A stretch of DNA of 64,000 nucleotides from Schizosaccharomyces osmophilus (lineage: Eukaryota), in the NCBI RefSeq assembly GCF_027921745.1, contig NC_079239.1, forward strand, positions 2,790,001-2,854,000, read 5' to 3'. Under the pieces are notes generated by a model that ran no database searches, was not told the DNA's origin, and saw only the letters and a program-made list of their open reading frames with translations. The translations under genes and the position numbers were made by a program. Shown one piece after another: positions 1 through 64,000 of this stretch (its first letter is position 1; every line of letters starts with the position of its first letter).

Positions 1-1579
1 AGGGTAACATATTCGATGTATATAAGTCTATGTTTCCATAAGTATTTTTTGGGACAATATCGGCTACGACAGGCTTAGGTGTATAAAGATCTGTTTGATC
101 TTCACCATACAAAGGAATGGTTCCCTTTGTTTTATCTTTAACGTACTTCAAAGGTTGGACTCTAGGTTTTACGATACGACCTTTGCGATACCAACGGTCA
201 GCAGAAAAAACGAGTTTAACATATTTCCTGGGATAAACTAATTCTACCCCCTTGTTAGTGGATATTCTTCCGCATGATTTCTTGGGTTCAATAACTTCGT
301 TTTTTCGTAGATGTCTTTCAATAGCGAACACCGGATGATCCTTAAGGTCTTGAATATTTTTTGGAATCCCTTCTGCTTGTTCTAGTCTCAATAATTCTGC
401 ATCCTCTATGGCATCACTATCCATATACACATCTTGGGGCTTCTTTAACTTGGATAAAAACATATTTAACCAATCACTACCAAAAGGAACTATTTCAAGT
501 CGATTCCTCATGATACGATAATACCGCGAGGTATACCGCCTCGTAACATCTTTCAGATATCCACCGGAATCAACTGCAAATACATAAGTCATTTGGTTTA
601 ATGAATCAGAAGTAGATGGTTCGAAACGGCTTGGTTTACCCACAGAAGAGGCATCACCGAACGGATCAATGCAAACCCATTTCTGCATTGAGGTATTGAA
701 TACTTCGGCCCAAAAAACGGGCTTTGAAGAATCAATAAGTTGTGGCTGATGGAAGCCGGGTGATGCACGAACCACAGAAGAAGATGAAAAACTTGGCTTC
801 AGTGTTCTTCTACGTTTCGAAGCCGTTGAATCGGCAGGAGAAGCATTTGGTGAAAAGAGATATTCCAAACTATCTTGAGGAGAGGAATCAGTACTAATTT
901 GCGGACTTTGTCCTTCTGCGGACGCACCAACAAAGCGGAAACTCAGAGTCTGTAAAGAAAAAACCAGACGTGTAGGAACATCTAAACATCGAAGAAGAGA
1001 AACGAATAACTGAGAACCTATATCTCGATCACCTTCAAGAGACTTCGCGGCCCTTAAAAAGTCTTCTTTGGACACAGGTTCATAACTCAACGTATCATTT
1101 TGCAAAGCCCCGTACCAAGGTTTTCGTAGCCCATTCCTGATAAGTTTAAACTGACGCTTCCAAATTTCAGTTAGCACAACTAAAGCCTGGAGAAAGCTTT
1201 TGTTTCGGATCATTTGAGATTTCTGGGATGAGCAGTGTAGAGACGCTTTTACGCCTGGTGGTACAAGCCTGGCAAGATTTTTTAAAATCTTATCATTGCA
1301 CCATGAATTCCGAATACACAGATGGTAGGTAAGACAGAGTAGGTGCATTTGATGAATTTGCAGACGGATTTTTCGGTCGGCTGCTGTAATCTTTAAAGTG
1401 ATTTTTTTCGCCGGCTTCTTCTGTTGAGCCACATTTTCGTCTATGTGTATATTCTTTTCCGTATTCAGGTCAAGCGGTCGCTCTTCAAATAAGGTCTGGC
1501 TTTTGATGGCTGCTGGCTGACCCAAATCTAAATCAAGCCAGTCTTCTTCATCTTCACTGAATGATTCTTCATAAGACAT
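1..1579 (-). CDS. rhp41: XPC/Rad4-family nucleotide excision repair protein (3' part runs off the window start)
   Basis: Manual minus-strand translation from ATG 1579: MSYEESFSEDEEDWLDLDLG...DRKIRLQIHQMHLLCL...GDRDIGSQLFVSLLRCLDVPTRLVFSLQ...FWAEVFNTSMQKWVCIDPF...DVTRRYT...PKNIQDLKDHPVFAIERHLRKNEVI, which are Rad4 transglutaminase-like and BHD motifs. rhp41 rather than rhp42 is chosen from recalled synteny with gid8/mug157. Confidence 0.88.
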   Translation of the reverse strand, partial: MSYEESFSEDEEDWLDLDLGQPAAIKSQTLFEERPLDLNTEKNIHIDENVAQQKKPAKKITLKITAADRKIRLQIHQMHLLCLTYHLCIRNSWCNDKILKNLARLVPPGVKASLHCSSQKSQMIRNKSFLQALVVLTEIWKRQFKLIRNGLRKPWYGALQNDTLSYEPVSKEDFLRAAKSLEGDRDIGSQLFVSLLRCLDVPTRLVFSLQTLSFRFVGASAEGQSPQISTDSSPQDSLEYLFSPNASPADSTASKRRRTLKPSFSSSSVVRASPGFHQPQLIDSSKPVFWAEVFNTSMQKWVCIDPFGDASSVGKPSRFEPSTSDSLNQMTYVFAVDSGGYLKDVTRRYTSRYYRIMRNRLEIVPFGSDWLNMFLSKLKKPQDVYMDSDAIEDAELLRLEQAEGIPKNIQDLKDHPVFAIERHLRKNEVIEPKKSCGRISTNKGVELVYPRKYVKLVFSADRWYRKGRIVKPRVQPLKYVKDKTKGTIPLYGEDQTDLYTPKPVVADIVPKNTYGNIDLYTSNMLP

Positions 1580-2232
1580 TTTTTTAAATAAATAATCTAG
1601 GTGTTATCCTTTGCACATAAATTTTAAACACGTCCTATGTTTAAGCAAACAAAATCCAAATTCCAACGGATTTTTTGCCCAAAATTAAATCAAACTTAGT
1701 TAAAATTATTTACACAAATGAAAATTTCAAGGCAGTTTCGCCAATTCTGTTCATATTCAAATATTTCCTTGCTTTTAGTGGTTTGTAATGGAGCCTCAAA
1801 TTCAACACAGATGTTTCATTTTAACGAGATTTCAATCTCTTTCAACTTAATAATATAGAATCTAGCCATTTGAAAGAATAATAATAAGACTCTTCAATAG
1901 TAGTTTTTTCAAATCTAAAGTCTGTTTTCTCTCGCTTTTCTTTTTATTACATACGTTTTTATAACGAAATTCATAATCCTTCTGCGAAGTGGATGACACT
2001 ACTGGATTGTGCTTGGTTTTGGAGACCATAAGAAAAAGAAAGTATTAAAGAGCGAATTTTTTGTTAGTATTCGTTTAGTATTCCAAATATAGACCAGAAA
2101 TTTGGAAGAAATCATCTAGCTGGATCAAGCGACTGCATTCCCATTAATCAATCTTGAAATTACAGAGAATTCGACACTGTACAAGTAGTGCAGAGTAACT
2201 GAACGTTGTTTACTACCAATTGAGATTTTGCA

Positions 2233-3048
2233 ATGATGGGAGAATCTGGCTCATCTTCTGCTGACATTTTCATGAGCGATGGCTCTTCACCGAACTCTGA
2301 AACATGGGAAGACCGTTGTCGTAATATTCGATTAAACACGGCGTAAGTGATTTGCACTTAGGAGAGACTAACATTTTCTTTTAATCCAGGGACATCAACT
2401 TGTTAGTACTAGACTACTTGATCATTCAGGGAAATGAACAAGGAGCTCGTATTTTTGCAACTGAGGCTGGAATTGAAGATTACTTTATTCCAGGAAGTAT
2501 CAGAGAGCGCATGGAAGTGTGTGAATTAATCCGACAAGGATCCATAAACTCGGCAATGTATCAGCTTAATGAATTAGATCCTGAGGTATGCCATTAATCA
2601 CAGATGATTTGCTTCTAACTCATATTTGAAGATTTTGGACAAAAGTACTGAGCTTCTTTTTGAACTTTTGCGCTTAAAGTTGATTGAACTTATTCGCGAA
2701 GCCATGAATCGAGAGGATGCTTCAGATGCTACGATCGAGAAATGCTTGGCATTTGCTACCGAGAATTTGGCTCCAATTGCTCCTTTGAATCCTTCTTTTC
2801 TCACTTCACTAGAGCTAACCATGTCTTTGCTTTGTTTTTCACCTACTTCTTATACACCAGCTTTAAAGAATGCGCTAGATCCTTCTCAACGTGAACGTGT
2901 TGCAAATTTGGCAAACCTGGCGATGCTCAAATCTCAAGGCCTGCCGAATGAATCTCGGCTTCTCGCCTTAGTCAATTTTGAGAGCTGGTGTAGAAAGCAA
3001 GCAGAGAAGCAGTCTATCCTTGCCCCTCCATTTGCTACAAGTCCTTAA
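2233..3048 (+). CDS. gid8: GID/CTLH complex subunit Gid8 (LisH-CTLH-CRA), 3 exons: 2233-2342, 2390-2585, 2632-3048
   Basis: GTAAGT..CTAAC..CAG and GTATGC..CTAAC..AAG introns join in frame. LisH (DINLLVLDYLIIQG), CTLH (ERMEVCELIRQGSINSAMYQLNELDPEIL...LLFELLRLKLIELIR) and CRA (LDPSQRERVANLAN) segments are present. Confidence 0.85.
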
Positions 3049-4142
3049 TGACTACCATTTGTTACGATTGTATGAATATATAAATTACAATGTTATCATG
3101 ATCTTTCGATGGATTAACATCTGAAATAGCAAGTATATGAGTGTCAATATAATGAATTAAAGCTATTAAAAAAAGCTGTCTAAAAAAAAAGGGTATAGAA
3201 AGATTAAATGATTGATGCTGTTTATTGCAAAAATTAGGCGTAAAATTAATTTTGTTTGCTGCAACGAATATGCATATTCATTAATCAAATCGACGAAAAT
3301 TAGTGAAAGTAAATTAGTCTGTCGATAAATAAAAAAGGAGTTTTTGGGAACCATTATCCTGACGGTTCTATCAATATTATCCACGATCGATACTCCATTC
3401 TCTTGGTATAAAAAGGAATCGTAACCAGCATATTTGAATACGTGATGGCCTGTAACTAGTGTAAGGCTAATTCGCTGTGTGCAAAGCAAAAGCCAGATGT
3501 CTAGTGCAAAAGAAGATTACGTTTTTGGGAATTTCAATTAAATATCCAGCAAATCTTTTCAAATGGGACATAAATAAAAACAACTGAGACTTTACAAAAG
3601 GCAGTATGGTCTTCCAACTAATATTAGAAGCGATGTATCCAAAAAGTAATGAACGACTTTGTCGACTTTATCAAAATTTGTATAGTGGATCATTTCAATC
3701 ATAGATGTGCAGTCTTTCATACTCCCTCTTTTATAGGTAATTTCACAGCTTCCAACGATAATACTAGAGGGATCCAAATTTCATAATCACCAACAACAAA
3801 GTCATCTCGTTCGTGAAAGCTTGCGTATTATCCATAAAACATAACCTAGTATATTTGAAATTTTTTTGCCGTTGAGCTCAGATAAAAAAGGAAAAAAGAT
3901 AGTAGTACAGCTTAATATTCTATGCGTTGACATGAATGTACAACAAAAAGGAACGGTTGATGTAAACCACCAAACAAGTTTAGGTCCAAAGTGAAATTCT
4001 TCGGATCACATCCAAGTTTGACTTCAGGAATTGCATTTCTTCTTCTTAATTTAGAAGTAATGGAATTGTAGAAACAAACAGAACGGCCAACTCCTTTAGA
4101 TTATCCAAAGTAGACCAAACACTCAGGCTACCCTTAAGTATA

Positions 4143-4931
4143 TTAGTCTGCAGACCTTTCCTGAATATTAGCAAGGGGAGTTGCGTCCCATTCACCAAGG
4201 TTCAGAGAAGAAGGGGAATTAGGAGCGCTTCTTCGGTTTAAAATAGACGCATAGCCCTCCGTTTTTCGACTCGGTACTGTGTGCAGACATTCTACTGGAG
4301 AAAACTGCCGTGACTCATTGTCGAAGGATGTACTTGGTACGGAGGAGAAAGTAGAACTTGCTGAAGTCCGAGTATGAAGTGCTAATCTTGGATTGCTCCC
4401 ACTTGTATCCTCTTTGTATAAATGTAATGGGAAAGAAATAGAGGTAGATTCAGGCCGAATATTCAAAGAACGGGAACGACCAATATGAAAGGATTTTTTT
4501 CTAGGAAGCTGTCCTTTCGTAAATGTTCTCTCCGTAATCAATCTATTGGGTGTATGAACCTGATAATTACAATCCAAATCACTTGGTGATGGTACAATCT
4601 CTGTCTGTACAGGAAGCCGATGATGATTATTGTTTTGGAAGAAGGTAATAGAAGATGGGCTTGAATGACTGGAAGGAGGAGTATTTTTGGAAAACAGGGT
4701 TTTTACACGATTACTGAACCGACGCGCATATTGGGTAAGCCTTCCTTTAGGAGGCTCTGGAGCAGCTCGTGTTGGATGCAAATCGCTGGGAAAATCAGAA
4801 ACTGAATAACTTGGCACATGTCTTGATCTCCTTGGCTTTTCAGGCCCAAAGTCTTGACTCAGTCTTTTCCAAAAACTGCTCTTTTTACGATTCAAAGACA
4901 CGCCATCTTCAGGGAAATTCTCAGGGAACAT
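4143..4931 (-). CDS. Ser/Pro-rich basic protein, probably the N-terminal part of a Tea5/Ppk2-like pseudokinase; 3' exons unresolved (possibly down to ~3166)
   Basis: 262-aa ATG-initiated ORF between gid8 and RNase H2-C, the position recalled for S. pombe tea5/ppk2. A weak kinase subdomain-IX-like string (DIWLLLC...LVTGHHVF) lies near 3440-3500 on the same strand, but I could not build a clean spliced frame to it. Confidence 0.5.
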   Translation of the reverse strand: MFPENFPEDGVSLNRKKSSFWKRLSQDFGPEKPRRSRHVPSYSVSDFPSDLHPTRAAPEPPKGRLTQYARRFSNRVKTLFSKNTPPSSHSSPSSITFFQNNNHHRLPVQTEIVPSPSDLDCNYQVHTPNRLITERTFTKGQLPRKKSFHIGRSRSLNIRPESTSISFPLHLYKEDTSGSNPRLALHTRTSASSTFSSVPSTSFDNESRQFSPVECLHTVPSRKTEGYASILNRRSAPNSPSSLNLGEWDATPLANIQERSAD

Positions 4932-5587
4932 TCAAAAAGAAAAGAAAATGATGATAATTATGTACTTTACCTCTACGAAAGAAATTGACGAAATCCCTAA
5001 ACCATAAACAAGCGTTTAAAGGGAAATACTTAATGAAAAAGAAAAATCAAATAAAAAGAAAGAAACAAAAAGCAAAATAGTAAAACAAAAAAGCAGAAAC
5101 CAAAAAGGGCTTTTCCTAGTGAAAAGAAAACACGAACAAAAGAAGGACGAAATGTTTTCAAATCAGATAATCAAAATTAAAGAGGTTATTGGTTTGACAT
5201 GAAGTGTTAAGATACCGCTTTCACTTGGATTTATTTGTTGTCAATACAAATATTGAAAACGTATGGTTAAATGAAAGTGAAATGGACTGTGACCTGTTAG
5301 GATAACAACGATTGTTTACCACGAAGAGAAATCATAGAAGCATATCCAAAGTTGAGATACAGGCACAAAGCATAAAGAAATAATCAAGGCATATAAGCAT
5401 ATGCTTAAACAAATAAAGAGAGTGAGAATCGATTAAGTGATTAGCTATAATAAAAAGTCTAGAAAGCTTAAAGAGAAATTTGAAAGATAAGAAGAAAAGG
5501 ATATAACTTAGAAAATGAATAACGAAAAGAGTGAGAGGAAGGAAATTGTGTTCAGAATTCTCGAAAACTGAACCTTTTTCCCCGTTT

Positions 5588-6095
5588 TTATTCGGTACTA
5601 GCAATCTGAAAAGAATGGTTAGCTGTTTACATGGTAGAAACCAAGAAAACGTACTTTGGATGCAAATTGAGTCCACTCAACGATACCCTTGTACCATTGG
5701 TTTTGCTCGATAGATGTGGATACATCACGATCCCAAATTTTGAATTGCGAGAAAGTTGATGATGTCTGACAATGCTCTTCGGAAACACTTGCTTCATCCT
5801 CGTTGTTGTCTAGTTCATTGCCAGCGTAGAACTGATCTGCCCTGTCCGGTAATGGAAAATGGACACATTCACCCATATAACCTTCAGGCAGCTCTAGTGT
5901 TCTTCCATTCAGTTCTCTACCTCGAAAATAAGCCAAATCAGTATTCCTAGAGCCGTCCTTTTTTGAAATTTTGTCGTGAAAAAACTCAGAAACTGAAGCT
6001 GGTCCATCAAAATCAATAAAACACGGCATTAAGGACACTTTTTCTTCCAGTTTTCCTTCATTTTTGTTTTGAATTTGGATTATGGGTTTCTTCAT
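5588..6095 (-). CDS. rnh203: Ribonuclease H2 subunit C (Rnh203), 2 exons
   Basis: LMPCFIDFDGPASVSEFF, AYFRGRELNG..LELPEGYMG, FSQFKIWD and IVEWTQFASK are RNase H2-C motifs. A GTACGT..CTAAC..CAG intron adds IASTE-stop at 5588. Confidence 0.85.
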
Positions 6096-6576
6096 CTCTT
6101 AAGGATATGTCTCGAACGTGATTTTATTTTGGTTCTGGGAACGCTCCATTCGATAATAAATAGGACAGAAGGTCATTGAGAACAGAGGGAAAAAGTATGA
6201 AGTTTTTTTGGTACGTTTTTCATTGCAAACGGTTATTTTGAAATTTTTTCCGTTGGAATGTACTATAAACGAAAATTGAATGGCATGATGGACAATTTCA
6301 AAGGAAATTATTTCGCACCCACGCTGATGATTGTTTATGACACAAATTTTACCAATTTTACTGCTTTCTTTGATTTAAATAAAAAATAGTGACTATCCAT
6401 TCATTGTGACAATTATAGACACATCACTTTTAAACAATTTGAGGAACTATGGAAATGAACTCGGCATGATCACTATTGTTTTCTGTATAAAAAAGATAAA
6501 ACATAAATGCTTGCTGTTACGAGCAAACTACCTCTAAATTAAGCATCGTAAAAAACATATGGATAATTTCCGGTCA

Positions 6577-8223
6577 TCAACCAGAGTGGTTTTTCTTCAA
6601 CAAATGAGGCTTCCTCTCAAGTAGATCTAAAATAAGCTCGGAATATAATGAGTTTGCCCAAGAAAACCATGATCTTGTATAACGTGCAAAAGAAGTGATA
6701 TCGACAGACTCGTGCATTAAACCAAGAGAATTGGTAGAATGCTTAATTGTATTTAATAAAGAACGAATTTCATCGTCATCGTCGGAAGTGAAAGCTTGAA
6801 CAATAAGACTCATAGGCCAAACGTTGCGTAAACCAATATGGGGGCCGCCAATGCCGGAAATGACAGTACCTTTTAGGAAATATGGGTTTCCCTCTGGGCT
6901 CAAAATCATTTTCCTTGTATTCAGGTAAACAGGGTCGTCGCGTTCGACGTAGCCGAGATAAGGCAACGAAAGAAGAGAAGGAATGTTGGCATCATCCATG
7001 AAAATAGCACTTCCGTAGCCATCTACTTCATAAGCATATACTTTTCCAAATTTGGGGTGATCGACAATTCCGTGTTCCCGGATTCCGTTTGAGATTCTTC
7101 TGGCCCAAGACATGGCAAGTTTGGCTAAATCAGCGTGACCCGCAGCTTGAAGCATCTCGTGGAGATGAGAAAGCTCGACGACCATCATGGCATTTGCTGG
7201 TATAAGATACTGGAGAATGCTTGTATCGTCGGAAGGACGAAAAGCGGTTCGAATGAGCGAAGAGTTTTTGTTGAGGGGAAAACCACGACCAGAAAGACCG
7301 AGTGTTTCGGTTCCTGAATCGGTTTGACGAAGGAAGGTGTAGACGGGGTTTTTGGGAAAGCCAGTATCCTCATCAAAGGTGGGAGTGGATTGTTCTTCCA
7401 AAACCCGAAAAATTACCTGTATGGTAGAGACCCATTTAGCTGAAAAGATAGAAGAGTCTTTGCTGTAAAGCCAGTAATTATAAGAAAGTTTGAGGAAGGC
7501 AGCAAGGGAGTCAAGCTCGTACTTGCATTCAAACACAACCTGGGGATCGTAGGCTGGAGTGACGCGGTCGCTTTGACCATTGTCGTTTCCGCCAATGTGG
7601 CTTTGTTTTGGAGGCTGGAAGGCATTACAGTAGGGAAACTGGATCAGCATTTCAGCTTGTGTTTGAATGGCACCTAATATGAGGCTGGAAAGAGGACGAT
7701 CGGATTTTACCAGAGGAAGGTAAGGGGCAAGTTGATTAGCAGAGTCACGGATCCATTCAGCAGGAATGTCACCGGTGATGACCAAAGTCTGTGGATGGTC
7801 GGAATGGTCAGAATGCCAGCGTATGGTGGTGTCCAAGGTGTTTGGCATGCAATTTTCGAAAAGACGAGCAAGGTCCTCATCAGCAAGACGGCTCTTTACA
7901 TCGTCGATCGTTTGTTCTACAGCCTTGGAATGAAAGGTGCGACAGGCTTGCACAGGACGCTGGAAGGGAAGCTTTAGGGAACCGGCAAAGGGAAAGTGTT
8001 TTCTAGTAGAAAAGTCTTTGAAGTTGGGACATGACTAGACGAGCAAATAGAAGATTAGTATATATATAGAAAGAAGAAGCAACAATCCAAACTGGAGAGA
8101 AAGGGTCTATGGAGATGGATGGACAAGGGTTGGAGGAAAAAACAAACATACCTTCCAAGCAAAGTCAAAGGAATTGGCCAAAGAGACCGAAAAAAACAGG
8201 AAAAGACTCCAAAAAGCAATCAT
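6577..8223 (-). CDS. mug157: GH125 family (DUF1237) exo-alpha-1,6-mannosidase-like secreted protein, exons 8223-8152 and 8034-6577
   Basis: A signal peptide (MIAFWSLFLFFSVSLA) is spliced in frame to ENCMPNTLDTT, ITGDIPAEWIRDS, FECKYELDSL, FRPSDD, YAYEVDGYG..MDDANIPSLLSLPYLG and TRSWFSWANS. Confidence 0.92.
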
Positions 8224-10370
8224 TTGCAACGAATTGACAAATAAATCTGCCAACTGCAAAGAGCTCAACTGTGCGTAGGAATATTTACGTTTGTTGTTAA
8301 TATACATGTAGATTTGAGTACCAAGTGGGGGACATGAATGTCAACAAAGCCATTGTACGGGCAAGGAAGAAGGAATGGTAAATAAACAAAGGTGAGAGAG
8401 CAAGAGATAGATAGGATTTGTTGAGATGGTTGAAAGGAGTTTTTATATATAAAAATATATATAAAAACAGCAGTTTTTTAAGGATCCTTTTCAAAAACTC
8501 TAGTAGAATCAAGTAGAGGAGTTGTTTGGTTTACTACAATATTTTACTACAAAGTTTTGCTACGATTTCTAGCAAGAAATTGTTTCTTTTTTATATTTTT
8601 TTATTTTTATACATTTTTTGTTTCTTTGGTTGGAATCTACCCTTGAAAAAATAGAAAAAATCCATAGGATGGATATAGCCATGGGGCCTTCCTGGCATGT
8701 TTATTATCGAGAGGCTGTATTTCAAATTGGCAGCAGCTGAAGACGATGAAATGAATCGTGGAGCAAAATAAGAAATGTTTTGCAAATAGAATTCAACACA
8801 AAAAGATCTTCCCTTTCATATCCATACCTAACGCAGGAAGCTTTTGTTATAGTCAAAATAAACAAACAAATAAAATAAATAAACAAATAATAAATACACG
8901 CAGACTAGACTGTAAGGATAGATGTAGCCATGCGACAAAAACAAGCTGTAAAGAAGCATTTTCCATTTATTGAATTTTTTTAATATATTTATATTTTACT
9001 TGCTTTCCAAACGAGTTCCATACTCTTTCGTTTCTAGAGTCAATGTCAGCTATCCCTATTATTTGTGGTTCTACTTACCCTTGACAATGATCTCATGAGC
9101 TAAGAACTAAACAAAAAAAAAAAAAAAACAAAAAAGAAAAATAATCAATCTTTTATATTTCTCTTCCTTCCCTCTCTTCTTTCCATATTACAACTCACCA
9201 CTCGTTTGTAAGAATCAGATTAAAATATTTACATCTCTACACCTCCCGTCCCAACATGTTTGTTTGATCTACCGAAATAGCATGATATCATACCGTTCGA
9301 TTATATCGTACGTTCGGTAAAAAAAAGCTCATCATCCCTGGAGAGGACTCGGGTATTAATTTATATCAACGACCAATTCGAACGCTCCTTCCACCACACA
9401 CTGACCGCCATTGAGTTCACCACTCACTTTGATTCGAGAAGCATTTCTCGTAAATTTAGACCTTTTTCTTCACGAAATTTCATTCGTATTCATTACAACT
9501 AACGATAGAAAAAGAAGAAAAAAAAAAAATAGTTTCTTTTTTTTGTTTTTGTTTTTGTTTTCAAAAGAACAAGAAGTTTGAAATTTGATTTGAAATTTTT
9601 TGAAATTTTTGAAATTATAGATTTTCTTGTCTTAGTCTTTTTTTGTGTTGGTCTTGTGTTGTCGATAAATCACTTTTCCATTCGTTTCTTTCTAATCTTT
9701 TGATTTTTAAAAAGGCACAAGTGGTTTTACTAGAATTGCTTTCATTTTGGTGGATTTCCTTTAGAAGAATTGCTCTTTTTCTTTATTGTTTTGTTGTCGC
9801 TTTTTTGCACTGGTAACCTTTTGCTCTATTGGTTTTCTCTGTTTGATTTCCATCATTTTTAGTTTTGATCCATCCATTTTTTTAAGGGTTTGATTTTGTT
9901 TTTTCATTGTTTTTTTTTTCTTTTCTTTTCAATTCCTTCCCTTCTCCTCAAAACTATATCAACAAGTCGCTTGCCTCTTGTTGTGTGAGTTTTCCACAGT
10001 CCTTTTTGGTCCTCTTTCTTTGCCCACAAAGGCCAAGCTGCTCAACAGGCAACGGACGAGTTTGTCAAACGAATACAATTCTCTCTTGTTTGTAATTGTT
10101 TCTTTTATTTTTGTCGTTTCCTCGTTCCCCTTGGATAGATTGCTCTCCTCCTCTCTTGGAGTTCTTATAGATATAGCTTATTTATTTTGTTGTTTTCGTC
10201 CTTTTTCTTTTCTTTTCTTTCCTTTCTTTTCATTTTTTATTCCTATTCCCTATTCCTCTCGCTATTTCTTATTTTTTTTTGGTGATCTTTTTCACTTGAC
10301 CCTGTTTTTGTTTTTGTTTTCTGGATTTCTTTTCTCTTGTATCCTTTCTCGGTGTTTATCTTTTCCTTTT

Positions 10371-10397
10371 TGTTGTTGTTGTTGTTGTTGTTGTTGT
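10371..10397 (+). repeat. (TGT)9 microsatellite in the long pyrimidine-rich ppr5 leader
   Basis: tgttgttgttgttgttgttgttgttgt read directly. Confidence 0.9.
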
Positions 10398-10460
10398 ATT
10401 TCTCATTCTTTTTTGTTTCAATTAAACATATACTACTCTTCTCTTTCGGTCTTTGTCAAC

Positions 10461-13400
10461 ATGGTGTATACAAAGGCTTGGTTTTTGCATAATATCGCTC
10501 GACAAACCTTGGGCAAAAATGTCGCTGTCCATCGTCCTCCTCTAAAATTATCAAATATGACAAATTGGATTCAACAGCAGCAAGCTCAAGCAAATCTTTC
10601 TACCTCGTCGTCTTCCATACAAAACCTTCCTGAACATTATTACGTTTCCGAGGAAGATTACTTATCCTTTGAACGTGGATTCCCAATCAGCATCCGTGAT
10701 CCTCCTCTCTCTGACCCAAAGCAGTCTATCTCTTCTCAAAACCATTCTAAATATTTCGATGCCAATGGTATTTCCCATCTTTCCCACCTTCCATCTTCGC
10801 TTCCTAGCGTATGCGAACCCCTAACGCCTGAGGAATTAGCCAACACTCCTCACGAGCTTGCTTATTCTACCTCCCCTCTCTCTTTAGAGACCCCGTCTGC
10901 TATGACCAGTCCTTCTTTAGATCAATCTTGCCCTCCTTCTTTGGAATCTTCCTTTGCTTCTTTACCTCCCAGCTCTTTTTCCTCTTCAGAAAACTTTGTT
11001 TCTTTTTTGCAGCGTCTCTCCCACAGCGACCTCTCCATTCACACCTTTGAGCTGTACAAGATTGCTTGCGATTCCCCCGGGGTCTTAAACTTGCGCGCAT
11101 TTAATACCATTCTTGAGTGCATGACCAACAATGATTATTATATTACTTCTTCGAAGAATATGCAAAAACTAATTCGTGTTTATGTGGACATGCTAAATCA
11201 CTTTCTTGTTCCAGATGCTAAAACTTTTGAAACTGTCATCACCGCCTTGTGCCGACGTGCAGAGGTCATTGATGATAGAAGCAACTTTCTTGTAAGTCGT
11301 ACCTCGTTGGCCCAGTCCCACATTGTTAAGGATCTACAAACTGAGTTGTCGGATTTACGCTCTGAGATGCCCTTGCAGACGGCTGTTTTTATGTACACTT
11401 CTAGCTTGATCAACCACGGCATTTCTTATTCCAGTTCTTTTTATGCATATTTCATCGACTCAATCGCTCGTTATGGAACTTCTAGCCAGTTAAAATCTTT
11501 ATTGGAGAACATTCCTTTCGAGTCCATCCAAGCTGACAGCCATCCAAACTTACTTCCCGCTCTCATTCGTGCTTTTGGAAAAGCAAAGAGACTTGAAGTT
11601 TGCTTTCAGCTTTTACAGACTTACAATTTATCCGATCCCACCAGTAACTCGGATAGCGCGAATGTCGATTCCTGGGAAGCCCTCATGGAATCCTACTTTG
11701 AGACAAATCACTTTGCGGAAGCAATTAAACTCATGGAGTCATTTTTCAAAAGTACTGCGCATGAACAAACAATCCCTTCATCTGTCGTTAATTGCTTCCT
11801 TCGCAGACTCTCTCATCTAGGAGATTACAAAGAGGCTGCCTACTGGCTAGATTTAGCCTTGGACAAAATCGACACCTATCAAAAGGATTCTTCCGTTCTC
11901 TCCTTCATCTTGGGGGCTGCTTGCAAAGCAAAAGACGTAGATTTTGCGATAGCTTTTGTTCGGAAATTTACACTTGCTCAGTATATGGAAGAACACAAGG
12001 TCCTTTTACAATATCTGCAATTATTGGTGGATACCAATAACATCGATATTTTGAGATTACATGCCTACCCGGTAATTAACTCTGTCTCTTTATACACCAA
12101 TTTTAACTTTTCCACTATCTATAAAGCTTTTGTTGATAATGGACATGTCAGCCTTGCTTTACGCTTGCTTAAAAAGCACGTGGAACCGAGAGCTGCGACT
12201 CCTAGCAATATTCCATCAGTGAACACAACGGCTTTGCAACTGTCGGTTTTGAATGGCTTTTGGGATATTTTGCCTAAATCGCTTCAAAATGATTCCGAGG
12301 TTTTAATTCAATTGCTATCCATCTTGGAGAGTCAAGTCAATTTTCCTCAGGTTGATTTCATTGCTCCCTTGCTTCACACATCTGTGCAGAGCATAAACAA
12401 ATCTACAGTGAATTTAAACTCATTTTCGCCTAGGACATTTGGATATCTTCTTGAATATGCGGCTTTTAATGTTGTCCAAACTGAAGGATCAGCTTCCAGT
12501 AAGCGAGACTTGAAGGAATTATTACGGGTTTTCTCTAGTAAGAAATATCCTGCCACCTTTAAGAATGTTCATATTTTACTTCGTTCCTTCTCTTACTTGA
12601 GAGATGATGAGTATCTGGTTGAACTTGTGCGTGATAATATTGTCTCTGAGGCCGTCATTGGGTTTTCCACCGATAATAAAGGTCAAAAAATTTTGGCAGA
12701 TATTTCGCAAGTTTGCTATTTCTTTGATCACTTTCAATTTATTGATCATGAAGTTAATTCTAATGTTTCAAAAATGATATCGGGTACTGCGTCCGAGCGA
12801 ATTGATGCTAACTTGCTATTTTTCCAATTTGGAAAATTAATTGAAAATAGTAAGTTTCTACACCCTGAAGCTTATCCCTCCTTGATATCAGCTCTGAGTA
12901 AGCACAAACAATTTGACGCCGTCCGTCGTGTATTTGAACACTCAAAATTGTTTTATCGTAAGATACGTGCGTCGTCTCCTGAAAAGGCCAGTTGGTTTAT
13001 GGCTTTAGTATTAGACTCAATGGTGCTATCATCCTCTTTTTCCCGTGATTTCAGAGGTTCATCTATGTTTTGTGACCAAATGAAAGCTATAGGCTACATT
13101 CCTCGAGCATCTACTTTTGCGCATTTGATTAACAACTCCACGAAACGTGGGGACACCGACGATGCTACCACTGCTTTGAAGATATTTGAGGAAACTAAAC
13201 GTCATAACGTTAAGCCTTCTGTTTTTCTTTATAATGCTGTTCTCTCCAAACTAGGTCGAGCTCGTCGTACTACCGAATGCTGGAAGCTTTTCCAGGAAAT
13301 GAAGGAATATGGTTTGCTCCCTACTAGCGTGACCTATGGAACAGTCATTAATGCTGCTTGCCGAATTGGTGATGAAGCTTTAGCTGAAAGGTTGTTTTGC

Positions 13401-14225
13401 GAAATGGAAAATCAATCCAACTATCAACCTCGTGTTGCACCTTATAACACCATGATCCAATTCGAAGTCCAAACTATGTATAACCGAGAGAAGGCGTTAT
13501 ACTATTACAATCGATTGTGCTCGACTGATATACAGCCTTCCCCACATACATACAAATTGCTCATGGATGCATATGGCATGCTTGAACCTGTCGATGTTAC
13601 ATCGGTCGAGGCGATACTCGAGCTAATGGAGCGAACTAATGTTAAGGTTCTTCCAATGCACTATGCTGCCTACATTCATATACTTGGTATCGTAATGTCT
13701 GATGTTCAAGCAGCTAATAAATGCTATCTTATCGCACTTGCGAAACACGAAGCTGGGGAGATTCGACTGGACGCAAATCTTTTCCAATCTCAGATAGAAT
13801 CCTTAATTGCTAACGATCGCATCATTGAAAGAGTTCAAATCGTTTCTGATATGAAAAAGTATGGCGTGTCTTTAAACGCTTACATTGTAAATGCTCTGAT
13901 TAAGGGTTTTACGAAAATTGGAATGATCAGTAAAGCCAGATACTACTTTGACCTTTTGGATTGTGGTGGTATGTCTGGTAAAGAGCCTAGTACTTATGAG
14001 AATATGGTTCGTGCATATTTGAGCGTCAACGACACAGAAGAAGCTGTCGAAATTGTTGAACAGCTGAAACGGAAGCGCTATCCAGCTCCCGTTCTAAATA
14101 GGATATCTTCTCTTGTAAACAATTACATGTTACAAAAGCCTAAGAGAAGAACGAATCACTACAAGCCTTATTTGCATTCCGTTTCAAGTGAGAGAAATTT
14201 GACACCGTGTAGTCAAATGGCATAG
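10461..14225 (+). CDS. ppr5: Mitochondrial pentatricopeptide-repeat protein
   Basis: First ATG is at 10461 (MVYTKAWFLH). C-terminal PPR repeats include PSVFLYNAVLSKLGRARR, PTSVTYGTVINAACRIGD, PRVAPYNTMI, PSPHTYKLLMDAYG and LNAYIVNALIKGF. Confidence 0.88.
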   Translation: MVYTKAWFLHNIARQTLGKNVAVHRPPLKLSNMTNWIQQQQAQANLSTSSSSIQNLPEHYYVSEEDYLSFERGFPISIRDPPLSDPKQSISSQNHSKYFDANGISHLSHLPSSLPSVCEPLTPEELANTPHELAYSTSPLSLETPSAMTSPSLDQSCPPSLESSFASLPPSSFSSSENFVSFLQRLSHSDLSIHTFELYKIACDSPGVLNLRAFNTILECMTNNDYYITSSKNMQKLIRVYVDMLNHFLVPDAKTFETVITALCRRAEVIDDRSNFLVSRTSLAQSHIVKDLQTELSDLRSEMPLQTAVFMYTSSLINHGISYSSSFYAYFIDSIARYGTSSQLKSLLENIPFESIQADSHPNLLPALIRAFGKAKRLEVCFQLLQTYNLSDPTSNSDSANVDSWEALMESYFETNHFAEAIKLMESFFKSTAHEQTIPSSVVNCFLRRLSHLGDYKEAAYWLDLALDKIDTYQKDSSVLSFILGAACKAKDVDFAIAFVRKFTLAQYMEEHKVLLQYLQLLVDTNNIDILRLHAYPVINSVSLYTNFNFSTIYKAFVDNGHVSLALRLLKKHVEPRAATPSNIPSVNTTALQLSVLNGFWDILPKSLQNDSEVLIQLLSILESQVNFPQVDFIAPLLHTSVQSINKSTVNLNSFSPRTFGYLLEYAAFNVVQTEGSASSKRDLKELLRVFSSKKYPATFKNVHILLRSFSYLRDDEYLVELVRDNIVSEAVIGFSTDNKGQKILADISQVCYFFDHFQFIDHEVNSNVSKMISGTASERIDANLLFFQFGKLIENSKFLHPEAYPSLISALSKHKQFDAVRRVFEHSKLFYRKIRASSPEKASWFMALVLDSMVLSSSFSRDFRGSSMFCDQMKAIGYIPRASTFAHLINNSTKRGDTDDATTALKIFEETKRHNVKPSVFLYNAVLSKLGRARRTTECWKLFQEMKEYGLLPTSVTYGTVINAACRIGDEALAERLFCEMENQSNYQPRVAPYNTMIQFEVQTMYNREKALYYYNRLCSTDIQPSPHTYKLLMDAYGMLEPVDVTSVEAILELMERTNVKVLPMHYAAYIHILGIVMSDVQAANKCYLIALAKHEAGEIRLDANLFQSQIESLIANDRIIERVQIVSDMKKYGVSLNAYIVNALIKGFTKIGMISKARYYFDLLDCGGMSGKEPSTYENMVRAYLSVNDTEEAVEIVEQLKRKRYPAPVLNRISSLVNNYMLQKPKRRTNHYKPYLHSVSSERNLTPCSQMA

Positions 14226-14533
14226 GCTTGCGCGGGATTATTATTTATCCTGGGTTTTTTTTGTTGATGTATACTCTCGATCGCTAAGAGTATGCGAAAG
14301 CATTGTTTATCTGTTGTAAATTATTCAAATTTTAGACGCCCTCATAGAATTATAGACGTTATAGATTTATAGATGTTTGAATGTAAAGAAAAAATAGAGA
14401 TATAATTATCAATCTAGCTACATTTCATGGGATCCACGTATAGAGAATATATGATTAGGCGTAAAAGATAACTCGGCATTTCATAACAATATGAACAAAA
14501 TGAATTAAAGGAAAGATTAAACAAAGTAATTTA

Positions 14534-16246
14534 TCAAAAAAGTGAATTGATGAATTCCATTTTTGAGGACTTTTCGATTTTTATATTGTGGGATTTTTTG
14601 TACACATTTAGTGTCTTTATGAAATTAAGATCACCAAAATCTTGTTGCTGTTCGAACTTTAGGATTACATCCAAAGCTTTTGATGCGTCTTTGAGTGAGA
14701 CGCTTGGCTCGATGATTTCATCTTCGTCTGTTTCAAAATCGCGATCAGGAAGAAATTGAGCTGCAATCTGACTAACCAACTGTCCGTTTCGGTCTTGACT
14801 TAATTCTTCAGGAGGATCGATGAAGTTTTCAATGTCGGCAGTTTTCTGAGGATCAAATCTAGAAACAGTCTGCTGTAATTGAGAAACTATCCGTGAAGTT
14901 TCAAAGGGTTCTGGTTCTGCCTCTAGTAATGGGCCCAGCACACCAGAGCGACGAAAATATCCAGCGATAGTAGCAGGTTCTATTTGATAGTCCCATATAT
15001 CCACCATCCAGCGAACAGCTTGTAGTATGTTTACAGAATGCAAAGGATTAATGTCTTTTTCTGTTTTCAGAAGAATATCGTAGATCCAAAACCGACGGTA
15101 ATGAGCCTTAAAAGTTTTGTTGATACCTTGCTCGCAAGGATTAGATATGCTTGTCATATTCGGAGGCAATAGGACAACCAATACATTATTTAGAGGATAT
15201 TTAGAATTTCTGATATTTTCTATACTTGTCTGGTGGACACTGGAAGTATCCAGCAATAACAGTACGCTTCTGCCTTCCATTTGAGAATCAAACCATCGAA
15301 GCCATTCTTCCATGATGGAGTCGCTCATCATGGCTACCCCATTATGTCTCCATATTATATTTAAATTATGAGGAGGAATTTTGGCAGCCCGAAAAGCTCT
15401 TGGTTCTTTGGAATATCCAATGATCCATAAAGGCAAACGCTCTGTTCCATCGGCGTTACAGCAAATCGTCACAGTGACAAATGCTTTGTTTCGTTCAACA
15501 CCCGCAACATTATTTTTTCTAATAATGCGTTTGGGGGTGAGTTTCCAGAAGAAGGATATTTCGTCCATGTTGTAGATGTCGCGAACGGCATAACGATTTT
15601 TTAGCTCGTGAATGCGTACTACATCGCTAACCGGCTGCGATCCAGTGTCGTCGAGAATAGGCGGCCTATTGGGTAGAGGAAGATGGTTTTGGGTATGCGT
15701 ATGGGAAGAAGATTCAGCAGACTCTAATGAATTATGGGATACTTGCTGAAGACTGACAGGACGCAATACTTCTTGCGGCGATAATTGCGAAGAAGTAGTG
15801 GTGAAGACTTCTTTTTGGGTTAGGAAAGGATGTCGCTTTTTAAATTTCTCTAGCCAACCATTACTAAATGCAGGGGGTGGTTGATTTTGATAGACAGGTA
15901 TTTCTTTCCACAGTTCCATCGCTGCATGCCGTATAGACTCACTACTCACAGACACATTTTGTTGTTCCATTCGTAGTCGCCATTCAGCTAACGCATTCTC
16001 CAAGACTGGAAATTTTGCAGGCCGCAGCTTTACTGCTCCTTCATTGACAATGTCAGTATGATCCAAGTAATCATATTTCAAAGACAATACTGTCGATATA
16101 GTAGCTTGCGAGATGTTTTTTTGAAACGTATCTTCAAACCATTCTTTTATTGCTTTTTGTCCAGGTTTACTTTCAAATCCGTTGTAAAAATTTCGTATGG
16201 CCTTTTTCTCTGCAATGGTAATTGCCTGCCTTCTCACAGGCGGCAT
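14534..16246 (-). CDS. CENP-B homologue (domesticated pogo/Tc5 transposase; Abp1/Cbh family, N-terminus most like Cbh2)
   Basis: N-terminal HTH (RRQAITIAEKKAIR...ISQATISTVLSLKYDYLD), CENP-B HTH (KFPVLENALAEW...FSNGWLEKFKKRH), DDE_1 domain (IYNMDEISFFW, CCNADGTERLPLWIIG, LLLLDTSSVH, LPPNMTSISNPCEQGI) and an acidic dimerisation tail. Confidence 0.92.
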   Translation of the reverse strand: MPPVRRQAITIAEKKAIRNFYNGFESKPGQKAIKEWFEDTFQKNISQATISTVLSLKYDYLDHTDIVNEGAVKLRPAKFPVLENALAEWRLRMEQQNVSVSSESIRHAAMELWKEIPVYQNQPPPAFSNGWLEKFKKRHPFLTQKEVFTTTSSQLSPQEVLRPVSLQQVSHNSLESAESSSHTHTQNHLPLPNRPPILDDTGSQPVSDVVRIHELKNRYAVRDIYNMDEISFFWKLTPKRIIRKNNVAGVERNKAFVTVTICCNADGTERLPLWIIGYSKEPRAFRAAKIPPHNLNIIWRHNGVAMMSDSIMEEWLRWFDSQMEGRSVLLLLDTSSVHQTSIENIRNSKYPLNNVLVVLLPPNMTSISNPCEQGINKTFKAHYRRFWIYDILLKTEKDINPLHSVNILQAVRWMVDIWDYQIEPATIAGYFRRSGVLGPLLEAEPEPFETSRIVSQLQQTVSRFDPQKTADIENFIDPPEELSQDRNGQLVSQIAAQFLPDRDFETDEDEIIEPSVSLKDASKALDVILKFEQQQDFGDLNFIKTLNVYKKSHNIKIEKSSKMEFINSLF

Positions 16247-17292
16247 TTTCTATTGCTTTTTATAATAAGAAGGCCACCCCCTTGTATGTATCTTCCGTAA
16301 GAGTCAAGTTCTAACAACTCGATATCGTTACGGCGAGGTAGTTCGAGGTCGAGGCTTCATAGTAATTGATGGATCCTTGTTTGTATTATACCGTGTAAAA
16401 GTCAAAGTAACATGGACGTGGGTTTAGCCTGCCAGTTCAATTTTGAGAAAGGACGATGTAGCTTGAGTGCTGAAATGGTTTATAACGTTCTTTACTTTTT
16501 TTTGGGGTTAAGTTTTTTCCTTAGCAGTCAGAGCATCAAGTGGTACTGATTCCTTGGTTCTTTAGGGAGACGAGTTTGGGGAGGTCTTCCTGAAATACTG
16601 CCAAAATGGCGCATGCCGTTTATTCTTTTGTAAATATATACACTTCTATCTACATGGGAAAAGTGTATTCAATGGAAGATGGTAGTACAAGCCTACAGCG
16701 TGCATGTCATACTACCATGGATGCCGCTTCTCTTGGCGGCTGCACAGGATGCAATAAAAAAGCCACAAAGTTGCTTCAAATGGTCTACTGTCGTTTACTG
16801 TCGCAATAGGAGAGAGCAATTCTATTTTATGTGTTAAAATTATTAAGAAAAGAGAGATTGAAGAGAAAATGCAACAAAGAGAGTTGAAGAAATTTCGAAT
16901 ATTACCGAATATTATTCTAATATATTATTTTAACGGAAGTATTTAGCAATGTTACCTGTTAAAGGTAAACATACAAAAGATTGACAATGAAAATCAAGCA
17001 ACGACAGGGTATAATGGCTCGCGAGTTACCAGTTCTTTATTTTCATTATCTAAATCCAAAATATGTCTACTAGTATATAATCTCTATGTCCAGGCATATA
17101 CTTCACAGGAGTTGTCGCTAGTCGACGCGAACGCATTATATGAAGCACCCATATGGACATCCAAAATCCCTCTTGGTAGCAGTACATGTAGAAAGTTTTT
17201 GGCCAAATACAAAATCCATCCTTTCTTCTTTTGTTTATAGGGAAAAACAACAAGCCAAACAAATCGAGATGAAAAAGAGTGAGAATAACAAT

Positions 17293-17330
17293 AAGAAAAG
17301 AAAAGAAAAGAAAAGAAAAGAAAAGAAAAA
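17293..17330 (+). repeat. (AAAAG)n microsatellite upstream of pdx3
   Basis: aagaaaagaaaagaaaagaaaagaaaagaaaagaaaaa read directly. Confidence 0.85.
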
Positions 17331-17521
17331 ATAATGATAATCAAAAACCATGCTATAATGGCAAGAGAAATATTGTAAACAAAAAAGTCGCACTATGATG
17401 TAAATTGTATTTTTTTCGCATACAGACAACGAGTAGGACAACCCAGCAAAAGAAAAAGAAATTAATGAACCTTCTTATTACTGAAAACGCGTCTTCGTAA
17501 GGATTCTTTCTTCCATACATT

Positions 17522-18307
17522 ATGAATCTTCAGTGGACTTGCAGGTTACATACGATGATGCGACTCGGTTCTCCCAGCATTCGACACTTTGTCACGAACC
17601 ATCCAAAAAAAATGTCAAATTCAACGGGTTCCACAAAAGAAAAGCTTATTTTTGCACCAAATCGCTATCAATACACTAAAGCAAGTCTTCATAAAGAGGA
17701 CTTGGAGGGTAAGGATCCATTGCTCTTGTTTAATGACTGGTTCCAAGAAGCTAGCAAAGACTCTGCTATTCAATCTCCAGAAAGTACTACTTTATCTTCA
17801 GCTCGTCTTCCTTCCGGCAGAGTATCTTCCCGCTTGGTATTGTTGAAAGAATTGGATCATAGAGGTTTTATTGTTTTTACCAATCTGGAAACCTCAAAGA
17901 AGGCTCAAGACTGGGAAACAAACCCCCATGCGTCTTTATCGTTTTGGTGGGAGTCTTTGCAACGTCAAGTGCGAATTGAGGGAATGGTCGAACGTCTCAG
18001 CCGCGAGGAAACAGAAGAGTACTTCCAAACTCGACCTCGCGTGTCTCGTATTGGCGCATGGGCTTCCCCACAGAGCACTGTAATCCAGGATCGTAAAGAG
18101 TTGGAGGAACGGGTTCGATTATACAAAGAAAAGTTTGGCGAAGACGAATCCGCTTTTGTACCTGCTCCTGAGTTTTGGGGCGGTATTCGCATTGTACCTC
18201 TAGAAATCGAGTTTTGGCAAGGTGGACAATACCGTCTGCATGATCGCTTCTCATTTCGCAGGGAAAATTTGGAAAGTGACTACCAATTGGTTCGTTTATC
18301 CCCTTGA
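17522..18307 (+). CDS. pdx3: Pyridoxamine 5'-phosphate oxidase
   Basis: SSRLVLLKELDHRGF, RQVRIEG, YFQTRPRVSRIGAWASPQS, WGG and IEFWQGGQYRLHDRF motifs. Confidence 0.95.
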   Translation: MNLQWTCRLHTMMRLGSPSIRHFVTNHPKKMSNSTGSTKEKLIFAPNRYQYTKASLHKEDLEGKDPLLLFNDWFQEASKDSAIQSPESTTLSSARLPSGRVSSRLVLLKELDHRGFIVFTNLETSKKAQDWETNPHASLSFWWESLQRQVRIEGMVERLSREETEEYFQTRPRVSRIGAWASPQSTVIQDRKELEERVRLYKEKFGEDESAFVPAPEFWGGIRIVPLEIEFWQGGQYRLHDRFSFRRENLESDYQLVRLSP

Positions 18308-19308
18308 TTCTTACTTTTTGACTCTACACATGCCCTGCGACCTATCCTTCTGAAAAAGTAATGTTGTTTTCTTTCTGTGGAATATGTATGAACCTTTTAA
18401 GATTATGATCACATTGCTTGACTATTTACAATCGGAAAGTCCTTCCCTAAATACTTGGTATTATTACAGGCCTTCCAAATACTCAACGAAGAGCGCTTTA
18501 TCTAATCTTCGATTCTTTTTGGGAGTCCTTTGTATACAATATTCAAGCCACTAGTTTTGAAACGACTTTTGATTTTTGAAGCTTTAAGGAAACCACCAAA
18601 AACATTTCCGGACCAGTCTAACATACTCTAATAAAAATTCAATTTTTACTAATCTTTTGCTGAATGTACAAAAGTAGAATACACTAATTTGATGTACAAA
18701 TGCAATAAAAGAAAACGAGAAGACATGTTTAGGAAATGCGAGAACAAAGGTACATGCTACTTGGCGAACTGATTTACACGGTAAAAATTGTACAAAAGCA
18801 TGTTCTTACAATAATACATGCAACACATAAAGATACATTAAGACTTTAATATGATATTATACATATTACTGTACGAAAATGTTTATAAACTAATCAAAAA
18901 CAAATTATACTCTTTGCTCAACCCTGACCTAAAGAACTAAAAGTTGCGAATAGAATTTACCCTTTGCCAACCGTGCTAGGCTGAAATTGTAAAAAAAGGA
19001 GAATTGGGGTTAGCAAAGCGGATAAATCAAAACTTGTTGAATACGCATTCACCAAAAGTATTTTTCATTTCACGTCTGCGTTATCCGATCACAGATCAAA
19101 GTGTTTAGGCCAAACGAATTTTGTAGCCTAAAAAAATTGATTTGATTGATTCACAAAGGTTTTCGAAATTCAGTACCTTAAAGGTTTCGCAATTCCGAGG
19201 ATAAAAAAGGATTCCAATTGGAAAACAGAGCAATTGCTACCTGTCCATATCAAAAACGGAACGTTTTTGTTTATTCAAGTGAAATTATATAAACAGTAGT
19301 GATTCAGT

Positions 19309-20610
19309 ATGCCTGCTATTACTGAGAAGAACCTTTTCACTAGTGAGTCGTTGCGTACGACGGAATTACTTGGCCACGTTAATGCAATCAATTCTGTGTC
19401 GACGTGGTCTTCGTCTGATCACTCTCGTCAGGCGGTTGGTGAGGCGTTTAAACGGATGATTACTGAGCTTGAGCAAACATCCCATGCCCAAGGAGAGCCT
19501 CTTGATGCTGATGCTTTTTTTGTAGCAGACCTGCATACTGTTTATCGCCAACTTATCCGCTGGCACACAAAGCTTCCCAGAGTTCAACCATTCTACGCTG
19601 TGAAGTGTAATCCCGATCCCCATGTGTTAGCGTTGTTGAATAAGTTTGGTACTGGCTTTGACTGCGCTTCCAAGGGGGAGATCGAGCAAGTATTGAACAT
19701 GGGCGTTCCTTCGGAAAAAATTGTTTATGCTAATCCTTGCAAAGCTATCACTTATATACGTTACTCAGCTGCAAAGGGAATTGATTTGATGACTTTTGAC
19801 AATGCCGATGAACTTTACAAGGTCAAACAACATCATCCCAATGCTCGTTTATTACTTCGCATTTCCACTGACGACTCTGGTAGTCTTTGCCGTTTAAGTT
19901 TGAAATTTGGTGCTTCTCTAGAAGACACTGGTTCTTTACTTGATTTGGCCAAGTCATTGGATTTGAACGTTGTAGGTGTCAGCTTTCACGTTGGCTCCGG
20001 TAGCTATGACCCATCGGCCTTCTTGGATGCTATTCGTCGATCTCGGTTTGTCTTTGATCAAGGTCTCGATCGAGGCTTTAAGTTTGATCTCCTCGATATT
20101 GGCGGTGGTTTTTCCAGTGATACATTTGACTCAGTTGCCGACTTAGTGCGTCCCGCTTTAGATACCTACTTTGACTCATCCGTTCGAATCATCTCTGAAC
20201 CCGGCCGGTTTTTTGTTGCTGGTGCTTTTACCTTGGCCGTGAACGTAATTGCGAAGCGTAAGCTCGCGGATGAGGAAAAGGTTATGTATTATGTTAATGA
20301 CGGCGTTTATGGAAGTCTAAATTGCATCTTGTTTGATCACCAGCATCCCGTTGCCAGAGTATTGAAGAAAGGAAGTCAATATCTTTACAACACGCATTTG
20401 AGCACCGGTAACCACCATTGCTCTATATGGGGACCTACCTGCGATTCATTGGATGCTATTGCTTCCGATGCACGCTTACCCTATGAGCTGAATGTTGGTG
20501 ATTGGATTTATTTCGACGATGCTGGTGCTTATACCGTGGCTGCTGCCAGTTGTTTTAACGGTTTTAAGACTAGCCGTATTGTATATCTTGAAACTGATAT
20601 CCTCGATTAA
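19309..20610 (+). CDS. spe1: Ornithine decarboxylase
   Basis: PFYAVKCN (PLP lysine), FDCASKGEI, GVSFHVGSG, LDIGGGF, SEPGRFFV, YVNDGVYGS and WGPTCDSLD motifs. Confidence 0.97.
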   Translation: MPAITEKNLFTSESLRTTELLGHVNAINSVSTWSSSDHSRQAVGEAFKRMITELEQTSHAQGEPLDADAFFVADLHTVYRQLIRWHTKLPRVQPFYAVKCNPDPHVLALLNKFGTGFDCASKGEIEQVLNMGVPSEKIVYANPCKAITYIRYSAAKGIDLMTFDNADELYKVKQHHPNARLLLRISTDDSGSLCRLSLKFGASLEDTGSLLDLAKSLDLNVVGVSFHVGSGSYDPSAFLDAIRRSRFVFDQGLDRGFKFDLLDIGGGFSSDTFDSVADLVRPALDTYFDSSVRIISEPGRFFVAGAFTLAVNVIAKRKLADEEKVMYYVNDGVYGSLNCILFDHQHPVARVLKKGSQYLYNTHLSTGNHHCSIWGPTCDSLDAIASDARLPYELNVGDWIYFDDAGAYTVAAASCFNGFKTSRIVYLETDILD

Positions 20611-21115
20611 AGTATTGTTTATTCACTATGCTTGTGAGTTTAACTGTCTAAATTATTGTTTTTTCTTTTGCCTCCTCCCTCTTTTATTTTAGCACAATCA
20701 TTATAGGATTAATACAAGGAAATAATATTTTCTGAAAGAGGAGCGAACTTTTAAAAAGCTAAATGTTTTCGTGTTTAAACAGATTTATTATTTGAATATT
20801 AATAATTAAAAATGATTAAAAAAAGAATTCGGTTCATAGATCCGTGTTCGTAGTGCATCGGGTTCATATGCGTAAGGAAGAGTAGATGTAAATTTCCAGC
20901 AGAATCATGCAAAAACTACAAAGGTTTATGTCGACTTGCTATGTTTGTTTAGGGACTAGCTATTTCATTCCATCTTGCAAACCTCAGTTCAAATTCAAAA
21001 CTCTGCATAAATTATAATAAATACATGCCTATGCCTCCTCATGCCCATATAATTGAAAGATAAATTACACCAAGTGGTTGACAGACAGTAACAAAAATGA
21101 TGATTCCGCCAAAGG

Positions 21116-21160
<45 letters not shown>

Positions 21161-21432
21161 AAAAGTAAGAACCGTACTTCTAGATAATATACATACAGGA
21201 TACCAAAGCAATAACTTGGAAAAATTGAACTTTTATATTTTCATTCGTGTCCTATTTTTTGTTTCCAACATTTGGTATAAAATCCATTATTTTATTTAAT
21301 CGTCAAAATATGATTCTTCACTTTCGTGATAAACAAAACATTATATGTAGCCATAAACAATTGATTTCTCAATCGTATACAAAATATCTAGTCAAATGAG
21401 AGAGTGGATGCAGATGTAATTTGATCAAAAAT

Positions 21433-23122
21433 TTACTCTTTGATGAGCATTTCGTTTCTACCAGGGCCAACGCCAATAAAACCGACAGGAACACCGACGA
21501 AATCTTCTATGAATTGGATGTATTTCTTTGCGTTTTCGGGCATTTGTTCCCAGCGGGTAATACCGACAGTAGAGGTTTGCCAACCAGGCAAAGTCTCATA
21601 AATAATCTCGGCATTCTCAAGAGAACCCAAGTCAGCAGGGAATGTTTCATAACGCTTTCCGTCGATTACATAAGCAACAGCAACCTTAACTTCAGGTAAA
21701 GCATCCAAGATGTCAAGCTTCGTCAAGTTCAAAGAGGTGTAGCCGTTAATCATGGATGAGTACTTCACAACTACCAAATCGAGCCAACCGCAACGACGCT
21801 TACGACCAGTGGTAACACCATATTCACGGCCAACCGTTTGCAAATGTTCTCCAACCTTGTTAAGCTGTTCAGTGGGGAAAGGACCAGCACCAACACGAGT
21901 AGTGTAGGCTTTTGTTACACCGATGGAGCTAGCGATGCGTTGGGGTGGGACACCAAGACCAGTGCAGACACCGCCAATGGTGGTGTTAGAGCTAGTTACA
22001 AAAGGATAAGTACCGAAATCCAAGTCAAGCATCAGGGCGTTAGCACCTTCAACCAAGATTCGCTTCTTTTGCTTCAAGGCGTTGTGCATAAAGACAACAG
22101 AGTCAACCACATAAGGCTTAAGCTTTTCAGCCAAATCCTTATATCTGGCTAATTCCGCTTCAACATCATACTCGAATGCTCCATAACGTTTCTGTAAATC
22201 AGAGACATTTTTGCGATAACGAGCCTCAAACTCGTCCCAATGATACAAGTGATGAACACGGATACCGCTACGAGTAGCCTTTGTAGAGTAAGAAGGACCG
22301 ATACCCTTTCCGGTGGTACCGATACTTTGCTTGCCCAACTCGGCTTCATTCAAAACATCTGCACGCTGATGAAAGTCAAAAACGAGTTGAGCGCGATCGG
22401 AAATGAAAATACGATTCGTGCAATCAAGACCCTTGTTTATCAAACCGTTCAATTCACTAAAAAAGGCAGGCAGGTACACGACGACACCAGTACCAATTAA
22501 ATTTACACATTTGGGGTTTACGAGTCCGGAAGGGAGGATATGGAAGTCGTAGGTTTTGTCGTTGACTTTGATGGTATGACCGGCATTGTTACCACCCTGG
22601 AAACAGAGTTAGCTTGGAACGAAGGCCTTACGAGACTAAAAGTAAGAGATAACCAAATAGAAAAAGGAAAAAGGATGACAAGCTCAATCCATTTAAATGG
22701 ACGAATTAAGTAGGCATGTATTTCATTTCATTTCAAAACAAAGAGTCCCACTTTTTCACGGCAGCTAATTCAGATGAAACTTCAGTTCATCTAGTAAAGC
22801 ATCCATATAGAAAGACACCTCTCGTTTTTCAACCATACAATACAAGACGGCCATCTTTTTAACCGCCAAACACGCCAAACTTGACAAATCTGTTCGGGTT
22901 TCCTTTTTCTTTCGAATCTCCTTTTCCCTCCAAACAACATACCTGGCAGCGAGCACAGACATCTACACTGTCGCAGAGGATATCGACAAGCTTGCCTTTT
23001 CCTTCATCACCCCATTGGCTTCCAAGAACAACAGTAATTCTGTGTAAACAGTACGATCTTATCAAAGCATGCTCTTACCCTTCATCTGAAACATTAACAC
23101 CTTTTTCCGTAACTGAAGCCAT
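21433..23122 (-). CDS. ade2: Adenylosuccinate synthetase, 3 exons (23122-23079, 23039-22943, ~22597-21433)
   Basis: [55 protein letters not shown] and [16 protein letters not shown] motifs with canonical introns. ade2 is the fission-yeast name (ADE12/purA elsewhere). Confidence 0.96.
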
Positions 23123-23987
23123 TTTTTCTATGCAAGTAAAAGTCTACTGAGTAATGCGACCGTTTCGTAGTAGGAAAACGGTGACTTCTTATTAGGAGGT
23201 ACGGGCATTATATATCCGCCAATTTACGTGGTACATAGCTGAGGGGCTAACCATGGAAAGTGAAAAATTACTGATAACATCAGACGGAAAGAGAGATTGA
23301 TAAGGAGATAACAGATTATTTACTTTTTTTTCTTTTTTTTTTCTTTTTGTTTGTTTGCTTGTTTACTTTAGTTTATGTTTACAATTGTAAAGAAATTGTC
23401 ATGAAAGAAGAAATGGGCTGCAAAGTCATAGGCGATGCAGCGAATACTCAAATATTTGTTGTTTATGAAGAAAAAAGATTAACGCGGGAGGTGTTTAAGC
23501 CTGTCTCTTTTTCTTGAGGGTAGAGTAGTAGAAACCAGCTAAAGGAATACTTGATTTAATGAATTCCTATTCACGTACTATTTTAAAGAAATTAATAGGA
23601 ATTTTCATTGGATTCCATAGTTTTCTTCATTCCAGAATAGCTGCTACGGTAGTTTAATGTGCTGGCATTGTCCATGTAAAACAGGTGTGCTTTTCGTGTG
23701 TAAAGGAATGACACAGACTATTCCTTTTCGTTTCCACTCTCACTTGGTTGCAGAATTCTAAGGAATTTTATATTGTATGTGTACCACAAACCCAAAATCA
23801 GATGGATTGAGCGGAACAAAAATAAATTCTGTTCTTAACACGAATTATGATAATTAATCGGAAACCCATCAAAGAAAACAAACGTTATATACATAAACTG
23901 GAATCACACAAAAGATACCCAACAATTTTTGCTTATTGGAAGAAACCAGTCTCGTAATTCCTCTTTTATCTTGAAGCACGATTTCTA

Positions 23988-24798
23988 TTACCTGCGTATA
24001 GAAGGGTCCACATATTGTACCAGCTTATCAAGTGCTTTTTCTTTTTCATTGTGAGCTTGTTCCGACTTCAAGTTGACATTTTCTAAATGCTTCATCAACA
24101 TCAACCGTTCCTCCTTCACCCACTGGAGTTTTAGTTTTTGTAAGTGATACATATCATGAGGGCTCTTTGGCATAGCTGCAGCATCCAGCCAGTTTTCCAT
24201 GTTTTCATTTGGAACTCCTGTACCTTGTTGCTGCTGCTGTTGTGCTCTAGCCTCTCTTGCACTTTGTACCATGGCATTGGCGACATTTTGAGGATGCATG
24301 GGGTGCGCTTTTGGAATGGGATCAGATGGCCGAAGTGTATCAGCCTCATGCACAGTTCGCATATGCTTTGCTAAAGCATCTGATCGCGTAAATGAACGAT
24401 CACATTCGGGAATAGAGCAAATAAATGGCTTTTCTCCTGTATGTGATCGCAAGTGAGCTATCAAGGCAAACCTGGAAGTCTGCACTAGTCCTTTTCTAGG
24501 ACAGTCATCCCATTCACACGTATACTTTGGTCGACGATTCCCAATATGACCTAGTTTAGCCAACAGTTAGCGTATTATTGTTGTAGCATTTCACGAGACA
24601 AAAATCCCGTGCACGAGTTTTGGTTTTCATTCCAAGCAACTCCCAAATCTACTTACCATTGTGGATATGGTGGACTAAATTGTCAAGCGTAAATAAGTCT
24701 TGATTGCATCCTTGCCAACGACAAATCGTTTCTGGCTCGGGCTCTAGTTCGATCGGTGAACCCGGTACTGATCCTGAAGTATCAGAAGAAACAGACAT
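23988..24798 (-). CDS. iec1: Ino80 complex GLI/YY1-type C2H2 zinc-finger subunit, exons 24798-24657 and 24550-23988
   Basis: Three C2H2 fingers ([44 protein letters not shown]) joined across a GTAAGT..CTAAC..TAG intron. Confidence 0.9.
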
Positions 24799-25635
24799 AA
24801 ATATATAAAAACACCAAGGAAGAAGGATCCCGGGTTTTCTTTTTTTTTTAACCTTTCTTGTCTATGGGTAAGCAGATGGAAAGTCCAAATAACGATTTCG
24901 TTATAATGCCTTAGCCGTTTTTGGTGGTGAAGAATTGGATGGACGTACTGGTTGTGCTTGTTATTCAGTCAACTTGCAGTCGACTTCATGAACAACTTAA
25001 AAACAAAAACATCTATTTATTACTAAAAGTTAAAACTAGAATGCCTTTTTTTTTTTTTTTTTTTTTGAAAGCGAAACTAGCATCTGTTCCTCTATGCTCA
25101 TAACGTTTCCTTTCGTTATTACTATAAGGAGACACAAAATACGTTCGCTAATTGCTATGTATTAAGGGCTTCAACAACATTTTCATGAATTGTGATGCTC
25201 GAGAAGGGAATCTTGACTTCACATTAGTTTACATATTAATTTTTGAATGGATGAATGAATGAATAAAGTTGTTAGTTAGGTAAACGATGGACATCATGCT
25301 AGAGTATGGTTCTCTAGTAACATCTCTAAGTAAGTACATTGTCTTTGTTGTATGAAAATTCATTTCAGGATTCGTTCAATGGCTTATAATAATTTTTTGA
25401 GCAAACAATAAGAGTACCCGCCTACTTTTAATCAAATCAGTCGTATTGTCCAACTAGGATATTTGTCCACTCGTAACACATTTTCATAATGTTCAACTTA
25501 GCATTTTATGTTTTCTACCTCACAGTGCAAAACAATTATAATTTTCTAGCTTAGTTGTCCATAACTGCCTACTAACAATTGTGCTTCATCCTTGTCTGGA
25601 GTCATAGTCATAGTGCGATAAATATCTATTAGACT

Positions 25636-25759
25636 GTCTACGGCCACACCTAGGTGAAAACACCAGTTCCCGTCCGATCACTGCAGTTAAGTGAAACGTC
25701 TGAGGGTCTCGTTAGTACTATGGTTGGAGACAACATGGGAATCCGGGGTGCTGTAGGCT
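25636..25759 (+). rRNA. 5S rDNA copy A, variant carrying a 5-nt insertion (possible pseudogene)
   Basis: GTCTACGGCCACACCTAGGTGAAAACACCAGTTCCCGTCCGATCACTGCAGTTAAG[TGAAA]CGTCTGAGGG...GCTGTAGGCT followed by a T-run. It is 124 nt versus 119 nt for copy B. Confidence 0.93.
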
Positions 25760-26093
25760 TTTCACTTTTTGGTTTCCTTTTTGACTTGTTTTTTCTGTTG
25801 CTCTTTTTATGGAAGCACATGGCTTTCGTCATGATCGACATAAACGTTTGACTTAGTGATACTAGTAATTGCAAGGAAGCAATGGTCATCCATGATTCGA
25901 TAATTAATTAAATTCTTTATTAGTTAGAAATTAAAAGGTTCTATAAGGATCAGTGATTAGAAGCGCCTGACGAATAAATATAAGAAACAAAATGCAAAGA
26001 TGAAACATAAACATAAACATAAGCAAAAGCATGCTGGAGAAAAAACAACAAGAACGGACATCATAATAAACAACGTTTTACTTTATGTATAAA

Positions 26094-26922
26094 TCAATTC
26101 CCACCGCTTTCAACATCCCTAGACTGACCCGGTTCCTGGCGTAACCCTGGAGATTGCTCAGTATGTTCAGAGGTATGTTCAGAGGACGGTTGTTTACAAG
26201 TATCATCACTACGATCGTTGAACTGGTTTTCAGGCTCTGGTGGCAAGCTGTTTAATGGGATACTATTATCATCCGTCAAGTCGTTTCTATCCGATGACAT
26301 CCTGAAGCCTAGAGCAGAAAAAAGCGCGTAAATCCCAGAAACAAATAGAGGAATCATTATATCCACCAACACTAAAAGTACCCCATTAGTAAACATATCA
26401 AATTAAAATTCCACCATTTCACTTACATGAACAAACATATAGAAACATGTAGAAAGCCACGACGACAAGAACAGCTGCTACAGTAGCTTGAAAGTTTACC
26501 CCTACAGATTCTTTCATCGATTCCTTTATAAAGGGGACAAGGTATTTGTAAGAAAACCAAAAGTCCAATACGATTGAACCAATAAAGCACCAACCAAGCC
26601 GAAGAGCTTCATTCTCTTGTCTTCGTTGTGCTTCGGGGATTCTCACAATTTTTGCCGGCCAGAAAATCAACCACAATAATGCCGTCAAGACTTTTCGTAA
26701 AAAAATAAAGAGTCCATTTCCTCCTGTCATGTTGGTAGACGCTTCTTGGTGTCTGCTTTCTGAGTACGGGGGTGCATGACCTTTTTCCAAGTCGTCTAGA
26801 TGAGAATTCAAGATTTCATTGTACCGTGGCAGTTCACCGTCAAACGTTGCAAGAGTGCCCAAGCGAGGAACGTCAGCTGAATCAGCATCTTTTAGCTTTT
26901 TGTATTTGTTTTTTTCAATCAT
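26094..26922 (-). CDS. wag: wtf-associated gene (wag)-type membrane protein, 257 aa, exons 26922-26427 and 26371-26094
   Basis: A GTAAGT..TACTAAT..TTTAG intron fuses the two ORF-track fragments in frame (..YVCS|LLVDIMIPL..). There are 3-4 hydrophobic segments. It lies divergent from a wtf gene inside a 5S-flanked unit, the arrangement described for wag genes; the name is assigned from context. Confidence 0.78.
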
Positions 26923-26958
26923 TTTCTGAAATCCCTTCAAAACCTACTCAAATAGGCA

Positions 26959-26965
26959 GTAAACA
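26959..26965 (+). promoter_or_regulatory. FLEX core (GTAAACA, Mei4 forkhead site) in the wag/wtf divergent promoter; a second reverse core TGTTTAC at 27477-27483
   Basis: Exact GTAAAYA matches. The motif is short, so chance occurrence is possible. Confidence 0.4.
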
Positions 26966-27813
26966 CCCAAATTCATGTCAGAACTTTCAAAACAGTAGCA
27001 CACATCTGATCCGACTAACAATCTTAATAAAATCTACTTTGTAACAACTCCAAACTACATGAATCGAGTCCACAATGGCAATGGCTAGAGTTTTGCAGAG
27101 GTGAAGCTGTCATCCACCCTCTCTGACATACATACCGATAGCTAGTAAGCGTACGCTATTCTATATATATTTACAATGAATGAACTGTCCGAAATCGCTT
27201 TTGTTTGTTTCTATCGTGTAATCTAAATATATTAAATAAAAAGAAAGATGTACTTGTCAGTACAAATGCTGTTCGTGATAGTTGAAACAATGCTTTTACA
27301 AACTTCCGATGAATTTGCTGAAAGTAAGGCTACGAAAATCTAGAGTGTTCAATCCTTTTCCCTGGAGTTCATTAAGCCAAAGTTACTGAATCTTTCAATA
27401 CAAATATGAGCATTTCCAATCCCTTGTTTTTATCATTCAAAGCAAAAAGCATGGTTGTTTTTGCCAAATGTTCCTTTGTTTACTTTTTGTAATAAACGAC
27501 GACTCTTTTGGATTATACTATTACGAAAAATCGCAATGAGGACTGTGACCAGTCAGTGACATAATGTCGCTGCTTTTATGAATGAGACATGCGAAAAGCC
27601 ATTACCAAGATTTTTTCAAACTCGCATCTTTGGTTTTAAGGGAACACTCGTGTTGTAAGATTAGTTTGCGTTTTAAGCAAGGTCCAATTCCTTTTTCTGA
27701 CAGATCTGTGAAGAGCGGAACCAGTTCCTACGGACTTTTCTTGGTGATTCTAGTTGATTTCATTTAGAGTGTAAAAGTCAGTATCATTTTGGGCTCTATT
27801 TGCCATTGTAAAT

Positions 27814-28907
27814 ATGAAAAACAAATATACTCCTATTTCAGATTCTGATGACTCTTCCAAAACGCTCAATGATGAAAAGGCAGATAGTCAGTCGTCTCCT
27901 TCAGATGGTACGCCTCCTCCGTATTCAGGTAAGATTAGTTGAAATAGAAAGGAAAGGTTGATTTTTTGCGTGCTTTTTGAGCGGTTTTTGATGGAAGAAT
28001 CATGCTTGTTTATTTATTTGTTGGGTTTGAGATGAATAACCTTGTCGATAAGTGTCAACAAACAGGGCGAATACCTCTATCCTTTTCACAAACAACGAAA
28101 GAACAGTTACTAATACATCCATTAGCTTCAACCAAATTTATTGATCTCGAAATGGCTCCTGAAACAGAAGAAAGTTCTAAAAAGAAAAGATATCTGACGC
28201 CTCGTGAATTAGCAATTGTTTTTGCTATTTTTATTGTATATAATGTATGCTTGATTATTGCGAGGGTCATTCTTCTTGTTTACGAAATTCCGTTTAATCA
28301 GCTTGCCGTTTGGGTACTTTTTGGCGTTTGGTGCGCTCTATTTCTGTCATTGACAATTGGTAAGAAACTAATTTCAGGATTTTTAATGACTCACTAACTA
28401 TTAGCAATGACTCAAATGCCTAAAGAATGGTTCACGCAGGCCAAAAAAGGGCTCACGCAAGCTGGAAGATTAACCAAAAACGTATTGTCAGCTATGTGTA
28501 TCTCAGTATTATGTGTGTGTTTTCTCGATGTCCTCGGTTTCACTGCGTATTATGCTGCAAAGAAGTTCACAGGATTTGAAAAGATAAACAACAATTTTTT
28601 CTATGCTGTTTGTTTTGTTAACTTTGTCTTGTTTCTTTATTTGACGAGTATGTCATACACCCGCGAAATATTCTAACTCTTCTAGTGAATGCAAATGCGC
28701 GTGAACTATTAAGATTAGTTCTCATCGATCTGAGAAACGGAATAGGAAACGCTGTGGATCGTATTTTAGGTATGTACACTTCGTAAATGCTTGCTATCGT
28801 TAGGGCTTTAATTAACCTATTTTAAAGATACAAATCGAGGAGAGCAAGTACCTCAGAACGAAGAAATCGAACTTCAGCCTCTTGCTGAGCAAAGCGCTGA
28901 AGTTTGA
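27814..28907 (+). CDS. wtf: wtf family meiotic driver (poison/antidote), 5 exons: 27814-27928, 28126-28359, 28405-28647, 28686-28769, 28828-28907; 251-aa long isoform and 204-aa short isoform from ATG 28152
   Basis: Four introns with canonical 5' sites, branch points and AG give a stop-free 756-nt CDS. Exon 1 encodes MKNKYTPISDSDD...GTPPPYS (PY motif), exon 2 has an in-frame Met (DLE-MAPETEE), the middle has several TM segments, exon 4 has GIGNAV, and the C-terminus is EEIELQPLAEQSAEV. The gene is adjacent to 5S rDNA. Confidence 0.92.
28054..28064 (+). promoter_or_regulatory. FLEX-like element in wtf intron 1 (candidate promoter of the short poison transcript)
   Basis: GTCAACAAACA, one mismatch from extended FLEX GTAAACAAACA, about 90 nt upstream of the exon-2 ATG. 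A TTGTTTAT variant also lies near 28006. Confidence 0.55.
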
Positions 28908-29645
28908 GTTTGAGTTATACCGAACCTGCTTTCATTCTTTATATTTCGCATCTTCTTTGGAAGCATTCATGTCAATTGCAGTCCATCAAGTTTCTGCATT
29001 CACATCCACCAAAGTAAGCATTATCTTAATATGATAGCTTTAATTGCTTTTCTTATTCGCTCTTTCATGAATCTGTTGATTCGTTTCACAGCATCGCTGT
29101 TTACGCATTGTTTATCTTCTTCGTGAATAGAACACCCTTTTTAATGATTATTTAATTATTCCGACGAAAACTCCATCGCAATTAATTATTGTTTAGCTCA
29201 ACACCGAGTCGTGTAATTGCATGTCTTATAATTGGCAAGGACGAAAGTGAGTTTCAACAGTAATTATTTTCATTCAGTATAGCAAGCACAAATCTTCAGA
29301 TCGAAAGATTCGACAGGTGTAGTTTAATTAATTAAATTATCGTTTATTTAGAGAGTCAAGTCAACGGACCATGAAAAATGTATAAGTAGAACCCAATTTA
29401 TATTAACATTTTCAACCCATAAACTCATACACTCAATCTGATGCTCCTGCGACCACAGTGTGAATCAATAGAAAAGAGTAAAAACAGTGTGTTTTCAAAT
29501 ATTATCCTTACAGTATGAAAGCATTCTCCATTCAACGTGACAAAACACACAGATAGAACTGAGCCGAATTGGATCTTGTAGTTCATCAAGCCAAATAAAA
29601 GACTGGATTATTATTGTATAGATATCTTTACAGACCATAACAAAC

Positions 29646-29764
29646 GTCTACGGCCATACCTAGGCGAAAACACCAGTTCCCGTCCGATCACTGCAGTTAA
29701 GCGTCTGAGGGTCTCGTTAGTACTATGGTTGGAGACAACATGGGAATCCGGGATGCTGTAGGCT
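29646..29764 (+). rRNA. 5S rRNA gene copy B (full length, 119 nt)
   Basis: GTCTACGGCCATACCTAGGCGAAAACACCAGTTCCCGTCCGATCACTGCAGTTAAGCGTCTGAGGG...GCTGTAGGCT followed by TTTTT (Pol III terminator). Confidence 0.97.
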
Positions 29765-30499
29765 TTTTTCTTGATGGATATTTTTAAAAATTTTATATAC
29801 ATCGACTACTTTCTGAATATACGCTTTGATAGTTGTACCTTCACAGGTAACAAGAAAGGAAAGGGACGGTCTAAATGAAACTGAAAAGGTTTACATGCTC
29901 TAAAACGAGCTTTCAAGATATTATTCAGTTTTTATTATAATAATTTATATATGTAATTACGAATGCACCGATCGTTTTTCATGAATCAGTGTGCTATGTG
30001 CTACGTTGGATTAATCATACCCACTTGCTCTAAATCTAGCATGGCAGGGCATCACACTCGCATTGATATATTTACCATTATCAATTCATGAAAAAACAAT
30101 TTCTTCAAATTCAAGGTCAATTGAATACTAAATTTAGGTAGACGCTAAGAAAAGGCAAGGAAATAAATATTCATTAAGTACATCATACGTAGGAATGGTC
30201 TTTCTTTCCACCTTCCTTTACTTTCGAGAAAACTTCATTTTCTGAAAACGAACGAGTTTACAGGAATTTTTGTAGTTTATAACGCGAAATACTCAATAAT
30301 TAGTTGTTGGGTATCATTCATCTTAAATGTCAAGCTGTAAACGGTTGATGAGTAGCAACTGAAAGCGGTTGACATCGGGACAAAATTAAGTTTTAAATCC
30401 ATTGCTTAGTCATTAAGAAAAATTAGTTGTTAGATATGAGCTATCAATTTCAATATCCTTCTTTCTTGTAAATGATTGTTTCATTCTGCCATAGACGCC

Positions 30500-31869
30500 A
30501 TACATAGCAGGGAATCAAAACTTCTATTCTGTAGCGGATCGTCCAATATACGTATTTCGCTATTCCAAAGGTAACTGAAAAACGGAAAGGCAATATTGAG
30601 ACGGTAGACAATTACGCAGGCACAGAAAAAAAACAAGGTGATCGTAGCAACGCAGTAAAACAGAGAGTTTTGCCAACCTAAAGGAATGTTTCAACTTCAT
30701 GAAGGATGCCTGATACAAATGATAAATCGCTTACATCCAAATCAATATATTGCTAGAGTCATTCAAGAATTCATCGATCAAAGATATCAATGTTTCAACT
30801 ATCCAAAGCTTCCAATGGATAAATCAAAGAACGGCATGGCAGGCAGCAGAAACAAGTAAGATAATTGGACCCCCCCCCCCCCCCAAAAAAAAAAAAAACT
30901 AGATGTCTCTAAATGAGCGCCTCATTACAAACCAAAAAGCTACCTAAAACAGTACCAGACGTTCAGTAAACATACAAATGGGTCCTTGATACTCGAAAAC
31001 TAGCCAAGCGACGTCAAATTGAAACCGTTCGGTAATCGAAGATCTAGTCCACCTAAACAACAGAAGCGTTGAACGCAGAGCTAACAATGAGCAATAGCAG
31101 TCCATATTGTGCTGAGAAAATCGTAGTCCCTTGAGAAACCAACGCGTACATCCAGTAGATAGCAAGCAAAAGGAACACAAAGGTGAATAGTAAGGACCAT
31201 AGTAAGAAGTTCTTTTACGACTAGGGTGGATATTGTTTAAATTGAAGCCTAAATCAATATTTGCATATAAGTCTCGACTTACTGATCCATCCTTAGAGAG
31301 CGGTCTCAAAGCAAAACAAAAGTATCCTGAGTCTTTTCTTCGAACTGAAAAAAATAAATGGAAGGAAAGGTAAAGCTATGAACAGAACTACCATTATAAG
31401 GAAGTGGACCAGTTAAAGTATGTCGTTCATCACGCCGTGGGTATTGGGATATGGAAAAACTGCTGTACTCCTTGCCAAACCGAGAAAACCATTGCTTCGT
31501 CACTTGATTATTATCAAGTACTAATTCCCACTCTCTGGCATGAAAATAAGTGACAGCAACACCTGTATGTGAGCTGTCGAAGCTTTGGAATGCTAAACCA
31601 TTATACTTTGGATTTGTCTCACTGGCATTTACCCATGAACAATCGACTCTGGACTGGAAGTTATGATAATTGATATCGCATTACCAGCAGAAGAAAAAAG
31701 GACTTAAGAGACTAGGTTCCAGCTCAGCTGCAACCAATGTAAAAAATGTTCGCCAAACCAAAAAGAATAAATATCGCTTGCCGAATGGAGATTCCCATTC
31801 TGTTATTAAGATTGGCGAAAGGCAGGCTAGAATTAGCGAGAGTATAAGATGGATTAATCTCGTTTGCAA
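30500..31869 (-). pseudogene. Degenerate multi-pass membrane protein gene, weakly resembling the Lung-7TM/Ptm1 (TMEM87/GPR107) architecture; boundaries approximate
   Basis: A signal-peptide-like start (LIHLILSLILACLSP), a luminal stretch with N-glycosylation sequons (VNAS, YNGS) and TM-like pieces (FLLWSLLFTFVFLLLAIYWMYALV..AQYGLLLLIVSSAF) are broken by stops and frameshifts. Confidence 0.4.
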
Positions 31870-32533
31870 TTAGTCTTAGTTTTCCCACTCAATATGTTTT
31901 AGTTCCTATAGAATCACTTTATCTTTCGCCATTATTTTTGTAGAAAAACTAAAAAAAGGTGTTCTTATACATTGAAGGTAATGATTTGGCAGAAACAAGA
32001 CGTAAATACGTCAAAATCAATAGGTGTTTAAAGATGAAAAGGGTTTTACGACAACAAATAGAGGCGCTCGTCTTTTTCAAATTGCTTTGCAAAAGTCTTA
32101 TTTCATGAATGTGTAGAAAGACATTCGCAGTGTCCATGCGACCATGGAAATTATTGTAAGGAAAGAACATTGCCAAGATATTTGGTCAAACGAATGCAAT
32201 GAGAAAGTAACACGAATTGTGCCATTAGTCGAATCTTTCGGCCTCCAAACAATTCGACTTGGATTCTTAGGCTCACAAATGATTAAAAGTTCATTTTTAT
32301 TGAGCATTTGTTCTTGGACTGCATTTCATATTTTCATCCTTTCGTGATTCTCCTTTTTGTAAACTGTGCTTTTCATTAGTTTTACCTAAAAATTTACAAG
32401 GTGACTTTTTATTTTATGTTTATTAGCTTATGTGGTATACATAATCCTAACGGAACACTAACCAAGGCAGGAGACGAACAATGTACGCAGTTCTCAATTT
32501 TACTCGACGATTGTAACACTCACTCACTTAAGA

Positions 32534-34096
32534 ATGGCAGAAAATTTCCATTTCATTCCCTCTGTTATAGACGGTTTCAACCCAGATCAGCGAGAGGTAA
32601 TTCGTTACTGTTTAAAGAAGAATATTACTCGTTCAGTGAAGATACCCGATATTGCAAGTTATACATTATACGAGAATGGTTTGACCTATACTGAAGATAA
32701 TTATGAGTCCTTATTGCAGGCAATAATAAGCTTGGCTCAAGGTTTTGTTGGAAGTAATAACATCAATCTTTTAATGCATGTTTCCGAGGTTGGCAACCGT
32801 TTTGACCCCAAGGTTCCGAACACAATACAAGGGGAAGCTACAGCATATTATCTTTGGACCCTTCTTTCTCCTATAGCTAGGAAGTTATTCAGACCGGAAG
32901 ACGATCCTTTAGTCACTTATCAGAGGGAGGGAGATCAGCTGGACAAGTCTGACTTTTACGTACCGATATTGCCAATGATTCTTATTAACGGCGCAGAGGC
33001 ATTTGAAGCGGGTTGGTCTACCTGCATTCCAAACTTTAGCCCTAAAGATGTTGTTGCTAACTTGAGACGGCTTTTGAACAATGAACCTTTGCTGGACATG
33101 TCTCCTTGGTACCAAGGATTTCATGGTAGTATAGAAAAAGTGGCTTCGAAAGAATACAGTATGAATGGTATAATCAAACAAATAAACGAATCAAAAGTGG
33201 AAATAACAGAACTGCCTGTCCAAATGTGGATTCGAGACATGAAGCAATTCTTAGAAGAAGGAAAGACAGGAAGTGATATAGTCCAGCCATTCATCAAAGA
33301 ATACGAAGAATACCATGATTTGAGGTTTGACATGAATAGTGTACACTTCCAAGTAACCCTGACCGAAAAAGGAATGAGAGAAGCTTTGGCCGAATCCTTG
33401 GAATCTAAATTCAGATTAGTCCGCATTCAGACTATCAGCAATATGGTGGCATTGGATTCATCAGGGAGAATAAAAAAATACGATTCCGTTGAAGAAATTC
33501 TATATGAATTTCTTCGAGTTCGTTTAGAGACCTATCAAAGACGAAAAGGATATCTCATTGCTGAATTAGAAAGTCGCTATAACGTATTATTCAATAAGGC
33601 GAGATTTATTCAAATGATTACGGGAAATGAACTTATGATTTGGCAAAAGAAAAGAAGCACGCTTATAGTCGAACTCCGTGAAAAAGGGTTTCAGTCGATT
33701 TCAAAATCTGATTCTAAGAAGAATCGCGAAGCTAAGAAAGTAGTTAAGCGGGCTCGAGAGGATGGCAAAGATCCAATTGAATCGCTCGAGGATTTCTCTA
33801 GTGGTTTTGATTATCTTTTATCCATGCCAACCTGGTCCTTTACTTATGAGAAATATTCAGGGCTCTTGAAGAGAAGGGATGATATTGAGCGAGAGATTGA
33901 GTCTTTGAAAAATTTGGATATTAAAGAGCTATACTTGAAAGAATTAGAGGAATTTGAATGTGCGTGGAATAAGATGGATGAACTAAATCACAAAAATAGT
34001 TTGGGTGATTTTTGCCCTTGTAAAAAGTGTCGACAAAAGGAATGGAAGAGATTTAAGAGCGAACAGTTTCGATGGCCGAGTCGTTGGCAGCGGTGA
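32534..34096 (+). CDS. Truncated DNA topoisomerase II paralogue: breakage-reunion (GyrA/ParC-equivalent) domain only, 520 aa
   Basis: Colinear Top2 motifs: IPSVIDG..P.QR, LAQGFVGSNNINLL, YVPILPMILINGAE, PWYQGFHG, VEITELP, SNMVALDSSGRIKKYDSVEEIL, NKARFI and DYLLSMPTWSFTYE. I found no GHKL ATPase or TOPRIM coding sequence upstream. Confidence 0.92.
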   Translation: MAENFHFIPSVIDGFNPDQREVIRYCLKKNITRSVKIPDIASYTLYENGLTYTEDNYESLLQAIISLAQGFVGSNNINLLMHVSEVGNRFDPKVPNTIQGEATAYYLWTLLSPIARKLFRPEDDPLVTYQREGDQLDKSDFYVPILPMILINGAEAFEAGWSTCIPNFSPKDVVANLRRLLNNEPLLDMSPWYQGFHGSIEKVASKEYSMNGIIKQINESKVEITELPVQMWIRDMKQFLEEGKTGSDIVQPFIKEYEEYHDLRFDMNSVHFQVTLTEKGMREALAESLESKFRLVRIQTISNMVALDSSGRIKKYDSVEEILYEFLRVRLETYQRRKGYLIAELESRYNVLFNKARFIQMITGNELMIWQKKRSTLIVELREKGFQSISKSDSKKNREAKKVVKRAREDGKDPIESLEDFSSGFDYLLSMPTWSFTYEKYSGLLKRRDDIEREIESLKNLDIKELYLKELEEFECAWNKMDELNHKNSLGDFCPCKKCRQKEWKRFKSEQFRWPSRWQR

Positions 34097-34805
34097 AATT
34101 TGACTAGGTGAAATCTGAAAAAGGAAATGATGAAACAGATGAACTTAAAAGGCTTCCAAATAAAAGAAAGTTTGGAAGCAAAACATTTGACAAAGGCATA
34201 AGGCATTCTCGAGTAAAGGACTTACTCCTCACGTTTCCTCTAGACAGCAAGAAACAGCGTGCCTCGTTCATCATTAGTTTTCAACTCTGGCAAATAGTAA
34301 TGAATGTATCGTTTTGTAAAGCTATTTTCTAGTAAGCATTTAGCCAAACTTCATGGTGTATATACTTCATTGGAACCAAAACTTTCTTAGTTATGAAGGA
34401 AGAGAGAAAATTAATATTTCTTAGTTTTTCCTTCTGAATAACGAAAAACAAAAAACGTTTTCAACTGGCTTTGATAAATTAACACTTGACTATTCGAAAA
34501 ACGCGTGCGGAAACAAATCTTTTGATATGCCAACATTACAACAAAAGGATTTCCATTATATTTTAAAATTCTTTGGTTTCTCAACTCGTAAAACAAAAGG
34601 ATTTCTTCTGATTTCGCGTCCTTAAGTTTGTTTACATTCTTACCCTATAAACAAATACTATAAATGAAAACAAACGCAGCATAAATACGGGAAATAATAC
34701 ATAGATTAGCTTTTATGTTCAAAAAGAAATCAGTAAACCAATCTTTAATGTATGCTGTTTTCCTATATGCACTCTGATTTCGTTTGTTTATATCTGATAT
34801 TGGAT

Positions 34806-34815
34806 GTAAACAAAC
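34806..34815 (+). promoter_or_regulatory. FLEX element (GTAAACAAAC) followed by TATA-like TATAAG at 34832; further reverse core TGTTTAC at 34629-34635
   Basis: 10/11 match to extended FLEX GTAAACAAACA, 87 nt upstream of ATG 34893. Confidence 0.55.
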
Positions 34816-34892
34816 CCATTCTTCTCCCATCTATAAGCTCTTGGGCAACTCAGCAAAATTATCAATTTCTTTTAATAAAATCTGTCATTATC

Positions 34893-35165
34893 ATGCAGAG
34901 TTTTGTCCCGCAAACGTATATGAAACTTGCTTTTCAGCTTCATCCTGATTTGGACGAAAGAGATTGCCTAGCAGTACAAGCCATGGTGCAACTGGTTTCC
35001 TGTTGGAGACAAAATAAGATTCAATCTGAAATTTACTACAATCAACATTCCATGAAAAAAAATCCTGCTCGCTGTGAAGTATATCTGAGACGTCGCTTTC
35101 GAAGCAGAAAGTCCCAAATTCAGCATTTAAAAAAACAAACTTTCAAACCAAACCATCTTCCTTAA
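34893..35165 (+). CDS. Small basic orphan protein (90 aa), putatively meiosis-induced
   Basis: ATG-initiated ORF MQSFVPQTYMKLAFQLHPDLDERDCL...YLRRRFRSRKSQ..., preceded by FLEX and TATA-like motifs. No family recognised. Confidence 0.45.
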   Translation: MQSFVPQTYMKLAFQLHPDLDERDCLAVQAMVQLVSCWRQNKIQSEIYYNQHSMKKNPARCEVYLRRRFRSRKSQIQHLKKQTFKPNHLP

Positions 35166-35571
35166 ATTGTCTCAGTCCCCTAAAACAATCAAATCCCTTA
35201 TGAGCAATGCTTAATGCCTTCTTCTAATGGTAAACAAAATTAACATTCACGACCTTTCTTTGATCATCATCATGTCTCCCTAATTCGAATAATAACGATG
35301 ATCTTTCATGTTCATTACTTTTGGAAAAAGACCCTACTTGTCAGTATTCCTTCGTTCTCTTGTTGATTCCGAATCGTGCAGTTCATTTCCTCCTTTCACT
35401 ATTATTTATTGCTATATTCTTTCTTTCTTTTACAAACTTCATTATTAATCTTTTTTTTCTTCTTTGTTTCAATTCTCAAACTCAGTCTGCTTTTGATTCT
35501 ACTTCTTGAAAGCTCCGTTCGTTTCCTACCAAATCCATTAAGCCTACCAATACCTTTCTTCCGGCCCGAAA

Positions 35572-35980
35572 ATGTCAAAAACAAGAGCCCAATCTGCTTT
35601 AGAAAAGCTAATTCAATCTCAGAGAGATCCTCAATCACAGAAAGAGGGCTATTTTCAACAGAAACGACTTGCAAAGAAGGAACGTGCTTTTGAACCCGAA
35701 AAAATTGCTCTAGAGGAAAAACGGAAACAAGAAGAGAAGCAATCAGAAGTTCTTAAATATTTAAAGAGAACCATGCGAGTTGAAGATGCCGAGAAAGCTG
35801 TCCATGATATGGTAAGTCTTTTTTTTTTTTTTTTGGAATCGGAATGAGAAGGGAACGAAAGAACTAATAGATTTCTAGATATCCAAAAAGAATGAATCAA
35901 ACAAGAAGAGAAAAAGAAAAGAGAAAAAGATAAATGACGACGATTACGGCGTCTTCGAAGATGACGGCCTTGTTCTATAA
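35572..35980 (+). CDS. Small Lys/Glu-rich, probably nucleolar protein (113 aa; exons 35572-35811, 35879-35980), loosely Rrt14-like
   Basis: A GTAAGT..ACTAAT..CTAG intron joins MSKTRAQSALEKLIQ...AVHDM to ISKKNESNKKRKRKEKKINDDDYGVFEDDGLVL-stop. The family assignment is a guess. Confidence 0.7.
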
Positions 35981-36488
35981 TGCACCGTTTCTTGAGCGTC
36001 ATTGATGTTGATTTTCTTTTTCTTCATACATATTCATTTTTTATTTATAATCAGGTAAAAGGGTTGTCTAGGAATATTATCTTTGCACATAATTGCTTGT
36101 ACGTATTAATGGTAATATATTCCACACCTGGGTTTATTTGTAGCCAAGATCATGAAGCGGAAAACAATTACCTGAAAAACTTTCTCTTTCAATAGTTGGT
36201 TAGTACAATTACTGTTTTGCTTACGGTACTATTGTCCGTCCATTACCAAATGAAATACACAAAGTGGGTAAACTGGAAAAGATTTGGAAATTTATACAAA
36301 TTATCCTACTATTTTATAAGAGAAGGGAGTAAAGATAGAAATTCAGATAAAAATAAGGATACAACCATTCAGTGAAACCTTTTTTCGAGTCGAATTGGCA
36401 TTTTTAATTTGAAAAGGAATCTGAAAAGGAACGTTATCGTATCACATGAAGGTTGTACGAGGCAAAGAAATTGTCATAAAGGCCAGAC

Positions 36489-37337
36489 TTAAGCATTAAA
36501 TGCAAGAGAAAGACCGGCCTTGTGAGCAGGTTGACCTAAGCGTTGGGTATCAAGTTGAAGACCAAGACCGACGGTAACACCGGGGCGAATGTTCTGGAAG
36601 TAAGACATAGTAGCGATACCAGCGTTGTTAATCTTGCTCTTGACAAAAGTGTCCTTGTCCAATTGGTACTTAGAAGCCAGTTCCAAAGTGACAGCATTAG
36701 CAGTGGAAGCAGCATCCCAAGTAACGTTACCACCAGCCTCAGCTTGAGAACTAACACGGTGGTAGTAGCTAGCGCGGAAAGCGCTAAGGTTGTTGGAAGC
36801 CTTCAAAGCTAATAAGAAGGGAGAAGCCTGGTAGCCAATAGTAGCAGCATACTTGGAAACACTTCCCTTTTGAACATCATAGCCAAATTCAGCACCAGCG
36901 AGGAAACCTTCATGACCAACGGTGAAATCACCAACGAACTTACGTTCCAAAGCGTTAACGACAGCATGACTGTGGATCAAAGGATGCTCGTGTTCCAAAT
37001 TGAGAATGGCAGTCTTGTCAGCAGTAGCAGGGCTGAAAGTGGTGTTGACATTGACATGAAGACCTTGAGCAAATTGGTTGGTAAGGCCGATCTTAGATTC
37101 CAAAACGTTGGCAGTAGTCCAGCCTTGAGACATGGTCAAACCATTAGCCTTGTCAGAGAAGTTGGTTTCCAACTTGCCAGCGATGATGCCCTTGGCATCT
37201 TGATTACCGGAGACGTTGAATACAACACCATTAGGAGCGGTGGTACGAACATTCAAAAGAGTAGCTCCGATGGGGAAGTCACGTTGCAACAAATCATTGC
37301 AGAGCTTGTCAATAGCAGCGTAAGCGGGAGGAGCCAT
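36489..37337 (-). CDS. por1: Mitochondrial outer-membrane porin (VDAC); probable 5'-UTR intron at 37449-37355
   Basis: [58 protein letters not shown] and HKAGLSLAF motifs, with strongly biased codon usage. Confidence 0.96.
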
Positions 37338-39019
37338 GATAAATCGAGTATTAGCTAAACCGATGTTAATACGGCTTCTTTCCCAACAAATAACCAATTA
37401 AATGTATTTTTCATCCTTCTCAATGACTTATCATCTGGAAAATACTTACTTCTTGTGATAAAAGGAACCTTTGGTGGTTTCTGGTGTGATGTAAAGGACA
37501 AGTTCAGAAACCCCCAGTAGGACCTTTACATATATCCATATTCCCAACCTTCGTTGCACAACCATAAACACTTACGAAATAGCATTCACCTTTGCAACTG
37601 CTTATAACGGATATTAATCCTTTTTTTTTTTTTTTTTTCATACTTTGCTCTCATGTTAATATGTGAGAGAGAGAAAGACAGCTTTCCTCCTCGGTCACGG
37701 AAATAATACTAAAAAGGTTGGATATAAGTTAAAATACCGTAAGTAAACTGGGTAATCAATAGGTGGGTTTCACTACAATCCTACTGATTGTATCAGCTCT
37801 AGTTTGAGCATGAATACATGAGAGAAAACTTCATACTTGTAAGGTTGTCGATCTCAGATACATGGATTAATTAAGCCGCTTGGTTTTACAAACGGATTAT
37901 TAAGAACCATGTTGATTAAGCTGATAGGATTCCTATATTGCTTCTCAGTGAAAAATAGTTGCTTTCAAGTCAGATGCCGTTCTATTCTATAATCTTTAAA
38001 TTTCGTTCGCTTTATTCAAGGTAACGAAAAGAAACATTATACTCTTTATGGTTATACATACAGACCCATAACTGACCCGTAAACGCGAACAAGTTCTTGC
38101 TTGCACACGCTGTATTAAGAGATATTTGTATTCTCCTGGTTTCACTAAGGAAAGCTGAAGAGCTATAAGTTTCGCAGGGGAAATGGATGAGATGCAAAAC
38201 GGTAAAACAGACATTCGAATTGGAAGGTACTAGTAAGGAGATCATATGGTCAAGGTTGAAGCAGTCAAGACCAAGGTTTGAACGATGCCGATGTAAATGT
38301 TGCTGGTATGATTCCTGGATTAAATAGACGAGCGGCGTCGGTGAATAGCAAGCTATGGCTGCATCAATTCCCTTATGATTGGGGGTGTAAGGATTTGAAA
38401 GGCAAGGACAGCTCCAAACGGCTTTTACGATGAAGTCAACGATAGCAGCTCCCGAAGAAGGTGAAGAAGCAGCAATAACTGTCGGGATCAAGCAGTTTTG
38501 GTAGCTTTTACTGGAAGAAATCAGTAAAGCAGAAAGATGACACCAGATTGATGATGAAAATATAGGAATGCTTGAATGAAACTGCAAGAAAATAGAGAGA
38601 AAAGAGACGTGGAGGGAGGATTGGTCTAGATAAAACAAAGGGTACTAAAATTAATATTACTAGATTAGTTCCTACAGTTCGCAGCTGCAAAACTCAATGA
38701 ACACGGAAATGGCCCTTGCTTTACCACGATATGAAACGTCAGCATTGCGGCCGAGAACTCGAGAAGCACAAATGACAATCTGAGACCTAGAAAGAGACAC
38801 ATTTAATTTTGAATAGAAATATGAAAAGAAGAATGAAAGAAATGGTGTTTGATACTTTTTTGAAAAATAAAGCAATGGAAAGGAAGGAAATATGAATTCG
38901 AAGCGCAACTTTCTCCTTTGACATTTCTCATGCAAATAACGGCTTCCAATGCCTTTGATGCTTACATGACGTCCCGTGGCTTGCGCATTTCTCCTGTGTT
39001 TCTTTTCCTTCTCACAACA

Positions 39020-39552
39020 TTCGTGTCTCTTTCGATCCCCCATATTGAAGGCATTGACCTGCTATGAACAGTTCGAGGAATTTCGTATCGCTCTCGTTGA
39101 GCATTAAATCATTTGCTTTCCTAACCAAAACAGTCTGCCTCTTCAGACTCAGTACAACATCACCCATGTGTTTAACCCCGAAAGTTTCACATATGGCCAT
39201 GGGAATAGCTCCAATAGGCAAAATTAAAACTTTCTTTGGCAGAATCCCGTAACCGGTAAGCTTGCTGTGCCGAAAAGATTAGCATTGACCATCCAAAGGT
39301 TCTACCACTGTCAACGATGACCTTGCAAAGGTTTGCGAAATACTATACAGTAACCAGCCCGCCATCAATCCAGAGCGTGTTTATTACCATGGCTGGAAAT
39401 AGGGTGATTTCGTAATTTTCCACAATTGCGGCCTCATTCATCGCATTACAGGTGTCTATGATGATAATCAAACACGAGTCTTTTATCAATGAAAATTGGC
39501 TGCTTCTCATCCTCCTGCCGGACCTACCGCTGAAGAAATTGCTTCCATATGA
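39020..39552 (+). pseudogene. xan1: Fragment of alpha-ketoglutarate-dependent xanthine dioxygenase (XanA/Xan1, TauD family), disabled
   Basis: Translation across frameshifts and stops gives KIKT..WQNPVTGKLA..AEKISIDHP..DDLAKVCEILYSNQPAINPERVYYHGWK*GDFVIFHNCGLIHRITGVYDDNQTRVFYQ*KLAASHPPAGPTAEEIASI*, matching the XanA C-terminus (W..GD.V.FHNR...H motif). The 5' boundary is approximate. Confidence 0.8.
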
Positions 39553-41056
39553 AACAGCTGTTCGTATGCCAGTTCTGTTTTAGTAAACCCAAAGTTCGAC
39601 ACAGTTCGTTAATATGGCTTGTTTTCATTTGTTGCTTGTGTTGCGTCGTTTTGTTTTTACCTGCATCAGCTTGTCACATAATTCCCTTTCCTTTATTCGG
39701 TACGTCTTATGTTTACATATATGTGAATTTTCAGTATTGATTTTCAACAAATCTTGTTTATTTGACCAAAGCTCGCAAATACTTCAATGTGAAGTATCTG
39801 AGACCAGAAACATGGTTTACATAGCTCTTTGTATTTATAACTATAGAAATAACATACATGACTAAGAAATCAGAGAATAAGCTTTCGTAATTCAGAAGTT
39901 ACCTTTTCTTGAGTTGGTTACTTTACGTAGTAATGTATACCATAATATAACTTTTTTGGATTTGTATTCTAATTGTCACAGACGGGATCTTACTTATTAT
40001 GATAATAAGCATTCAATTCAAATACAATTCCTCAATAAATTGTAAATTAATTTCCACTGAACTTATTCTCAAAACAAGTGAGATCTCGTCTAGGACAATA
40101 TTAGTAAATAGTATTGTTTTAAAGAATGTGTAATATTACAAAAAGTAAATAAATGTGTAATTCCAAAGTCCTTAAGCAAAAATAAAAAAGTATACGCTCT
40201 CGGATACAAAGTTCAAGATTCCGTTAGTTGATTATTGAAAAAGGTAGATAAATCCTTCAGTTTATATCCAGAATGTTCAAATCAGTCACATCCTCTGATT
40301 TGAACAAATGAGATTAACTTCCTACTGCTATCCTTTTTACCCAGCTCATAGATATTACTTTTTTGTGCTCACGTAGCGTTACTGGTCCTAGTTTTAACTG
40401 CTACAAGTGTTGCTGTTATGAACACCCTTACTGGAAATCGAAAGGATTACCTTTTGCCGTAGATTGCAATTCTGAGCGTCAGTCATAGAGAAGAAAAAAA
40501 CAAACGATTCAGGTGTAAGATTTTTTAATATCTGTATAAGCGTCTGTCCCATCCCCATTGTTAAGTTTCATCCGTCTATTGATGAAAAACGCAAACTGAG
40601 GTTCATGTTTGGCTTTAACCAAATTAGGCAGTAAAGAGCCATATGTTAAAGCCTGCCTACCATTATTTAACGCTTGATTAATCATGTCAACCTGAATGGG
40701 CCAAATTCCGTCGTCGGCTATGACACCGGTACATTTACTGTTAACCACTATAGTAAATTTATTTGCAACTCTCCAAGTATGACTCCTAGTCATTTCATAG
40801 AAGTCAGAAACACAGGCAGAATAAATAACAAGATTCAAAAGGTAATCAATTACCCATAGTGTTCGGCGTGGATATGACATGTTCCAATTCCTAGATAATA
40901 AACACACACAAAACGAAATATCTGAAGTAATGCATTGTATTGAATTCTCAAATAACTAGTGAAAGCTTTCTATAAAAGGTCGGTCACCCAAATAAATAAT
41001 TTATGTACGAAGAAAAAAATAAAACATCACGAGTGCATCATCATAAAGCCTCCATC

Positions 41057-42601
41057 TTAACTGCTTTCGCTAGTTTTGGTAAACGCTTCATCCTCTTCAA
41101 TGTCATGCTGGTGTTTTTCATCACGGATTTCTTCAATAAGTTGATGGCATTGAGTTAACAAGGAATTTACTAATTCCTGACCCTCGGGAACTGAATTATC
41201 TGACGCCAAAAAGTATCCATTCACCCGTAACTTCTCAAGTGAAGCCAGTTTCATCTGATAAGGATATAGATCTCTTTCTGAGTAAATCCCTCCACTCCTT
41301 TGTACCTCTTGTAAGCAACGCTTCACAGTACGTAACTGGTTGTGAACAGCCATCAGTTCCTCAGAAACGGGTTCACTGGCAGATAACAATTGGTATATGT
41401 ATGCATAGCATCGTCTTAATAAGTAAAGTAAAATCTAAAATCATGTTAAATCTTCGAAAATAATGTGTTTTCTCGTAACATACCCGTTGGCCAGCAGGTG
41501 CATTACCATTTTCGTCCAGGAACTGACCATCACTTCGCATAGAGTCTATTTCTGCCAACGATGCTCTGTAAACGTACAAACTAAAGAATTGTTAGATTTT
41601 TCCTCAAAGAATAGCAATTTTACATACTCAGTTTCTCTTAACGTCCATCGGTGTGTCAACGTAAGGTGTTTTAATTTACTCAACAGTTCATCAAGACGAC
41701 TATAGATTTGCTGAAATTTGGGGCTGCTTTTCATCTCATCTGTCAATCCTTGCTTGGATTTTGCATCTTCCAAAAAGCTGAAGCATTCTTCCAAAATCCC
41801 ATTGCATAATTCTTGTCCTTGTAGTGGTCTGCCCTGGTCGTCAACGAAATTGCCATCGATATCTCGCATTTCTTCAATCTCCTTTAATTGTTTCATCAGA
41901 TGATCAATAAAATCTCCATCCGTCGTTGGTCGTACAGCGAAGCCGTCAATTTGGCGACGAATAGACACCAACCGAGTTTGAATTGTTGTAAGTTCTGGTG
42001 CAATCTTCGTAATGTTGCTTTGCGCTTCGCTGTAATTCTTGTCACATTGTTCAAGCTTGTTTTTTAGGTATTTTACTACAACAGAAGAAGCGTCTTCTCT
42101 TTGAGCACCTTCCAAAACAGCAGTCCGTATTCTTTCCAACCGCTCCTTTAAAGGCTTCAGATCATTTTGAGTATAACAAGCACCTTCCAAACTATATTCC
42201 AACAAGCGCCTTACTGTGCCTAGCTGCACAAAGAATGCAGGCAGATCATTGTTCCGACCAATTGCCAGATAAAACAACGACAGTAAATGTAGACAATCCT
42301 CTAATTGAGTATCCACAATATTACGGATTTTATCTGATGTCCTTCTCTTGTCTATTAATTCCACTAAAGTCGTTAATGAACTGTACATTATGAATTGTTA
42401 CGACCAATCCCTTTGAATTCCTTCAGTTTCCTGTAACTTACATTGCTCCACTAACTGATTGTATAAGTTAAAAACATCATTTTTATCGATGTATCGGGTA
42501 CGATCCCGCTTTAAAACAGCTAACCTCTGACGAATTCCGATGAGTTTCTCCAAAATAGGTTGCTCTTCCACCGGAACAGGGACCGCTGGCTTATAAGACA
42601 T
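41057..42601 (-). CDS. Conserved fungal UPF0662/DUF2408 (YPL260W-like) protein, about 4 exons
   Basis: VPVEEQPILEKLIGIRQRLAVLKRDRTRYI, LLSLFYLAIGRNNDLPAFFVQLGTVRRLL, LTLTHRWTLRET and SEPVSEELMAVHNQLRTVKRCL...RDLYPYQMKL lie in consecutive minus-strand ORFs separated by intron-like gaps. Confidence 0.85.
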
Positions 42602-43106
42602 CTTTCACTTAATTTTCTTTCTATCTTCAATTGAGAATTCCTTAAACCTTTCTATAATGTAGCAATTAGGATATCCAGTCGTAGTTGGTAAAGGGCATGT
42701 TACACAAGTTGTAAGCTTTCGCTTATACGAACTGAACCTCGTCAATATTCGATTTGGAAATTTCAAAAAATTAGATATTTTACAATAACAGTAGAAGAAC
42801 AGTAGAATTTTAATACTAACATTTTATTAATAGCCTCTTCAAAAAAAATTACCTTCTATTTGCTTTACCAAACAAAAACCATACCATCCGAGCTTATGAA
42901 TATGTATCTGACCAACAATTCTGTAACACAAGTGAAAATACAAACAAAAAAGGTCTTTTTAATTCTTCAAAATATATTAAAAGAGCTGCCTTAATAGGAG
43001 CAATGAAATAATGGATAAAATCAGTTGAACTAGAAGAATGAACATGATGCAAAGTGTGAGCACATTTTGATGGAGTAAAAGTTCAAAAAAGATTATTTCA
43101 TTAACA

Positions 43107-45716
43107 TTAAACATACGACTTATTTATATAGTCAAAAACACTTTCTAGTTTACCAGCCAACGCTATATTAACAAATTCATCATCCACATAACTGTAGTCA
43201 TACAAGAGGTAAGAACGTTTGAGAGAATAAAAACAACCATGGTTAACGTTGAAGGAAGTCATTATTGTTTCACGAAAAATATCGCAGTTTAGTTTTGGAG
43301 TAAAGTCCTCATTATCTTGAGTAGGACACTCATCCATAACAGGGACTTCACAGAGCTCATAGCATTGTATATTACACTCGTCAATATTCGCAACAGCAAT
43401 TCTTGAATACAAATTGGTATCATTTTCCTTTTTAGGTGTCAGATTAGTCTCCAGCATGCTTGTCAATGTACTTGCAAAAAACTCTTCTCTGTTTGGAATA
43501 ATGTAAGCGTCCAGCGGTGCCGCTTGTAAATCAAAACAAGGATGCAAGTAAGTCAAAAAACCCGCCTGGAATACTGAAGGCCCCAATTTTGGTAGGCGTG
43601 TTCTTGTAGAATCACAATTAGTGTCAATCATAGGTAGGTCAACCTGAAGCAATCCGTTAGGTACAAGTCTAGTTTTGGGTAAACCTTTCAAGGCTTCTTT
43701 ATTAGCATTGAAATTATCCAAATATTCCAGACCTGGACAACTATTTGAACCAAAAATGAAGTCAGAAGAACTTGGAGAAAAACTTCCAAAAGAGTGCTGC
43801 TGTTCTGGTTGTTTGGAACTAGAGTTCGAAACAACGCCTGAACTATCCGGGCCAGTTGGTGAACTTTGATAACTACTACGCATAAACTTAAGCCGCCAAG
43901 AGCTACCTAAATAATTGCGTAATGACGACTTGCGGCCGACGTTGTGGTTTGATGGCTTGCTAGATCGAATATCGATAGCTTGAGACGAATTCGACACACT
44001 CGACGAGGAATAAGCATCTCTAGTATTATTTGAAGAATAATTTGGAGTAGTCGGCATGCTTTGAGATGAAAGCATCCCAGAAGAAGGGAAAAGTAGATTT
44101 GGCTCTAACATATCAGCAGATGAAGTAGCTAATGACGGGCGTAGGAGTGGAGCTAAAATATACAAAAAGCGTCTAGCAATAGGAGCACGGGAAGACTGGA
44201 TCATAATTTTACATGGTGTTTTTTCCGTTTTCTTTAGTCGGCTCATTTTCATAGCAAGGGTGAGTAGTGAAAAAATAAACCTAATTATAAGTTAGTTATT
44301 CAACTGTATAGACTATAGAACTTACTTTTTTTGTTTTTCATTTCTGCAAGAATCTTCTAAGATCTTGATATTCTCCATCCAAATATGATTCGAGAATACC
44401 GAAGGTTGTATTAACGGTGCTGATACACCAGCTTTTATAATTCGCAAACACTGTTGAATTTTCGTGATAGTAAATGCATCTTTTTGAAGTGAATAAGAGC
44501 CAAAACCGACTTTTGAAGAAGTGGATTGTATAAGAGGAATTGCGTTTTCATTACAGTTCGAAGAATTGGACAGCGAAACGCATAAAAGCTCCCGAATATG
44601 ATTGTCTATATCTGTCTTCAAGTTTTTTGTAGCATTCGAAAATAAGGACCAGTAAAAAGTAAGAGGATGAACTGTGCTTTCAAATGTAACTGGTACAGTT
44701 ACGATCAGGGCTAACGCATAGGTTGAAGGCCGGGTCCGAGTTTCAGAAAACAAGAATGGTGATAACGTACCGCCGGCTCCATTCAAGCTAGACGTAGAAA
44801 GGTTAATAGGAGGAGGTCTATTTTTCCGACGACGACGCATATTCTCCATTAAATTCCCTGTTTCTTTACTAAAGGAATAAGAAGAACCATTCAATTTCCT
44901 TGTCCCTAAAAGCGGGTTAGAATTAGATAGCGTATCCGGCACAGAACCGCTTGAATGAGAAATCCTGATAGGCGAACTTGATCTGGGACTATAAGAAATT
45001 AGACGCGAGGGTCGAGGTCTTTCTTTATGTGAAGGTTGAATGCTTAAAAGCTTTTCCATTTGATCGTGCAACAATGAAGATGAAGAAGCAGTTGTTAGGT
45101 TGTTCTTCCTTTTTGGAGAATGTTTTGATTCCTTTCTTACTCTCTTCTCGTCTGTTTCTGATGGTACAGAACGCCTTTCATCCATCCGGTCATCCAACCT
45201 AGGTTTCGCGGTTTCTCCATCGCTTTGTGTTGAATCCTGGGTTTTGATTGTCGAAGTGTTCAAATTAACTTCGGTATGTTCGTTCACTCTTTGCTCGTTG
45301 GAGCTAATGTCTTCCCCAGCCATTTCATTCCCTGGTGTTTCAACCGGTCCACACAAGTTTATCTGAAAGAGCTGAGTTAGCATGTATTCTCGAGTAACAG
45401 GAGAAGGAGACTGCAGGACATGCAGTTTTGTAACGGTATTTTTTTGGGACATTGGAATTGCTCCAAACATCAAGTCGGTCAAAGGCGCATGAGATGAATC
45501 CCTAAGCTGAGTTTCGTGGCCTTCATGATCAGAGTATTTAGAATCAAATAAAATTGTTTTCTTTCTATCGCCAATATCTTGTACAAGAACAAAACGAAAC
45601 GATAAATCTTTGATTTCCGGACTGGGTTTTTCCAACCCATGTAGAAGCTCATAGGACTCCTTTGAGGAAGAATTAGTACCAGAGGATGAACCTGAATGAA
45701 ATAGAAAATGAAGCAT
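43107..45716 (-). CDS. Folliculin-interacting protein (FNIP)/Lst4-like protein, exons 45716-44326 and 44280-43107
   Basis: FNIP_N-like motifs (FRFVLVQDIGDRKKTILFDS, LTDLMFGAIPM....TKLHVL, YMLTQLF), YALALIV, IARRFLYILAPLL and SRIAVANIDEC. One GTAAGT..TAG intron. Confidence 0.75.
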
Positions 45717-46069
45717 TAAATGCACATTACGCGATTCAAATTATATGGCGAAGTAAAAGTGGTATACTCCACAAAATCTTAAGACTTATTTCAAACAAAT
45801 TGTATAATATCTTATATTTGATATAGGGAAAGGATTTGCTTTTCTAGATACCAAATTGTTTTAATTATTCATTCCTCATAAGTATTACTTTTGTGGTGGT
45901 GAACCCATATCCAGTCCATAATAGAAGAAATTCGTATGTGACTTTTAAGAGAACCAAGCTTCGGTAATAGGAAAAAAAGAAACGTAGTAATAAAGACTAA
46001 ACTATTTGGTTTCTAGCTAAGTTGGTATTTGCTTTGCAATAGCTGAAGTTTTAACCTTTGACACAAGAC

Positions 46070-47479
46070 ATGCGCGAAATATTAAGCTTAGGTTTTGGAA
46101 GCAAGAGCAATTACTTGCTTACACACTTTTGGAACACACAGGAAGCATACTTTGTCTATGATGAAAAGGATGCTTCGAAGGTATCGGTAAATACAAATTT
46201 TCGTCAATTGACAAAACACAATCGTGAGCATTTGGCAACTGTCCCGAGAGAATGCGTCTACGACTTTACTGATGAGTTTGGCTTCGTAAAAAAGCCTTGG
46301 TTAGCCGAAGAGAGGGATTCAGAAATAGTAGGTTCTTCCTTTCCCGGTTCACTTGATAAAATTCACAAAGCACCTCTTGACATTCATCCTTATCAGAATG
46401 CCTTATGGAAACAGGATGAGTGGTTACAATCCCAAAATCCTCATGAATTGAAGAACCTTGAACAAATGCCGTCCATACCCAATATAGAAAATGGTACTAT
46501 AAAGCATTGGTCAGATTTCAATAGATTGTTATTTGATCCCAAGTACTTATATCCTATAAATTCTCTTGACTTAAATTCTGAAGGGTCATCATTTGAGCTC
46601 GGAGAGGAAGCTTTTCGTAGACATAATAATGAGCAGAATGTCTGGGATGATTCTTTACGCCCTCTTATTGAGGAATGTGACGGAATGCAAGGATTTCAGT
46701 TTGTCGTTGATGTTAATACTGGCTGGTCCGGGTTTATGACAAGCTATCTACAATATATTGAAGACGAACTACAGGATGCCGGCTTACCAGTGTGGATTTT
46801 TGGTGTTAAAAATACAGGCGGCTCATCCGTAAATTCATTACCAACTCAAAATCAAAAGCAGATGTACGCAAATGAATCGTTAACTCTAGCGAGTCTTAAA
46901 GATGTGCTTTCTCTTTATGCACCATTATCTTTAAATTCAGACCATGATCACTGGTTTGCCAGTTCTATTGCAAACATGGCATTTGAATCTTTGACGCTGC
47001 CGACACGTTTGAACGGAGCTTCATATATGCACATGAGTGATTTAGAATACTACTTCAAATCAAACAGTGGCCGTTCTATTCTTGCCCTTGACCTAAAAGC
47101 AAAATCACACGAAAAAAATGAATGGTATATTAATCAAAATGTTTCTTTCGCTACTGAAACACCTATTTCTCTTTCTAATCCTTTGAGGAGGCGCACAATT
47201 ATGCGAGGTCCAAACAACCAAGAGGCAATTTTAGGCGAGATCTCTCCAGAACTAACCCAAGACATAATTAATATAAAAGATTTGGGCTTTCCAACGCTAG
47301 ACACTACTCCTAACGACTTGTCTAATATTGATACAACCATTGTTTCTGCTTCTTCAAACGAGAAAGTAACTTCACACTTAAAATCAATTGGAAAGTATAT
47401 GAGTACTCGACATATTCCTGAATTAGACCAAGATGATATATTAGAGTTACAGGAAAACCTACAGTTCTTTACTTCATAA
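46070..47479 (+). CDS. dml1: Misato/Dml1 tubulin-like protein
   Basis: MREILSLGFGSKSNYLLTHFWNTQEAYF, HWSDFNRLLFDP, LRPLIEECDGMQGFQ...DVNTGWSGF and FESLTLPTRL motifs. Confidence 0.93.
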   Translation: MREILSLGFGSKSNYLLTHFWNTQEAYFVYDEKDASKVSVNTNFRQLTKHNREHLATVPRECVYDFTDEFGFVKKPWLAEERDSEIVGSSFPGSLDKIHKAPLDIHPYQNALWKQDEWLQSQNPHELKNLEQMPSIPNIENGTIKHWSDFNRLLFDPKYLYPINSLDLNSEGSSFELGEEAFRRHNNEQNVWDDSLRPLIEECDGMQGFQFVVDVNTGWSGFMTSYLQYIEDELQDAGLPVWIFGVKNTGGSSVNSLPTQNQKQMYANESLTLASLKDVLSLYAPLSLNSDHDHWFASSIANMAFESLTLPTRLNGASYMHMSDLEYYFKSNSGRSILALDLKAKSHEKNEWYINQNVSFATETPISLSNPLRRRTIMRGPNNQEAILGEISPELTQDIINIKDLGFPTLDTTPNDLSNIDTTIVSASSNEKVTSHLKSIGKYMSTRHIPELDQDDILELQENLQFFTS

Positions 47480-47668
47480 GTGACTAAATTGAGTCTCTCG
47501 AAAATATTATGTAAAGGTATTATTATTCTACTAAAAGGCGGTTTTTCTATTTGCTCGAAAATCGTTGCAATAATAACATATGCTGCAAGAATCATCGAGT
47601 ATTCCCGAGAGTATTAAATAAGCATCAAACCTGTTCATTCCTTACCCACTTCTGCGTTTGTAGATCTT

Positions 47669-48265
47669 TTATTGTTCTTGTACAAGAGATGTCACCATGC
47701 TAAACGACGTTAGCAACAATACTAGGGCGTTAAAATACACCAGTGATTGGTACTTCTTCCAAAAACTTGTATTCACACTTACCAATAAAGCAAGGTAAAG
47801 AACATGACCAAAGCAAAGAGAGCCTTTATAAAAGTAACACGTTTATGGCGACCTAACTGACGGAATATCTCAGTGGCATCCAAAACATGAGTTTTATGAA
47901 TGATTTGATTGACATGAAACACGATAAGCGGTAAATTAAAGAGCACCAAAACCCATTTCCCTGCCAGCAACAAGAGGAGCGTCATTCCAGTGTGTGTCAA
48001 AATCTCTGGTATTATATATTGATTTAGTTTGTTACACAGGTCGATTGGGTTTATATAGTCCATTTCCAAATCCTTAGAGACGTCAGTAACTAGCAAAAAA
48101 GGTGCTGTAAAAATACAAAAAACATACACTGAACATAATTATAAAATAAATTTGCATCAACATGTTTGCGCCATTGAGCCTAACTTATGTTAGAAAAAAG
48201 CGTTGGAAATAGCAATCTACATACATTAAGCTTGCAATATATGAGAAAGAACCAAACGAAATCAT
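47669..48265 (-). CDS. erv14: Cornichon-family ER cargo receptor, about 4 exons
   Basis: LNGANMLMQIYFIIMFS|DLEMDYINPIDLCNKLNQYIIPE...LDATEIFRQL. The last exon encodes MVTSLVQEQ-stop at 47669. Confidence 0.9.
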
Positions 48266-48448
48266 TTTTTATAAAACTTTTAATTTTAGAACGAACGACT
48301 AACCGCTTTTTGGGATTTGGTTACAGTGGGGATGTATATGGAGTCCCTTGCGAGTCTATTATAGAAAATGCTGTACATAAACAGACCAAAACCTACTAGT
48401 AATTTCCTGTAGAAGCTATTTTAATAAAACTTAAGTAAGTTATAAATA

Positions 48449-48472
48449 CATATATATATATATATATATATA
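48449..48472. repeat. (TA)n microsatellite
   Basis: catatatatatatatatatatata read directly. Confidence 0.9.
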
Positions 48473-48677
48473 TTAGTCTTTACTGTAAAGTACGAACCGA
48501 TTCTGTATGCAATAGCTTCCAATCAAAAAACCTCCATACAAACACTACAGTTCGTCTCGTAGACATATCTCTTTTTGCTGCAAAGATTAAAGGTAAAACC
48601 AGAATATCTATTACCAAATGATCTAGATCCTTTCAAAAAAACTAAAATTCAAAACAATCTAAAAGAAAAAAGCTTCT

Positions 48678-49943
48678 TTAACTCAAAGTACCGTTGACGA
48701 CAGTTTGCGCCTTACAGAAACCAAGCTCCTTTTTATCCTTGACGAATAACTTATGAAGTCCTTGGTCGTTCTTGAATCCGCAGAGTAGATCTTCACCGCT
48801 GGAAAAGCCAGGCTGAATAGTTTCCCAAACTTTACGCTTGGGATTCAATTGAGATTCAGGTTCAGTGTTGTCAAAGCCTTCAAAAGCAAGACGGTCACCA
48901 GCCTCAGCACCTTCAGGTGGGAGCACAAACTCAACAACAGAATGGTCAGGTGAAGAAGCACAAAGAACCATAGCTTGGGACTTAACACTGCGCATATTGA
49001 CGGGCTTTAAATTGGCAACTACAACAACCTTACGCTGTTGCATCTGTTCCAAAGGAATATACTTAACCAAACCACTACAAACAGTACGGGGTCCCTCGGC
49101 ATCACCACAATGGATTGTGGAAACGTACAAACTATCAGCATTGGGATGTCTGACGGCCTTTTCAATGAAACCAACACGAAGATCAATCATAGAAGGAACA
49201 GGAGCCTCAACCTTGGGAGCTTCCTTAGGAGGCTTATCCTTCTTTTCTTTCTTATCGCTCTTCTCCTTCTTCTTTTGCTTTTCCTTTTTAGCAGCCTCGA
49301 TCTCAGCACCAGAAGGCTTTTGAGCTGCCTTTTCTCCCTTTCCATTCTGCTTTTCTTCGCTCTTGCCCTCCTTCTTGTCCTTCTTAGTGACAGTAGGACG
49401 TTGAATTTTGGGGGCATTCAAATCCACAGCAACCAGCTCCAAACCGATACTCTTGGCAGTTTCCATAACATCCTCTTGATGTTGAATAAAGTCAAACCAA
49501 CGGGCAACGCTATTTAACTTGTAACCCTCCTTGGCAGATAGACCAGAAATAACGGAATGAAGACGGACATACATGGTAAGGTCAGCAAGTGTAATACCAG
49601 CATCTTGAGCAATAAAAGTAGTGTTTTTTAAGGATTCATTAAGCGTCTCCAAAATTTCTTGAGAGTTGGCAGATGAAAAAGCCTTGGTTGTCCATTCGAA
49701 AATTTGGGCTTTTTCAAAATCGCTAGATCCTAACAACTCTGGCTTTTTCTCAGATGCAGCTTTAAATAAAGCATTTACAGGTGCTTGTTCATTATCCTGA
49801 ACGGGAATATCTAAGAACTTAGAAGCAAATTTCACCTCTGTCGACATTTTGCTGAAAACCCGATACTGGTGGTGAGGAAAAGACTGTATACAAGCAGGTC
49901 TTAACCTAAGGAAGGTATTGTTTAATGTTCTGAAGCAATTCAT
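48678..49943 (-). CDS. Arc1-type aminoacyl-tRNA synthetase cofactor (GST-like, Lys-rich linker, tRNA-binding OB fold)
   Basis: GST-C-like segment (TLADLTMY...VARWFDFIQH) and OB fold (IDLRVGFI..AVRHPNADSLYV, RTVCSGLVKYIP, NLKPVNMRSVKSQAMVLCAS, LNPKRKVWETIQP). A second in-frame ATG is at 49847. Confidence 0.93.
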   Translation of the reverse strand: MNCFRTLNNTFLRLRPACIQSFPHHQYRVFSKMSTEVKFASKFLDIPVQDNEQAPVNALFKAASEKKPELLGSSDFEKAQIFEWTTKAFSSANSQEILETLNESLKNTTFIAQDAGITLADLTMYVRLHSVISGLSAKEGYKLNSVARWFDFIQHQEDVMETAKSIGLELVAVDLNAPKIQRPTVTKKDKKEGKSEEKQNGKGEKAAQKPSGAEIEAAKKEKQKKKEKSDKKEKKDKPPKEAPKVEAPVPSMIDLRVGFIEKAVRHPNADSLYVSTIHCGDAEGPRTVCSGLVKYIPLEQMQQRKVVVVANLKPVNMRSVKSQAMVLCASSPDHSVVEFVLPPEGAEAGDRLAFEGFDNTEPESQLNPKRKVWETIQPGFSSGEDLLCGFKNDQGLHKLFVKDKKELGFCKAQTVVNGTLS

Positions 49944-50253
49944 GAAAAGTATATTAATGATATTAAGAAGTTTTCTTTTGACTTTTCAAATATTGTTTGT
50001 GCCTTTTCTTTCTTAGGAATCGTAAATTCTGTAGGGAGTATACGTGTTGAGCTGGCATGGGTTTCTTCTTATTATAGTAAACATTCTTAGTTTGTGAGCA
50101 TTCTTGCAATTTGAAAGAAGCGAAAGAATGAATCATTAATATTGAATTTTGGTGAAATTCATTAGGTCAAAATGTCTCAAGAAATCGCATGCTGTGTACA
50201 TGTGTTTTTAGTTATTCTATATCTATTTAGTTATTCTATATCAATACAATAAA

Positions 50254-50877
50254 TCATTTTCTATAGAGAATGATATTGTCAGAACCGAATGTGACAACGT
50301 TCGCACAATCATGATAAAGGGCTTCAATATTAGGAGGCTTCTGACTATGATAGGTATTGAGACACGTTAGCCAAGAGCGCTGTATATCATAAAACAAGGT
50401 TTCATAAGAAATATCTTTTGTACCACCGTTGAAAGTATCGACGATTACATCCACGGGTTCATCTGGAAGACAACGATGTCCGTTGTGATGTAAAGCTTCC
50501 AAAACATCAATGAACGCTTGCCTCAGCCGTCGTGAGCTATGAGAACGAATCACTGCACTTTTGTGAACTCCTTTCTTCCCAGCTCTAATGGATAAACGGA
50601 TAGGGCTACCGCTGTAATGCAGGATAGGATATCGAAACGGCTTTGAGTTTAGTCTTTCTATAAAGGAAAATAACCAAATCCTTGGAATACAATACATAGT
50701 CATATAATTTGATCTCGCCAGCTTCCGTGTTGACCGAATAATTTGCATTTCTTCAGGACTGATCTTTAGTTTAGCCAAGTTTCCTATAGGCAAGGGGTTT
50801 GTATTTTTCCCCTTTAGATTTCGAGGCACATATTGAACCAAAGGTTTGAAAACATGGTTGACAATATGCCTAGACAT
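50254..50877 (-). CDS. Bacterial RnpA (RNase P protein)-like basic protein, 207 aa, probably mitochondrial
   Basis: ATG 50877 (MSRHIVNHVFKPL, basic and acid-free N-terminus). The core RLSIRAGKKGVHKSAVIRSHSSRRLRQAF...VDVIV...ISYETLFYDI parallels RnpA RLGISVSKK-G-AV-RNR-KRRLRE-F...D-VV...Y-EL. Confidence 0.7.
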   Translation of the reverse strand: MSRHIVNHVFKPLVQYVPRNLKGKNTNPLPIGNLAKLKISPEEMQIIRSTRKLARSNYMTMYCIPRIWLFSFIERLNSKPFRYPILHYSGSPIRLSIRAGKKGVHKSAVIRSHSSRRLRQAFIDVLEALHHNGHRCLPDEPVDVIVDTFNGGTKDISYETLFYDIQRSWLTCLNTYHSQKPPNIEALYHDCANVVTFGSDNIILYRK

Positions 50878-51423
50878 GAAAAAAACGAAGGATCCGCTTG
50901 TTATGTGTGAGCAAGCATTCAAAATATTTAACCCTTTAATTTTCTTGTTCAACAATCTTCCCTTCTACTGTATTATTTTTTTGTAGAGGATTGAATTTCG
51001 GGATACGATCTACGTCGAAAAAACGAAAATTTTCCAAGTGTTGTAGCATGTATATACAATGTCAACAAGACACAGTTATGCACAATGTATGAACAGTGAA
51101 ATCATATTGAGAAAGATTTTAGTATTAAAAGCTTGTTAACTCCAATTTCATTCTCTAATTACCACTGAAGAGTAGGAAATTGTACTTTTTAAACCAAATT
51201 AAGTAGTGAAATCCATGAAGTTGATTAATAGGAGAAAATTAAGTTTCAATAGAATTAAAGAACGATTTTATTTTTTCCTTTACCAAAAAAAAAGAAACTA
51301 AAAGTACTGAAAAAAAAATCAAGAAGACTACCACAAATGTGAAAGTAAAGTTTAAGAACGCATTGACTGTTTCAATACTTTCCTTTCGAGGTATATAGGT
51401 ATTAATTTGAAAATTAACAAGGA

Positions 51424-52380
51424 TTATGAAGGAATTTTAGGGATATAAGCATATTCCAAATCATTAGATTGTTCATGCTTCATCATATCAAGGGCGACAG
51501 CGCAGGATTCAGCGACAACACGGACATCATCCTTGGAAAACTTTTCCAAAACAGGAAGACATTCTTCAGTAGCAATTCCACCCAATGCCTCCGCAGCCTC
51601 GTGTCGAACCATGTCCACTTCTTGAGTGTTTTCCAAAACCTCAATGAGAGCAGGAACAGAATGAGGATGCACCATTTGACCAAAGACGAAAGCAATCTCA
51701 TGACGGAACAAATCAGAAGGATCTTCAAATCCTTTGACTAAAGCACCAATGGCTTCCTTAGTACCAATGTTGCGCAAACGAAACATGACACGGTAACGAT
51801 GAAACAAAGGGAGATCTTGGTCAACCAACTCGGATTTTAACTTCTCAATCTCCTTGTTCACATCATTAATAGTGTCAGGCATAGGAGGAGCAGGATCCAC
51901 GATATTGTCGTACATGCTTGGAGTAATTTTTTCATTGTTTTTGTCGAGACCATTCTTCCATTGAATGCGAGCAATAGCCAATTCACAAGTTTCCCGAATA
52001 GGAGCCAAAGGATCGTTTTTGTAATAGGTTTCCAATACTGGCAAACTCTTAGTAAAGCCAAGAGCACCCAATGCTTCAGCAGCTTCATGACGAACCATGA
52101 CTTGCTGGTGAGGATCTTCGACAATTTTTGTCAAAGGCTCTATCGCATATTCCAAGCCGGATTGTCCCAAAACATAAGCCATTTCATGCTTCAGTAATTC
52201 GGATTCATCACCGAAAGCGTTATACACGGCATCAATAGCGCGTTTGTCTCCTTTTTGGGACAAAGCATTCAAACTGAACAAAGCACGATAGCGAAAAGGT
52301 AACTCGCTTTTTCCATCCTTGTTGACAAGAACACGTTCAAGCTCATCGATCACTTTTTGATCTACTGCATGAGACGACAT
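51424..52380 (-). CDS. lia1: Deoxyhypusine hydroxylase (Lia1/Mmd1, HEAT-like repeats)
   Basis: RYRALFSL, SELLKHEMAYVLGQ, MVRHEAAEALG (twice), RYRVMFRLRN and LFRHEIAFVFGQ, giving four HE iron-binding motifs. Confidence 0.96.
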   Translation of the reverse strand: MSSHAVDQKVIDELERVLVNKDGKSELPFRYRALFSLNALSQKGDKRAIDAVYNAFGDESELLKHEMAYVLGQSGLEYAIEPLTKIVEDPHQQVMVRHEAAEALGALGFTKSLPVLETYYKNDPLAPIRETCELAIARIQWKNGLDKNNEKITPSMYDNIVDPAPPMPDTINDVNKEIEKLKSELVDQDLPLFHRYRVMFRLRNIGTKEAIGALVKGFEDPSDLFRHEIAFVFGQMVHPHSVPALIEVLENTQEVDMVRHEAAEALGGIATEECLPVLEKFSKDDVRVVAESCAVALDMMKHEQSNDLEYAYIPKIPS

Positions 52381-53224
52381 TGTATAAAACTTCACGCACG
52401 AAATTGGATTTTTTTCTTGTTAGATATAAGTATATTTCCAGTCTATAACCAACCTAAAACCCTGAAATAAATAAATCAAAGAAGCGCTTCTTCCGAAAAA
52501 TTTTTCAATTCTATATTCTGAACCGAAACAATTAAATGCACAATTCTTTTCCCTTTAAGAAATTTTTTATTTTATTATATTTTGGAATTTTTGGGATTTT
52601 TGGAAGTAATTTTTCAACCAAGCACTTTTGTGAGGTCGTGTTGGAAAGACAAGTGCATTTCTACAGTGACTTTGAAATTAATACCCGTACCTAACCTCTT
52701 TCTTCCAATGAATCAAAGTATAAATAAAACCACGCCATCTTGTGACAGATGAAGAGATAATAATTTTTACTGGAAATGGGAATATCGCAGGGAATTCCAA
52801 GACTTTTCGAATGGCCAGTTTCTTCTAATAGGATCGTATAGAGAAATTTGGCTACAGTTTTTGGACTTACAAGCTTCTTTATTGTATATATTCAAATGTT
52901 AATTATTGCTGCCTAGTTTTTGCTTTGAAACGAAATTACAGGGACAATTTTGATGGTATACGAGAAACGAAGTGGGAAAGGATTTTAACTCTTGCGGTGA
53001 AGAATTTTTTCCTTATAATTATTATCAATTCGGAAATGGAATTGGTAATGGACTTGTGATACCGTAGTAACTAGTTTTTGGATGTGAATTATATCAACCC
53101 ATTGTCTCTTTCATCATGTCTGTGTACATTCTATGAACAAAATTTTAAAAAAAGCATTGAACTATGGATGCTTTTTTGTTTTATATGATTTCCCTTTCAT
53201 TGGTTTGGCTTTCTTTGTCTTTGG

Positions 53225-53235
53225 TTTCTTTGTTC
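53225..53235 (+). promoter_or_regulatory. TR-box-like (Ste11) motif upstream of dhc1
   Basis: TTTCTTTGTTC about 130 nt before the ATG, but inside a very T-rich tract. Confidence 0.3.
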
Positions 53236-53363
53236 ATCCTTTCTGGTATTATGGACTGGCTCTTTTTCTATATAGGTGTTTTCATGGTCTATTGCCAGCG
53301 ATATTTGCATTCATTTCTCATTTTCTTTCTTTTTGTTGAAATATTTATATTTTCATTTTTGTT

Positions 53364-56300
53364 ATGACAATTCCCTTAGAACGAACGTCCATAGCCAGCT
53401 CAAATCTAGACATATCTACCACAAGGACTGGTGCTCATAATATTCTGGACTATCTGAAACAAGCTATTAGTATTACATGTTCAATAGATCAAGAAGTAAC
53501 GTTTGCTGAAATCTCGAAATGTGAAGAGTTTACAGATGCTTTTGCTTGTTTTCTGCAAGATTCAGACCAACTGTATCTGTACTTATTTGGTGTTTTAAGC
53601 TCATCACCTTCGGAAGCTGGCTTGCATGATCTAAAAATCGACAACTGGATCTTTCATATTGACTACAACTATACGGTGAAATCAGATTCTGATGTTGTTC
53701 TCGTTTTTCTCAAGCAAACAAAATATATGGATCTCACGGCTCATCTACAAAAGCAGTTGGTTTTTGCTCACCTGCCTTTATCTGCTCGCCATAATGACAA
53801 TCCTTTTAATTCCTCTATTAACACCGTTCATAGTTACGTGAAATATGTTTTAGAGCCGTTTTTTGTCAATTGTGCCAAAGAGACGCCTGAAAAAACAACC
53901 AATACTTTACCAAATTATAATTTACAATTAAGTAACACAAAGAAGGTTTTTACTGAGCTTGAACTCTCCCTTGCCAACCTTCAAACTGATCGCTCAGTTC
54001 CCCATGTGATACTATACATACATCCTGTTATAAAGGAAGCTATCCATCAGTCCGAAATTGAAGATGCAGATCTCTCTGTCCATTGCATTTCTTCCGATAC
54101 TTTATCAAACCCAAAATTTTTGAATTCGTTAAACGTAACCGTTCATTCTTGGATCAACAACATAAACCAACTTGTAGAGACTTCTCAAACGAAAGAACAA
54201 GGGTCAACCTCACAGGAAATTAGGTTTTGGCATTCGTTGTGTCTATCATATAACGAAGTATATAAACAATTGACGGGCCTACCGGTCAAGTTCACCTTGG
54301 AGGTATTGAATTTTGCTAAGCGTTTCCATACAACTGCTTCTTTTTTGAACAACACTAACTTACGCGCACAATCGGACACAGCAAACAGAGTTGCCAGTTT
54401 TTTGGTAGATATTCCTTTATCCTCGATTCAAGGCGCATCTTCTCTGGATTCTCTTCATACAGCCATAATGTCAGTACATACTTATTTCATGAAACGATGG
54501 AAAAGTTCGTCTTATCCATTGTCGCGCACTATCACTTTTTTGAACTGCCTTGCTGATGATTTTGGTTCGAAGCTTACAGAAATACTAGACTCTGACTATT
54601 TGTTGGCTATGTCTTTTACAGACTTTCAGCACAATTTATCTATTGCTTTGAATGTGTTGACGACGTGGGACTCTAATAACAAGGAATTTTTACTATTAGT
54701 AAAACATACCCTCTCTAAGCGGAAAGAAGCTTACGGAGCTATCTGCTTGAACGAAAAACCAAAGTTTTTGTCGAAACGACTACTGTCCATGCTACTTGTA
54801 AGAGAAACCCATGAAAGTTTAACGGTTACGCTTTCATCTCTTTCATCTTCCGATCAAGATGGTGTAGAGCTTTTCGAAACTGTTTCTGACTCTCAGTTTT
54901 CTTCGTCTCTAGATTTATTCCGAAATGTCGATGTTCTGGATATCACTGAAGATGGAAGAAGGAAGTGGAATCTGCAAGAGTCAAAATTCGGTGATGTACT
55001 TTCACAATTTGACAGTCAATTTATATTTTTTATAAAGGAAAAATTTAGGTCTTGTGAAAATACTACCCACTTGATTTCAACGTTTTTAAAGTATAACACT
55101 TTGCTAATGCGTCCGAAGATAAGAAATGCAGTTCGGGAATATCATTTGCAGCTTATAAACGGTGTAAGCCATGATGTGGTCACCTTAAAGTCTCGTTTTA
55201 CCGACGTTACTTCCGACTTGGAACTCTTCGCTATGCACCAACTTCGCGATATTCCTCCCGTTTCAGGTGCTATCATGTGGTCTAGCCAGGTAACTCGAAG
55301 ATTACAGAAATACTCTACTCAACTTGATATAATTTTGGGTAATGATTTGGCGACCTACAATGAAGGAACAAAGCTAAAATCAGAAGCTCAATCACTGCAG
55401 AAAAGGCTTAATCCTCTTGTCATTTATAAAAACTGGTTAAATAGTTTGTCCTTAGATGTGTTTGATTTTACTACTCCTATCTTTAAAATTATTCCCGTAA
55501 CGGAACTGAATTGTTTGGAGATTTCGGTTACTCTGGACTCACAGCTAATGATGTTAATAAAGGAGTTCAGGACTCTTTCATCAATGGGGTATGAAGTTCC
55601 CGAGCGTTTCTCAAAAATAATATCTAATTCCCAAAAACTACAGTCCATTGCTGCTAATCTCTCGAGCTCAGCCAAACTCTATAATCAGTCAGCTAAGGTT
55701 GTTGAAACTTCATCGGTTCAAAAGTACCTGCTTACCGAGGTAGAAAACAAAATTCAGAGTCATATATCTGAAAATTTGTTTTTAACATGGGAAGACTTTT
55801 TAAACGATCAGACTCGACAAAGTGAAAAAGAATCGGGAAACAATTGTACAGATATTTCTGGTCCGCATGCATTTATTTATCAATTAAATTCCCTAATCAA
55901 CATATATTGCTCTAAATATGAATCGGTTGTGCGTACTTGTTCCGAAATAGATAGCAACTTAATACGGCTCGAAAATGATGAGTATGTGTATGAATCTTTC
56001 CTTGGTTTATTAAAGGAAATTCAAGTGATAGTTGATCGTTTATATGTTGATGGATATTCTAACCTTCATAAGGTTGTGCTAATTATTAACGAAAGGATCC
56101 AGAATATTTTAATTATAAAATTAAAAAGGATATTTGATAATCTTTCCCTGTTACTAAAAACAACTGATGATAACCACATCACTAACTTAGTTACTTCAAG
56201 TCTTTCAATGAAAAGATTGTTAGATAAAAGTTTGATTTTGCAGCCGATTTCTTTGACATCGAAAAATGGTGCTATATTACTTGAGCCTTCCCTTCAAGGT

Positions 56301-59300
56301 ATATTAACTTCGATATTTGACATGATAAATTACCTCTTTTCATCAGTTAAAAACCTTCCTGCTATCTATTTACGTGGTTATCCTACCAGTGGAGGGGTGT
56401 CTGAGTCAAAATCCGCAATTTTTATAAAAACTCTACAAGCTTTGGATGCTGAAGTGGTGAATTTATTGAATGTATGCTCAAATGCGCTTGTTGATATTAA
56501 GAGGTACATTACTCCTTTAGAACGATATCAAGTTTTTGATACTCGACTTTTGGATAAGTTCTCGACTGTCTCTTTACAGCAGAATGATTTTTTTCAGCTC
56601 ATTCAATATCTTGCATACACGAAAAGGACCCTCAGTGAAATAGATGATGAGGTTAGATTTGGGTTATTTAAAGTAGACCTTGTGCCATTTAGAAGCCGCA
56701 CGACTTACTCTCTTTCTAAATGGATGGAGTTCTACTTTGAGCTATTTTCACAAGAATTATTTGATTCTGTACAAAATTTCCGACAGAGTCTTTCTCACTA
56801 TAAGGATTCGTTACGTAGTATTAAATTAGGTGATTGGAAATCAGTCAAAGAAGCAAATGAGTCTGCCTCGAACTTGGAAATTTCTTTGAATTTTAAGAAG
56901 ACGGCGCTAACACTGTTAGAACTAGTGAGGTCGACTGAAAATATTTTCAAAGACACAAATTATCGTCTTTGTAGTGGTTGGACTCCTTATGAGCTAATGT
57001 TACATGAAATAGATCCTTATTTTATTGCATTGGATGAAGTAAATGTTTATTATACTAAAAATAAAAGCAAGTTGATTGAATTTACTCAAAACTCAAGTGG
57101 TGATCTAAGAATCAAATTGGCTTTGTTCTTCTCCAATTGGGATTTAGAGAAAACTCGTTTGCATGAACTTGACCTCGAAACGTTTTCAGCTGTTCTGGAA
57201 AACTATTCAAAGGATTTTAATTTTATAATCGAGCTCTTGGGGGACCAATGCCAACTAGAAAAATCGCTAAGGATTCCTACCAGTGAATTTAGCGATACTT
57301 CTAAATGTTTTAACGAAATTCTCTCATATAAAGAATTGTTATTTCTTATTTCGGAAAATGTAAAAGTTTTGCAAGTATACGAGGAAACTCCCTGGTTGCT
57401 TTTAGATTGTCAAGTTTTCGAGAAAGAACTGACCGATCAAACGAAGGAACTGGATAAATGTCCGTCGAATATAAAATCTTTGGTGCCTTATGCTAAACTT
57501 AATACAAAAATAGCCGAAATTTTATACGTTATGCCTTTGCTACGTGAATTGAAAAGTAGTCATGTCGAGAAAAAACATTGGCAAAGGTTATTATCAGCTA
57601 TAGGAATCGTACAAAACAATTCTTGTGAGAGTTGGAAATTAAAGGATGTATTGGGACTCAAGTTGGCCTCACATTTCTCTTTGGTTAAGGACGTGATAAA
57701 GGAAGCTTCCGAAGAAGCAACTATTCGGAATTTATTGCAATCAATCTGCATGAGCTCTGAAAGTTATGAATTTCAATTTCTCCTTTACGATAACAGAACA
57801 TACCTATTGAAAGATAGCGATAAACTATTATCCGACTGCGAAGAATGGATTGATCAGCTGAGCTCTATTAAATTATCTGAAAGTTATAGTCAGGTAAAAG
57901 GTTTAACTGATGATTTAACTGACAAACTAATTGACTTGCTTGATTTCCTTAATATTTGGGTGGACGTCCAGCAACATTGGACGTATTTGGACGGCGTTTT
58001 TTCGAAAAACAAGGTATTCCAGTCTTTATTACCTCAAGCTGCTGTTGCTTATTTTAGGTCAACAAAGTCTTATACTCAAGGGATCAACTTACTTCTTTCT
58101 TCAAAGGGAATTGAAGGATTTCATAAGCTGCAATCACCAAAAGACTTCGCTGATACTTTACTTCGTTCCTTAATTGATATCAAAAAATTGTTGATAGAAT
58201 ACTTTGAAAGTGAAAGATTAAAATTCCCTCGTTTATTTTTCTTAGGTGATGAAGACTTATTGGAGCTTGTCTGTCATATCAACGATGAAGCTATTATGGA
58301 CAAGCATATTGGTACTTTGTTCCCTGGGATAAAAAGGCTCATCATCAGTCAAGAGGATGATACCATTGAAAAACTTGTTACAGATGAACATTTAAGCTTA
58401 GTACTTTCTTCACCAATTAGAATAAAACAAGAATCCGGCTGCTTCGAGTGGGTCAGCTTTATTGAAAAAGATATCAGGAGCGTGCTTCTAAAAACTTTCG
58501 GTGTAGCATATTCTAATTTTAACAAAGATTATGATATTAACAATTTAAATGCTTGGTTCCCTGTCTGGTTGAAGTCATTTCCCAGCCAAATATTGCTACT
58601 TTGCTTTCGTTGTTATGCAAGTCATGCCTTAAAGGAAGGAATCAAAGAGAAGGAACTCACTTGCTTTGATAGTTTGTTAAAACAAGGGATTGAATGGCTA
58701 AGTAAGTACGCAATTGATGAAGAAAATGTGATTTTGCGGAAAAAAGTTTTATTGTTCATCAACGAAAAACTACATTATAGGTCCTTAGTAAAAACGCTTA
58801 TTGACAATAACTATAATGATTATTACTGGTTCCGTGAAATTAAATGTTCTTACCAAATTGACGAACGTGGTAAGCCTTCTATCAATGTTGAAATGTTTTC
58901 GGTTACTTGTCCTTACACGTTTCATTATGTGCAAATTGAGAGTCCTTTCGTTTATACAGAACTAACAAGGGAATGTTTCTCAACTTTGATACATGCCATT
59001 CAGTTGGGCTTCGGGGGTGCTCCATCTGGACCTGCAGGAACAGGAAAAACCGAAACAGTAAAGGCACTTGGTGCTTATTTGGGGCGATATGTTTTTGTAT
59101 TTAACTGTGATGATTCTTTCAATTATAAGGTAATTCGCCGAATACTAACTGGTTTATGCCAGCTGGGTGTCTATGCTTGTTTTGATGAGTTTAACCGATT
59201 GAATCCTGGAACGCTGAGCTCCGTATCCCAAGATATTCAACTAATACAAACGAATTGTAAGAGGGGATCTAAAGCTTTACTACCAATCAATGGCCAATTG

Positions 59301-62300
59301 ATTGAAGCTGACCGAAGCTTTTGTATCTTCATTACGTTAAATCCTAGCTACCAAGGTCGTTCAGAGCTACCATGCAACTTGAAGCGTCTTTTTCGTACTG
59401 TTTGGATGGAAACTCCTGATGCTCTCCAAATCTGTCAAGTACTTCTTTATAGTAATGGCTTTAAAAACTCATCGGACCTTGCAAATATATTAACCTCTTT
59501 CTTCAAAGATTGTGCTAAACAATTTTCCCAAGTGTCATACTATGATTTTGGACTTCGAACTATACGTGCCATCATTAAAGTATCATGTAATTTTCGCCGT
59601 AGTAATTTATTGGAATACGCAAATTTTGGCGACCTTGGATTTATTTATCGAGCAATTCAGACTGTTGTTTTACCAAGGCTTAGTGTTAATGACGCAAAAG
59701 TTTTTGAAGGTCTGAGACAAAAATATTTCAGCACTATCAACACACAAAATAGCGAGTTAACCACTATCATTGGATCACTTGAAGCGGCCTTGAAAGATTC
59801 CAAGTCAATTAATAACCTCACGTACCTTACTCAAAAAGTACTTCAACTTCATCAGCTTTCCGAAGTTTACAGTGGAATCATTATATATGGTTCAAGCGGT
59901 TCAGGTAAAACTAATGTTTGGAAAAGTCTTTTGGATGCTTATAATAGACTACAAATGAATACCGAACACCATGTTATTTCTCCCAAATCTATTGACAAAG
60001 AGTCCCTTTTTGGGACCTTGGACTTGACAACTCACGAATGGGCGGATGGTATATTCACACAGATACTACGTTCAGCTATAGGTTCCAGGAGCCAACACTG
60101 GATTATTTTTGATGACGATATTACGCCTGATTGGGTTGAAGCAATGAACAGCTTGTTGGATGACAACCGCTTTTTAACATTACCTGACGGCCAAAGAATT
60201 CCCCTTTCTGATAGTGTTAGGATTCTTTTTGAAGTTGACAGTATCCAGTCAGCAACAATGGCAACCATCAGTAGATGTGGTATTGTGTATGTTGATGACG
60301 AACCTATCACCAACAATGTTTATATTGAGCCGTTGTTGGGTGAAATAACTTCTGATCAAGGAAACTCGGAAAAGAGAAGTGTGATATGTGAAACTGTAAT
60401 TGAGATTGTTTCCGAGTTACCTATAGACGAACTTTATGAATTTGCCAATAGTTTGTCCCATGTTATGGAATTAGAAAGGTCACGATTTAAAGAAACTCTT
60501 TTGTTATATTTTAAGAAGGAAATTATGAATTCGTCCAGGTTTATTGAGTTTAATTGCTCCTTCAACAAAGCAACCCTGACAGCTTACATGAGAAAGAAAT
60601 TATTACTTTCAATAGCTTGGGCATGTATCGGTGATTCCGATTTAGATTCTCATCGTAAGTTTACAGACTGGATAAAGGAAAACTATGATTTGGGGACTGG
60701 TATTTCTAATACAAGTGAAATGATTTTGGATTTGGACGTTGATGCCGAAACTCAGAACTGGTTAGGTATCAATGAAACTCTTGAGTTTGAAAAGAATAAT
60801 GATGCTCCAGATTTAGGCGCAGTGATAAGGACTACTGAAGTAATTCGCTATGACAAGTTGATTAACGACCTCTTATTAATGAACGGTTGCCTAATTTTTT
60901 GCGGACCTCCCGGTTCAGGTAAGAGTATGACAATGCTTCATTTTTTGAACGATAATGACAATATTGACGTTGCCGTGATGAACTTTTCAGCGTCTACTTC
61001 TGCTTATGCTATTATTCGCTTCTTGGAAAGAAATACTATCTATAGCATACGTGCTAATTCATCTTACGTTGCCCCAAAAAACAATAAAACACTAGCTGTG
61101 TTCTTTGACGAAATCAATTTACCCAAACCAAGCCAGAACGGTGGAAATGACGCTTTATGCTTTCTTAGATGCGTTTTGCACCACAAAGGTTTCTGGCATC
61201 CCAGATTTAAGAAGTGGATAAACATGAAAAGAATTCTTATTTTCGGTGCCTGTAACCCCCCTACTGATTATGGAAGGTCTTCCTTGTCATCCCGTATTCT
61301 CAGAAGCTCAGTAGTTATACAATACGGATATCCAGGTTTCGATTCACTCACTAAGATTTACAAACCCATATGTGATAGAATTCTGAGCTTTGTGGAGTAT
61401 AATCATTCCAGCTCATTAAATGAGAGATTTCTTAATTGCAGTGTGAAGGTTTATGAAAAAATCAAACATACATTTTCTTCAAAGGAATATATTATCCACA
61501 CCTATACACCTAGAGAACTAACGAAATGGTTTGATTGTTTACGAAACATGGTGGAATCAATGAATCAAATTACTTCCGAGCAGTTACTTCAAATATGGTA
61601 CCATGAAGCTTGCCGTGTGTTCATGGATAGATTAAACCATACGGACTTTCAACTTGGTGAATCTATTTTACAGAACTTTTTATATACAGAATATGAAGGA
61701 GTGAACTTTAAGGAGTTCACTAACTACTTTACATGTAATTTATTATGTGAAAATTACAGCATAGTTACTTTAAACACTGTGAAGTCGCATCTGCAAGGAT
61801 TTATCGAAAACTTTAGAATTGCTTGCCCAAATTCCCTTTTTTTGCCTACAGAAAAAGGTTGTCTTGATGCTATCCGGATCAGCCGTGTTTTTGCACATAC
61901 CAATAGCCATGCAGTAATTTATGGAGAATATGGATCGAATCAGAAAAGTGTATTAGAACTTGTGAGCTGGAAGCTTGGCTATAAATTGTTAGTTTTCGAT
62001 CCTTGTTTACAGCCAGAGTTCCCAGACTTAATGGAAGAATTAAAAACTATAGTCAAACTTGTCGTTGCTGACGATAATAAACTTTGTCTTGCGATCGATC
62101 ACTTTCAATGCGTTAATTCGGACGTATTTGAGGTTATGAACAATTTGCTTACTGGCTCTGATATAAGCTGCCTGTTTACAGATGAAGAATGGGGAAATCT
62201 TAAAAAGAGCGTAATGCTCCGCCATCTATGTAAATCTGACAGTGAGGTCGTTGAAAAGGTACAGAGTTTGATTTGCCAAAACCTTCATGTGTTTTTTATC

Positions 62301-64000
62301 GTGTATACATCAGGTTACAAAGGTTTAAATGTTTTATCACCTGCCCTAATAAACCGATGTACTACCATTTATTTTCAACCACCTGATAAACTGACCGTTC
62401 AGGAGCTGTTTAGCAACGAGCTTTCCAAATTTCCAGACTTATGTGACGAGTTATATGGAGGATGTCTGGTGAAAGAACATTTACCGAACTTGGTGAGCGT
62501 AATGTCTAGTTTGCACATGCATATGAAAGCTTACTATGAAAAAAGAAAATTTAGCTTGACTATGAGTCCAAATCTTTTATCCGATTTTATCCTGTTATAT
62601 GTAAAACTCTTTAGAAATCTTCGAAGTCGTCTATTCAATGAGAAGGATCATGTCGATATTGGACTAAATAAGCTTAAAGAAACAGCACAACAGATTCTAG
62701 TTCTCAAAACTATGCTATACGAGCAGGAATCTGTGCTTAATGAAAAAACAGATCATGCAAACTCTAGGCTACATAACCTAATGAATGCCAAACAAGAAGT
62801 TGAAGTAAGACAAAAGGAGGTTTTGGAATTAGAACGCAATTTGAGAGGCCAAAATGAAGAAATTGAATCGAAAACTTCGTTGGTTTTGAAAGAACTCTCA
62901 GTTGTTAAACCGGCTATTGATGAAGCTAAGGCTTCCGTCAGTAACATTAAGAAGAGTCATCTATCGGAGTTACGAAGTCTTTCTCACCCGCCCAATGTAG
63001 TCAAGCTAACAATGGAGGCAGTATGTAAGTTACTGGGACATAAAGTTACTTCTTGGAAGTCTGTACAATCTTTGTTGAAACGAGAGGATTTTATTACTAA
63101 TGTCTTGACTTTTGATTCGGAAAAGCAACTAAATCCGTCCCTCAGGAAGCGTCTAGAAAGTGAATATTTTCGCAACTCAACTTTCAAGTATGAGATTGTA
63201 AATAGGGCCAGCAAAGCTTGTGGTCCTTTGTTTCTTTGGATTAGATCTCACTGTAACTATTCGAAAGTCTTGCAAAAAGTAAGTCCGTTGAATGATAATG
63301 TCTCGCAGTTAAAGGCAGAAGGAGAGGAAATGCGGCGCAAAGTTTCAGACGTCAAGTTGATTTCTGAGGAACTGGACAAAGAATTGATGGGGATGCAAGA
63401 AAATTACGCTACTTTGATAACTGAAGTGCACACGTTGAAGCTCGAGCTTGCTAACATCCAAGATAAGTTAAAGAGAAGCTTAAAGATTATGGATGATATG
63501 TCCACAGAAAAGGCTTACTGGGAGATTTTTATGAATTCTTTCGAGGAAAAATTATCTGAACTGAGTGGCCATAGTGTTTTGGTTGCCTTTTTGCTAAATT
63601 ATGCTGGTTTATTGGATCCTATTGAGCGCGAAACTGTTGTCCAACATGTGTCTTCCGTTTTGGTCCAAGAGGGTCACATTCATAAAAAGCAGAATATAGC
63701 GCACTTCTTGCAGGAACTTTTAAATGATGTGTTGAACGAGACAAAACTTCCTTTCACAGACGATTACTTCATGACAAATATGGCAATAATAAATGAATGT
63801 GTGAGACCGGCATTAGTAATTGATCCCTCTTTTTATGCGTTTGAACCACTAAAAGCTCTCTTTGGAAATTCTACGATTTGCTTAAGCTTGATAAGCAAAA
63901 CTTTCAAGAGTCAATTGAAAGCGGCTTTGAAATTAGGAAAGACTATATTAATAAAGGATGTGGAAAATTGGTGTCCCTTGTTGGATATGCTTATATCTCC
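53364..64000 (+). CDS. dhc1: Cytoplasmic dynein heavy chain (runs off the window end)
   Basis: From ATG 53364, the AAA1 (GGAPSGPAGTGKTETVKALG, ~59013) and AAA3 (CGPPGSGKS, 60900) P-loops are in the same frame as the start. Also present: RLKFPRLFFLGDEDLLEL, CFDEFNRL, HYDFGLR-like segment, AAA2 GSSGSGKT, EWADGIFT, WVEAMNSLLDDNRFLTLPDGQRI and stalk/MTBD (IKKSHLSELRSLSHPP, VNRASKACGPLFLWI). Confidence 0.96.
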   Translation, partial: MTIPLERTSIASSNLDISTTRTGAHNILDYLKQAISITCSIDQEVTFAEISKCEEFTDAFACFLQDSDQLYLYLFGVLSSSPSEAGLHDLKIDNWIFHIDYNYTVKSDSDVVLVFLKQTKYMDLTAHLQKQLVFAHLPLSARHNDNPFNSSINTVHSYVKYVLEPFFVNCAKETPEKTTNTLPNYNLQLSNTKKVFTELELSLANLQTDRSVPHVILYIHPVIKEAIHQSEIEDADLSVHCISSDTLSNPKFLNSLNVTVHSWINNINQLVETSQTKEQGSTSQEIRFWHSLCLSYNEVYKQLTGLPVKFTLEVLNFAKRFHTTASFLNNTNLRAQSDTANRVASFLVDIPLSSIQGASSLDSLHTAIMSVHTYFMKRWKSSSYPLSRTITFLNCLADDFGSKLTEILDSDYLLAMSFTDFQHNLSIALNVLTTWDSNNKEFLLLVKHTLSKRKEAYGAICLNEKPKFLSKRLLSMLLVRETHESLTVTLSSLSSSDQDGVELFETVSDSQFSSSLDLFRNVDVLDITEDGRRKWNLQESKFGDVLSQFDSQFIFFIKEKFRSCENTTHLISTFLKYNTLLMRPKIRNAVREYHLQLINGVSHDVVTLKSRFTDVTSDLELFAMHQLRDIPPVSGAIMWSSQVTRRLQKYSTQLDIILGNDLATYNEGTKLKSEAQSLQKRLNPLVIYKNWLNSLSLDVFDFTTPIFKIIPVTELNCLEISVTLDSQLMMLIKEFRTLSSMGYEVPERFSKIISNSQKLQSIAANLSSSAKLYNQSAKVVETSSVQKYLLTEVENKIQSHISENLFLTWEDFLNDQTRQSEKESGNNCTDISGPHAFIYQLNSLINIYCSKYESVVRTCSEIDSNLIRLENDEYVYESFLGLLKEIQVIVDRLYVDGYSNLHKVVLIINERIQNILIIKLKRIFDNLSLLLKTTDDNHITNLVTSSLSMKRLLDKSLILQPISLTSKNGAILLEPSLQGILTSIFDMINYLFSSVKNLPAIYLRGYPTSGGVSESKSAIFIKTLQALDAEVVNLLNVCSNALVDIKRYITPLERYQVFDTRLLDKFSTVSLQQNDFFQLIQYLAYTKRTLSEIDDEVRFGLFKVDLVPFRSRTTYSLSKWMEFYFELFSQELFDSVQNFRQSLSHYKDSLRSIKLGDWKSVKEANESASNLEISLNFKKTALTLLELVRSTENIFKDTNYRLCSGWTPYELMLHEIDPYFIALDEVNVYYTKNKSKLIEFTQNSSGDLRIKLALFFSNWDLEKTRLHELDLETFSAVLENYSKDFNFIIELLGDQCQLEKSLRIPTSEFSDTSKCFNEILSYKELLFLISENVKVLQVYEETPWLLLDCQVFEKELTDQTKELDKCPSNIKSLVPYAKLNTKIAEILYVMPLLRELKSSHVEKKHWQRLLSAIGIVQNNSCESWKLKDVLGLKLASHFSLVKDVIKEASEEATIRNLLQSICMSSESYEFQFLLYDNRTYLLKDSDKLLSDCEEWIDQLSSIKLSESYSQVKGLTDDLTDKLIDLLDFLNIWVDVQQHWTYLDGVFSKNKVFQSLLPQAAVAYFRSTKSYTQGINLLLSSKGIEGFHKLQSPKDFADTLLRSLIDIKKLLIEYFESERLKFPRLFFLGDEDLLELVCHINDEAIMDKHIGTLFPGIKRLIISQEDDTIEKLVTDEHLSLVLSSPIRIKQESGCFEWVSFIEKDIRSVLLKTFGVAYSNFNKDYDINNLNAWFPVWLKSFPSQILLLCFRCYASHALKEGIKEKELTCFDSLLKQGIEWLSKYAIDEENVILRKKVLLFINEKLHYRSLVKTLIDNNYNDYYWFREIKCSYQIDERGKPSINVEMFSVTCPYTFHYVQIESPFVYTELTRECFSTLIHAIQLGFGGAPSGPAGTGKTETVKALGAYLGRYVFVFNCDDSFNYKVIRRILTGLCQLGVYACFDEFNRLNPGTLSSVSQDIQLIQTNCKRGSKALLPINGQLIEADRSFCIFITLNPSYQGRSELPCNLKRLFRTVWMETPDALQICQVLLYSNGFKNSSDLANILTSFFKDCAKQFSQVSYYDFGLRTIRAIIKVSCNFRRSNLLEYANFGDLGFIYRAIQTVVLPRLSVNDAKVFEGLRQKYFSTINTQNSELTTIIGSLEAALKDSKSINNLTYLTQKVLQLHQLSEVYSGIIIYGSSGSGKTNVWKSLLDAYNRLQMNTEHHVISPKSIDKESLFGTLDLTTHEWADGIFTQILRSAIGSRSQHWIIFDDDITPDWVEAMNSLLDDNRFLTLPDGQRIPLSDSVRILFEVDSIQSATMATISRCGIVYVDDEPITNNVYIEPLLGEITSDQGNSEKRSVICETVIEIVSELPIDELYEFANSLSHVMELERSRFKETLLLYFKKEIMNSSRFIEFNCSFNKATLTAYMRKKLLLSIAWACIGDSDLDSHRKFTDWIKENYDLGTGISNTSEMILDLDVDAETQNWLGINETLEFEKNNDAPDLGAVIRTTEVIRYDKLINDLLLMNGCLIFCGPPGSGKSMTMLHFLNDNDNIDVAVMNFSASTSAYAIIRFLERNTIYSIRANSSYVAPKNNKTLAVFFDEINLPKPSQNGGNDALCFLRCVLHHKGFWHPRFKKWINMKRILIFGACNPPTDYGRSSLSSRILRSSVVIQYGYPGFDSLTKIYKPICDRILSFVEYNHSSSLNERFLNCSVKVYEKIKHTFSSKEYIIHTYTPRELTKWFDCLRNMVESMNQITSEQLLQIWYHEACRVFMDRLNHTDFQLGESILQNFLYTEYEGVNFKEFTNYFTCNLLCENYSIVTLNTVKSHLQGFIENFRIACPNSLFLPTEKGCLDAIRISRVFAHTNSHAVIYGEYGSNQKSVLELVSWKLGYKLLVFDPCLQPEFPDLMEELKTIVKLVVADDNKLCLAIDHFQCVNSDVFEVMNNLLTGSDISCLFTDEEWGNLKKSVMLRHLCKSDSEVVEKVQSLICQNLHVFFIVYTSGYKGLNVLSPALINRCTTIYFQPPDKLTVQELFSNELSKFPDLCDELYGGCLVKEHLPNLVSVMSSLHMHMKAYYEKRKFSLTMSPNLLSDFILLYVKLFRNLRSRLFNEKDHVDIGLNKLKETAQQILVLKTMLYEQESVLNEKTDHANSRLHNLMNAKQEVEVRQKEVLELERNLRGQNEEIESKTSLVLKELSVVKPAIDEAKASVSNIKKSHLSELRSLSHPPNVVKLTMEAVCKLLGHKVTSWKSVQSLLKREDFITNVLTFDSEKQLNPSLRKRLESEYFRNSTFKYEIVNRASKACGPLFLWIRSHCNYSKVLQKVSPLNDNVSQLKAEGEEMRRKVSDVKLISEELDKELMGMQENYATLITEVHTLKLELANIQDKLKRSLKIMDDMSTEKAYWEIFMNSFEEKLSELSGHSVLVAFLLNYAGLLDPIERETVVQHVSSVLVQEGHIHKKQNIAHFLQELLNDVLNETKLPFTDDYFMTNMAIINECVRPALVIDPSFYAFEPLKALFGNSTICLSLISKTFKSQLKAALKLGKTILIKDVENWCPLLDMLIS

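What the first reader, a model, noticed from the sequence alone, without database searches (positions are those of the whole stretch)
32534..34096. Stand-alone 'half-Top2': intact GyrA-equivalent paralogue with a remodelled active site, next to a meiotic-drive cassette
Seen: a stop-free 520-codon ORF starting at the Met equivalent to Top2's internal MADNIRSIPS (here MAENFHFIPS), roughly the natural GyrB/GyrA boundary, with no ATPase or TOPRIM domain. The catalytic R-Y pair is Y105-Y106 (ATAYYLWT vs ASxRY.T). YHHGE is replaced by TYTEDNYE, GLKPGQRK by GFNPDQRE, GQFGTR by SEVGNR, and the DNA-intercalating GAEGIGTGW by GAEAFEAGW. The coiled-coil and C-gate dimer motif (DYLLSMPTWSFTYE) are kept, and there is a new basic CPCKKC tail. 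Established: Top2 needs the ATPase, TOPRIM and RY elements for cleavage and dimerises through the C-gate. Inference: an open frame with DNA-contact residues turned acidic, among decayed neighbours, suggests a selected non-catalytic protein. It could be a Top2 decoy or dominant-negative partner, possibly a segregation-distorting toxin or modifier analogous to truncated-duplicate drivers such as Drosophila Sd-RanGAP.
Basis: partly seen in the sequence, partly recalled or inferred. Interest (0 to 1): 0.88.

Follow-up and report, generated by a model that had tools for sequence, protein, structure and literature searches.

The report
Half-topoisomerase pseudoenzyme kept by selection
A fission yeast carries an unbroken extra gene encoding only the back half of its DNA-untangling enzyme Top2, with many DNA-gripping residues changed but the core dimer-arm residues kept, so it is likely a selected, catalytically dead subunit that would pair with Top2 and damp it; a role in meiotic drive is untested.

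Summary
32534-34096 is a single-exon 520-codon ORF matching Top2 residues ~731-1200 (57% identity), with no ATPase/TOPRIM remnant in the window; full-length top2 lies on another chromosome. It is annotated (SOMG_03778, S. osmophilus) but only auto-named. New here: (1) contigs of two runs that splice neighbouring introns cover it unspliced, so it is likely transcribed; (2) it is not neutral debris: 0 of 4,500 neutral simulations stayed stop-free, all 18 invariant coiled-coil/C-gate sites are kept, while invariant DNA-gate sites are lost at the neutral rate; (3) it belongs to a small family: an S. cryophilus half-copy forms one clade with it, a frameshifted sister copy lies elsewhere in this genome, and the three annotated loci are non-syntenic. 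Best reading (0.4): a dead half-subunit that dimerises through the C-gate, likely with Top2, damping it. Rivals: homodimeric decoy (0.25), selfish toxin (0.15), relaxed relic (0.15). The wtf cassette 2.8 kb away looks incidental. Binding, translation and phenotype are untested.

The parts
32534..34096 (+). half-Top2 ORF, 520 aa, single exon (published gene model SOMG_03778, auto-named 'DNA topoisomerase II')
   Evidence: model pLDDT 87, TM 0.82 to Top2 cores
32534..33028 (+). winged-helix / DNA-gate part (aa 1-165): fold predicted intact, DNA-contact residues changed (R6H, K16N, K21E, HH motif, R105Y, GIGT to AFEA), net charge -6 against +1 in Top2
32846..32851 (+). Y105-Y106: Arg of the R-Y pair lost, catalytic Tyr kept
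32990..33016 (+). GAEAFEAGW: DNA-bending Ile (yeast Ile833) and both flanking Gly replaced
   Evidence: role of Ile833 from passages of PMC10436251 and PMC11294524
33488..33976 (+). coiled-coil and C-gate (aa 319-481): 18 of 18 invariant sites kept
33977..34093 (+). new 39-aa basic tail replacing the Top2 C-terminal domain; CxxC (C496, C499) has a counterpart at about the same place in the S. cryophilus half-copy
32452..32533 (+). likely 5' leader: an X4 contig begins at 32452 with a 22-letter non-genomic end whose reverse complement also hangs at the 5' side of minus-strand por1
   Evidence: one contig, adapter nature recalled
32481..32516 (+). 11-codon out-of-frame upstream ORF inside that leader
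25636..29764 (.). 5S rDNA - wag-like gene (26094-26922, -) - wtf30 (27814-28907, +) - 5S rDNA unit; neighbour, probably not a functional part

Best explanation
This is an intact partial duplicate of top2 that encodes only the GyrA-like half, is likely transcribed and catalytically dead, and likely dimerises through its C-gate with the cell's own Top2, which would damp Top2 activity. Shown: open frame, no ATPase/TOPRIM, loss of invariant DNA-gate residues, retention of every invariant coiled-coil/C-gate residue, family membership across two species. Predicted: the Top2 core fold. Inferred from how type IIA enzymes work (recalled): each active site pairs one subunit's tyrosine with the other subunit's TOPRIM, so a Top2/half-Top2 dimer has one ATPase domain, no TOPRIM for Top2's own tyrosine, and only the crippled Y105-Y106 site; it could not pass a duplex and would form fewer cleavage complexes. 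The uORF in the leader may hold the dose low. What such damping buys (for example tolerance of Top2 poisons) is not known.
For: Frame: 0 of 1,500 neutral simulations stop-free under each of three mutation models, 9-11 stops expected. Since the split from the sister copy (15-18% nucleotide difference in its three best-matching stretches; net length shifts +1, -14, -6, -1, i.e. frameshifted) only 5-12 of 4,000 simulations at 8.5% divergence stay open. Pattern: invariant sites kept 18 of 18 in aa 319-481 (null 11.6-11.9, no simulation reached 18) against 42 of 91 less conserved sites there (Fisher p 8e-6), and 37 of 55 in aa 1-165 (null 35-36); substitutions are conservative (mean BLOSUM62 0.03 against about -0.57) and changed hydrophobic sites stay hydrophobic (77% against 54%). 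In aa 1-165 only 3 of 8 invariant basic residues are kept (one of the five losses lies at an uncertain insertion). Fold: pLDDT 87, TM 0.82 to Top2 cores. Transcript: X3 and X4 contigs skip 8 and 6 of 8 listed GT-AG introns of neighbours and cover the ORF without a joint. Age: one clade with S. cryophilus SPOG_04458 (100/99; separate origins rejected, p-AU 0.0005 and 0.0003). No annotated GyrB-like partner among the 29 'topoisomerase' hits of the annotation tables. Precedent: human TOP2alpha/90 heterodimerises with full-length enzyme and lowers etoposide-induced breaks (passages of PMC9265003).
Against: C-gate constraint is equally explained by self-dimerisation. In the two segments that map to the human dimerisation domains (aa ~357-373 and ~421-443; mapping) identity to the host Top2 is 9 of 17 and 15 of 23 (counted by eye), no higher than the protein's 273 of 466 average, whereas the S. 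cryophilus half-copy keeps 13 of 17 in the first. The window copy evolves fast (25 private changes against 6 in the S. cryophilus copy, p 0.0009; branch 0.42 against 0.081). The other two known copies look broken or short (63 aa and 236 aa models) and S. octosporus has none annotated, so the function is dispensable. The leader uORF may block translation; no protein evidence exists. Top2 is essential, so damping it should cost. The cDNA evidence is one sample, contigs only, in runs recorded as 'DNA?'. The AlphaFold model leans on an alignment of true Top2s (pLDDT was 58 with 9 sequences).
Confidence: 0.4

Rival explanations
1. Homodimeric decoy or scaffold: the protein pairs with itself through the C-gate and binds something that normally binds the GyrA-like half of Top2 (a regulator, a proteinaceous Top2 toxin), or uses the new CxxC tail for a new job, without entering Top2 dimers.
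For: Same selection pattern. Dimer segments have drifted from host Top2 (9 of 17 in the first), and the net charge of aa 319-481 moved from -7 to +2. The CxxC tail has a counterpart in the S. cryophilus copy.
Against: No ligand or toxin identified. Keeping both Cys by descent alone is not unlikely at 134 of 199 identity between the two copies.
Confidence: 0.25
2. Selfish element: a Top2-poisoning toxin (or modifier) that biases its own transmission, moving between loci and leaving dead copies like wtf and tdk drivers.
For: Three non-syntenic annotated loci in two species, a frameshifted sister, fast evolution, patchy presence; rare cross-species synteny is also reported for tdk (passages of PMC12930445). 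It sits 2.8 kb from a wtf unit.
Against: One apparently intact copy, not an expanded family; no antidote gene, alternative start or intron found; the other two loci have housekeeping neighbours; the nearest FLEX-like word is 450 nt before the leader and such words occur 43 times in the window; a same-length gene stands at the same place in another strain, though strains are 99.73% identical.
Confidence: 0.15
3. Relaxed relic: once useful, now only weakly selected and on the way to the fate of its sister copies.
For: DNA-gate invariant sites are lost at the neutral rate (37 of 55), several in-frame insertions, four-fold acceleration on this branch, uORF in the leader, broken relatives.
Against: An open frame is improbable under neutrality both over the whole history (0 of 4,500) and since the sister split (0.1-0.6% at 8-8.5% divergence, up to 3.6% at 5%); all insertions keep frame; conservative substitution spectrum.
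Confidence: 0.15
4. Active A-subunit of a split, gyrase-like enzyme, or a nicking partner that uses Y106 with Top2's TOPRIM in trans.
For: Y106, D13, R20 and the fold are kept; the break lies near the natural A/B boundary.
Against: Counterparts of yeast R690, K700, R781 and I833 are all replaced; that the first three are needed for activity is recalled from Liu and Wang 1998, which was not held. No B-half gene is annotated.
Confidence: 0.05

Closest known systems
Eukaryotic type IIA topoisomerase Top2 (S. osmophilus SOMG_01629, P0122)
   Same: 57% identity over residues ~731-1200, same predicted WHD-tower-coiled-coil-C-gate fold, catalytic Tyr kept.
   Different: No ATPase, transducer, TOPRIM or C-terminal domain; R-Y Arg, bending Ile and other invariant DNA-gate residues replaced; new CxxC tail.
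Bacterial GyrA/ParC and phage T4 gp52 (natural stand-alone A subunits)
   Same: Same domain span (PF00521 positions 3-421 of 432; TM 0.71-0.72 to T4/T6 central domains).
   Different: Derived from the host's own top2, no annotated B partner, active-site residues altered.
Human TOP2alpha/90 truncated isoform
   Same: Catalytically dead part of Top2 that heterodimerises with full enzyme and acts as a dominant negative (passages of PMC9265003).
   Different: It is the N-terminal half, lacks Tyr805 and the C-gate, and arises by intronic polyadenylation in drug-selected cells; here a separate gene encodes the opposite half and has lasted millions of years.
C. elegans cin-4
   Same: [quoted passage not shown]
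   Different: That cin-4 is a recent, near-identical partial duplicate is recalled (paper not held); the yeast gene is about 40% diverged with a remodelled DNA gate.
wtf and tdk killer meiotic drivers; Drosophila Sd-RanGAP (recalled)
   Same: Patchy, non-syntenic copies with pseudogenes; Sd is also a truncated duplicate of an essential gene.
   Different: No Pfam or Top2-independent sequence link seen, no poison/antidote layout, one intact copy, drive not tested.

Membership tests
Eukaryotic Top2 (active type IIA enzyme) | GHKL ATPase and TOPRIM domains on the same chain | tested here: not met
   likely 5' end at 32452 and no joint in contigs over the ORF
Eukaryotic Top2 (active type IIA enzyme) | Catalytic Arg-Tyr pair in the winged helix | tested here: not met
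   Tyr kept (Y106), Arg replaced by Y105
Eukaryotic Top2 (active type IIA enzyme) | DNA-bending Ile flanked by Gly | tested here: not met
   G-I-G became A-F-E at 156-158
Eukaryotic Top2 (active type IIA enzyme) | WHD-tower-coiled-coil-C-gate fold | tested here: met
   predicted only: pLDDT 87, TM 0.82
GyrA/ParC-type A subunit of a split enzyme | PF00521 as a stand-alone chain | tested here: met
GyrA/ParC-type A subunit of a split enzyme | Cognate B-subunit gene | tested here: inconclusive
   none annotated; the genome itself was not held, so unannotated pieces were not searched
Dominant-negative truncated Top2 (TOP2alpha/90-like action) | Heterodimer with full-length Top2 that lowers cleavage | not testable with these tools
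   needs co-IP and enzyme assays
Killer meiotic driver (wtf/tdk/Sd-like) | Above-Mendelian transmission from heterozygotes | not testable with these tools
   needs crosses
Killer meiotic driver (wtf/tdk/Sd-like) | Poison/antidote pair or dual isoform | tested here: inconclusive
   no intron or partner gene found; an X3 contig runs 1.5 kb upstream, strand unknown
Neutral pseudogene | Stops/frameshifts and unconstrained substitution | tested here: not met

The most novel reading that the evidence does not exclude
A mobile family of Top2-derived pseudoenzymes, at least about 29 million years old, that poisons Top2 by subunit mixing and is a new class of selfish segregation distorter (or its antidote) in fission yeasts, turning over between loci like wtf and tdk.
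Probability: 0.15. Interest if true: 0.9.

Novelty: new variant of a known kind. Interest (0 to 1): 0.62.

Why it matters
Eukaryotic Top2 is a fused, essential homodimer, and natural protein inhibitors built from Top2 itself are hardly known. A stand-alone, selected GyrA-like pseudoenzyme gives a ready test of whether a cell can tune Top2 by subunit poisoning, and its gain-move-decay history in species rich in selfish genes makes a genetic-conflict role directly testable with one deletion cross. If it proves a relic, it is still a clean case of a partial duplicate whose domains were released from constraint unevenly.

Tried and rejected
Predicted complex of host Top2 731-1201 with aa 1-490: no answer (0.13 against a mark of 0.34, alignments not used, controls not folded); not counted either way. 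Run search: no RNA holder listed on record. X4 shows next to no cover outside 32452-34320 and X5 (another sample) none over the ORF: parts without cover, not used as evidence. Upstream exon or assembly error: no Top2 match upstream, DNA contigs of X1/X2 match the ORF letter for letter (they may be the source of this DNA). 'Sister contig is top2': rejected, it has the window's length across the 3- and 5-residue insertions that top2 lacks; that it is the SOMG_01121 locus is likely but unverified. 'Copy moved between species after their split': considered because the tree puts the clade at the base of the three Top2s, dropped because of 22 clade-derived sites the window copy has 11 derived, 6 ancestral, 5 other, which fits an origin somewhat before the split; position unresolved (p-AU 0.40-0.47). 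Other short Top2 hits such as Ceratobasidium models starting at MADN keep intact motifs and the long tail (3 such models read) and look like split gene models, not relatives. First fold with 9 sequences was poor. Direct dN/dS was not possible: no top2 or sister DNA was obtainable. Metagenome scan: 73 pattern hits, 0 relatives. The 50%-representative search never ran. Earlier-finding look-ups returned nothing. Meiotic motif scan (FLEX, DSR, TR-box; motifs recalled) showed nothing telling.

Full report
Observation. The ORF at 32534-34096 (+) is open for 520 codons and aligns with the C-terminal catalytic half of eukaryotic Top2: 57%, 57%, 56% and 49% identity to the S. cryophilus, S. osmophilus, S. 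octosporus and S. pombe enzymes. Yeast residue 685 pairs with M1, so H6, N16 and Y105 stand where yeast has R690, K700 and R781, Y106 is Tyr782, and A156-F157-E158 replace Gly832-Ile833-Gly834. The roles of Tyr782 and Ile833 were read in passages of PMC10436251 and PMC11294524; the need for R690, K700 and R781 is recalled from Liu and Wang 1998, not held. tblastn with four Top2s finds nothing else in the window (next E 0.66).

Identity of the gene. Neighbouring proteins cluster with S. octosporus and S. cryophilus orthologues (5 of 8 queries were in the collection, 4 with named members). The S. osmophilus annotation tables (supplement rows of PMC10085805) list a 1,563-nt plus-strand gene SOMG_03778 after wtf30, named 'DNA topoisomerase II' by automatic transfer and placed in a one-gene orthogroup; true top2 is SOMG_01629 on chromosome 1. 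The paper's main text never mentions top2 or topoisomerase, nor do the tdk preprint or the orthogroup-resource preprint. Searches for osmophilus + top2 (1 unrelated hit), octosporus + cryophilus + topoisomerase II + paralog (3 unrelated), topoisomerase II + meiotic drive + duplicate + catalytically inactive and Top2 + partial duplication terms found no description; hits were judged from listings. bioRxiv supplements were closed and only 12 of 44 supplement files of PMC9562144 were searched, so orthologues in S. lindneri or other lineages may be on record unseen. A gene annotation file for strain CBS 15792 has a single-exon 1,563-nt gene at the position I predicted beside wag20-wtf37; the strains are 99.73% identical, so this is weak support.

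Transcription. No holder is recorded as RNA, but contigs of X3 and X4 skip 8 and 6 of the 8 listed GT-AG introns of neighbouring genes, so they are cDNA. One X3 contig covers 30904-33667 with no difference or joint, and X4 contigs cover 32452-32832, 32955-33465, 33473-33911 and 33937-34320. The X4 contig at 32452 begins with 22 non-genomic letters whose reverse complement also hangs behind 37499, the 5' side of minus-strand por1; I recall this as a template-switch adapter, which would put a plus-strand 5' end 82 nt before the ATG. This is one contig from one sample; contigs give no level or growth stage. That leader holds an 11-codon out-of-frame uORF at 32481. Translation is unshown.

A family, not a one-off. 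The short-protein search returned S. cryophilus SPOG_04458 (236 aa, 61%). Over aa 281-481 it shares 19 residues with the window protein that differ from all three close Top2s (at least two are ancestral states) and a CxxC just after the last helix. The two form one clade (100/99), and trees pairing each with its host's Top2 are rejected (p-AU 0.0005, 0.0003); the clade's place among the three Top2s is open (10 rows, two distant outgroups left out). Polarised sites (11 derived, 6 ancestral, 5 other of 22) suggest an origin after the S. pombe split and somewhat before the 29.4-million-year S. cryophilus split (dates). In DNA runs X1 and X2 a second contig matches the ORF at 82-85% in three stretches and has the window's length across the insertions that top2 lacks, with net shifts of +1, -14, -6 and -1: a frameshifted sister, probably the 63-aa SOMG_01121 between snr1 and yml6. 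SPOG_04458 lies between isp4 and rpl26, where the other two species have consecutive gene numbers, and S. cryophilus has only 2.8 kb where this window has 11.4 kb. So three loci, none syntenic by annotation, one intact.

Selection. I compared the protein with the 382 sites where the three close Top2s agree (245 kept) and classed sites by conservation in 116 other Top2s. Neutral simulations to the same divergence gave 9-11 stops on average and 0 of 1,500 stop-free under each of three models (indels not modelled). Splitting the sister divergence evenly (8-8.5%), 5-24 of 4,000 stay open; at 5%, 46-142 of 4,000. Constraint is uneven: invariant sites kept are 18 of 18 in the coiled-coil/C-gate (null about 11.7), 18 of 23 in the tower (null 14.6, P about 0.09) and 37 of 55 in the DNA-gate part (null 35-36); DNA-gate against C-gate p 0.004. 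Substitutions are conservative throughout, least so in the DNA gate, whose net charge fell from +1 to -6. AlphaFold with 84 sequences gives pLDDT 87 and TM 0.82 to Top2 cores. Against a simple story: the window branch is about four to five times faster than the S. cryophilus one, and the mapped dimer segments are no closer to host Top2 than the rest of the protein (24 of 40 by eye).

Mechanism. Without ATPase and TOPRIM the chain cannot act alone, and no B-half gene is annotated. What selection keeps is the fold and the dimer arm. The simplest use of a kept C-gate in a cell with one Top2 is pairing with Top2; by the trans arrangement of type IIA active sites (recalled) such a dimer would be inactive in strand passage. 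Human TOP2alpha/90 shows that a dead part of Top2 can act this way (passages). I put this at 0.4, self-pairing decoy at 0.25, selfish toxin at 0.15, relaxed relic at 0.15 and an active or nicking subunit at 0.05.

The drive link. The 5S-wag-wtf-5S unit spans 25636-29764, a standard layout (passages of PMC9562144), and the ORF starts 2,770 nt outside it. With about 42 wtf loci in the species and housekeeping neighbours at the two other loci, proximity says little. The turnover pattern does resemble tdk, which keeps the selfish reading alive.

Verdict. A real, likely expressed, selected half-Top2 pseudoenzyme of a small mobile family, annotated but apparently undescribed; not a member of active Top2 or of any driver family on the tests run here. 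New variant of a known kind (truncated-duplicate pseudoenzyme), interest 0.62.

Noticed in passing
window 25636-25759: The left 5S rDNA copy carries a 5-nt insertion (25692-25696) relative to the right copy and scores 88 against 107 bits in Rfam; possibly a defective copy.
   Followed up: no
window 53340-64000: The dynein heavy chain frame stays open to the window's end, while the published dhc1 model ends at about window 63360; the model may be cut short.
   Followed up: no
window 30904-32451: An X3 contig runs unspliced 1.5 kb upstream of the likely mRNA start through sequence with many ATGs and no recognisable gene: a long leader isoform or a separate non-coding RNA, strand unknown.
   Followed up: partly
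X1 record 4 / X2 record 9 laid on window 32572-33667: A second genomic copy at 82-85% identity in its best stretches with frame-breaking length shifts; probably the locus annotated as 63-aa SOMG_01121.
   Followed up: partly
protein P0252 (S. cryophilus SPOG_04458): The 236-aa model starts at the equivalent of M281 and has changed little since its split from the window copy (branch 0.081); the real gene may be longer than annotated.
   Followed up: partly
window 24500-35900 against relatives: The iec1 to SPAC144.01-orthologue distance is 11.4 kb here, 6.5 kb in S. octosporus, 2.8 kb in S. cryophilus and 2.6 kb in S. pombe; S. octosporus has a 4-kb hypothetical gene model SOCG_00865 there whose content I could not see.
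   Followed up: partly
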